Positions 1 through 64,000 of a DNA stretch of 64,000 nt are shown here, one piece after another. The notes under the pieces are model-generated. The model was not told the DNA's origin, ran no database searches, and saw only the letters and a list, made by a program, of their open reading frames with translations. Positions within the stretch are counted from its first letter, which is position 1. Every line of letters begins with the position of its first letter. This DNA is from Camelus dromedarius (Eukaryota): positions 2,914,001-2,978,000 of the forward strand of contig NC_087436.1 in assembly GCF_036321535.1 (NCBI RefSeq). Reading direction: 5' to 3'. A program made the translations under genes and the position numbers.

Positions 1-3000
1 TTTCCTAGTGCCGGTTTGAAGTTCCTGCAGTTTTCACTGTAAAACCGAGTTGGAGCTATTACCTCCCCATATATATGTATGGAGTGGAGTTTGCAATTGA
101 AAAGAAACTTTGTGTTCCCAACAAGCTTGGTTTTAGAAGGCTTTACATACACTTATCTCTCAGAACTGAGCATGTGGAGAGACGTTCGTTCATCTAGCAC
201 AAACGGAACGGGTTGCAGGAGAAACTTTTACTCTGGTTTCTCAGTCTGTTTCCTAGTGCAGGTTTGAACTTCCTGAAGTTTTCACTGTAAAACCGAGTTG
301 GAGCTAGTACCTCCCCATATATATATATGGAGTGGGGTTTCAAATGAAAAGAAAGATTGTGTTCCCAACAAGCTAGGTGAAGGACGGCTTTCACACACAA
401 TTACCTCTCAGAAATGAGCATGTGGAGAGACGTTCGTTCATCTAGCACAAAGGGAACGGTTTGCAGGAGAAACTTTTACTCTGGTTTCTCAGTCTGTTTC
501 CTAGTGCCGATTTGAAGTTCCTGCAGTTTTCACTGTAAAACCGAGTTGGAGCTTGTACCTCCCCATATATATGTATGGAGTGGGGTTTGCAAGTGAAAAG
601 AAACTTTGTGTTCCCAACAAGCTAGGTGAAGGACGGCTTTCACACAAAATTATCTCTCAGAACTGAGCATGTGGAGAGACGTTCTTTCATCTTGCATAAA
701 GTGAACGGGTTGCAGGAGAAACTTTTACTCTGGTTTCTCAGTCTGTTTCCTAGTGCCGTTTGAAGTTCCTGCAGTTTTCACTGTAAAACCGATTTGGAGC
801 TAGTACCTCCCCATATATATGTATGGAGTGGAGTTTGCAAGTGAAAAGAAACTTTGTGTTCCCAACAAGCTAGTTGAAGGCGGCTTTCAAACACAATTAT
901 CTCTCAGAACTGAGCATGTGGAGAGACGTTCATTCATCTAGCACAAATGGAACGGGTTGAAAGAAAAACTTTTACTCTGGTTTCTCAGTCTGTTTCCTAG
1001 TGCCGGTTTGAAGTTCCTGCAGTTTTCACTGTAAAACCGAGTTGGAGCTAGTACCTACCCACATATATGTATGGATTGGTGTTTGCAAGTGAAAAGAAAC
1101 TTTGTGTTCCCAACAAGCTAGTTGAAGGCGGCTTTCACACACAATTATCTCTCAGAACTGAGCATGTGGAGAGACGTTCGTTCATCTAGCACAAAGGGAA
1201 CGGGTTGCAGGAGAAACTTTTACTCTGGTTTCTCAGTCTGTTTCCTAGTGCCGGGATGAAGTTCCTGAATTTTTCACTGTAAAACCGAATTGGAGCTAGT
1301 ACCTCCCCATATATATGTATGGAGTGGGGTTTGCTACTGAAAAGAAACTTTGTGTTCCCAAAAGAAACGTGAAGGACGGCTTTCACACACACTTATCTCT
1401 CAGAACTGAGCATGTGGAGAGACGTTCGTTCATCTAGCACAAACGGAACGGGTTGCAGTAGAAACTTTTTCTCTGGTTTCTCAGTCTGTTTCCTAGTGCC
1501 GGTTTGAAGTTCCTGCAGTTTTCACTGTAAAACCGAGTTGGAGCTAGTACCTCCCCATATATACGTATGGAATGGGGTTTGCAAGTGAAAAGAAACTTTG
1601 TGTTCCCAACAAGCTAGCTGAAGGAAGGCTTTCACACACAATAATCTCTCAGAACTGAGCATGTGGAGAGACGTTCGTTCATCTAGCGCAAAGGGAACGG
1701 GTTGCAGGAGAAACTTTTACTCTGGTTTCTCAGTCTGTTTCCTAGTACCTTTTGAAGTTCCTGTAGTTTTCACTGTAAAACCGATTTGGAGCTAGTACCT
1801 CCCCATATATATGTATGGAGTGGAGTTTGCAAGTGAAAAGAAACTGTGTGTTCCCAACAAGCTAGTTGAAGGCGGCTTTCACACACAATTATCTCTCAAA
1901 ATTGAGCACGTGGAGAGACGTTCATTCATCTAGCACAAATGGAACGGGTTGAAGGAGAAACTTTTACTCTGGATTCTCAGTCTGTTTCCTAGTGCCGGTT
2001 TGAAGTTCCTGCAGTTTTCACTGTAAAATCGAGTTCGAGCTAGTACCTCCCCATATATATGTATGGAGTGGAGTTTGAAAGTGAAAAGAAAATTTGTGTT
2101 ATCAAAAAGCTAGTTGAAGGCCGCTTTCACACACAATTATCTCTCAGAACTGAGCATGTGGAGAGACGTTCGTTCATCTAGCACAAAGGGAACGGGTTGC
2201 AGGAGAAACCTTTACTCTGGTTTCTCAGTCTGTTTCCTATTGCCGTTTGGAAGTTCCTTCAGTTTTCAATGAAAAACTGTGTTGGAGCTAGTACCTCCCC
2301 ATATATATGTATGGATTGGTGTTTGCAACTGAATAGATACTTTGTGTTCCCAACAAGCTTGTTGAAGTACGGCTTTCACATACAATTATCTCTCAGAACT
2401 GAGCATGTGGAGAGACGTTCGTTCATCTAGCACAAACGGAACGGGTTGCAGTAGAAACTATTTCTCTGGTTTCTCAGTCTGTTTCCTAGTGCCGGTTTGA
2501 AGTTCCTGCAGTTTTCACTGTAAAACCGAGTTGGAGCTATTACCTCCCCATATATATGTGTGGAGTGGAGTTTGCAATTGAAAAGAAACTTTGTGTTCCC
2601 AAAAGAAAATGAAGGACGGCTTTCACACACACTTATCTCTCTGAACTGAGCATGTGGAGAGACGTTCGTTCATCTAGCACAAAGGGAACGGGTTGCAGGA
2701 GAAACTTTTACTCTGGTTTCTCAGTCTGTTTCCTAGTGCCGGGATGTATTTCCTGAATTTTTCACTGTAAAACCGAATTGGAGCTAGTACCTCCCCATAT
2801 ATATGTGTGGAGTGGGGTTTGCAACTGAAAAGAAACTTTGTGTTCCCAACAAGCTATTTGAAGGACGGCTTTCACACACACTTATCTCTCAGAAGTGAGC
2901 ATGTGGAGAGACGTTCGTTCATCTAGCACAAATGGAACGGATTGCAGGAGAAACCTTTACTCTGGTTTCTCAGTCTGTTTCCTAGTGCCGTTTGGAAGTT

Positions 3001-3226
3001 CCTTCTGTTTTCAATGAAAAACTGTGTTGGAGCTAGTACCTCCCCATATATATGTATGGATTGGTGTTTGCAACTGAAAAGATACTTTGTGTTCCCAACA
3101 AGCTTGGTGAAGGACGGCTTTCACATACAATTATCTCTCAGAACTGAGCATGTGGAAAGACGTTCGTTCATCTAGCACAAACGGAACGGGTTGCAGTAGA
3201 AACTTTTTCTCTGGTTTCTCAGTCTG
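1..3226. repeat. More diverged left satellite segment (13 monomers, many private variants)
   Basis: Monomers resemble core classes but carry variants I did not see repeated elsewhere, e.g. GGTTTTAGAAGG (~129), AAAGATTGT (~352), TAGTACCTTTTG (~1743), GTTATCAAAAAG (~2098). Confidence 0.7.
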
Positions 3227-6200
3227 TTTCCTAGTGCCGGGTTGAAGTTCCTGCAGTTTTCACTGTAAAACCGAGTTGGAGCTAGTACCTCCCCATATAT
3301 ACGTATGGAGTGAGGTTTGCAAGTGAAAAGAAACTTTGTGTTCCCAACAAGTTATGTGAAGGAAGGCTTTCACACACAATTATCCCTCAGAACTGAGCAT
3401 GTGGAGAGACGTTCGTTCATCTAGCGCAAAGGGAACGGGTTGCAGGAGAAACTTTTACTCTGGTTTCTCAGTCTGTTTCCTAGTGCCGTTTGAAGTTCCT
3501 GCAGTTTTCACTGTAAAACCGATTTGGAGCTAGTACCTCCCCATATATATGTATGGAGTGGAGTTTGCAAGTGAAAAGAAACTTTGTGTTCCCAACAAGC
3601 TAGTTGAAGGCGGCTTTCAAACACAATTATCTCTCAGAACTGTGCATGTGGAGAGACGTTCATTCAACTAGCACAAATGGAACGGGTTGAAGGAGAAACT
3701 TTTACTCTGGATTCTCAGTCTGTTTCCTAGTGCCGGTTTGAAGTTCCTGCAGTTTTCACTGTAAAACCGAGTTGGAGCTAGTACCTCCCCATATATATGT
3801 ATGCAGTGGTGTTTGCAAGTGAAAAGAAACTTTGTGTTCCCAACAAGCTAGTTGAAGGCGGCTTTCACACACAATTATCTCTCAGAACTGAGCATGTGGA
3901 GAGACGTTCGTTCATCTAGCACAAAGGGAACGGGTTGCAGGAGCAACTTTTACTCTGGTTTCTCAGTCTGTTTCCTAGTGCCGGGATGAAGTTCCTGAAT
4001 TTTTCACTGTAAAACCGAATTGGAGCTAGTACCTCCCCATATATAGGTATGGAGTGGGGTTTGCAACTGAAAAGAAACTTTGTGTTCCCAACAAGATATG
4101 TGAAGGACGGCTTTCACACACACTTATCTCTCAGAACTGAGCATGTGGAGAGACGTTCGTTCATCTAGCACGAATGGAACGGATTGCAGGAGAAACCTTT
4201 ACTCTGGTTTCTCAGTCTGTTTCCTAGTGCCGTTTGGAAGTTCGTTCAGTTTTCAATGAAAAACTGTGTTGGGGCTAGTACCTCCCCATATATATGTATG
4301 GATTGGTGTTTGCAACTGAAAAGATACTTTGTGTTCCCAACAAGCTTGGTGAAGGACGGCTTTCACATACAATTATGTCTCAGAACTGAGCATGTGGAGA
4401 GACGTTCGTTCATCTAGCACAAACGGAACGGGTTGCAGTAGAAACTTTTTCTCTGGTTTCTCAGTCTGTTTCCTAGTGCCGGTTTGAAGTTCCTGCAGTT
4501 TTCACTGTAAAACCGAGTTGGAGCTAGTACCTCCCCATATATACGTATGGAATGGGGTTTGCAAGTGAAAAGAAACTTTGTGTTCCCAACAAGCTAGCTG
4601 AAGGAAGGCTTTCACACACAATAATCTCTCAGAACTGAGCATGTGTAGAGAAGTTCGTTCATCTAGCGCAAAGGGAACGGGTTGCAGGAGAAACTTTTAC
4701 TCTGGTTTCTCAGTCTGTTTCCTAGTGCCGTTTGAAGTTCCTGTAGTTTTCACTGTAAAACCGATTTGGAGCTAGTACCTCCCCATATATATGTATGGAG
4801 TGGAGATTGCAAGTGAAAAGAAACTTTGTGTTCCCAACAAGCTAGTTGAAGGCGGCTTTCACACACAATTATCTCTCAAAACTGAGCACGTGGAGAGACG
4901 TTCATTCATCTAGCACAAATGGAACGGGTTGAAGGAGAAACTTTTACTCTGGATTCTCAGTCTGTTTCCTAGTGCCGGTTTGAAGTTCCTGCAGTTTTCA
5001 CTGTAAAATCGAGTTGGAGCTAGTACCTCCCCATATATATGTATGGAGTGGAGTTTGAAAGTGAAAAGAAAATTTGTGTTCCCAACAAGCTAGTTGAAGG
5101 CCGCTTTCACACACAATTATCTCTCAGAACTGAGCATGTGGAGAGACGTTCGTTCATCTAGCACAAAGGGAACGGGTTGCAGGAGAAACCTTTTCTCTGG
5201 TTTCTCAGTCTGTTTCCTACTGCCGTTTGGAAGTTCCTTCAGTTTTCAATGAAAAACTGTGTTGGAGCTAGTACCTCCCCATATATATGTAAGGATTGGT
5301 GTTTGCAACTGAAAAGATACTTTGTGTTCCCAACAAGCTTGTTGAAGTACGGCTTTCACATACACTTATCTCTCAGACCTGAGCATGTGGAGAGACTTTC
5401 GTTCATCTAGCACAAAGGGAACGGGTGGCAGGAGAAACTTTACTCTGGTTTCTCAGTCTGTTTCCTAGTGCAGGTTGTAAGTTCCTTCAATTTTCAATGA
5501 AAAGAGTGTTGGAGCTAGTACCTCCCCATATATATGTATGGATTGGTGTTTGCAACTGAAAAGAAACTTTGTGTTCCCAACAAGCTTGGTGAAGTTCGGC
5601 TTTCACTTACACTTATCTCTCAGAACTGAGCATGTGGAGAGACGTTCGTTCATCTCACACAAACGGAACTGGTTGCAGTAGAAACTTTTACTCTGGTTTC
5701 TCAGTCTGTTTCCTAGTGCCGGTTTGAAGTTCCTGCAGTTTTCACTTTAAAACCGAGTTGGAGCTAGTACCTCCCCATATATATGTATGGAGTGGGGTTT
5801 GCAAGTGGAAAGAAACTTTGTGTTCCCAACAATCTAGTTGAAGGACGGCTTTCACACACACTTCTCTCTCAGAACTGAGCACGTGGAGAGACGTTCATTC
5901 ATCTAGCACAAATGGAACGGGTTGCAGGAGAATCTTTTACTCTGGTTTCTCAGTCTGTTTCCTAGTGCCGTTTTGAAGTTCCTGCAGTTTTCAATGTAAA
6001 ACCGTGTTGGAGCTAGTACCTCCCCATATATATGTATGGAATGGAGTTAGCAAGTGAAAAGAAACTTTGTGTTCCCAACAAGCTATGTGAATGACGGCTT
6101 TCACACACAATTATCTCTCAGAAATGAGCATGTGGTGAGACGTTCGTTCATCTAGCACAAAGGGAACGGGTTGCAGGAGAATCTTTTACTCTGGTTTCTC

Positions 6201-7200
6201 AGTCTGTTTCCTAGTGCCGGTTTGATGTTCCTGCAGGTTTCACTGTAAAACAGAGTTGGAGCTAGTACCCCCCCATATATATGTATGGATTGGAGTTTGC
6301 AAGAGAAAAGAATCTTTCTGTTCCCAACAAGCTGGGTGAAGAACGGCTTTCACACACACTTATCTCTCAGAACTGAGCATGTGGAGAGAATTTCGTTCAT
6401 CTAGCACAAAGGGAACGGATTGCAGGAGAAACTTTTACTCTGGTTTCTCAGTCTGTTTACTAGTGCCGGTTGGAATTTCCTTCAGTTTTCAATGAAAAAC
6501 AGTGTTGGAGCTAGTACCTCCCCATATATATGTATGGATTGGTGTTTGCAACTGAAAAGAACTTTGTGTTCCCAACAAGCTTGGTGAAGGACTGCTTTCT
6601 CATACAATTATCACTCAGAAATGAGCATGTGGAGAGACGTTCTTTCATCTTGCATAAAGTGAACGGGTTGCAGCAGAAACTTTTACTCTGGTTTCTCTGT
6701 CTCTTTCCTAGTGCAGGTTTGAAGTTCCTGCAGTTTTCACTGTAAAACCGAGTTGGAACTATTACTTCCTCATATATATGTATGGAGTGGAGTTTGCAAT
6801 TGAAAAGAAACTTTCTGTTCCCAAAAGAAACGTGAAGGACGGCTTTCACACACACGTATCTCTCAGAACTGAGCATGTGGAGAGACGTTCGTTCATCTAG
6901 CACAAATGGAACGGGTTGCAGGAGAAACTTTTTCTCTGGTTTCTCAGTCTGTTTCCTAGTGCCGGGATGATGTTCCTGAATTTTTCACTGTAAAACCGAA
7001 TTGGAGCTAGTACCTCCCCATATATATGTGTGGAGTGGGGTTTGCAACTGAAAAGAAACTTTGTGTTCCCAACAAGCTATGTGAAGGACGGCTTTCACAC
7101 ACACTTATCTCTCAGAAGTGAGCATGTGGAGAGACTTTCGTTCATCTAGCACAAATGGAACGGGTTGAAGGAGAAACTTTTACTCTGGATTCTCAGTCTG
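3227..7200. repeat. 16-mer HOR unit (3974 bp): Q R S M A1 B C D A2 E F G H I J K
   Basis: Class Q (GCCGGGTTG, AAGTTATGTG, ATCCCTC) starts at 3227 and 7201. The same 3974 period is seen further right in ORF offsets 13873->17847, 14866->18840 and 16219->20193. Confidence 0.85.
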
Positions 7201-9932
7201 TTTCCTAGTGCCGGGTTGAAGTTCCTGCAGTTTTCACTGTAAAACCGAGTTGGAGCTAGTACCTCCCCATATATACGTATGGAGTGAGGTTTGCAAGTGA
7301 AAAGAAACTTTGTGTTCCCAACAAGTTATGTGAAGGAAGGCTTTCACACACAATTATCCCTCAGAACTGAGCATGTGGAGAGACGTTCGTTCATCTAGCG
7401 CAAAGGGAACGGGTTGCAGGAGAAACTTTTACTCTGGTTTCTCAGTCTGTTTCCTAGTGCCGTTTGAAGTTCCTGCAGTTTTCACTGTAAAACCGATTTG
7501 GAGCTAGTACCTCCCCATATATATGTATGGAGTGGAGTTTGCAAGTGAAAAGAAACTTTGTGTTCCCAACAAGCTAGTTGAAGGCGGCTTTCAAACACAA
7601 TTATCTCTCAGAACTGTGCATGTGGAGAGACGTTCGTTCATCTAGCACGAATGGAACGGATTGCAGGAGAAACCTTTACTCTGGTTTCTCAGTCTGTTTC
7701 CTAGTGCCGGTTTGAAGTTCCTGCAGTTTTCACTGTAAAATCGAGTTGGAGCTAGTACCTCCCCATATATATGTATGGAGTGGAGTTTGAAAGTGAAGAG
7801 AAAATTTGTGTTCCCAACAAGCTAGTTGAAGGCCGCTTTCACACACAATTATCTCTCAGAACTGAGCATGTGGAGAGACGTTCGTTCATCTAGCACAAAG
7901 GGAACGGGTTGCAGGAGAAACCTTTTCTCTGGTTTCTCAGTCTGTTTCCTACTGCCGTTTGGAAGTTCCTTCAGTTTTCAATGAAAAACTGTGTTGGAGC
8001 TAGTACCTCCCCATATATATGTAAGGATTGGTGTTTGCAACTGAAAAGATACTTTGTGTTCCCAACAAGCTTGTTGAAGTACGGCTTTCACATACACTTA
8101 TCTCTCAGACCTGAGCATGTGGAGAGACTTTCGTTCATCTAGCACAAAGGGAACGGGTGGCAGGAGAAACTTTACTCTGGTTTCTCAGTCTGTTTCCTAG
8201 TGCAGGTTGTAAGTTCCTTCAATTTTCAATGAAAAGAGTGTTGGAGCTAGTACCTCCCCATATATATGTATGGATTGGTGTTTGCAACTGAAAAGAAACT
8301 TTGTGTTCCCAACAAGCTTGGTGAAGTTCGGCTTTCACTTACACTTATCTCTCAGAACTGAGCATGTGGAGAGACGTTCGTTCATCTCACACAAACGGAA
8401 CTGGTTGCAGTAGAAACTTTTACTCTGGTTTCTCAGTCTGTTTCCTAGTGCCGGTTTGAAGTTCCTGCAGTTTTCACTTTAAAACCGAGTTGGAGCTAGT
8501 ACCTCCCCATATATATGTATGGAGTGGGGTTTGCAAGTGGAAAGAAACTTTGTGTTCCCAACAATCTAGTTGAAGGACGGCTTTCACACACACTTCTCTC
8601 TCAGAACTGAGCACGTGGAGAGACGTTCATTCATCTAGCACAAATGGAACGGGTTGCAGGAGAATCTTTTACTCTGGTTTCTCAGTCTGTTTCCTAGTGC
8701 CGTTTTGAAGTTCCTGCAGTTTTCAATGTAAAACCGTGTTGGAGCTAGTACCTCCCCATATATATGTATGGAATGGAGTTAGCAAGTGAAAAGAAACTTT
8801 GTGTTCCCAACAAGCTATGTGAATGACGGCTTTCACACACAATTATCTCTCAGAAATGAGCATGTGGTGAGACGTTCGTTCATCTAGCACAAAGGGAACG
8901 GGTTGCAGGAGAATCTTTTACTCTGGTTTCTCAGTCTGTTTCCTAGTGCCGGTTTGATGTTCCTGCAGGTTTCACTGTAAAACAGAGTTGGAGCTAGTAC
9001 CCCCCCATATATATGTATGGATTGGAGTTTGCAAGAGAAAAGAATCTTTCTGTTCCCAACAAGCTGGGTGAAGAACGGCTTTCACACACACTTATCTCTC
9101 AGAACTGAGCATGTGGAGAGAATTTCGTTCATCTAGCACAAAGGGAACGGATTGCAGGAGAAACTTTTACTCTGGTTTCTCAGTCTGTTTACTAGTGCCG
9201 GTTGGAATTTCCTTCAGTTTTCAATGAAAAACAGTGTTGGAGCTAGTACCTCCCCATATATATGTATGGATTGGTGTTTGCAACTGAAAAGAACTTTGTG
9301 TTCCCAACAAGCTTGGTGAAGGACTGCTTTCTCATACAATTATCACTCAGAAATGAGCATGTGGAGAGACGTTCTTTCATCTTGCATAAAGTGAACGGGT
9401 TGCAGGAGAAACTTTTACTCTGGTTTCTCTGTCTCTTTCCTAGTGCAGGTTTGAAGTTCCTGCAGTTTTCACTGTAAAACCGAGTTGGAGCTATTACTTC
9501 CCCATATATATGTATGGAGTGGAGTTTGCAATTGAAAAGAAACTTTCTGTTCCCAAAAGAAACGTGAAGGACGGCTTTCACACACACGTATCTCTCAGAA
9601 CTGAGCATGTGGAGAGACGTTCGTTCATCTAGCACAAATGGAACGGGTTGCAGGAGAAACTTTTTCTCTGGTTTCTCAGTCTGTTTCCTAGTGCCGGGAT
9701 GATGTTCCTGAATTTTTCACTGTAAAACCGAATTGGAGCTAGTACCTCCCCATATATATGTGTGGAGTGGGGTTTGCAACTGAAAAGAAACTTTGTGTTC
9801 CCAACAAGCTATGTGAAGGACGGCTTTCACACACACTTATCTCTCAGAAGTGAGCATGTGGAGAGACTTTCGTTCATCTAGCACAAATGGAACGGGTTGA
9901 AGGAGAAACTTTTACTCTGGATTCTCAGTCTG
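4965..9932. repeat. 11-monomer period (2732 bp): block D A2 E F G H I J K repeated
   Basis: ORF offsets 5177->7909, 6511->9243 and 6530->9262 are all 2732. Class D starts at 4965 and 7697. Confidence 0.85.
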
Positions 9933-12900
9933 TTTCCTAGTGCCGGTTTGAAGTTCCTGCAGTTTTCACTGTAAAACCGAGTTGGAGCTAGTACCTACCC
10001 ATATATATGTATGGAGTGGTGTTTGCAAGTGAAAAGAAACTTTGTGTTCCCAACAAGCTAGTTGAAGGCGGCTTTCACACACAATTATCTCTCAGAATTG
10101 AGCATGTGGAGAGACGTTCGTTCATCTAGCACAAAGGGAACGGGTTGCAGGAGAAACTTTTACTCTGGTTTCTCAGTCTGTTTCCTAGTGCCGGGATGAA
10201 GTTCCTGAATTTTTCACTGTAAAACCGAATTGGAGCTAGTACCTCCCCATATATAGGTATGGAGTGGGGTTTGCAACTGAAAAGAAACTTTGTGTTCCCA
10301 ACAAGATATGTGAAGGACGGCTTTCACACACACTTATCTCTCAGAACTGAGCATGTGGAGAGACGTTCGTTCATCTAGCACGAATGGAACGGATTGCAGG
10401 AGAAACCTTTACTCTGGTTTCTCAGTCTGTTTCCTAGTGCCGTTTGGAAGTTCGTTCAGTTTTCAATGAAAAACTGTGTTGGGGCTAGTACCTCCCCATA
10501 TATATGTATGGATTGGTGTTTGCAACTGAAAAGATACTTTGTGTTCCCAACAAGCTTGGTGAAGGACGGCTTTCACATACAATTATCTCTCAGAACTGAG
10601 CATGTGGAGAGACGTTCGTTCATCTAGCACAAACGGAACGGGTTGCAGTAGAAACTTTTTCTCTGGTTTCTCAGTCTGTTTCCTAGTGCCGGTTTGAAGT
10701 TCCTGCAGTTTTCACTGTAAAACCGAGTTGGAGCTTGTACCTCCCCATATATACTTATGGAATGGGGTTTGCAAGTGAAAAGAAACTTTGTGTTCCCAAC
10801 AAGCTAGCTGAAGGAAGGCTTTCACACACAATAATCTCTCAGAACTGAGCATGTGGAGAGACGTTCGTTCATCTAGCGCAAAGTGAACGGGTTTCAGGAG
10901 AAACTTTTACTCTGGTTTCTCAGTCTGTTTCCTAGTGCCGGTTTGAAGTTCCTGCAGTTTTCAAGTTAAAACCGAGTTGGAGCTAGAACCTCCCATATAC
11001 ATGTATGGAGCGGAGTTTGCAAGTGAAAAGAAACTTTGTGTTCCCAACAAGCTTGGTGAAGGACGGCTTTCACATACAATAATCTCTCAGAAATGAGCAT
11101 GTGGAGAGACGCCCGTTCAACTAGCACAAAGGGAACGGGTTGCAGGAGAAACTTTTACTCTGGTTTCTCAGTCTTTTTCCTAGTGCCGGTTTGAAGTTCC
11201 TGCAGTTTTCACTGTAAAACCGAGTTGGAGCTAGTACCTCCCCATATATATGTATGGACTGGAGTTTGCAACTGAAAAGAAACTTTGTGTTCCCAACAAG
11301 CTGGGTGAAGGACGGATTTCACACACACTTATCTCTCAGAACTGAGCATGTGGAGAGAATTTCGTTCATCTAGCACAAAGGGAATGGATTGCAGGAGAAA
11401 CTTTTACTCTGGTTTCTCAGTCTGTTTACTAGTGCCGGTTGGATTTTCCTTCAGTTTTCAATGAAAAACAGTGTTGGAGCTAGTACCTCCCCATATATAT
11501 GTATGGATTGGTGTTTGCAACTGAAAAGAACTTTGTGTTCCCAACAAGCTTGGTGAAGGACTGCTTTCTCATACACTTATCACTCAGAAATTAGCATGTG
11601 GAGAGACGTTCTTTCATCTTGCATAAAGTGAACGGGTTGCAGGAGAAACTTTTACTCTGGTTTCTCTATCTCTTTCCTAGTGCAGGTTTGAAGTTCCTGC
11701 AGTTTTCACTGTAAAACCGAGTTGGAGCTATTACTTCCCCATATATATGTATGGAGTGGAGTTTGCAATTGAAAAGAAACTTTGTGTTCCCAAAAGAAAC
11801 GTGAAGGGCGGCTTTCACACACACGTATCTCTCAGAACTGAGCATGTGGAGAGACGTTCGTTCATCTAGCACAAATGGAACGGGTTGCAGGAGAAACTTT
11901 TTCTCTGGTTTCTCAGTCTGTTTCCTAGTGCCGGGATGATGTTCCTGAATTTTTCACTGTAAAACCGAATTGGAGCTAGTACCTCCCCATATATATGTGT
12001 GGAGTGGGGTTTGCAACTGAAAAGAAACTTTGTGTTCCCAACAAGCTATGTGAAGGACGGCTTTCACACACACTTATCTCTCAGAAGTGAGCATGTGGAG
12101 AGACTTTCGTTCATCTAGCACAAATGGAACGGGTTGAAGGAGAAACTTTTACTCTGGATTCTCAGTCTGTTTCCTAGTGCCGGTTTGAAGTTCCTGCAGT
12201 TTTCACTGTAAAACCGAGTTGGAGCTAGTACCTCCCCATATATATGTATGGAGTGGTGTTTGCAAGTGAAAAGAAACTTTGTGTTCCCAACAAGCTAGTT
12301 GAAGGCGGCTTTCACACACAATTATCTCTCAGAATTGAGCATGTGGAGAGACGTTCGTTCATCTAGCACAAAGGGAACTGGTTGCAGGAGAATCTTTTAC
12401 TCTGGTTTCTCAGTCTGTTTCCTAGTGCCGGTTTGATGTTCCTGCAGGTTTCACTGTAAAACAGAGTTGGAGCTAGTACCTCCCCATATATATGTATGGA
12501 CTGGAGTTTGCAACTGAAAAGAAACTTTGTGTTCCCAACAAGCTGGGTGAAGGACGGATTTCACACACACTTATCTCTCAGAACTGAGCATGTGGAGAGA
12601 ATTTCGTTCATCTAGCACAAAGGGAACGGATTGCAGGAGAAACTTTTACTCTGGTTTCTCAGTCTGTTTCCTAGTGCCGGTTGGAATTTCCTTCAGTTTT
12701 CAATGAAAAACAGTGTTAGAGCTAGTACCTCCCCATATATATGTATGGATTGGTGTTTGCAACTGAAAAGAACTTTGTGTTCCCAACAAGCTTGGTGAAG
12801 GACTGCTTTCTCATACAATTATCACTCAGAAATGAGCATGTGGAGAGACGTTCTTTTATCTTGCATAAAGTGAACGGGTTGCAGGAGAAACTTTTACTCT

Positions 12901-13659
12901 GGTTTCTCTGTCTCTTTCCTAGTGCAGGTTTGAAGTTCCTGCAGTTTTCACTGTAAAACCGAGTTGGAGCTATTACTTCCCCATATATATGTATGGAGTG
13001 GAGTTTGCAATTGAAAAGAAACTTTCTGTTCCCAAAAGAAACGTGAAGGACGGCTTTAACACACACGTATCTCTCAGAACTGAGCATGTGGAGAGACGTT
13101 CGTTCATCTAGCACAAATGGAACGGGTTGCAGGAGAAACTTTTTCTCTGGTTTCTCAGTCTGTTTCCTAGTGCCGGGATGATGTTCCTGAATTTTTCACT
13201 GTAAAACCGAATTGGAGCTAGTACCTCCCCATATATATGTGTGGAGTGGGGTTTGCAACTGAAAAGAAACTTTGTGTTCCCAACAAGCTATGTGAAGGAC
13301 GGCTTTCACACACACTTATCTCTCAGAAGTGAGCATGTGGAGAGACTTTCGTTCATCTAGCACAAATGGAACGGGTTGAAGGAGAAACTTTTACTCTGGA
13401 TTCTCAGTCTGTTTCCTAGTGCCGGTTTGAAGTTCCTGCAGTTTTCACTGTAAAACCGAGTTGGAGCTAGTACCTACCCATATATATGTATGGAGTGGTG
13501 TTTGCAAGTGAAAAGAAACTTTGTGTTCCCAACAAGCTAGTTGAAGGCGGCTTTCACACACAATTATCTCTCAGAATTGAGCATGTGGAGAGACGTTCGT
13601 TCATCTAGCACAAAGGGAACGGGTTGCAGGAGAAACTTTTACTCTGGTTTCTCAGTCTG

Positions 13660-16600
13660 TTTCCTAGTGCCGGGATGAAGTTCCTGAATTTTTCACTGTA
13701 AAACCGAATTGGAGCTAGTACCTCCCCATATATAGGTATGGAGTGGGGTTTGCAACTGAAAAGAAACTTTGTGTTCCCAACAAGATATGTGAAGGACGGC
13801 TTTCACACACACTTATCTCTCAGAACTGAGCATGTGGAGAGACGTTCGTTCATCTAGCACGAATGGAACGGATTGCAGGAGAAACCTTTACTCTGGTTTC
13901 TCAGTCTGTTTCCTAGTGCCGTTTGGAAGTTCGTTCAGTTTTCAATGAAAAACTGTGTTGGGGCTAGTACCTCCCCATATATATGTATGGATTGGTGTTT
14001 GCAACTGAAAAGATACTTTGTGTTCCCAACAAGCTTGGTGAAGGACGGCTTTCACATACAATTATCTCTCAGAACTGAGCATGTGGAGAGACGTTCGTTC
14101 ATCTAGCACAAACGGAACGGGTTGCAGTAGAAACTTTTTCTCTGGTTTCTCAGTCTGTTTCCTAGTGCCGGTTTGAAGTTCCTGCAGTTTTCACTGTAAA
14201 ACCGAGTTGGAGCTAGTACCTCCCCATATATACGTATGGAATGGGGTTTGCAAGTGAAAAGAAACTTTGTGTTCCCAACAAGCTAGCTGAAGGAAGGCTT
14301 TCACACACAATAATCTCTCAGAACTGAGCATGTGTAGAGAAGTTCGTTCATCTAGCGCAAAGGGAACGGGTTGCAGGAGAAACTTTTACTCTGGTTTCTC
14401 AGTCTGTTTCCTAGTGCCGTTTGAAGTTCCTGTAGTTTTCACTGTAAAACCGATTTGGAGCTAGTACCTCCCCATATATATGTATGGAGTGGAGTTTGCA
14501 AGTGAAAAGAAACTTTGTGTTCCCAACAAGCTAGTTGAAGGCGGCTTTCACACACAATTATCTCTCAAAACTGAGCACGTGGAGAGACGTTCATTCATCT
14601 AGCACAAATGGAATGGGTTGAAGGAGAAACTTTTACTCTGGATTCTCAGTCTGTTTCCTAGTGCCGGTTTGAAGTTCCTGCAGTTTTCACTGTAAAATCG
14701 AGTTGGAGCTAGTACCTCCCCATATATATGTATGGAGTGGAGTTTGAAAGTGAAAAGAAAATTTGTGTTCCCAACAAGCTAGTTGAAGGCCGCTTTCACA
14801 CACAATTATCTCTCAGAACTGAGCATGTGGAGAGACGTTCGTTCATCTAGCACAAAGGGAACGGGTTGCAGGAGAAACCTTTTCTCTGGTTTCTCAGTCT
14901 GTTTCCTACTGCCGTTTGGAAGTTCCTTCAGTTTTCAATGAAAAACTGTGTTGGAGCTAGTACCTCCCCATATATATGTAAGGATTGGTGTTTGCAACTG
15001 AAAAGATACTTTGTGTTCCCAACAAGCTTGTTGAAGTACGGCTTTCACATACACTTATCTCTCAGACCTGAGCATGTGGAGAGACTTTCGTTCATCTAGC
15101 ACAAAGGGAACGGGTGGCAGGAGAAACTTTACTCTGGTTTCTCAGTCTGTTTCCTAGTGCAGGTTGTAAGTTCCTTCAATTTTCAATGAAAAGAGTGTTG
15201 GAGCTAGTACCTCCCCATATATATGTATGGATTGGTGTTTGCAACTGAAAAGAAACTTTGTGTTCCCAACAAGCTTGGTGAAGTTCGGCTTTCACTTACA
15301 CTTATCTCTCAGAACTGAGCATGTGGAGAGACGTTCGTTCATCTCACACAAACGGAACTGGTTGCAGTAGAAACTTTTACTCTGGTTTCTCAGTCTGTTT
15401 CCTAGTGCCGGTTTGAAGTTCCTGCAGTTTTCACTTTAAAACCGAGTTGGAGCTAGTACCTCCCCATATATATGTATGGAGTGGGGTTTGCAAGTGGAAA
15501 GAATCTTTGTGTTCCCAACAATCTAGTTGAAGGACGGCTTTCACACACACTTCTCTCTCAGAACTGAGCACGTGGAGAGACGTTCATTCATCTAGCACAA
15601 ATGGAACGGGTTGCAGGAGAATCTTTTACTCTGGTTTCTCAGTCTGTTTCCTAGTGCCGTTTTGAAGTTCCTGCAGTTTTCAATGTAAAACCGTGTTGGA
15701 GCTAGTACCTCCCCATATATATGTATGGAATGGAGTTAGCAAGTGAAAAGAAACTTTGTGTTCCCAACAAGCTATGTGAATGACGGCTTTCACACACAAT
15801 TATCTCTCAGAAATGAGCATGTGGTGAGACGTTCGTTCATCTAGCACAAAGGGAACGGGTTGCAGGAGAATCTTTTACTCTGGTTTCTCAGTCTGTTTCC
15901 TAGTGCCGGTTTGATGTTCCTGCAGGTTTCACTGTAAAACAGAGTTGGAGCTAGTACCCCCCCATATATATGTATGGATTGGAGTTTGCAAGAGAAAAGA
16001 ATCTTTCTGTTCCCAACAAGCTGGGTGAAGAACGGCTTTCACACACACTTATCTCTCAGAACTGAGCATGTGGAGAGAATTTCGTTCATCTAGCACAAAG
16101 GGAACGGATTGCAGGAGAAACTTTTACTCTGGTTTCTCAGTCTGTTTACTAGTGCCGGTTGGAATTTCCTTCAGTTTTCAATGAAAAACAGTGTTGGAGC
16201 TAGTACCTCCCCATATATATGTATGGATTGGTGTTTGCAACTGAAAAGAACTTTGTGTTCCCAACAAGCTTGGTGAAGGACTGCTTTCTCATACAATTAT
16301 CACTCAGAAATGAGCATGTGGAGAGACGTTCTTTCATCTTGCATAAAGTGAACGGGTTGCAGCAGAAACTTTTACTCTGGTTTCTCTGTCTCTTTCCTAG
16401 TGCAGGTTTGAAGTTCCTGCAGTTTTCACTGTAAAACCGAGTTGGAGCTATTACTTCCCCATATATATGTATGGAGTGGAGTTTGCAATTGAAAAGAAAC
16501 TTTCTGTTCCCAAAAGAAACGTGAAGGACGGCTTTCACACACACGTATCTCTCAGAACTGAGCATGTGGAGAGACGTTCGTTCATCTAGCACAAATGGAA

Positions 16601-19600
16601 CGGGTTGCAGGAGAAACTTTTTCTCTGGTTTCTCAGTCTGTTTCCTAGTGCCGGGATGATGTTCCTGAATTTTTCACTGTAAAACCGAATTGGAGCTAGT
16701 ACCTCCCCATATATATGTGTGGAGTGGGGTTTGCAACTGAAAAGAAACTTTGTGTTCCCAACAAGCTATGTGAAGGACGGCTTTCACACACACTTATCTC
16801 TCAGAAGTGAGCATGTGGAGAGACTTTCGTTCATCTAGCACAAATGGAACGGGTTGAAGGAGAAACTTTTACTCTGGATTCTCAGTCTGTTTCCTAGTGC
16901 CGGGTTGAAGTTCCTGCAGTTTTCACTGTAAAACCGAGTTGGAGCTAGTACCTCCCCATATATACGTATGGAGTGAGGTTTGCAAGTGAAAAGAAACTTT
17001 GTGTTCCCAACAAGTTATGTGAAGGAAGGCTTTCACACACAATTATCCCTCAGAACTGAGCATGTGGAGAGACGTTCGTTCATCTAGCGCAAAGGGAACG
17101 GGATGCAGGAGAAACTTTTACTCTGGTTTCTCAGTCTGTTTCCTAGTGCTGTTTGAAGTTCCTGCAGTTTTCACTGTAAAACCGATTTGGAGCTAGTACC
17201 TCCCCATATATATGTATGGAGTGGAGTTTGCAAGTGAAAAGAAACTTTGTGTTCCCAACAAGCTAGTTGAAGGCGGCTTTCAAACACAATTATCTCTCAG
17301 AACTGTGCATGTGGAGAGACGTTCATTCAACTAGCACAAATGGAACGGGTTGAAGGAGAAACTTTTACTCTGGATTCTCAGTCTGTTTCCTAGTGCCGGT
17401 TTGAAGTTCCTGCAGTTTTCACTGTAAAACCGAGTTGGAGCTAGTACCTCCCCATATATATGTATGCAGTGGTGTTTGCAAGTGAAAAGAAACTTTGTGT
17501 TCCCAACAAGCTAGTTGAAGGCGGCTTTCACACACAATTATCTCTCAGAACTGAGCATGTGGAGAGACGTTCGTTCATCTAGCACAAAGGGAACGGGTTG
17601 CAGGAGCAACTTTTACTCTGGTTTCTCAGTCTGTTTCCTAGTGCCGGGATGAAGTTCCTGAATTTTTCACTGTAAAACCGAATTGGAGCTAGTACCTCCC
17701 CATATATAGGTATGGAGTGGGGTTTGCAACTGAAAAGAAACTTTGTGTTCCCAACAAGATATGTGAAGGACGGCTTTCACACACACTTATCTCTCAGAAC
17801 TGAGCATGTGGAGAGACGTTCGTTCATCTAGCACGAATGGAACGGATTGCAGGAGAAACCTTTACTCTGGTTTCTCAGTCTGTTTCCTAGTGCCGTTTGG
17901 AAGTTCGTTCAGTTTTCAATGAAAAACTGTGTTGGGGCTAGTACCTCCCCATATATATGTATGGATTGGTGTTTGCAACTGAAAAGATACTTTGTGTTCC
18001 CAACAAGCTTGGTGAAGGACGGCTTTCACATACAATTATCTCTCAGAACTGAGCATGTGGAGAGACGTTCGTTCATCTAGCACAAACGGAACGGGTTGCA
18101 GTAGAAACTTTTTCTCTGGTTTCTCAGTCTGTTTCCTAGTGCCGGTTTGAAGTTCCTGCAGTTTTCACTGTAAAACCGAGTTGGAGCTAGTACCTCCCCA
18201 TATATACGTATGGAATGGGGTTTGCAAGTGAAAAGAAACTTTGTGTTCCCAACAAGCTAGCTGAAGGAAGGCTTTCACACACAATAATCTCTCAGAACTG
18301 AGCATGTGTAGAGAATTTCGTTCATCTAGCGCAAAGGGAACGGGTTACAGGAGAAACTTTTACTCTGGTTTCTCAGTCTGTTTCCTAGTGCCGTTTGAAG
18401 TTCCTGTAGTTTTCACTGTAAAACCGATTTGGAGCTAGTACCTCCCCATATATATGTATGGAGTGGAGTTTGCAAGTGAAAAGAAACTTTGTGTTCCCAA
18501 CAAGCTAGTTGAAGGCGGCTTTCACACACAATTATCTCTCAAAACTGAGCACGTGGAGAGACGTTCATTCATCTAGCACAAATGGAACGGGTTGAAGGAG
18601 AAACTTTTACTCTGGATTCTCAGTCTGTTTCCTAGTGCCGGTTTGAAGTTCCTGCAGTTTTCACTGTAAAATCGAGTTGGAGCTAGTACCTCCCCATATA
18701 TATGTATGGAGTGGAGTTTGAAAGTGAAGAGAAAATTTGTGTTCCCAACAAGCTAGTTGAAGGCCGCTTTCACACACAATTATCTCTCAGAACTGAGCAT
18801 GTGGAGAGACGTTCGTTCATCTAGCACAAAGGGAACGGGTTGCAGGAGAAACCTTTTCTCTGGTTTCTCAGTCTGTTTCCTACTGCCGTTTGGAAGTTCC
18901 TTCAGTTTTCAATGAAAAACTGTGTTGGAGCTAGTACCTCCCCATATATATGTAAGGATTGGTGTTTGCAACTGAAAAGATACTTTGTGTTCCCAACAAG
19001 CTTGTTGAAGTACGGCTTTCACATACACTTATCTCTCAGACCTGAGCATGTGGAGAGACTTTCGTTCATCTAGCACAAAGGGAACGGGTGGCAGGAGAAA
19101 CTTTACTCTGGTTTCTCAGTCTGTTTCCTAGTGCAGGTTGTAAGTTCCTTCAATTTTCAATGAAAAGAGTGTTGGAGCTAGTACCTCCCCATATATATGT
19201 ATGGATTGGTGTTTGCAACTGAAAAGAAACTTTGTGTTCCCAACAAGCTTGGTGAAGTTCGGCTTTCACTTACACTTATCTCTCAGAACTGAGCATGTGG
19301 AGAGACGTTCGTTCATCTCACACAAACGGAACTGGTTGCAGTAGAAACTTTTACTCTGGTTTCTCAGACTGTTTCCTAGTGCCGGTTTGAAGTTCCTGCA
19401 GTTTTCACTTTAAAACCGAGTTGGAGCTAGTACCTCCCCATATATATGTATGGAGTGGGGTTTGCAAGTGGAAAGAAACTTTGTGTTCCCAACAATCTAG
19501 TTGAAGGACGGCTTTCACACACACTTCTCTCTCAGAACTGAGCACGTGGAGAGACGTTCATTCATCTAGCACAAATGGAACGGGTTGCAGGAGAATCTTT

Positions 19601-20366
19601 TACTCTGGTTTCTCAGTCTGTTTCCTAGTGCCGTTTTGAAGTTCCTGCAGTTTTCAATGTAAAACCGTGTTGGAGCTAGTACCTCCCCATATATATGTAT
19701 GGAATGGAGTTAGCAAGTGAAAAGAAACTTTGTGTTCCCAACAAGCTATGTGAATGACGGCTTTCACACACAATTATCCCTCAGAAATGAGCATGTGGTG
19801 AGACGTTCGTTCATCTAGCACAAAGGGAACGGGTTGCAGGAGAATCTTTTACTCTGGTTTCTCAGTCTGTTTCCTAGTGCCGGTTTGATGTTCCTGCAGG
19901 TTTCACTGTAAAACAGAGTTGGAGCTAGTACCCCCCCATATATATGTATGGATTGGAGTTTGCAAGAGAAAAGAATCTTTCTGTTCCCAACAAGCTGGGT
20001 GAAGAACGGCTTTCACACACACTTATCTCTCAGAACTGAGCATGTGGAGAGAATTTCGTTCATCTAGCACAAAGGGAACGGATTGCAGGAGAAACTTTTA
20101 CTCTGGTTTCTCAGTCTGTTTACTAGTGCCGGTTGGAATTTCCTTCAGTTTTCAATGAAAAACAGTGTTGGAGCTAGTACCTCCCCATATATATGTATGG
20201 ATTGGTGTTTGCAACTGAAAAGAACTTTGTGTTCCCAACAAGCTTGGTGAAGGACTGCTTTCTCATACAATTATCACTCAGAAATGAGCATGTGGAGAGA
20301 CGTTCTTTCATCTTGCATAAAGTGAACGGGTTGCAGGAGAAACTTTTACTCTGGTTTCTCAGTCTG
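13660..20366. repeat. 16-mer HOR (3974 bp), about 1.7 tandem copies
   Basis: Class M starts at 13660 and 17634. The order M A1 B C D A2 E F G H I is repeated. Confidence 0.85.
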
Positions 20367-21610
20367 TTTCCTAGTGCCGGGATGAAGTTCCTGAATTTTT
20401 CACTGTAAAACCGAATTGGAGCTAGTACCTCCCCATATATAGGTATGGAGTGGGGTTTGCAACTGAAAAGAAACTTTGTGTTCCCAACAAGATATGTGAA
20501 GGACGGCTTTCACACACACTTATCTCTCAGAACTGAGCATGTGGAGAGACGTTCGTTCATCTAGCACAAATGGAACGGGTTGCAGGAGAAACTTTTTCTC
20601 TGGTTTCTCAGTCTGTTTCCTAGTGCCGTTTGGAAGTTCGTTCAGTTTTCAATGAAAAACTGTGTTGGGGCTAGTACCTCCCCATATATATGTATGGATT
20701 GGTGTTTTCAACTGAAAAGATACTTTGTGTTCCCAACAAGCTTGGTGAAGGACGGCTTTCACATACAATTATCTCTCAGAACTGAGCATGTGGAGAGACG
20801 TTCGTTCATCTAGCACAAACGGAACGGGTTGCAGTAGAAACTTTTTCTCTGGTTTCTCAGTCTGTTTCCTAGTGCCGGTTTGAAGTTCCTGCAGTTTTCA
20901 CTGTAAAACCGAGTTGGAGCTTGTACCTCCCCATATATACTTATGGAATGGGGTTTGCAAGTGAAAAGAAACTTTGTGTTCCCAACAAGCTAGCTGAAGG
21001 AAGGCTTTCACACACAATAATCTCTCAGAACTGAGCATGTGGAGAGACGTTCGTTCATCTAGCGCAAAGTGAACGGGTTGCAGGAGAAACTTTTACTCTG
21101 GTTTCTCAGTCTGTTTCCTAGTGCCGGTTTGAAGTTCCTGCAGTTTTCAAGTTAAAACCGTGTTGGAGCTAGAACCTCCCATATACATGTATGGAGCGGA
21201 GTTTGCAAGTGAAAAGAAACTTTGTGTTCCCAACAAGCTTGGTGAAGGACGGCTTTCACATACAATAATCTCTCAGAAATGAGCATGTGGAGAGACGCCC
21301 GTTCAACTAGCACAAAGGGAACGGGTTGCAGGAGAAACTTTTACTCTGGTTTCTCAGTCTTTTTCCTAGTGCCGGTTTGAAGTTCCTGCAGTTTTCACTG
21401 TAAAACCGAGTTGGAGCTAGTACCTCCCCATATATATGTATGGCTTGGAGTTTGCAACTGAAAAGAAACTTTGTGTTCCCAACAAGCTGGGTGAAGGACG
21501 GATTTCACACACACTTATCTCTCAGAACTGAGCATGTGGAGAGAATTTCGTTCATCTAGCACAAAGGGAATGGATTGCAGGAGAAACTTTTACTCTGGTT
21601 TCTCAGTCTG

Positions 21611-24600
21611 TTTACTAGTGCCGGTTGGAATTTCCTTCAGTTTTCAATGAAAAACAGTGTTGGAGCTAGTACCTCCCCATATATATGTATGGATTGGTGT
21701 TTGCAACTGAAAAGAACTTTGTGTTCCCAACAAGCTTGGTGAAGGACTGCTTTCTCATACACTTATCACTCAGAAATTAGCATGTGGAGAGTCGTTCTTT
21801 CATCTTGCATAAAGTGAACGTGTTGCAGGAGAAACTTTTACTCTGGTTTCTCTATCTCTTTCCTAGTGCAGTTTTGAAGTTCCTGCAGTTTTCACTGTAA
21901 AACCGATTTGGAGCTATTACTTCCCCATATATATGTATGGAGTGGAGTTTGCAATTGAAAAGAAACTTTGTGTTCCCAAAAGAAACGTGAAGGGCGGCTT
22001 TCACACACACGTATCTCTCAGAACTGAGCATGTGGAGAGACGTTCGTTCATCTAGCACAAATGGAACGGGTTGCAGGAGAAACTTTTTCTCTGGTTTCTC
22101 AGTCTGTTTCCTAGTGCCGGGATGATGTTCCTGAATTTTTCACTGTAAAACCGAATTGGAGCTAGTACCTCCCCATATATATGTGTGGAGTGGGGTTTGC
22201 AACTGAAAAGAAACTTTGTGTTCCCAACAAGCTATGTGAAGGACGGCTTTCACACACACTTATCTCTCAGAAGTGAGCATGTGGAGAGACTTTCGTTCAT
22301 CTAGCACAAATGGAACGGGTTGAAGGAGAAACTTTTACTCTGGATTCTCAGTCTGTTTCCTAGTGCCGGTTTGAAGTTCCTGCAGTTTTCACTGTAAAAC
22401 CGAGTTGGAGCTAGTACCTCCCCATATATATGTATGGAGTGGTGTTTGCAAGTGAAAAGAAACTTTGTGTTCCCAACAAGCTAGTTGAAGGCGGCTTTCA
22501 CACACAATTATCTCTCAGAATTGAGCATGTGGAGAGACGTTCGTTCATCTAGCACAAAGGGAACTGGTTGCAGTAGAATCTTTTACTCTTTTTTCTCAGT
22601 CTGTTTCCTAGTGCCGGTTTGATGTTCCTGCAGGTTTCACTGTAAAACAGAGTTGGAGCTAGTACCTCCCCATATATATGTATGGACTGGAGTTTGCAAC
22701 TGAAAAGAAACTTTGTGTTCCCAACAAGCTGGGTGAAGGACGGATTTCACACACACTTATCTCTCAGAACTGAGCATGTGGAGAGAATTTCGTTCATCTA
22801 GCACAAAGGGAACGGATTGCAGGAGAAACTTTTACTCTGGTTTCTCAGTCTGTTTCCTAGTGCCGGTTGGAATTTCCTTCAGTTTTCAATGAAAAACAGT
22901 GTTGGAGCTAGTACCTCCCCATATATATGTATGGATTGGTGTTTGCAACTGAAAAGAACTTTGTGTTCCCAACAAGCTTGGTGAAGGACTGCTTTCTCAT
23001 ACAATTATCACTCAGAAATGAGCATGTGGAGAGACGTTCTTTTATCTTGCATAAAGTGAACGGGTTGCAGGAGAAACTTTTACTCTGGTTTCTCTGTCTC
23101 TTTCCTAGTGCAGGTTTGAAGTTCCTGCAGTTTTCACTGTAAAACCGAGTTGGAGCTATTACTTCCCCATATATATGTATGGAGTGGAGTTTGCAATTGA
23201 AAAGAAACTTTCTGTTCCCAAAAGAAACGTGAAGGACGGCTTTAACACACACGTATCTCTCAGAACTGAGCATGTGGAGAGACGTTCGTTCATCTAGCAC
23301 AAATGGAACGGGTTGCAGGAGAAACTTTTTCTCTGGTTTCTCAGTCTGTTTCCTAGTGCCGGGATGATGTTCCTGAATTTTTCACTGTAAAACCGAATTG
23401 GAGCTAGTACCTCCCCATATATATGTGTGGAGTGGGGTTTGCAACTGAAAAGAAACTTTGTGTTCCCAACAAGCTATGTGAAGGACGGCTTTCACACACA
23501 CTTATCTCTCAGAAGTGAGCATGTGGAGAGACTTTCGTTCATCTAGCACAAATGGAACGGGTTGAAGGAGAAACTTTTACTCTGGATTCTCAGTCTGTTT
23601 CCTAGTGCCGGTTTGAAGTTCCTGCAGTTTTCACTGTAAAACCGAGTTGGAGCTAGTACCTCCCCATATATATGTATGGAGTGGTGTTTGCAAGTGAAAA
23701 GAAACTTTGTGTTCCCAACAAGCTAGTTGAAGGCGGCTTTCACACACAATTATCTCTCAGAATTGAGCATGTGGAGAGACGTTCGTTCATCTAGCACAAA
23801 GGGAACGGGTTGCAGGAGAAACTTTTACTCTGGTTTCTCAGTCTGTTTCCTAGTGCCGGGATGAAGTTCCTGAATTTTTCACTGTAAAACCGAATTGGAG
23901 CTAGTACCTCCCCATATATAGGTATGGAGTGGGGTTTGCAACTGAAAAGAAACTTTGTGTTCCCAACAAGATATGTGAAGGACGGCTTTCACACACACTT
24001 ATCTCTCAGAACTGAGCATGTGGAGAGAATTTCGTTCATCTAGCACAAAGGGAACGGATTGCAGGAGAAACTTTTACTCTGGTTTCTCAGTCTGTTTACT
24101 AGTGCCGGTTGGAATTTCCTTCAGTTTTCAATGAAAAACAGTGTTGGAGCAAGTACCTCCCCATATATATGTATGGATTGGTGTTTGCAACTGAAAAGAA
24201 CTTTGTGTTCCCAACAAGCTTGGTGAAGGACTGCTTTCTCATACACTTATCACTCAGAAATGAGCATGTGGAGAGAAGTTCTTTCATCTTGCATAAAGTG
24301 AACGGGTTGCAGGAGAAACTTTTACTCTGGTTTCTCTATCTCTTTCCTAGTGCAGGTTTGAAGTTCCTGCAGTTTTCACTGTAAAACCGAGTTGGAGCTA
24401 TTACTTCCCCATATATATGTATGGAGTGGAGTTTGCAATTGAAAAGAAACTTTGTGTTCCCAAAAGAAACGTGAAGGGCGGCTTTCACACACACGTATCT
24501 CTCAGAACTGAGCTTGTGGAGAGACGTTCGTTCATCTAGCACAAATGGAACGGGTTGCAGGAGAAACTTTTTCTCTGGTTTCTCAGTCTGTTTCCTAGTG

Positions 24601-25087
24601 CCGGGATGATGTTCCTGAATTTTTCACTGTAAAACCGAATTGGAGCTAGTACCTCCCCATATATATGTGTGGAGTGGGGTTTGCAACTGAAAAGAAACTT
24701 TGTGTTCCCAACAAGCTATGTGAAGGACGGCTTTCACACACACTTATCTCTCAGAAGTGAGCATGTGGAGAGACTTTTGTTCATCTAGCACAAATGGAAC
24801 GGGTTGAAGGAGAAACTTTTACTCTGGATTCTCAGTCTGTTTCCTAGTGCCGGTTTGAAGTTCCTGCAGTTTTCACTGTAAAACCGAGTTGGAGCTAGTA
24901 CCTCCCCATATATATGTATGGAGTGGTGTTTGCAAGTGAAAAGAAACTTTGTGTTCCCAACAAGCTAGTTGAAGGCGGCTTTCACACACAATTATCTCTC
25001 AGAATTGAGCATGTGGAGAGACGTTCGTTCATCTAGCACAAAGGGAACGGGTTGCAGGAGAAACTTTTACTCTGGTTTCTCAGTCTG
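21611..25087. repeat. Three I-J-K-L blocks at a 5-monomer (~1242 bp) period with differing fifth monomers
   Basis: Class I (GGTTGGAATTTCCTTC, GGACTGCTTTCTC) starts near 21611, 22853 and 24095. ORF offset 21852->24336 = 2484 = 2 x 1242. Confidence 0.75.
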
Positions 25088-28070
25088 TTTCCTAGTGCCG
25101 GGATGAAGTTCCTGAATTTTTCACTGTAAAACCGAATTGGAGCTAGTACCTCCCCATATATATGTATGGAGTGGGGTTTGCAAGTGGAAAGAAACTTTGT
25201 GTTCCCAACAATCTAGTTGAAGGACGGCTTTCACACACACTACTCTCTCAGAACTGAGCACGTGGAGAGACGTTCGTTCATCTAGCACAAATGGAACGGG
25301 TTGCAGGAGAATCTTTTACTCTGGTTTCTCAGTCTGTTTCCTAGTGCCGTTTTGAAGTTCCTGCAGTTTTCACTGTAAAACCGTGTTGGAGCTAGTACCT
25401 CCCCATATATATGTATGGAATGGAGTTATCAAGTGAAAAGAAACTTTGTGTTCCCAACAAGCTATGTGAATGACGGCTTTCACACACAATTATCTCTCAG
25501 AAATGAGCATGTGGTGAGACGTTCGTTCATCTAGCACAAAGGGAACGGGTTGCAGGAGAATCTTTTACTCTGGTTTCTCAGTCTGTTTCCTAGTGCTGGT
25601 TTGATGTTCCTGCAGGTTTCACTGTAAAACAGAGTTGGAGCTAGTACCCCCCCATATATATGTATGGATTGGAGTTTGCAAGAGAAAAGAATCTTTCTGT
25701 TCCCAACAAGCTGGGTGAAGAACGGCTTTCACACACACTTATCTCTCAGAACTGAGCACGTGGAGAGACGTTCGTTCATCTAGCACAAATGGAACGTGTT
25801 GCAAGAGTAACTTTTACTCTGGTTTCTCAGTCTGTTTCCTAGTGCCGGTTTGAAGTTCCTGCAGTTTTCAAGTTAAAACCGAGTTGGAGCTAGAACCTCC
25901 CATATACATGTATGGAGCGGAGTTTGCAGGTGAAAAGAAACTTTGTGTTCCCAACAAGCTTGGTGAAGGACGGCTTTCACATACAATAATCTCTCAGAAA
26001 TGAGCATGTGGAAAGACGCCCGTTCAACTAGCACAAAGGGAACGGGTTGCAGGAGAAACTTTTTCTCTGGTTTCTCAGTCTTTTTCCTAGTGCCGGTTTG
26101 AAGTTCCTGCAGTTTTCACTGTAAAACCGAGTTGGAGCTAGTACCTCCCCATATATATGTATGGACTGGAGTTTGCAACTGAAAAGAAACTTTGTGTTCC
26201 CAACAAGCTGTGTGAAGGACGGATTTCACACACACTTATCTCTCAGAACTGAGCATGTGGAGAGACGTTCGTTCATCTAGCACAAAGGGAACGGATTGCA
26301 GGAGAAACTTTTACTCTGGTTTCTCAGTCTGTTTACTAGTGCCGGTTGGAATTTCCTTCAGTTTTCAATGAAAAACAGTGTTGGAGCTAGTACCTCCCCA
26401 TATATATGTATGGATTGGTGTTTGCAACTGAAAAGAACTTTGTGTTCCCAACAAGCTTGGTGAAGGACTGCTTTCTCATACACTTATCACTCAGAAATGA
26501 GCATGTGGAGAGACGTTCTTTCATCTTGCATAAAGTGAACGGGTTGCAGGAGAAACTTTTACTCTGGTTTCTCAGTCTGTTTCCTAGTGCCGGTTTGAAG
26601 TTCCTGCAGTTTTCACTTTAAAACCGAGTTGGAGCTAGTACCTCCCCATATATAAGTATGGAGTGGGGTTTGCAAGTGGAAAGAAACTTTGTGTTCCCAA
26701 CAATCTAGTTGAAGGACGGCTTTCACACACACTTCTCTCTCAGAACTGAGCACGTGGAGAGACGTTCATTCATCTAGCACAAATGGAACGGGTTGCAGGA
26801 GAATCTTTTACTCTGGTTTCTCAGTCTGTTTCCTAGTGCCGTTTTGAAGTTCCTGCAGTTTTCAATGTAAAACCGTGTTGGAGCTAGTACCTCCCCATAT
26901 ATATGTATGGAATGGAGTTAGCAAGTGAAAAGAAACTTTGTGTTCCCAACAAGCTATGTGAATGACGGCTTTCACACACAATTATCTCTCAGAAATGAGC
27001 ATGTGGTGAGACGTTCGTTCATCTAGCACAAAGGGAACGGGTTGCAGGAGAATCTTTTACTCTGGTTTCTCAGTCTGTTTCCTAGTGCCGGTTTGATGTT
27101 CCTGCAGGTTTCACTGTAAAACAGAGTTGGAGCTAGTACCCTCCCATATATATGTATGGATTGGAGTTTGCAAGAGAAAAGAATCTTTCTGTTCCCAACA
27201 AGCTGGGTGAAGAACGGCTTTCACACACACTTATCTCTCAGAACTGAGCACGTGGAGAGACGTTCGTTCATCTAGCACAAATGGAACGTGTTGCAAGAGT
27301 AACTTTTACTCTGGTTTCTCAGTCTGTTTCCTAGTGCCGGTTTGAAGTTCCTGCAGTTTTCAAGTTAAAACCGAGTTGGAGCTAGAACCTCCCATATACA
27401 TGTATGGAGCGGAGTTTGCAAGTGAAAAGAAACTTTGTGTTCCCAACAAGCTTGGTGAAGGACGGCTTTCACATACAATAATCTCTCAGAAATGAGCATG
27501 TGGAGAGACGCCCGTTCAACTAGCACAAAGGGAACGGGTTGCAGGAGAAACTTTTACTCTGGTTTCTCAGTCTTTTTCCTAGTGCCGGTTTGAAGTTCCT
27601 GCAGTTTTCACTGTAAAACCGAGTTGGAGCTAGTACCTCCCCATATATATGTATGGACTGGAGTTTGCAACTGAAAAGAAACTTTGTGTTCCCAACAAGC
27701 TGGGTGAAGGACGGATTTCACACACACTTATCTCTCAGAACTGAGCATGTGGAGAGAATTTCGTTCATCTAGCACAAAGGGAACGGATTGCAGGAGAAAC
27801 TTTTACTCTGGTTTCTCAGTCTGTTTACTAGTGCCGGTTGGAATTTCCTTCAGTTTTCAATGAAAAACAGTGTTGGAGCTAGTACCTCCCCATATATATG
27901 TATGGATTGGTGTTTGCAACTGAAAAGAACTTTGTGTTCCCAACAAGCTTGGTGAAGGACTGCTTTCTCATACAATTATCACTCAGAAATGAGCATGTGG
28001 AGAGACTTTCTTTCATCTTGCATAAAGTAACGGGTTGCAGGAGAAACTTTTACTCTGGTTTCTCTGTCTC
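25088..28070. repeat. 6-monomer period (1492 bp): F G H' O P I twice
   Basis: ORF offset 26406->27898 = 1492. Units start at 25088 (M/F chimera) and 26580. Confidence 0.75.
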
Positions 28071-29810
28071 TTTCCTAGTGCAGGTTTGAAGTTCCTGCAG
28101 TTTTCACTGTAAAACCGAGTTGGAGCTATTACTTCCCCATATATATGTATGGAGTGGAGTTTGCAATTGAAAAGAAACTTTCTGTTCCCAAAAGAAACGT
28201 GAAGGACGGCTTTCACACACACGTATCTCTCAGAACTGAGCATGTGGAGAGACGTTCGTTCATCTAGCACAAATGGAACGGGTTGCAGGAGAAACTTTTT
28301 CTCTGGTTTCTCAGTCTGTTTCCTAGTGCCGGGATGATGTTCCTGAATTTTTCACTGTAAAACCGAATTGGAGCTAGTACCTCCCCATATATATGTGTGG
28401 AGTGGGGTTTGCAACTGAAAAGAAACTTTGTGTTCCCAACAAGCTATGTGAAGGACGGCTTTCACACACACTTATCTCTCAGAAGTGAGCATGTGGAGAG
28501 ACTTTCGTTCATCTAGCACAAATGGAACGGGTTGAAGGAGAAACTTTTACTCTGGATTCTCAGTCTGTTTCCTAGTGCCGGTTTGAAGTTCCTGCAGTTT
28601 TCACTGTAAAACCGAGTTGGAGCTAGTACCTACCCATATATATGTATGGAGTGGTGTTTGCAAGTGAAAAGAAACTTTGTGTTCCCAACAAGCTAGTTGA
28701 AGGCGGCTTTCACACACAATTATCTCTCAGAATTGAGCATGTGGAGAGACGTTCGTTCATCTAGCACAAAGGGAACGGGTTGCAGGAGAAACTTTTACTC
28801 TGGTTTCTCAGTCTGTTTCCTAGTGCCGGGATGAAGTTCCTGAATTTTTCACTGTAAAACCGAATTGGAGCTAGTACCTCCCCATATATAGGTATGGAGT
28901 GGGGTTTGCAACTGAAAAGAAACTTTGTGTTCCCAACAAGATATGTGAAGGACGGCTTTCACACACACTTATCTCTCAGAACTGAGCATGTGGAGAGACG
29001 TTCGTTCATCTAGCACGAATGGAACGGATTGCAGGAGAAACCTTTACTCTGGTTTCTCAGTCTGTTTCCTAGTGCCGTTTGGAAGTTCGTTCAGTTTTCA
29101 ATGAAAAACTGTGTTGGGGCTAGTACCTCCCCATATATATGTATGGATTGGTGTTTGCAACTGAAAAGATACTTTGTGTTCCCAACAAGCTTGGTGAAGG
29201 ACGGCTTTCACATACAATTATCTCTCAGAACTGAGCATGTGGAGAGACGTTCGTTCATCTAGCACAAACGGAACGGGTTGCAGTAGAAACTTTTTCTCTG
29301 GTTTCTCAGTCTGTTTCCTAGTGCCGGTTTGAAGTTCCTGCAGTTTTCACTGTAAAACCGAGTTGGAGCTTGTACCTCCCCATATATACGTATGGAATGG
29401 GGTTTGCAAGTGAAAAGAAACTTTGTGTTCCCAACAAGCTAGCTGAAGGAAGGCTTTCACACACAATAATCTCTCAGAACTGAGCATGTGGAGAGACGTT
29501 CGTTCATCTAGCGCAAAGGGAACGGGTTGCAGGAGAAACTTTTACTCTGGTTTCTCAGTCTGTTTCCTAGTGCCGGTTTGAAGTTCCTGCAGTTTTCAAG
29601 TTAAAACCGAGTTGGAGCTAGAACCTCCCATATACATGTATGGAGCGGAGTTTGCAAGTGAAAAGCAACTTTGTGTTCCCAACAAGCTTGGTGAAGGACG
29701 GCTTTCATATACAATAATCTCTCAGAAATGAGCATGTGGAGAGACGCCCGTTCAACTAGCACAAAGGGAACGGGTTGCAGGAGAAACTTTTACTCTGGTT
29801 TCTCAGTCTT

Positions 29811-32800
29811 TTTCCTAGTGCCGGTTTGAAGTTCCTGCAGTTTTCACTGTAAAACCGAGTTGGAGCTAGTACCTCCCCATATATATGTATGGACTGGAGT
29901 TTGCAACTGAAAAGAAACTTTGTGTTCCCAACAAGCTGGGTGAAGGACGGATTTCACACACACTTATCTCTCAGAACTGAGCATGTGGAGAGAATTTCGT
30001 TCATCTAGCACAAAGGGAACGGATTGCAGGAGAAACTTTTACTCTGGTTTCTCAGTCTGTTTACTAGTGCCGGTTGGAATTTCCTTCAGTTTTCAATGAA
30101 AAACAGTGTTGGAGCTAGTACCTCCCCATATATATGTATGGATTGGTGTTTGCAACTGAAAAGAACTTTGTGTTCCCAACAAGCTTGGTGAAGGGCTGCT
30201 TTCTCATACACTTATCACTCAGAAATGAGCATGTGGAGAGACGTTCTTTCATCTTGCATAAAGTGAACGGGTTGCAGGAGAAACTTTTACTCTGGTTTCT
30301 CTATCTCTTTCCTAGTGCAAGTTTGAAGTTCCTGCAGTTTTCACTGTAAAACCGAGTTGGAGCTATTACCTCCCCATATATATGTGTGGAGTGGAGTTTG
30401 CAATTGAAAAGAAACTTTGTGTTCCCAAAAGAAACGTGAAGGGCGGCTTTCACACACACTTATCTCTCAGAAGTGAGCATGTGGAGAGACTTTCGTTCAT
30501 CTAGCACAAATGGAACGGGTTGAAGGAGAAACTTTTACTCTGGATTCTCAGTCTGTTTCCTAGTGCCGGTTTGAAGTTCCTGCAGTTTTCACTGTAAAAC
30601 CGAGTTGGAGCTAGTACCTCCCCATATATATGTATGGAGTGGTGTTTGCAAGTGAAAAGAAACTTTGTGTTCCCAACAAGCTAGTTGAAGGCGGCTTTCA
30701 CACACAATTATCTCTCAGAATTGAGCATGTGGAGAGACGTTCGTTCATCTAGCACAAAGGGAACGGGTTGCAGGAGAAACTTTTACTCTGGTTTCTCAGT
30801 CTGTTTCCTAGTGCCGGGATGAAGTTCCTGAATTTTTCACTGTAAAACCGAATTGGAGCTAGTACCTCCCCATATATAGGTATGGAGTGGGGTTTGCAAC
30901 TGAAAAGAAACTTTGTGTTCCCAACAAGATATGTGAAGGACGGCTTTCACACACACTTATCTCTCAGAACTGAGCATGTGGAGAGACGTTCGTTCATCTA
31001 GCACAAAGGGAACGGGTTGCAGGAGAAACCTTTTCTCTGGTTTCTCAGTCTGTTTCCTAGTGCCGTTTGGAAGTTCCTTCAGTTTTCAATGAAAAACTGT
31101 GTTGGAGCTAGTACCTCCCCATATATATGTATGGATTGGTGTTTGCAACTGAAAAGATACTTTGTGTTCCCAACAAGCTTGTTGAAGTACGGCTTTCACA
31201 TACACTTATCTCTCAGAACTGAGCATGTGGAGAGACGTTCGTTCATCTAGCACAAACGGAACGGGTTGCAGTAGAAACTATTTCTCTGGTTTCTCAGTCT
31301 GTTTCCTAGTGCCGGTTTGAAGTTCCTGCAGTTTTCACTGTAAAACCGAGTTGGAGCTAGTACCTCCCCATATATACGTATGGAGTGGGGTTGGCAAGTG
31401 AAAAGAAACTTTGTGTTCCCAACAAGCTAGGTGAAGGAAGGCTTTCACACACAATTATCTCTCAGAACTGAGCATGTGGAGAGACGTTCGTTCATCTAGC
31501 GCAAAGGGAACGGGTTGCAGGAGAAACTATTACTCTGGTTTCTCAGTCTGTTTCCTAGTGCTTTTGAAGTTCCTGCAGTTTTCACTCTAAAACAGAGTTG
31601 GAGCTAGTACCTCCCCATATATATGTATGGAGTGGTGTTTGCAACTTAATAGAAACTTTGTGTTCCCAACAAGCTTGGTGTAGGACGGCTTTCACATACA
31701 CTTATCTCTCAGAACTGAGCATGTGGAGAGACGTTCGTTCATCTAGCACAAACAGAACGGGTTGCAGGAGAAACTTTTACTCTGGTTTCTCAGTCTGTTT
31801 ACTAGTGCTGGTTTGAGGTTCCTGAAGTTTTCACTGTAAAACCGAGTTGTAGCTAGTACCTCCCCATATATATATATGGAGTGGGGTTTGCAAGTCAAAA
31901 GAAACTTTGTTTTCCCAACAAGCTAGGTGAAGGACGGCTTTCACACACAATTACCACTCAGAAATGAGCATGTGGAGAGACGTTCGTTCATCTAGCATAA
32001 AGGGAACGGGTTGCAGGAGAAATTTTACACTGGTTTCTCTGTCTGTTTCCTAGTGCCGGTTTGAAATTCCTGCAGTTTTCACTGTAAAACCGAGTTGGAG
32101 CTATTACCTCCCCATATATATGTATGGAGTGGAGTTTGCAATTGAAAAGAAACTTTGTGTTCCCAACAAGAAACGTGAATTACGGCTTTCACACACACTT
32201 ATCTCTCAGAATTGAGCATGTGGAGAGACGTTCGTTCATCTAGCACAAAGGGAACGGGTTGCAGGGGAAACTTTTACTCTGGTATCTCAGTCTGATTCCT
32301 AGTGCCGGGATGAAGTTCCTGAATTTTTCACTGTTAAACCGAATTGGATCTTGTACCTCCCCATATATATGTATGAAGTTGGGTTTGCAACTGAAAAGAA
32401 ACTTTGTGTTCCCAACAAGCTATGTGAAGGACGGCTTTCACACACACTTATCTCTCAGAACTGAGCATGTGGAGAGACGTTCGTTCATCTAGCACAAAGG
32501 GAACGGGTTGCAGGAGAAACTTTTACTCTGGTTTCTCAGTCTTTTTCCTAGTGCCGGTTTGAAGTTCCTGCAGTTTTCACTGTAAAACCGAGTTGGAGCT
32601 AGTACCTCCCCATATATATGTATGGACTGGAGTTTGCAACTGAAAAGAAACTTTGTGTTCCCAACAAGCTGGGTGAAGGACGGATTTCACACACACTTAT
32701 CTCTCAGAACTGAGCATGTGGAGAGAATTTCGTTCATCTAGCACAAAGGGAACGGATTGCAGGAGAAACTTTTACTCTGGTTTCTCAGTCTGTTTACTAG

Positions 32801-35276
32801 TGCCGGTTGGAATTTCCTTCAGTTTTCAATGAAAAACAGTGTTGGAGCTAGTACCTCCCCATATATATGTATGGATTGGTGTTTGCAACTGAAAAGAACT
32901 TTGTGTTCCCAACAAGCTTGGTGAAGGGCTGCTTTCTCATACACTTATCACTCAGAAATGAGCATGTGGAGAGACGTTCTTTCATCTTGCATAAAGTGAA
33001 CGGGTTGCAGGAGAAACTTTTACTCTGGTTTCTCTATCTCTTTCCTAGTGCAAGTTTGAAGTTCCTGCAGTTTTCACTGTAAAACCGAGTTGGAGCTATT
33101 ACCTCCCCATATATATGTGTGGAGTGGAGTTTGCAATTGAAAAGAAACTTTGTGTTCCCAAAAGAAACGTGAAGGGCGGCTTTCACACACACTTATCTCT
33201 CAGAAGTGAGCATGTGGAGAGACTTTCGTTCATCTAGCACAAATGGAACGGGTTGAAGGAGAAACTTTTACTCTGGATTCTCAGTCTGTTTCCTAGTGCC
33301 GGTTTGAAGTTCCTGCAGTTTTCACTGTAAAACCGAGTTGGAGCTAGTACCTCCCCATATATATGTATGGAGTGGTGTTTGCAAGTGAAAAGAAACTTTG
33401 TGTTCCCAACAAGCTAGTTGAAGGCGGCTTTCACACACAATTATCTCTCAGAATTGAGCATGTGGAGAGACGTTCGTTCATCTAGCACAAAGGGAACGGG
33501 TTGCAGGAGAAACTTTTACTCTGGTTTCTCAGTCTGTTTCCTAGTGCCGGGATGAAGTTCCTGAATTTTTCACTGTAAAACCGAATTGGAGCTAGTACCT
33601 CCCCATATATAGGTATGGAGTGGGGTTTGCAACTGAAAAGAAACTTTGTGTTCCCAACAAGATATGTGAAGGACGGCTTTCACACACACTTATCTCTCAG
33701 AACTGAGCATGTGGAGAGACGTTCGTTCATCTAGCACAAAGGGAACGGGTTGCAGGAGAAACCTTTTCTCTGGTTTCTCAGTCTGTTTCCTAGTGCCGTT
33801 TGGAAGTTCCTTCAGTTTTCAATGAAAAACTGTGTTGGAGCTAGTACCTCCCCATATATATGTATGGATTGGTGTTTGCAACTGAAAAGATACTTTGTGT
33901 TCCCAACAAGCTTGTTGAAGTACGGCTTTCACATACACTTATCTCTCAGAACTGAGCATGTGGAGAGACGTTCGTTCATCTAGCACAAACGGAACGGGTT
34001 GCAGTAGAAACTATTTCTCTGGTTTCTCAGTCTGTTTCCTAGTGCCGGTTTGAAGTTCCTGCAGTTTTCACTGTAAAACCGAGTTGGAGCTAGTACCTCC
34101 CCATATATACGTATGGAGTGGGGTTGGCAAGTGAAAAGAAACTTTGTGTTCCCAACAAGCTAGGTGAAGGAAGGCTTTCACACACAATTATCTCTCAGAA
34201 CTGAGCATGTGGAGAGACGTTCGTTCATCTAGCGCAAAGGGAACGGGTTGCAGGAGAAACTATTACTCTGGTTTCTCAGTCTGTTTCCTAGTGCTTTTGA
34301 AGTTCCTGCAGTTTTCACTCTAAAACAGAGTTGGAGCTAGTACCTCCCCATATATATGTATGGAGTGGTGTTTGCAACTTAATAGAAACTTTGTGTTCCC
34401 AACAAGCTTGGTGTAGGACGGCTTTCACATACACTTATCTCTCAGAACTGAGCATGTGGAGAGACGTTCGTTCATCTAGCACAAACAGAACGGGTTGCAG
34501 GAGAAACTTTTACTCTGGTTTCTCAGTCTGTTTACTAGTGCTGGTTTGAGGTTCCTGAAGTTTTCACTGTAAAACCGAGTTGTAGCTAGTACCTCCCCAT
34601 ATATATATATGGAGTGGGGTTTGCAAGTCAAAAGAAACTTTGTTTTCCCAACAAGCTAGGTGAAGGACGGCTTTCACACACAATTACCACTCAGAAATGA
34701 GCATGTGGAGAGACGTTCGTTCATCTAGCATAAAGGGAACGGGTTGCAGGAGAAATTTTACACTGGTTTCTCTGTCTGTTTCCTAGTGCCGGTTTGAAAT
34801 TCCTGCAGTTTTCACTGTAAAACCGAGTTGGAGCTATTACCTCCCCATATATATGTATGGAGTGGAGTTTGCAATTGAAAAGAAACTTTGTGTTCCCAAC
34901 AAGAAACGTGAATTACGGCTTTCACACACACTTATCTCTCAGAATTGAGCATGTGGAGAGACGTTCGTTCATCTAGCACAAAGGGAACGGGTTGCAGGGG
35001 AAACTTTTACTCTGGTATCTCAGTCTGATTCCTAGTGCCGGGATGAAGTTCCTGAATTTTTCACTGTTAAACCGAATTGGAGCTTGTACCTCCCCATATA
35101 TATGTATGAAGTTGGGTTTGCAACTGAAAAGAAACTTTGTGTTCCCAACAAGCTATGTGAAGGACGGCTTTCACACACACTTATCTCTCAGAACTGAGCA
35201 TGTGGAGAGACGTTCGTTCATCTAGCACAAAGGGAACGGGTGGCAGGAGAAACTTTTACTCTGGTTTCTCAGTCTG
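29811..35276. repeat. Near-identical 11-mer tandem duplication (2733 bp): P I J/K L M A3 T U N V W
   Basis: ORF offsets 30134->32867, 31017->33750, 31598->34331 and 32259->34992 are all 2733. Both copies share GAAGGGCTGC and GTGCAAGTTT. Confidence 0.9.
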
Positions 35277-38200
35277 TTTCCTTGTGCAGGTTGGAAGTTC
35301 CTTCAATTTTCAATGAAAACAGTGTTGGAGCTAGTACCTCCCCATATATATGTATGGATTGGTGTTTGCAACTGAAAAGAAACTTTGTGTTCCCAACAAG
35401 CTTGGTGAAGTTCGGCTTTCACTTACACTTATCTCTCAGAACTGAGCATGTGGAGAGACGTTCGTTCATCTCACACAAACGGAACTGGTTGCAGTAGAAA
35501 CTTTTACTCTGGTTTCTCAGTCTGTTTCCTAGTGCCGGTTTGAAGTTCCTGCAGTTTTCACTTTAAAACCGAGTTGGAGCTAGTACCTCCCCATATATAT
35601 GTATGGAGTGGGGTTTGCAAGTGGAAAGAAACTTTGTGTTCCCAACAATCTAGTTGAAGGACGGCTTTCACACACACTACTCTCTCAGAACTGAGCACGT
35701 GGAGAGACGTTCGTTCATCTAGCACAAATGGAACGGGTTGCAGGAGAATCTTTTACTCTGGTTTCTCAGTCTGTTTCCTAGTGCCGTTTTGAAGTTCCTG
35801 CAGTTTTCACTGTAAAACCGTGTTGGAGCTAGTACCTCCCCATATATATGTATGGAATGGTGTTAGCAAGTGAAAAGAAACTTTGTGTTCCCAACAAGCT
35901 ATGTGAATGACGGCTTTCACACACAATTATCTCTCAGAAATGAGCATGTGGTGAGACGTTCGTTCATCTAGCACAAAGGGAACGGGTTGCAGGAGAATCT
36001 TTTACTCTGGTTTCTCAGTCTGTTTCCTAGTGCTGGTTTGATGTTCCTGCAGGTTTCACTGTAAAACAGAGTTGGAGCTAGTACCCCCCCATATATATGT
36101 ATGGATTGGTGTTTGCAAGAGAAAAGAATCTTTCTGTTCCCAACAAGCTGGGTGAAGAACGGCTTTCACACACACTTATCTCTCAGAACTGAGCACGTGG
36201 AGAGACGTTCGTTCATCTAGCACAAATGGAACGTGTTGCAAGAGTAACTTTTACTCTGGTTTCTCAGTCTGTTTCCTAGTGCCGGTTTGAAGTTCCTGCA
36301 GTTTTCAAGTTAAAACCGAGTTGGAGCTAGAACCTCCCATATACATGTATGGAGCGGAGTTTGCAGGTGAAAAGAAACTTTGTGTTCCCAACAAGCTTGG
36401 TGAAGGACGGCTTTCACATACAAAAATCTCTCAGAAATGAGCATGTGGAGAGACGCCCGTTCAACTGGCACAAAGGGAACGGGTTGCAGGAGAAACTTTT
36501 ACTCTGGTTTCTCAGTCTTTTTCCTAGTGCCGGTTTGAAGTTCCTGCAATTTTCACTGTAAAACCGAGTTGGAGCTAGTACCTCCCCATATATATGTATG
36601 GACTGGAGTTTGCAACTGAAAAGAAACTTTGTGTTCCCAACAAGCTGTGTGAAGGACGGATTTCACACACACTTATCTCTCAGAACTGAGCATGTGGAGA
36701 GAATTTCGTTCATCTAGCACAAAGGGAACGGATTGCAGGAGAAACTTTTACTCTGGTTTCTCAGTCTGTTTACTAGTGCCGGTTGGAATTTCCTTCAGTT
36801 TTCAATGAAAAACAGTGTTGGAGCTAGTACCTCCCCATATATATGTATGGATTGGTGTTTGCAACTGAAAAGAACTTTGTGTTCCCAACCAGCTTGGTGA
36901 AGGACTGCTTTCTCATACACTTATCACTCAGAAATGAGCATGTGGAGAGACGTTCTTTCATCTTGCATAAAGTGAACGGGTTGCAGGAGAAACTTTTACT
37001 CTGGTTTCTCTGTCTCTTTCCTAGTGCAGGTTTGAAGTTCCTGCAGTTTTCACTGTAAAACCGAGTTGGAGCTATTACTTCCCCATATATATGTATGGAG
37101 TGGAGTTTGCAATTGAAAAGAAACTTTGTGTTCCCAAAAGAAACGTGAAGGACGGCTTTCACACACACGTATCTCTCAGAACTGAGCATGTGGAGAGACG
37201 TTCGTTCATCTAGCACAAATGGAACGGGTTGCAGGAGAAACTTTTTCTCTGGTTTCTCAGTCTGTTTCCTAGTGCCGGGATGATGTTCCTGAATTTTTCA
37301 CTGTAAAACCGAATTGGAGCTAGTACCTCCCCATATATATGTGTGGAGTGGGGTTTGCAACTGAAAAGAAACTTTGTGTTCCCAACAAGCTATGTGAAGG
37401 ACGGCTTTCACACACACTTATCTCACAGAAGTGAGCATGTGGAGAGACTTTCGTTCATCTAGCACAAATGGAACGGATTGCAGGAGAAACCTTTACTCTG
37501 GTTTCTTAGTCTTTTTCCTAGTGCCGTTTGGAAGTTCCTTCAGTTTTCAATGAAAAACTGTGTTGGAGCTAGTACCTCCCCATATATATGTATGGATTGG
37601 TGTTTTCAACTGAAAAGATACTTTGTGTTCCCAACAAGCTTGGTGAAGTACGGCTTTCACATACATATATCTCTCAGAACTGAGCATGTGGAAAGACGTA
37701 CGTTCATCTAGCACAAACGGAACGGGTTGCAGTAGAAACTTTTTCTCTGGTTTCTCAGTCTGTTTCCTAGTGGCGGTTTGAAGTTCCTGCAGTTTTCACT
37801 GTAAAACCGAGTTGGAGCTAGTACCTCCCCATATATACGTATGGAATGGTGTTTGCAAGTGAAAAGAAACTTTGTGTTCCCAACAAGCTATGTGAAGGAA
37901 GGCTTTCACACACAATTATCCCTCAGAACTGAGCATGTGGAGAGAGTTTCGTTCATCTAGCGCAAAGGGAACGGGTTGCAGGAGAAACTTTTACTCTGGT
38001 TTCTCAGTCTGTTTCCTAGTGCAGGTTTGAAGTTCCTGCAGTTTTCACTGTAAAACCGAGTTGGAGCTATTACTTCCCCATATATATGTATGGAGTGGAG
38101 TTTGCAATTGAAAAGAAACTTTCTGTTCCCAAAAGAAACGTGAAGGACGGCTTTCACACACACGTATCTCTCAGAACTGAGCATGTGGAGAGACGTTCGT

Positions 38201-41200
38201 TCATCTAGCACAAATGGAACGGGTTGCAGGAGAAACTTTTTCTCTGGTTTCTCAGTCTGTTTCCTAGTGCCGGGATGATGTTCCTGAATTTTTCACTGTA
38301 AAACCGAATTGGAGCTAGTACCTCCCCATATATATGTGTGGAGTGGGGTTTGCAACTGAAAAGAAACTTTGTGTTCCCAACAAGCTATGTGAAGGACGGC
38401 TTTCACACACACTTATCTCTCAGAAGTGAGCATGTGGAGAGACTTTCGTTCATCTAGCACAAATGGAACGGGTTGAAGGAGAAACTTTTACTCTGGATTC
38501 TCAGTCTGTTTCCTAGTGCCGGTTTGAAGTTCCTGCAGTTTTCACTGTAAAACCGATTTGGAGCTAGTACCTACCCATATATATGTATGGAGTGGTGTTT
38601 GCAAGTGAAAAGAAACTTTGTGTTCCCAACAAGCTAGTTGAAGGCGGCTTTCACACACAATTATCTCTCAGAATTGAGCATGTGGAGAGACGTTCGTTCA
38701 TCTAGCACAAAGGGAACGGGTTGCAGGAGAAACTTTTACTCTGGTTTCTCAGTCTGTTTCCTAGTGCCGGGATGAAGTTCCTGAATTTTTCACTGTAAAA
38801 CCGAATTGGAGCTAGTACCTCCCCATATATAGGTATGGAGTGGGGTTTGCAACTGAAAAGAAACTTTGTGTTCCCAACAAGATATGTGAAGGACGGCTTT
38901 CACACACACTTATCTCTCAGAACTGAGCATGTGGAGAGACGTTCGTTCATCTAGCACGAATGGAACGGATTGCAGGAGAAACCTTTACTCTGGTTTCTCA
39001 GTCTGTTTCCTAGTGCCGTTCGGAAGTTCGTTCAGTTTTCAATGAAAAACTGTGTTGGGGCTAGTACCTCCCCATATATATGTATGGATTGGTGTTTGCA
39101 ACTGAAAAGATACTTTGTGTTCCCAACAAGCTTGGTGAAGGACGGCTTTCACATACAATTATCTCTCAGAACTGAGCATGTGGAGAGACGTTCGTTCATC
39201 TAGCACAAACGGAACGGGTTGCAGTAGAAACTTTTTCTCTGGTTTCTCAGTCTGTTTCCTAGTGCCGGTTTGAAGTTCCTGCAGTTTTCACTGTAAAACC
39301 GAGTTGGAGCTTGTACCTCCCCATATATACGTATGGAATGGGGTTTGCAAGTGAAAAGAAACTTTGTGTTCCCAACAAGCTAGCTGAAGGAAGGCTTTCA
39401 CACACAATAATCTCTCAGAACTGAGCATGTGGAGAGACGTTCGTTCATCTAGCGCAAAGGGAACGGGTTGCAGGAGAAACTTTTACTCTGGTTTCTCAGT
39501 CTGTTTCCTAGTGCCGGTTTGAAGTTCCTGCAGTTTTCAAGTTAAAACCGAGTTGGAGCTAGAACCTCCCATATACATGTATGGAGCGGAGTTTGCAAGT
39601 GAAAAGCAACTTTGTGTTCCCAACAAGCTTGGTGAAGGACGGCTTTCACATACAATAATCTCTCAGAAATGAGCATGTGGAGAGACGCCCGTTCAACTAG
39701 CACAAAGGGAACGGGTTGCAGGAGAAACTTTTACTCTGGTTTCTCAGTCTTTTTCCTAGTGCCGGTTTGAAGTTCCTGCAGTTTTCACTGTAAAACCGAG
39801 TTGGAGCTAGTACCTCCCCATATATATGTATGGACTGGAGTTTGCAACTGAAAAGAAACTTTGTGTTCCCAACAAGCTGGGTGAAGGACGGATTTCACAC
39901 ACACTTATCTCTCAGAACTGAGCATGTGGAGAGAATTTCGTTCATCTAGCACAAAGGGAACGGATTGCAGGAGAAACTTTTACTCTGGTTTCTCAGTCTG
40001 TTTACTAGTGCCGGTTGGAATTTCCTTCAGTTTTCAATGAAAAACAGTGTTGGAGCTAGTACCTCCCCATATATATGTATGGATTGGTGTTTGCAACTGA
40101 AAAGAACTTTGTGTTCCCAACAAGCTTGGTGAAGGACTGCTTTCTCATACACTTATCACTCAGAAATGAGCATGTGGAGAGACGTTCTTTCATCTTGCAT
40201 AAAGTGAACGGGTTGCAGGAGAAACTTTTACTCTGGTTTCTCTATCTCTTTCCTAGTGCAGGTTTGAAGTTCCTGCAGTTTTCACTGTAAAACCGAGTTG
40301 GAGCTATTACTTCCCCATATATATGTATGGAGTGGAGTTTGCAATTGAAAAGAAACTTTGTGTTCCCAAAAGAAACGTGAAGGGCGGCTTTCACACACAC
40401 GTATCTCTCAGAACTGAGCATGTGGAGAGACGTTCGTTCATCTAGCACAAATGGAACGGGTTGCAGGAGAAACTTTTTCTCTGGTTTCTCAGTCTGTTTC
40501 CTAGTGCCGGGATGATGTTCCTGAATTTTTCACTGTAAAACCGAATTGGAGCTAGTACCTCCCCATATATATGTGTGGAGTGGGGTTTGCAACTGAAAAG
40601 AAACTTTGTGTTCCCAACAAGCTATGTGAAGGACGGCTTTCACACACACTTATCTCTCAGAAGTGAGCATGTGGAGAGACTTTCGTTCATCTAGCACAAA
40701 TGGAACGGGTTGAAGGAGAAACTTTTACTCTGGATTCTCAGTCTGTTTCCTAGTGCCGGTTTGAAGTTCCTGCAGTTTTCACTGTAAAACCGAGTTGGAG
40801 CTAGTACCTCCCCATATATATGTATGGAGTGGTGTTTGCAAGTGAAAAGAAACTTTGTGTTCCCAACAAGCTAGTTGAAGGCGGCTTTCACACACAATTA
40901 TCTCTCAGAATTGAGCATGTGGAGAGACGTTCGTTCATCTAGCACAAAGGGAACGGGTTGCAGGAGAAACTTTTACTCTGGTTTCTCAGTCTGTTTCCTA
41001 GTGCCGTTTGGAAGTTCCTTCAGTTTTCAATGAAAAACTGTGTTGGAGCTAGTACCTCCCCATATATATGTATGGATTGGTGTTTGCAACTGAAAAGATA
41101 CTTTGTGTTCCCAACAAGCTTGTTGAAGTACGGCTTTCACATACACTTATCTCTCAGAACTGAGCATGTGGAGAGACGTTCGTTCATCTAGCACAAACGG

Positions 41201-44200
41201 AACGGGTTGCAGTAGAAACTATTTCTCTGGTTTCTCAGTCTGTTTCCTAGTGCCGGTTTGAAGTTCCTGCAGTTTTCACTGTAAAACCGAGTTGGAGCTA
41301 GTACCTCCCCATATATACGTATGGAGTGGGGTTGGCAAGTGAAAAGAAACTTTGTGTTCCCAACAAGCTAGGTGAAGGAAGGCTTTCACACACAATTATC
41401 TCTCAGAACTGAGCATGTGGAGAGACGTTCGTTCATCTAGCGCAAAGGGAACGGGTTGCAGGAGAAACTATTACTCTGGTTTCTCAGTCTGTTTCCTAGT
41501 GCTTTTGAAGTTCCTGCAGTTTTCACTCTAAAACAGAGTTGGAGCTAGTACCTCCCCATATATATGTATGGAGTGGTGTTTGCAACTTAATAGAATCTTT
41601 GTGTTCCCTACAAGCTTGGTGTAGGACGGCTTTCACATACACTTATCTCTCAGAACTGAGCATGTGGAGAGACGTTCGTTCATCTAGCACAAACAGAACG
41701 GGTTGCAGGAGAAACTTTTACTCTGGTTTCTCAGTCTGTTTACTAGTGCTGGTTTGAGGTTCCTGAAGTTTTCACTGTAAAACCGAGTTGTAGCTAGTAC
41801 CTCCCCATATATATATATGGAGTGGGGTTTGCAAGTCAAAACAAACTTTGTTTTCCCAACAAGCTAGTTGAAGGACGGCTTTCACACACAATTACCACTC
41901 AGAAATGAGCATGTGGAGAGACGTTCGTTCATCTAGCATAAAGGGAACGGGTTGCAGGAGAAACTTTTTCTCTGGTTTCTCAGTCTTTTTCCTAGTGCCG
42001 GTTTGAAGTTCCTGCAGTTTTCACTGTAAAACCGAGTTGGAGCTAGTACCTCCCCATATATATGTATGGACTGGAGTTTGCAACTGAAAAGAAACTTTGT
42101 GTTCCCAACAAGCTGGGTGAAGGACGGATTTCACACACACTTATCTCTCAGAACTGAGCATGTGGAGAGAATTTCGTTCATCTAGCACAAAGGGAACGGA
42201 TTGCAGGAGAAACTTTTACTCTGGTTTCTCAGTCTGTTTACTAGTGCCGGTTGGAATTTCCTTCAGTTTTCAATGAAAAACAGTGTTGGAGCTAGTACCT
42301 CCCCATATATATGTATGGATTGGTGTTTGCAACTGAAAAGAACTTTGTGTTCCCAACAAGCTTGGTGAAGGACTGCTTTCTCATACACTTATCACTCAGA
42401 AATTAGCATGTGGAGAGACGTTCTTTCATCTTGCATAAAGTGAACGGGTTGCAGGAGAAACTTTTACTCTGGTTTCTCTATCTCTTTCCTAGTGCAGGTT
42501 TGAAGTTCCTGCAGTTTTCACTGTAAAACCGAGTTGGAGCTATTACTTCCCCATATATATGTATGGAGTGGAGTTTGCAATTGAAAAGAAACTTTGTGTT
42601 CCCAAAAGAAACGTGAAGGGCGGCTTTCACACACACGTATCTCTCAGAACTGAGCATGTGGAGAGACGTTCGTTCATCTAGCACAAATGGAACGGGTTGC
42701 AGGAGAAACTTTTTCTCTGGTTTCTCAGTCTGTTTCCTAGTGCCGGGATGATGTTCCTGAATTTTTCACTGTAAAACCGAATTTGAGCTAGTACCTCCCC
42801 ATATATATGTGTGGAGTGGGGTTTGCAACTGAAAAGAAACTTTGTGTTCCCAACAAGCTATGTGAAGGACGGCTTTCACACACACTTATCTCTCAGAAGT
42901 GAGCATGTGGAGAGACTTTCGTTCATCTAGCACAAATGGAACGGGTTGAAGGAGAAACTTTTACTCTGGATTCTCAGTCTGTTTCCTAGTGCCGGTTTGA
43001 AGTTCCTGCAGTTTTCACTGTAAAACCGAGTTGGAGCTAGTACCTCCCCATATATATGTATGGAGTGGTGTTTGCAAGTGAAAAGAAACTTTGTGTTCCC
43101 AACAAGCTAGTTGAAGGCGGCTTTCACACACAATTATCTCTCAGAATTGAGCATGTGGAGAGACGTTCGTTCATCTAGCACAAAGGGAACGGGTTGCAGG
43201 AGAAACTTTTACTCTGGTTTCTCAGTCTGTTTCCTAGTGCCGGGATGAAGTTCCTGAATTTTTCACTGTAAAACCGAATTGGAGCTAGTACCTCCCCATA
43301 TATAGGTATGGAGTGGGGTTTGCAACTGAAAAGAAACTTTGTGTTCCCAACAAGATATGTGAAGGACGGCTTTCACACACACTTATCTCTCAGAACTGAG
43401 CATGTGGAGAGACGTTCGTTCATCTAGCACAAAGGGAACGGGTTGCAGGAGAAACCTTTTCTCTGGTTTCTCAGTCTGTTTCCTAGTGCCGTTTGGAAGT
43501 TCCTTCAGTTTTCAATGAAAAACTGTGTTGGAGCTAGTACCTCCCCATATATATGTATGGATTGGTGTTTGCAACTGAAAAGATACTTTGTGTTCCCAAC
43601 AAGCTTGTTGAAGTACGGCTTTCACATACACTTATCTCTCAGAACTGAGCATGTGGAGAGACGTTCGTTCATCTAGCACAAACGGAACGGGTTGCAGTAG
43701 AAACTATTTCTCTGGTTTCTCAGTCTGTTTCCTAGTGCCGGTTTGAAGTTCCTGCAGTTTTCACTGTAAAACCGAGTTGGAGCTAGTACCTCCCCATATA
43801 TACGTATGGAGTGGGGTTGGCAAGTGAAAAGAAACTTTGTGTTCCCAACAAGCTAGGTGAAGGAAGGCTTTCACACACAATTATCTCTCAGAACTGAGCA
43901 TGTGGAGAGACGTTCGTTCATCTAGCGCAAAGGGAACGGGTTGCAGGAGAAACTATTACTCTGGTTTCTCAGTCTGTTTCCTAGTGCTTTTGAAGTTCCT
44001 GCAGTTTTCACTCTAAAACAGAGTTGGAGCTAGTACCTCCCCATATATATGTATGGAGTGGTGTTTGCAACTTAATAGAAACTTTGTGTTCCCTACAAGC
44101 TTGGTGTAGGACGGCTTTCACATACACTTATCTCTCAGAACTGAGCATGTGGAGAGACGTTCGTTCATCTAGCACAAACAGAACGGGTTGCAGGAGAAAC

Positions 44201-44223
44201 TTTTACTCTGGTTTCTCAGTCTG

Positions 44224-46709
44224 TTTACTAGTGCTGGTTTGAGGTTCCTGAAGTTTTCACTGTAAAACCGAGTTGTAGCTAGTACCTCCCCATATATATA
44301 TATGGAGTGGGGTTTGCAAGTCAAAACAAACTTTGTTTTCCCAACAAGCTAGTTGAAGGACGGCTTTCACACACAATTACCACTCAGAAATGAGCATGTG
44401 GAGAGACGTTCGTTCATCTAGCATAAAGGGAACGGGTTGCAGGAGAAATTTTACACTGGTTTCTCTGTCTGTTTCCTAGTGCCGGTTTGAAATTCCTGCA
44501 GTTTTCACTGTAAAACCGAGTTGGAGCTATTACCTCCCCATATATATGTATGGAGTGGAGTTTGCAATTGAAAAGAAACTTTGTGTTCCCAACAAGAAAC
44601 GTGAATTACGGCTTTCACACACACTTATCTCTCAGAACTGAGCATGTGGAGAGACGTTCGTTCATCTAGCACAAAGGGAACGGGTTGCAGGGGAAACTTT
44701 TACTCTGGTATCTCAGTCTGATTCCTAGTGCCGGGATGAAGTTCCTGAATTTTTCACTGTTAAACCGAATTGGATCTTGTACCTCCCCATATATATGTAT
44801 GAAGTTGGGTTTGCAACTGAAAAGAAACTTTGTGTTCCCAACAAGCTATGTGAAGGACGGCTTTCACACACACTTATCTCTCAGAACTGAGCATGTGGAG
44901 AGACGTTCGTTCATCTAGCACAAAGGGAATGGGTGGCAGGAGAAACTTTTACTCTGGTTTCTCAGTCTGTTTCCTAGTGCAGGTTGGAAGTTCCTTCAAT
45001 TTTCAATGAAAACAGTGTTGGAGCTAGTACCTCCCCATATATATGTATGGATTGGTGTTTGCAACTGAAAAGAAACTTTGTGTTCCCAACAAGCTTGGTG
45101 AAGTTCGGCTTTCACTTACACTTATCTCTCAGAACTGAGCATGTGGAGAGACGTTCGTTCATCTCACACAAACGGAACTGGTTGCAGTAGAAACTTTTAC
45201 TCTGGTTTCTCAGTCTGTTTCCTAGTGCCGGTTTGAAGTTCCTGCAGTTTTCACTTTAAAACCGAGTTGGAGCTAGTACCTCCCCATATATATGTATGGA
45301 GTGGGGTGTGCAAGTGGAAAGAAACTTTGTGTTCCCAACAATCTAGTTGAAGGACGGCTTTCACACACACTACTCTCTCAGAACTGAGCACGTGGAGAGA
45401 CGTTAGTTCATCTAGCACAAATGGAACGGGTTGCAGGAGAAACTTTTACTCTGGTTTCTCAGTCTGTTTACTAGTGCTGGTTTGAGGTTCCTGAAGTTTT
45501 CACTGTAAAACCGAGTTGTAGCTAGTACCTCCCCATATATATATATGGAGTGGGGTTTGCAAGTCAAAAGAAACTTTGTTTTCCCAACAAGCTAGGTGAA
45601 GGACGGCTTTCACACACAATTACCACTCAGAAATGAGCATGTGGAGAGACGTTCGTTCATCTAGCATAAAGGGAACGGGTTGCAGGAGAAATTTTACACT
45701 GGTTTCTCTGTCTGTTTCCTAGTGCCGGTTTGAAATTCCTGCAGTTTTCACTGTAAAACCGAGTTGGAGCTATTACCTCCCCATATATATGTATGGAGTG
45801 GAGTTTGCAATTGAAAAGAAACTTTGTGTTCCCAACAAGAAACGTGAATTACGGCTTTCACACACACTTATCTCTCAGAACTGAGCATGTGGAGAGACGT
45901 TCGTTCATCTAGCACAAAGGGAACGGGTTGCAGGGGAAACTTTTACTCTGGTATCTCAGTCTGATTCCTAGTGCCGGGATGAAGTTCCTGAATTTTTCAC
46001 TGTTAAACCGAATTGGATCTTGTACCTCCCCATATATATGTATGAAGTTGGGTTTGCAACTGAAAAGAAACTTTGTGTTCCCAACAAGCTATGTGAAGGA
46101 CGGCTTTCACACACACTTATCTCTCAGAACTGAGCATGTGGAGAGACGTTCGTTCATCTAGCACAAAGGGAACGGGTGGCAGGAGAAACTTTTACTCTGG
46201 TTTCTCAGTCTGTTTCCTAGTGCAGGTTGGAAGTTCCTTCAATTTTCAATGAAAACAGTGTTGGAGCTAGTACCTCCCCATATATATGTATGGATTGGTG
46301 TTTGCAACTGAAAAGAAACTTTGTGTTCCCAACAAGCTTGGTGAAGTTCGGCTTTCACTTACACTTATCTCTCAGAACTGAGCATGTGGAGAGACGTTCG
46401 TTCATCTCACACAAACGGAACTGGTTGCAGTAGAAACTTTTACTCTGGTTTCTCAGTCTGTTTCCTAGTGCCGGTTTGAAGTTCCTGCAGTTTTCACTTT
46501 AAAACCGAGTTGGAGCTAGTACCTCCCCATATATATGTATGGAGTGGGGTTTGCAAGTGGAAAGAAACTTTGTGTTCCCAACAATCTAGTTGAAGGACGG
46601 CTTTCACACACACTACTCTCTCAGAACTGAGCACGTGGAGAGACGTTCGTTCATCTAGCACAAATGGAACGGGTTGCAGGAGAATCTTTTACTCTGGTTT
46701 CTCAGTCTG
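44224..46709. repeat. 5-mer tandem repeat (1243 bp): N V W E F x2
   Basis: ORF offsets 44685->45928 and 44984->46227 are 1243. Confidence 0.85.
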
Positions 46710-49700
46710 TTTCCTAGTGCCGTTTTGAAGTTCCTGCAGTTTTCACTGTAAAACCGTGTTGGAGCTAGTACCTCCCCATATATATGTATGGAATGGAGTT
46801 AGCAAGTGAAAAGAAACTTTGTGTTCCCAACAAGCTATGTGAATGACGGCTTTCACACACAATTATCTCTCAGAAATGAGCATGTGGTGAGACGTTCGTT
46901 CATCTAGCACAAAGGGAACGGGTTGCAGGAGAATCTTTTACTCTGGTTTCTCAGTCTGTTTCCTAGTGCTGGTTTGATGTTCCTGCAGGTTTCACTGTAA
47001 AACAGAGTTGGAGCTAGTACCCCCCCATATATATGTATGGATTGGAGTTTGCAAGAGAAAAGAATCTTTCTGTTCCCAACAAGCTGGGTGAAGAACGGCT
47101 TTCACACACACTTATCTCTCAGAACTGAGCACGTGGAGAGACGTTCGTTCATCTAGCACAAATGGAACGTGTTGCAAGAGTAACTTTTACTCTGGTTTCT
47201 CAGTCTGTTTCCTAGTGCCGGTTTGAAGTTCCTGCAGTTTTCAAGTTAAAACCGAGTTGGAGCTAGAACCTCCCATATACATGTATGGAGCGGAGTTTGC
47301 AGGTGAAAAGAAACTTTGTGTTCCCAACAAGCTTGGTGAAGGACGGCTTTCACATACAATAATCTCTCAGAAATGAGCATGTGGAGAGACGCCCGTTCAA
47401 CTAGCACAAAGGGAACGGGTTGCAGGAGAAACTTTTACTCTGGTTTCTCAGTCTTTTTCCTAGTGCCGGTTTGAAGTTCCTGCAGTTTTCACTGTAAAAC
47501 CGAGTTGGAGCTAGTACCTCCCCATATATATGTATGGACTGGAGTTTGCAACTGAAAAGAAACTTTGTGTTCCCAACAAGCTGTGTGAAGGACGGATTTC
47601 ACACACACTTATCTCTCAGAACTGAGCATGTGGAGAGAATTTCGTTCATCTAGCACAAAGGGAACGGATTGCAGGAGAAACTTTTACTCTGGTTTCTCAG
47701 TCTGTTTACTAGTGCCGGTTGGAATTTCCTTCAGTTTTCAATGAAAAACAGTGTTGGAGCTAGTACCTCCCCATATATATGTATGGATTGGTGTTTGCAA
47801 CTGAAAAGAACTTTGTGTTCCCAACAAGCTTGGTGAAGGACTGCTTTCTCATACACTTATCACTCAGAAATGAGCATGTGGAGAGACGTTCTTTCATCTT
47901 GCATAAAGTGAACGGGTTGCAGGAGAAACTTTTACTCTGGTTTCTCTGTCTCTTTCCTAGTGCAGGTTTGAAGTTCCTGCAGTTTTCACTGTAAAACCGA
48001 GTTGGAGCTATTACTTCCCCATATATATGTATGGAGTGGAGTTTGCAATTGAAAAGAAACTTTGTGTTCCCAAAAGAAACGTGAAGGACGGCTTTCACAC
48101 ACACGTATCTCTCAGAACTGAGCATGTGGAGAGACGTTCGTTCATCTAGCACAAATGGAACGGGTTGCAGGAGAAACTTTTTCTCTGGTTTCTCAGTCTG
48201 TTTCCTAGTGCAGGTTGGAAGTTCCTTCAATTTTCAATGAAAACAGTGTTGGAGCTAGTACCTCCCCATATATATGTATGGATTGGTGTTTGCAACTGAA
48301 AAGAAACTTTGTGTTCCCAACAAGCTTGGTGAAGTTCGGCTTTCACTTACACTTATCTCTCAGAACTGAGCATGTGGAGAGACGTTCGTTCATCTCACAC
48401 AAACGGAACTGGTTGCAGTAGAAACTTTTACTCTGGTTTCTCAGTCTGTTTCCTAGTGCCGGTTTGAAGTTCCTGAAGTTTTCACTTTAAAACCGAGTTG
48501 GAGCTAGTACCTCCCCATATATATGTATGGAGTGGGGTTTGCAAGTGGAAAGAAACTTTGTGTTCCCAACAATCTAGTTGAAGGACGGCTTTCACACACA
48601 CTACTCTCTCAGAACTGAGCACGTGGAGAGACGTTCGTTCATCTAGCACAAATGGAACGGGTTGCAGGAGAATCTTTTACTCTGGTTTCTTAGTCTGTTT
48701 CCTAGTGCCGTTTTGATGTTCCTGCAGTTTTCACTGTAAAACCGTGTTGGAGCTAGTACCTCCCCATATATATGTATGGAATGGAGTTAGCAAGTGAAAA
48801 GAAACTTTGTGTTCCCAACAAGCTATGTGAATGACGGCTTTCACACACAATTATCTCTCAGAAATGAGCATGTGGTGAGACGTTCGTTCATCTAGCACAA
48901 AGGGAACGGGTTGCAGGAGAATCTTTTACTCTGGTTTCTCAGTCTGTTTCCTAGTGCTGGTTTGATGTTCCTGCAGGTTTCACTGTAAAACAGAGTTGGA
49001 GCTAGTACCCCCCCATATATATGTATGGATTGGAGTTTGCAAGAGAAAAGAATCTTTCTGTTCCCAACAAGCTGGGTGAAGAACGGCTTTCACACACACT
49101 TATCTCTCAGAACTGAGCACGTGGAGAGACGTTCGTTCATCTAGCACAAATGGAACGTGTTGCAAGAGTAACTTTTACTCTGGTTTCTCAGTCTGTTTCC
49201 TAGTGCCGGTTTGAAGTTCCTGCAGTTTTCAAGTTAAAACCGAGTTGGAGCTAGAACCTCCCATATACATGTATGGAGCGGAGTTTGCAGGTGAAAAGAA
49301 ACTTTGTGTTCCCAACAAGCTTGGTGAAGGACGGCTTTCACATACAATAATCTCTCAGAAATGAGCATGTGGAGAGACGCCCGTTCAACTAGCACAAAGG
49401 GAACGGGTTGCAGGAGAAACTTTTACTCTGGTTTCTCAGTCTTTTTCCTAGTGCCGGTTTGAAGTTCCTGCAGTTTTCACTGTAAAACCGAGTTGGAGCT
49501 AGTACCTCCCCATATATATGTATGGACTGGAGTTTGCAACTGAAAAGAAACTTTGTGTTCCCAACAAGCTGTGTGAAGGACGGATTTCACACACACTTAT
49601 CTCTCAGAACTGAGCATGTGGAGAGAATTTCGTTCATCTAGCACAAAGGGAACGGATTGCAGGAGAAACTTTTACTCTGGTTTCTCAGTCTGTTTACTAG

Positions 49701-50188
49701 TGCCGGTTGGAATTTCCTTCAGTTTTCAATGAAAAACAGTGTTGGAGCTAGTACCTCCCCATATATATGTATGGATTGGTGTTTGCAACTGAAAAGAACT
49801 TTGTGTTCCCAACAAGCTTGGTGAAGGACTGCTTTCTCATACACTTATCACTCAGAAATGAGCATGTGGAGAGACGTTCTTTCATCTTGCATAAAGTGAA
49901 CGGGTTGCAGGAGAAACTTTTACTCTGGTTTCTCTGTCTCTTTCCTAGTGCAGGTTTGAAGTTCCTGCAGTTTTCACTGTAAAACCGAGTTGGAGCTATT
50001 ACTTCCCCATATATATGTATGGAGTGGAGTTTGCAATTGAAAAGAAACTTTGTGTTCCCAAAAGAAACGTGAAGGACGGCTTTCACACACACGTATCTCT
50101 CAGAACTGAGCATGTGGAGAGACGTTCGTTCATCTAGCACAAACGGAACGGGTTGCAGTAGAAACTTTTTCTCTGGTTTCTCAGTCTG
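46213..50188. repeat. 8-mer tandem duplication (1988 bp): E F G H' O P I J x2
   Basis: ORF offsets 46227->48215 and 47779->49767 are 1988. Confidence 0.88.
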
Positions 50189-51181
50189 TTTCCTAGTGCC
50201 GGTTTGAAGTTCCTGCAGTTTTCACTGTAAAACGGAGTTGGAGCTAGTACCTCCCCATATATACGTATGGAATGGGGTTTGCAAGTGAAAAGAAACTTTG
50301 TGTTCCCAACAAGCTAGCTGAAGGAAGGCTTTCACACACAATAATCTCTCAGAACTGAGCATGTGGAGAGACGTTCGTTCATCTAGCGAAAAGGGAACGG
50401 GTTGCAGGAGAAACTTTTACTCTGGTTTCTCAGTCTGTTTCCTAGTGCCGTTTGAAGTTCCTGTAGTTTTCACTGTAAAACCGATTTGGAGCTCGTACCT
50501 CCCCATATATATGTATGGAGTGGAGTTTGCAAGTGAAAAGAAACTTTGTGTTCCCAACAAGCTAGTTGAAGGCGGCTTTCACACACAATTATCTCTCAAA
50601 ACTGAGCACGTGGAGAGACGTTCATTCATCTAGCACAAATGGAACGGGTTGAAGGAGAAACTTTTACTCTGGATTCTCAGTCTGTTTCCTATTGCCGGTT
50701 TGAAGTTCCTGCAGTTTTCACTGTAAAATCGAGTTGGAGCTAGTACCTCCCCATATATATGTATGGAGTGGAGTTTGAAAGTGAAAAGAAAATTTGTGTT
50801 CCCAACAAGCTAGTTGAAGGCTGCTTTCACACACAATTATCTCTCAGAACTGAGCATGTGGAGAGACGTTCGTTCATCTAGCACAAAGGGAACGGGTTGC
50901 AGGAGAAACCTTTTCTCTGGTTTCTCAGTCTGTTTCCTAGTGCCGTTTGGAAGTTCCTTCAGTTTTCAATGAAAATCTGTGTTGGAGCTAGTACCTCCCC
51001 ATATATATGTATGGATTGGTGTTTGCAACTGAAAAGATACTTTGTGTTCCCAACAAGCTTGTTGAAGTACGGCTTTCACATACACTTATCTCTCAGAACT
51101 GAGCATGTGGAGAGACGTTCGTTCATCTAGCACAAACGGAACGGGTTGCAGTAGAAACTATTTCTCTGGTTTCTCAGTCTG

Positions 51182-54100
51182 TTTCCTAGTGCCGGTTTGA
51201 AGTTCCTGCAGTTTTCACTGTAAAACCGAGTTGGAGCTAGTACCTCCCCATATATACGTATGGAGTGGGGTTGGCAAGTGAAAAGAAACTTTGTGTTCCC
51301 AACAAGCTAGGTGAAGGAAGGCTTTCACACACAATTATCTCTCAGAACTGAGCATGTGGAGAGACGTTCGTTCATCTAGCGCAAAGGGAACGGGTTGCAG
51401 GAGAAACTATTACTCTGGTTTCTCAGTCTGTTTCCTAGTGCTTTTGAAGTTCCTGCAGTTTTCACTCTAAAACAGAGTTTGAGCTAGTACCTCCCCATAT
51501 ATATGTATGGAGTGGTGTTTGCAACTTAATAGAAACTTTGTGTTCCCAACAAGCTTGGTGTAGGACGGCTTTCACATACACTTATCTCTCAGAACTGAGC
51601 ATGTGGAGAGACGTTCGTTCATCTAGCACAAACAGAACGGGTTGCAGGAGAAACTTTTACTCTGGTTTCTCAGTCTGTTTACTAGTGCTGGTTTGAGGTT
51701 CCTGAAGTTTTCACTGTAAAACCGAGTTGTAGCTAGTACCTCCCCATATATATATATGGAGTGGGGTTTGCAAGTCAAAAGAAACTTTGTTTTCCCAACA
51801 AGCTAGGTGAAGGACGGCTTTCACACACAATTACCACTCAGAAATGAGCATGTGGAGAGGCGTTCGTTCATCTAGCATAAAGGGAACGGGTGGCAGGAGA
51901 AATTTTACACTGGTTTCTCTGTCTGTTTCCTAGTGCCGGTTTGAAATTCCTGCAGTTTTCACTGTAAAACCGAGTTGGAGCTATTACCTCCCCATATATA
52001 TGTATGGAGTGGAGTTTGCAATTGAAAAGAAACTTTGTGTTCCCAACAAGAAACGTGAATTACGGCTTTCACACACACTTATCTCTCAGAACTGAGCATG
52101 TGGAGAGACGTTCGTTCATCTAGCACAAAGGGAACGGGTTGCAGGGGAAACTTTTACTCTGGTATCTCAGTCTGACTCCTAGTGCCGGGATGAAGTTCCT
52201 GAATTTTTCACTGTTAAACCGAATTGGAGCTTGTACCTCCCCATATATATGTATGAAGTGGGGTTTGCAACTGAAAAGAAACTTTGTGTTCCCAACAAGC
52301 TATGTGAAGGACGGCTTTCACACACACTTATCTCTCAGAACTGAGCATGTGGAGAGACGTTCGTTCATCTAGCACAAAGGGAACGGGTGGCAGGAGAAAC
52401 TTTTACTCTGGTTTCTCAGTCTGTTTCCTAGTGCAGGTTGGAAGTTCCTTCAATTTTCAATGAAAACAGTGTTGGAGCTAGTACCTCCCCATATATATGT
52501 ATGGATTGGTGTTTGCAACTGAAAAGAAACTTTGTGTTCCCAACAAGCTTGGTGAAGTTCGGCTTTCACACACACTTATCTCTCAGAACTGAGCATGTGG
52601 AGAGACGTTCGTTCATCTAGCACAAACGGAACTGGTTGCAGTAGAAACTTTTACTCTGGTTTCTCAGTCTGTTTCCTAGTGCCGGTTTGAAGTTCCTGCA
52701 GTTTTCACTTTAAAACCGAGTTGGAGCTAGTACCTCCCCATATATATGTATGGAGTGGGGTTTGCAAGTGGAAAGAAACTTTGTGTTCCCAACAATCTAG
52801 TTGAAGGACGGTTTTCACACACAATACTCTCTCAGAACTGAGCACGTGGAGAGACGTTCATTCATCTAGCACAAATGGAACGGGTTGCAGGAGAATCTTT
52901 TACTCTGGTTTCTCAGTCTGTTTCCTAGTGCCGTTTTGAAGTTCCTTCTGTTTTCACTGTAAAACCGTGTTGGAGCTAGTACCTCCCCATATATATGTAT
53001 GGAATGGAGTTAGCAAGTGAAAAGAAACTTCGTGTTCCCAACAAGCTATGTGAATGACGGCTTTCACACACAATTATCTCTCAGAAATGAGCATGTGGTG
53101 AGACGTTCGTTCATCTAGCACAAAGGGAACGGGTTGCAGGAGAATCTTTTACTCTGGTTTCTCAGTCTGTTTCCTAGTGCTGGTTTGATGTTCCTGCAGG
53201 TTTCACTGTAAAACAGAGTTGGAGCTAGTACCCCCCCATATATATGTATGGATTGGAGTTTGCAAGAGAAAAGAATCTTTCTGTTCCCAACAAGCTGGGT
53301 GAAGAACGGCTTTCACACACACTTATCTCTCAGAACTGAGCACGTGGAGAGACGTTCGTTCATCTAGCACAAATGGAACGTGTTGCAAGAGTAACTTTTA
53401 CTCTGGTTTCTCAGTCTGTTTCCTAGTGCCGGTTTGAAGTTCCTGCAGTTTTCACTGTAAAACCGAGTTGGAGCTAGTACCTCCCCATATATACGTATGG
53501 AGTGGGGTTGGCAAGTGAAAAGAAACTTTGTGTTCCCAACAAGCTAGGTGAAGGAAGGCTTTCACACACAATTATCTCTCAGAACTGAGCATGTGGAGAG
53601 ACGTTCGTTCATCTAGCGCAAAGGGAACGGGTTGCAGGAGAAACTATTACTCTGGTTTCTCAGTCTGTTTCCTAGTGCTTTTGAAGTTCCTGCAGTTTTC
53701 ACTCTAAAACAGAGTTGGAGCTAGTACCTCCCCATATATATGTATGGAGTGGTGTTTGCAACTTAATAGAAACTTTGTGTTCCCAACAAGCTTGGTGTAG
53801 GACGGCTTTCACATACACTTATCTCTCAGAACTGAGCATGTGGAGAGACGTTCGTTCATCTAGCACAAACAGAACGGGTTGCAGGAGAAACTTTTACTCT
53901 GGTTTCTCAGTCTGTTTACTAGTGCTGGTTTGAGGTTCCTGAAGTTTTCACTGTAAAACCGAGTTGTAGCTAGTACCTCCCCATATATATATATGGAGTG
54001 GGGTTTGCAAGTCAAAAGAAACTTTGTTTTCCCAACAAGCTAGGTGAAGGACGGCTTTCACACACAATTACCACTCAGAAATGAGCATGTGGAGAGGCGT

Positions 54101-55655
54101 TCGTTCATCTAGCATAAAGGGAACGGGTGGCAGGAGAAATTTTACACTGGTTTCTCTGTCTGTTTCCTAGTGCCGGTTTGAAATTCCTGCAGTTTTCACT
54201 GTAAAACCGAGTTGGAGCTATTACCTCCCCATATATATGTATGGAGTGGAGTTTGCAATTGAAAAGAAACTTTGTGTTCCCAACAAGAAACGTGAATTAC
54301 GGCTTTCACACACACTTATCTCTCAGAACTGAGCATGTGGAGAGACGTTCGTTCATCTAGCACAAAGGGAACGGGTTGCAGGGGAAACTTTTACTCTGGT
54401 ATCTCAGTCTGACTCCTAGTGCCGGGATGAAGTTCCTGAATTTTTCACTGTTAAACCGAATTGGAGCTTGTACCTCCCCATATATATGTATGAAGTGGGG
54501 TTTGCAACTGAAAAGAAACTTTGTGTTCCCAACAAGCTATGTGAAGGACGGCTTTCACACACACTTATCTCTCAGAACTGAGCATGTGGAGAGACGTTCG
54601 TTCATCTAGCACAAAGGGAACGGGTGGCAGGAGAAACTTTTACTCTGGTTTCTCAGTCTGTTTCCTAGTGCAGGTTGGAAGTTCCTTCAATTTTCAATGA
54701 AAACAGTGTTGGAGCTAGTACCTCCCCATATATATGTATGGATTGGTGTTTGCAACTGAAAAGAAACTTTGTGTTCCCAACAAGCTTGGTGAAGTTCGGC
54801 TTTCACACACACTTATCTCTCAGAACTGAGCATGTGGAGAGACGTTCGTTCATCTAGCACAAACGGAACTGGTTGCAGTAGAAACTTTTACTCTGGTTTC
54901 TCAGTCTGTTTCCTAGTGCCGGTTTGAAGTTCCTGCAGTTTTCACTTTAAAACCGAGTTGGAGCTAGTACCTCCCCATATATATGTATGGAGTGGGGTTT
55001 GCAAGTGGAAAGAAACTTTGTGTTCCCAACAATCTAGTTGAAGGACGGTTTTCACACACAATACTCTCTCAGAACTGAGCACGTGGAGAGACGTTCATTC
55101 ATCTAGCACAAATGGAACGGGTTGCAGGAGAATCTTTTACTCTGGTTTCTCAGTCTGTTTCCTAGTGCCGTTTTGAAGTTCCTTCTGTTTTCACTGTAAA
55201 ACCGTGTTGGAGCTAGTACCTCCCCATATATATGTATGGAATGGAGTTAGCAAGTGAAAAGAAACTTCGTGTTCCCAACAAGCTATGTGAATGACGGCTT
55301 TCACACACAATTATCTCTCAGAAATGAGCATGTGGTGAGACGTTCGTTCATCTAGCACAAAGGGAACGGGTTGCAGGAGAATCTTTTACTCTGGTTTCTC
55401 AGTCTGTTTCCTAGTGCTGGTTTGATGTTCCTGCAGGTTTCACTGTAAAACAGAGTTGGAGCTAGTACCCCCCCATATATATGTATGGATTGGAGTTTGC
55501 AAGAGAAAAGAATCTTTCTGTTCCCAACAAGCTGGGTGAAGAACGGCTTTCACACACACTTATCTCTCAGAACTGAGCACGTGGAGAGACGTTCGTTCAT
55601 CTAGCACAAATGGAACGTGTTGCAAGAGTAACTTTTACTCTGGTTTCTCAGTCTG
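51182..55655. repeat. 9-mer tandem duplication (2237 bp): T U N V W E F G H' x2
   Basis: ORF offsets 52139->54376 and 52438->54675 are 2237. Both copies share private variants GAGAGGCG, CTGACTCC, CGGTTTTCAC and AAACTTCGTG. Confidence 0.9.
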
Positions 55656-57395
55656 TTTCCTAGTGCCGGTTTGAAGTTCCTGCAGTTTTCAAGTTAAAAC
55701 CGAGTTGGAGCTAGAACCTCCCATATACATGTATGGAGCGGAGTTTGCAGGTGAAAAGAAACTTTGTGTTCCCAACAAGCTTGGTGAAGGACGGCTTTCA
55801 CATACAATAATCTCTCAGAAATGAGCATGTGGAGAGACGCCCGTTCAACTAGCACAAAGGGAACGGTTTGAAGGAGAAACTTTTACTCTGGTTTCTCAGT
55901 CTTTTTCCTAGTGCCGGTTTGAAGTTCCTGCAGTTTTCACTGTAAAACCGAGTTGGAGCTAGTACCTCCCCATATATATGTATGGACTGGAGTTTGCAAC
56001 TGAAAAGAAACTTTGTGTTCCCAACAAGCTGTGTGAAGGACGGATTTCACACACACTTATCTCTCAGAACTGAGCATGTGGAGAGAATTTCGTTCATCTA
56101 GCACAAAGGGAACGGATTGCAGGAGAATCTATTACTCTGGTTTCTCAGTCTGTTTACTAGTGCCGGTTGGAATTTCCTTCAGTTTTCAATGAAAAACAGT
56201 GTTGGAGCTAGTACCTCCCCATATATATGTATGGATTGGTGTTTGCAACTGAAAAGAACTTTGTGTTCCCAACAAGCTTGGTGAAGGACTGCTTTCTCAT
56301 ACACTTATCACTCAGAAATGAGCATGTGGAGAGACGTTCTTTCATCTTGCATAAAGTGAACGGGTTGCAGGAGAAACTTTTACTCTGGTTTCTCTGTCTC
56401 TTTCCTAGTGCAGGTTTGAAGTTCCTGCAGTTTTCACTGTAAAACCGAGTTGGAGCTATTACTTCCCCATATATATGTATGGAGTGGAGTTTGCAATTGA
56501 AAAGAAACTTTGTGTTCCCAAAAGAAAAGTGAAGGACGGCTTTCACACACACGTATCTCTCAGAACTGAGCATGTGGAGAGACGTTCGTTCATCTAGCAC
56601 AAATGGAACGGGTTGCAGGAGAAACTTTTTCTCTGGTTTCTCAGTCTGTTTCCTAGTGCCGGGATGATGTTCCTGAATTTTTCACTGTAAAACCGAATTG
56701 GAGCTAGTACCTCCCCATATATATGTGTGGAGTGGGGTTTGCAACTGAAAAGAAACTTTGTGTTCCCAACAAGCTATGTGAAGGACGGCTTTCACACACA
56801 CTTATCTCTCAGAAGTGAGCATGTGGAGAGACTTTCGTTCATCTAGCACAAATGGAACGGATTGCAGGAGAAACCTTTACTCTGGTTTCTTAGTCTTTTT
56901 CCTAGTGCCGTTTGGAAGTTCCTTCAGTTTTCAATGAAAAACTGTGTTGGAGCTAGTACCTCCCCATATATATGTATGGATTGGTGTTTTCAACTGAAAA
57001 GATACTTTGTGTTCCCAACAAGCTTGGTGAAGTACGGCTTTCACATACACATATCTCTCAGAACTGAGCATGTGGAAAGACGTACGTTCATCTAGCACAA
57101 ACGGAACGGGTTGCAGTAGAAACTTTTTCTCTGGTTTCTCAGTCTGTTTCCTAGTGGCGGTTTGAAGTTCCTGCAGTTTTCACTGTAAAACCGAGTTGGA
57201 GCTAGTACCTCCCCATATATACGTATGGAGTGGTGTTTGCAAGTGAAAAGAAACTTTGTGTTCCCAACAAGCTATGTGAAGGAAGGCTTTCACACACAAT
57301 TATCCCTCAGAACTGAGCATGTGGAGAGAGTTTCGTTCATCTAGCGCAAAGGGAACGGGTTGCAGGAGAAACTTTTACTCTGGTTTCTCAGTCTG

Positions 57396-59877
57396 TTTCC
57401 TAGTGCCGTTTGAATTTCCTGCAGTTTTCACTGTAAAACCGATTTGGAACTATTACCTCCCCATATATATGTATGGAGTGGAGTTTGCAAGTGAAAAGAA
57501 ACTTTGTGTTCCCAACAAGCTTGTTGAAGTTGGCTTTCACACACAATTATCTCTCAGAACTGAGCATGTGGAGAGACGTTCATTCAATTAGCACAAATGG
57601 AACGGGTTGCAGGAGAAAACTTTACTCTGGTTTCTCAGTCTGTTTCGTAGTGCCGTTTGGAAGTTCGTTCAGTTTTCAATGAAAAACTGTGTTGGGGCTA
57701 CAACCTCCCCATATATATGTATGGATTGGTGTTTGCAACTGAAAAGATACTTTGTGTTCCCAACAAGCTTGTTGAAGGACGGCTTTCACATACACTTATC
57801 TCTCAGAACTGAGCATGTGGAGAGACGTTCGTTCATCTAGCACAAACGGAACGGGTTGCAGTAGAAACTTTTTCTCTGGTTTCTCAGTCTGTTTCCTAGT
57901 GCCGGTTTGAAGTTCCTGCAGTTTTCACTGTAAAACCGAGTTGGAGCTAGTACCACCCCATATATACGTATGGAGTGGGTTTTGCAAGTTAAAAGAAACT
58001 TTGTGTTCCCAACAAGCTAGGTGAAGGAAGGATTTCACACACAATTATCTCTCAGAACTGAGCAGGTGGAGAGACGTTCGTTCATCTAGCGCAAAGAGAA
58101 CGGGTTGCAGGAGAAACTTTTACTCTGGTTTCTCAGTCTGTTTCCTAGTGCCGTTTGAAGTTCCTGCAGTTTTCACTGTAAAACCGATTTGGAGCTAGTA
58201 CTTCCCCATATATATGTAAGGAGTGGAGTTTGCAATTGAAAAGAAACTTTGTGTTCCCAGCAAGCTAGTTGAAGGCGGCTTTCACACACAATTATCTCTC
58301 AGAACTGAGCACGTGGAGAGACGTTCATTCATCTAGCACAAATGTAACGGGTTGAAGGAGAAACTTTTACTCTGGATTCTCAGTCTGTTTCCTAGTGCCG
58401 GTTTGAAGTTACTGCAATTTTCACTGTAAAATCGAGTTGGAGCTAGTACCTCCCCATATATATGTATGGATTGGTGTTTGCAACTGAAAGAATACTTTGT
58501 GTTCCCAACAAGCTTTGTGAAGGACGGCTTTCACATACACTTATCTCTCAGAACTGAGCATGTGGAGAGACGTTCGTTCATCTAGCACAAACGGAACGGT
58601 TTGCAGTAGAAACTTTTTCTCTGGTTTCTCAGTCTGCTTCCTAGTGCCGTTTGAAGTTCCTGCATTTTTCACTGTAAAACCGATTTGGAGCTAGTACCTC
58701 CCCATATATATGTATGGAGTGGAGTTTGCAATTGAAAAGAAACTTTGTGTTCCCAAAACAAACGTGAAGGACGGCTTTCACACACACTTATCTCTCAGAA
58801 CTGAGCATGTGGAGAGACGTTCGTTCATCCAGCACAAAGGGAACGGGTTGCAGGAGAAACTTTTACTCTGGATTCTCAGTCTGTTTCCTAGTGCCGGGAT
58901 GAAGTTCCTGAATTTTTCACTGTAAAACTGAATTGGAGCTAGTACCTCCCCATATATATGTGTGGAGTGGGGTTTGCAACTGAAAAGAAACTTTGTGTTC
59001 CCAACAAGCTATGTGAAGGACGGCTTTCACACACACTTATCTCTCAGAAGTGAGCATGTGGAGAGACGTTCGTTCATCTAGCACAAATGGAACGGATTGC
59101 AGGAGAAACCTTTACTCTGGTTTCTCAGTCTGTTTCCTAGTGCCGTTTGGAAGTTCCTTCAGTTTTCAATGAAAAACTGTGTTGGAGCTAGTACCTCCCC
59201 ATATATATGTATGGATTGGTGTTTGCAACTGAAAAGATACTTTGTGTTCCCAACAAGCTTGGTGAAGAACGGCTTTCACATACACTTATCTCTCAGAACT
59301 GAGCATGTGGAGAGACGTTCATTCATCTAGCACAAATGGAACGGGTTGAAGGAGAAACTTTTACTCTGGATTCTCAGTCTGTTTCCTAGTGCCGGTTTAA
59401 AGTTCCTGCATTTTTCACTGTAAAACCGAGTTGGAGCTAGTACCTCCCCATATATATGTATGGAGTGGAGTTTGCAAGTGAAAAGAAACTTTGTGTTCCC
59501 AACAAGCTAGTTGAAGGCGGCTTTCACACACAATTATCTCTCAGAACTGAGCATGTGGAGAGACGTTCGTTCATCTAGCACAAAGGGAACGGGTGTCAGG
59601 AGAAACTTTTACTCTGGTTTCTAAGTCTGTTTCCTAGTGCCGGTTTGAATTCCTGAAGTTTTCACTGTAAAACCGAATTGGAGCTAGTACCTCCCCATAT
59701 ATATGTATGGAGTGGGTTTTGCAACTGAAAAGAAACTTTGTGTTCCCAACAAGCTATGTGAAGGACGGCTTTCACAAACACTTATCTCTCAGAACTGAGC
59801 ATGTGGAGAGACGTTCGTTCATCCAGCACAAAGGGAACTGGTTGCAGGAGAAACTATTACTCTGGTTTCTCAGTAAG
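57396..59877. repeat. Diverged transition zone of core-like monomers
   Basis: Class motifs are still recognisable, but there are many private changes (GCTACAACC, TACCACCCC, GAGCAGGTGG, AAGTTACTGC, GGGTGTCAGG) and I saw no exact partner copy. Confidence 0.7.
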
Positions 59878-62800
59878 TTTCCAGTTGCCGCTTTGAAGTT
59901 CCTGCAGTTTTCACTGTAAAACCGAGTTGGAGCTAGTACATCCCCATAAATATGTATGGAGTGGAGTTTGCTACTGTAAAGAATCTTTGTGTTCCCAACA
60001 AGCTAGGTGAAGGACGGCTTTCACACACACTTATCTCTCAGAACTGAGCATGTGGAGAGACGTTCGTTCATCTTGCAAAAATGGAACTGTTTGCAGGAGA
60101 AATTTTACTCTGGTTTCTCAGTCTGTTTCCTAGAACCGGTTTGATGTTCCTGCAGTTTTCACTGTAAAACCGAGTTGGAGCTAGTACCTCCCCATATATA
60201 TGTATGGAGTAGAGTTTGCAAATGAAAAGAAACTTTGTGTTCCCAAGAAGCTTTGCGAAAGACGGCTTTCACACACACTTATCTCTCAGAGCTGAGCATG
60301 TGGAGAGACGTTCGTTCATCTAGCACTAAGGAAACGGTTTGCAGGAGAAACTTTTACTCTGGGTTCTCATTCTGTTTCCTAGTGCCAGTTTGAAGTTCCT
60401 GCAGTTTTCACTGTAAATACGAGTTGGAGCTTGTACATTCCCATATATAAGTATGGAGTGGAGTTTGCAACTGAAAAGAAACTTTGTGTTCCCTACAAGC
60501 TAGGTGAAGGAAGGCATTCACACACAGTTAACTCTCAGAATTGAGCATGTGGGGAGACGCTCGTTCATCCAGCACAAAGGAAACGGGTTGCACGGGAAAC
60601 TTTTACTCTGGTTTCTCAGTCTGTTTCCTAGTGCCCGTTTGAAGTTCCTGTAGTTATCACTGTAAAACCGAGTTGGAGATAGTACCTCCCATATATATAT
60701 TTATGGAGTGGAGTTTGAAAGTGAAGAGAAACTTTGTGTTCCCAAGAAGCTAGGTGAAGGACGGCTTTCACACACCCATTTATCTTAGAACTGAGCATGT
60801 GGAGAGACGTTCGTTCATCTAGCACAAAGGGAACTGGTTGCAGGAGAAACTATTACTCTGGTTTCTCAGTATGTTTCCTGTTGCCGCTTTGAAGTTCCTG
60901 CAGTTTTCACTGTAAAACCGAGTTGGAGCTAGTACATCCCCATAAATATGTATGGAGTGGAGTTTGCAACTGTAAAGAAACTTTGTGTTCCCAACAAGCT
61001 AGGTGAAGGACGGCTTTCACACACACTTATCTCTGAGAAATGAGCATGTGGAGAGACGTTCTTTCATCTAGCACAAAGGGAACGGGTTGCAGGAGAAACT
61101 TTTACTCGGGTTTCTCAGTCTGTTTCCTAGTGCCGGTTTGAAGTTCCTGCAGTTTTCACTGTAAAACCGTGTTGGAGCTAGTACCTCCCCATATATATGT
61201 ATGGAGTGGAGTTTGCAATTGAAGAGAAACTTTGTGTTCCCAACAAGCTAGGTGAAGGACGGCTTTCACACACACTTATCTCTCAGAACTGAGCATGTGG
61301 AGAGACGTTCGTTCATCTTGCAAAAAGGGAACTGTTTGCAGGAGAAATTTTACTCTGGTTTCTCAGTCTGTTTCCTAGAACCGGTTTGATGTTCCTGCAG
61401 TTTTCAGTGTAAAACCGAGTTGGAGCTAGTACCTCCCCATATATATGTATGGAGTAGAGTTTGCCAATGAAAAGAAACTTTGTGTTCCCAAGAAGCTTTG
61501 CGAAAGACGGCTTTCACACACACTTATCTCTCAGACTGAGCATGTGGAGAGACATTCATTCATCTAGCACAAAGAGAACGGGTTGCAGGAGAAACTTTTA
61601 CTCTGGTTTCTCAGTCTATTTCCTAGTGCCGGTTTGAAGTTCCTGCAGGTTTCACTGTAAAACCGAGTTGGAGCTAGTACCTCCCCATATATATGTATGG
61701 AGTGGAGTTTGCAACTGAAAAGAAACTTTGTGTTCCCAACAAGCTAGTTGAAGGACGGCTTTCACACAAAATTATCTCTCAGAACTGAGCATGTGGAGAG
61801 ACGTTCGTTCATCTAGCACTAAGGAAACGGTTTGCAGGAGAAACTTTTACTCTGGGTTCTCATTCTGTTTCCTAGTGCCAGTTTGAAGTTCCTGCAGTTT
61901 TCACTGTAAATACGAGTTGGAGCTTGTACATTCCCATATATAAGTATGGATTGGAGTTTGCAACTGAAAAGAAACTTTGTGTTCCATACAAGCTAGGTGA
62001 AGGAAGGCATTCACACACAGTTAACTCTCAGAATTGAGCATGTGGAGAGACGTTCGTTCATCTAGCACAAAGGAAACTTGTTGCAGTGGAAACTTTATTT
62101 GTGGTTTCTCAGTCTGTTTCTTTGTACCGGTTTGAAGTTCCTTAATTTTCACTGTAAAACCGAGTTGGAGCTAGTACATCCCCATATATATGTATGGAGT
62201 GGAGTTTGCAAATGAAAAGAAACCTTGTGTTCCCAAGAATCTTTGTGAAAGACGGCTTTCACACACACTTATCTCTCAGAACTGAGCATGTGGAGAGACG
62301 TTCATTCATCTAGCACAAAGAGAACGGGGTGCAGGAGAAACTTTTACTCTGGTTTCTCAGTCTATTTCCTAGTGCCGGTTTGAAGTTCCTGCAGGTTTCA
62401 CTGTAAAACCGAGTTGGAGCTAGTACCACCCCATATATATGTATGGAGTGGAGTTTGCAACTGAAAAGAAGCTTTGTGTTCCAAACAAGCTAGGTGAAGG
62501 ACGGCTTTCAAACACACTTATCTCTCAGAACTGAGCATGTGGAGAGACATTCGTTCATCTTGCACAAAGGGAACAGTTTGCAGGAGAAACTTTTACTCTG
62601 GTTTCTCAGTCTGTTTCCTACTACCGGTTTGTTGTTCCTGCAGTTTTCACTGTAAAACCGAGTTGGAATTAGTATCTCCCCATATATATGTATGGAGTGG
62701 AGTTTGCAAATGAAAAGAAACTTTGTGTTCCCAAGAAGCTATGTGAAAGTCGGCTTTCACACACACTTATCTCTCAGAACTGAGCATGTGGAGAGACTTT

Positions 62801-64000
62801 CATTCATCTATCACAAAGAGAGCGGGTTGCAGGAGAAACTTTTACTCTGGTTTCTCAGTCTATTTCCTAGTGCCGGTTGGAAGTTCCCGCAGTTTTCACT
62901 GTAAAACCGAGTTGGAGCTAGTACCTCCCCATATATAAGTTTGGAGTGGAGTTTGCAACTGAAAAGAAACTTTGTGTTCCCAACAAGCTAGTTGAAGGAC
63001 GGCATTCACACAAAATTATCTCTCAGAACTGAGCATGTGGAGAGACGTTCGTTCATCTTGCAAAAAGGGAACTGTTTGCAGGAGAAATTTTACTCTGGTT
63101 TCTCAGTCTGTTTCCTAGAACCGGTTTGATTTTCCTGCAGTTTTCACTGTAAAACCGAGTTGGAGCTAGTACCTCCCCATATATATGTATGGAGTAGAGT
63201 ATGCCAATGAAAAGAATCTTTGTGTTCCCAAGAAGCTTTGCGAAAGACGGCTTTCACACACACTTATCTCTCAGAACTGAGCATGTGGAGAGACATTCAT
63301 TCATCTAGCACAAAGAGAACGTGTTGCAGGAGAAACTTTTACTCTGGTTTCTCAGTCTATTTCCTAGTGCCGGTTTGAAGTTCCTGCAGGTTTCACTGTA
63401 AAACCGAGTTGGAGCTAGTACCTCCCCATATATATGTATGGATTGGAGTTTGCAACTGAAAAGAAACTTTGTGTTCCCAACAAGCTAGTTGAAGGACGGC
63501 TTTCACACAAAATTATCTCTCAGAACTGAGCATGTGGAGAGACGTTCGTTCATCTAGCACTAAGGAAACGGTTTGCAGGAGAAACTTTTACTCTGGGTTC
63601 TCATTCTGTTTCCTAGTGCCAGTTTGAAGTTCCTGCAGTTTTTACTGTAAATACGAGTTGGAGCTTGTACATTCCCATATATAAGTATGGATTGGGGTTT
63701 GCAACTGAAAAGAAACTTTGTGTTCCATACAAGCTAGGTGAAGGAAGGCATTCACACACAGTTAACTCTCAGAATTGAGCATGTGGAGAGACGTTCGTTC
63801 ATCTAGCACAAAGGAAACTTGTTGCAGTGGAAACTTTATTTGTGGTTTCTCAGTCTGTTTCTTTGTACCGGTTTGAAGTTCCTTAATTTTCACTGTAAAA
63901 CCGAGTTGGATCTAGTACATCCCCATATATATGTATGGAGTGGAGTTTGCAAATGAAAAGAAACCTTGTGTTCCCAAGAATCTTTGTGAAAGACGGCTTT
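59878..64000. repeat. Distinct satellite subfamily with a 7-mer (1740 bp) higher-order period
   Basis: New motifs absent from the core: CCTAGAACCGG, CTTTGCGAAAG, GCCAGTTTG/AAATACGAG, GTTAACTC, CTTTGTACCGG. 61371-62260 recurs at 63111-64000 (offset 1740-1741). Confidence 0.85.

What the first reader, a model, noticed from the sequence alone, without database searches (positions are those of the whole stretch)
50189..57642. An ancestral ~24-mer HOR can be reconstructed and explains the shorter periods
Seen: removing one copy of the 9-mer duplication leaves the non-redundant order B C D A3 T U N V W E F G H' O P I J K A4 Q R. Also seen: 2729-4468 reads K A Q R S M A1, followed by B C D, which closes the circle. 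Inference: a ~24-monomer (~6 kb) parent HOR existed that is not present intact in the window. The 5- to 16-mer units are sub-paths of it produced by in-register deletion and duplication. HORs with variant units are established for primate alpha satellite. Finding this in a 249-bp satellite I cannot assign to a known family is the most notable aspect of the window.
Basis: partly seen in the sequence, partly recalled or inferred. Interest (0 to 1): 0.7.

Follow-up and report, generated by a model that had tools for sequence, protein, structure and literature searches.

The report
Fragmented 24-unit camelid satellite higher-order repeat
This stretch of camel-family centromere-type repeat DNA is built from broken and re-copied pieces of one 24-unit, 6-kb pattern that no longer occurs whole here, the same way human centromere repeats evolve, so it is a known process seen in a little-studied repeat.

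Summary
The window is one 249-bp satellite (257 monomers) with about 25 discrete classes. It explains 218 core monomers with 49 in-register jumps (24 distinct; 17 clean single crossovers) and 0.7% residual mismatch. It predicts 184 held-out monomers at 1%. No intact 24-mer occurs; the longest run is 17.4 monomers.

Two corrections. (1) The family is known: about 94% identical by eye to the llama 248-bp candidate centromeric repeat of Melters 2013, where HOR was 'not found'. It makes up 5-8% of reads in two runs. (2) The parent is older than the young array. The circle closes only by joining two K-A-Q-R copies 3% apart, as far apart as the 24-mer's own internal triplicated 5-mer, while core copies differ by 0.9%. 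A 21-mer explains the core almost as well.

This works like alpha-satellite HORs with structural variants, and HORs are widespread. My searches found no paper describing camelid HORs, and the scan has not noted this on other DNA. New member of a known kind.

The parts
1..64000 (.). Uninterrupted tandem array of a 249-bp satellite, 257 full monomers in one orientation, mean pairwise divergence 9.5%
746..59877 (.). Domain that follows the 24-slot cycle (m4-m241), about 59 kb, with both edges apparently inside the window
3227..57395 (.). Young core (m14-m231): 218 monomers, 1.65 mismatches per monomer to the cycle, 49 in-register jumps
50189..57642 (.). The finding: m203-m232, the most complete sample of the cycle (21 of 24 slots after removing one duplicate 9-mer)
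51182..55655 (.). Youngest tandem duplication: 9 monomers T..H', period 2237 bp, 1 difference
56649..57642 (.). Right-hand K2 A4 Q2 R/M lineage; K2 A4 Q2 recurs only at m151-153 (37265-38011)
2729..4468 (.). Closing segment K3 A Q R S M A1 (m12-m18); its K, A, Q, R differ by about 3% from the right-hand lineage
746..3226 (.). Older left flank (m4-m13): follows the cycle at 5.0 mismatches per monomer, better than 100 of 100 random orders
57396..59877 (.). Older right flank (m232-m241): R/M A1 B C D/A1 B/J K A4/R S M, 8.4 mismatches per monomer, better than 100 of 100 random orders
33691..38011 (.). Longest uninterrupted run on the cycle, 17.4 monomers (D 3' part to Q2)
9684..9932 (.). Example of hybrid K1 = K 5' + R 3' (skips 3 slots); 12 copies in the window
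5213..5460 (.). Example of hybrid L = A3 5' + W 3' (skips 5 slots); 4 copies, 6 private fixed changes
6207..6455 (.). Example of hybrid H = H' 5' + P 3' (skips 2 slots); 4 copies
29811..35276 (.). Adjacent tandem duplication of 11 monomers, period 2733 bp, 3 differences
44224..46709 (.). Adjacent tandem duplication of 5 monomers, period 1243 bp, 6 differences
46213..50188 (.). Adjacent tandem duplication of 8 monomers, period 1988 bp, 5 differences
59878..64000 (.). Different, older layer of the same satellite (m242-m257); does not follow the cycle

Best explanation
A local domain (about 59 kb) of the major camelid 248/249-bp (peri)centromeric satellite. An old 24-monomer unit (5963 bp) arose from a roughly 15-monomer unit by internal duplication of a K-A-Q-R-S 5-mer (inferred) and was itself duplicated in tandem at about the same time. 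Two diverged copies of its J-K-A-Q-R-S-M-A1-B-C part still flank the domain (shown). Later, misaligned but monomer-in-register recombination between neighbouring units (unequal exchange or replication-fork template switching; not distinguishable here) produced deletions of 2-7 slots and duplications of 4-12 slots. Each event left one crossover, often a hybrid monomer (shown). Blocks carrying such junctions were then copied again (10 junction types recur, shown), so today's 5- to 16-monomer periods are sub-paths of the cycle and no intact 24-mer remains. The K/R hybrid, which closes a 21-slot circle, is the most widespread junction and was probably the first step of the young expansion (inferred). 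No sequence-specific function is implied. It is most likely ordinary satellite turnover in or beside a centromere, and CENP-A binding is untested.
For: Mosaic Viterbi cost 531.5 vs 1120-1209.5 for 12 of 12 random orders. All 24 edges are crossed without a nearby jump at least 3 times. 17 of 24 distinct junctions are clean single crossovers. Polarity from paralogues: K1's 3' part is 0 from R and C and 4-6 from K2 and M, while K2's 3' part is 2 from its paralogue M, so K1 is the derived form; L and M/D behave likewise. Two different H'-to-P breakpoints (columns 142-175 and 46-64) land on the same parents. Both flanks follow the cycle better than 100 of 100 random orders and are more diverged than the core. 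Family match.
Against: No intact 24-mer, and only 0.5% of core monomers have a near-identical partner 24 positions ahead, so tandem repetition of the full unit is inferred, not seen. Closure needs Q with Q2 and K3 with K2 merged across 7-8 differences, the same range as the paralogue pairs K/M, A4/A1 and Q/B (6-10). The window's monomer m13 is closer to A1 (4) than to A4 (6). A 21-mer (542.0) and a 28-slot reference with the two K-A-Q-R copies kept apart (509.5) fit the core about as well as the 24-cycle (531.5); these costs carry no penalty for slot number. Six of 24 junctions are compound and one (S to D) is poorly resolved. One haplotype of one assembly; no long reads were laid.
Confidence: 0.65

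Rival explanations
1. There never was a tandem array of 24-mers. The ancestor was one linear stretch of about 28-34 diverged monomers whose two ends happened to be paralogous (an old duplication of J..C). The first truly amplified unit was the 21-mer closed by the K/R hybrid, or even shorter units.
For: 0 Hamiltonian cycles if the two K-A-Q lineages are kept apart. The 21-mer and 28-slot references fit the core as well. K2 3' part and A4 have only 2 copies in the core, against 11-19 for I, J, P, S.
Against: The shared stretch at the two ends is about 10 slots long and sits one 24-slot period apart, with slot-specific shared variants, which is what a partial 24-mer dimer is. No intact 21-mer occurs either.
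Confidence: 0.2
2. An intact canonical 24-mer array exists elsewhere (further along this chromosome, or in other individuals or species) and this window is a variant-rich outlier of it, as on human chr10. This is compatible with the best explanation but changes its meaning.
For: 19 runs of 8 studies and 3 organism labels hold 0.70-0.79 of the stretch's sampled 31-letter words, while only 18% of its 31-mers match the family consensus exactly. In humans the share of variant HORs varies by chromosome and individual.
Against: Both edges of the domain appear to lie in the window, bordered by other layers. Several alleles at 16-29% in reads are absent from the window, so this subfamily is not dominant. 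Word sharing is weak evidence in a family that makes up 5-8% of reads, since 71% of the 31-mers carry two or fewer changes.
Confidence: 0.1
3. A shorter unit (11-, 15- or 16-mer) is the parent and the extra classes are later insertions.
For: The 16-mer and 11-mer give the most visible periods. The paralogous slots collapse to a 15-mer, which is probably the still older ancestor.
Against: Costs 1348 (16-mer), 1799.5 (11-mer), 1083.5 (15-mer) vs 531.5. The 16-mer contains three hybrids (L, H, K1) whose parents lie outside it. Dropping any one slot raises the cost by 28-452.
Confidence: 0.02
4. The jumbled order is an assembly artefact of a regular array.
For: 14 of 24 junction types occur once; no long reads were checked; the order of large near-identical blocks could be mis-joined.
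Against: Junctions join slots that share at most 52-119 identical bases in register, too short for a long-read overlap mis-join (inference; the assembly method is not known to me). 10 junction types recur, and the 7 hybrid lineages tested each carry 1-7 fixed differences from their parents' references.
Confidence: 0.03

Closest known systems
Lama glama 248-bp candidate centromeric tandem repeat (Melters et al. 2013, PMC4053949, supplementary files 1 and 3)
   Same: Same monomer: 14 differences in 249 positions by eye against the window consensus (about 94%). Listed there at 45% GC and 2.9% of the genome; here 43% GC and 5-8% of reads in two runs.
   Different: Melters lists HOR structure as 'not found' (Sanger reads rarely show HORs of three or more monomers). 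The candidate status there is computational. The window is a diverged, probably Old World camel, form (inference).
Human alpha-satellite HORs with structural variants and hybrid monomers (HORmon 'Centromere Evolution Postulate', 10.1101/2021.10.12.464028; Altemose et al., 10.1101/2021.07.12.452052)
   Same: One cyclic order of non-hybrid monomers, partial HORs as substrings, hybrids as chords, one Hamiltonian cycle after removing hybrids (as cen5 and cen8), an older pentamer inside the unit (as cenX), and a young core with older flanks.
   Different: Unrelated 249-bp monomer; slots only 9.5% apart (alpha: 65-88% similar); no CENP-B box; no complete canonical unit, against 98.6% of cenX monomers in complete HORs; 59 kb rather than megabases.
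Cascading HORs (PMC11050224)
   Same: Monomer types repeat within the unit when types are cut at 5% divergence: K/M, A4/A1/A3, Q/B/T, R/C and S/D are 2-4% apart.
   Different: Cascading HORs were described as tandem arrays with many canonical copies (65% of 429); here there is none.
Heterogeneous HORs of Arabidopsis type (DToL centromere atlas, 10.64898/2026.09.17.752431)
   Same: Many local block duplications of varied length and no long-range period.
   Different: Here every block still maps onto one recoverable cyclic parent order, so the array lies between the regimented and heterogeneous types.

Membership tests
Camelid 248/249-bp major satellite (Melters 2013 llama repeat) | Monomer sequence and length match | tested here: met
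   248 vs 249 bp; 14 differences by eye, not by alignment program
Camelid 248/249-bp major satellite (Melters 2013 llama repeat) | High genomic abundance in tandem | tested here: met
   7.6% and 5.2% of reads in X21 and X22, with head-to-tail joints; 0.19% and 0.63% in X20 and X24, where 88-92% of laid reads run on unlike sequence
Camelid 248/249-bp major satellite (Melters 2013 llama repeat) | Centromeric location or CENP-A binding | not testable with these tools
   No genome held, no ChIP data; position near one end of the chromosome is only suggested by unchecked notes
HOR array under the Centromere Evolution Postulate (HORmon) | Discrete frequent monomer classes, within-class identity far above between-class identity | tested here: met
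   0.9% within slot (690 pairs) vs 9.5% between slots
HOR array under the Centromere Evolution Postulate (HORmon) | Single Hamiltonian cycle of non-hybrid monomers | tested here: inconclusive
   1 cycle if Q/Q2 and K3/K2 are merged, 0 if not
HOR array under the Centromere Evolution Postulate (HORmon) | Off-cycle frequent monomers are hybrids of cycle members | tested here: met
   K1 residual 1, H 1, L 5, against 7-9 to the nearest single class; X 4 using J + K1 but 7 from cycle classes alone; 17 of 24 junctions clean
Willard-type regimented HOR array | Canonical unit repeated in tandem as the common unit | tested here: not met
   No intact 24-mer; longest run 17.4 monomers; 0.5% of core monomers match at offset 24
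Willard-type regimented HOR array | All monomers in the unit are of different types (over 5% apart) | tested here: not met
   Paralogue pairs 5-10 differences apart
Alpha satellite | 171-bp monomer and CENP-B box | tested here: not met
   249-bp period; 0 matches to the 9-base CENP-B core (motif recalled) on either strand, also with 1 mismatch
VpaSat01-16 alpaca satellites (PMC13751797) | 1.8-8.5 kb motifs, non-centromeric candidates | tested here: inconclusive
   Only the first 400 letters of each consensus are visible; none resembles the monomer by eye

The most novel reading that the evidence does not exclude
A 'ghost' HOR: a non-primate mammalian array caught in the passage from regimented to heterogeneous organisation, where the canonical 24-mer is extinct yet fully recoverable, with about one junction per 4.4 monomers. 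If camelid centromeres (a family worth 5-8% of the genome, with a conserved karyotype) are generally built of such chromosome-specific cycles, they would give an independent, datable test of the unproven Centromere Evolution Postulate. The transversion-rich substitution spectrum (Ts/Tv about 0.4) may point to a distinct mutational process in this satellite.
Probability: 0.3. Interest if true: 0.55.

Novelty: new member of a known kind. Interest (0 to 1): 0.35.

Why it matters
Camelid centromeric satellite organisation appears undescribed at sequence level in the library searched: a November 2026 alpaca paper says no comprehensive camelid satellite study existed and itself focused on non-centromeric satellites. 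This window shows that the main camelid candidate centromeric repeat forms long HORs that evolve by the rules worked out for human alpha satellite. The HORmon authors note that the single-ancestral-HOR postulate has no rigorous proof; this small array is a clean case in which each event can be ordered. It changes no general model, since HORs are known to be widespread.

Tried and rejected
Whole-genome scan for intact 24-mers: not possible, no genome is held. Shorter parents (11-, 15-, 16-mer) and a single consensus: rejected on cost. CENP-B box: none. Word sharing in 19 runs was considered as evidence that the classes exist in other animals and judged weak, because 71% of the stretch's 31-mers carry two or fewer changes from consensus and the family is very large. 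Reads laid on one monomer were meant to show class-private allele shares across the family, but only the top 40 rows were shown (393 not shown), so equal versus unequal class abundance could not be tested; 35 of the 40 rows were compared with the window, the 5 left out being reversions of m112's own variants to consensus. X20 and X24 gave 10- to 40-fold lower abundance and mostly partial reads, so they were set aside for abundance. The D reference was built from only 2 copies and inflates the residual for D. Paper searches for a description of camelid HORs or of this monomer found none beyond Melters 2013. The CENP-B preprint's single 'camel' hit was an author name, the equid T2T paper's passages shown gave nothing on camels, the DToL atlas main text has no 'camel', and the 8000-centromere preprint has no 'transversion'. 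Earlier scan notes hold nothing on this satellite.

Full report
What is there. The whole window is one tandem array with a 249-bp period, split into 257 full monomers of 247-250 bp with mean pairwise divergence 9.5%. Monomers fall into discrete classes: 23-25 clusters of three or more members at average-linkage cut-offs of 4-8 differences, 20 at cut-off 10. 98% of the 218 core monomers have a partner within 3 differences, against none in 5 column shuffles, and the commonest successor explains 182 of 211 labelled adjacencies, against 23% in 200 shuffles.

Test of the 24-slot cycle. I built a reference for each of the 24 slots and aligned the window to the circle, allowing jumps only between equal columns of different slots. 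The core m14-m231 (218 monomers) needs 49 jumps and leaves 1.65 mismatches per monomer; the cost is 531.5 against 1120-1209.5 for 12 random orders. Every one of the 24 edges is crossed without a nearby jump at least 3 times in m1-m241. No intact 24-mer (5963 bp) occurs; the longest runs are 17.4 and 16.9 monomers.

Junctions. The 49 jumps are 24 distinct junctions, 10 recurrent and 14 single. 17 of 24 are clean crossovers with at most 2 contrary sites on either side, 6 belong to three compound events with two jumps close together, and 1 (S to D) is poorly resolved. Two of the compound jumps are the same K/R junction as the commonest one, giving it 12 copies. About six fall at or next to the arbitrary monomer boundary, so they make no visible hybrid monomer. 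Polarity can be read from paralogues: K1 is K2 in its 5' part (1 difference) and R or C in its 3' part (0), whereas K2's 3' part matches its paralogue M (2), so K1 is derived; L (A3/W), H (H'/P) and M/D are likewise hybrids. Four adjacent tandem duplications of 11, 5, 8 and 9 monomers carry 3, 6, 5 and 1 differences. Shorter parents fail: 16-mer 1348, 15-mer 1083.5, 11-mer 1799.5.

First, the circle closes across two lineages. K2 A4 Q2 R at 56649-57642 differ from K3 A Q R at 2729-3722 by 5 (first 190 columns), 6, 7-8 and 9 (first 200 columns) positions, about 3%, while copies of one slot in the core differ by 0.9%. Without merging them there is no Hamiltonian cycle. A 21-slot circle closed by the K/R hybrid costs 542.0 and a 28-slot reference with both lineages 509.5, against 531.5, with no penalty for slot number. 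Second, the 24-mer is composite: K/M, A4/A1/A3, Q/B/T, R/C and S/D are 5-10 differences apart, and D looks like an old S/M hybrid. So the 24-mer came from a roughly 15-slot unit by duplication of a 5-mer, at about the time its two surviving lineages split (inference). Third, both flanks (m4-m13, m232-m241) follow the cycle better than 100 of 100 random orders but at 5.0 and 8.4 mismatches per monomer, while the tail m242-m257 does not follow it (18.4 mismatches; no better than any of 100 random orders). This is a small layered expansion: young centre, older copies of the same unit outside, other layers beyond. At a generic mammalian rate of about 2-2.5 x 10^-9 per site per year (recalled), 0.9% and 3% would be about 2 and 6-7 million years; order of magnitude only.

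Identity of the family. Earlier scan notes call the genome camelid (unchecked AI notes, used as a lead). The supplement of Melters et al. 2013 (PMC4053949; I saw section 11, passages, and supplement hits) lists for Lama glama a 248-nt, 45% GC candidate centromeric repeat, 2.9% of the genome, HOR 'not found'. By eye it differs from the window consensus at 14 of 249 positions. Reads laid on one monomer give 976,636 of 12,867,149 (7.6%) and 664,468 of 12,885,987 (5.2%) in X21 and X22, and 0.19% and 0.63% in X20 and X24, where most laid reads fit only partly. Several alleles at 16-29% in X21 reads are absent from m1-m241, so this domain is a minor subfamily. 19 runs of 8 studies and 3 organism labels hold 0.70-0.79 of the stretch's words; one may be the source, and I treat this as weak. 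No CENP-B box was found. The consensus has one MspI and one PstI site, which may link it to the old restriction-defined camelid satellites (names recalled; papers not read).

Mechanism. Shown: in-register crossovers, recurrent junction lineages, adjacent block duplications, an age gradient. Inferred: misaligned recombination or template switching between neighbouring units, the order 15-mer to 24-mer to K/R 21-mer to shorter variants, and a (peri)centromeric position. An assembly artefact is unlikely for the junctions because different slots share at most 52-119 identical bases in register and the 7 hybrid lineages tested carry fixed differences of their own, but block order was not checked with long reads.

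Comparison with what is known. The HORmon preprint (passages and section 13 read) states the same model for human centromeres: one ancestral cycle, partial HORs, hybrid monomers, an older pentamer inside the cenX 12-mer, and no rigorous proof. Altemose et al. (passages) describe variant HORs, hybrids and layered expansion. Cascading HORs (PMC11050224, passages) repeat monomer types within a unit, as here. HORs are widespread: 76 of 171 species with Sanger data and prevalent, regimented or heterogeneous, in the DToL atlas (passages). The alpaca satellite paper (PMC13751797; parts 1-4 of 8 and the xlsx supplement read, consensus cells cut at 400 letters, pptx figures unseen) covers 1.8-8.5 kb non-centromeric motifs and says no comprehensive camelid study existed. 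Nine searches found no description of camelid HORs. Most subscription papers, bioRxiv supplements, Dfam, Repbase and nt were out of reach, so absence from print is not proven.

Verdict. New member of a known kind; interest 0.35.

Noticed in passing
window 1-64000: Substitutions are transversion-rich: Ts/Tv 0.41 for 155 unique slot-vs-consensus changes (G:C to T:A 45, T:A to A:T 38) and 0.42 for 111 young within-slot changes; the read table lists more places with these kinds too. Mammalian neutral DNA is usually near 2 (recalled).
   Followed up: partly
window 3227-57395: 46 of 111 young within-slot changes match a base fixed in another slot, against a 21% background: short gene conversion between slots, or mutation hotspots.
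   Followed up: partly
window 59878-64000: A different, older monomer layer with its own young 7-monomer (about 1741 bp) duplication: m249/m256 differ by 1, m250/m257 by 2, m248/m255 by 6.
   Followed up: partly
window 27575-27823 (reads laid): Family abundance differs between two samples of one study (7.6% vs 5.2% of reads), hinting at large individual copy-number variation; two PCR libraries of another study hold 10- to 40-fold less.
   Followed up: no
window 50189-57642: Older relationships among slots: E and I share 9-11 variants with the A types, W shares 7 with K and M, V shares 5 with J, so V-W-E is an old copy of J-K-A.
   Followed up: partly
window 1-745: m1-m3 do not fit any slot well (6-15 mismatches even with jumps) and may mark the left edge of the domain.
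   Followed up: no
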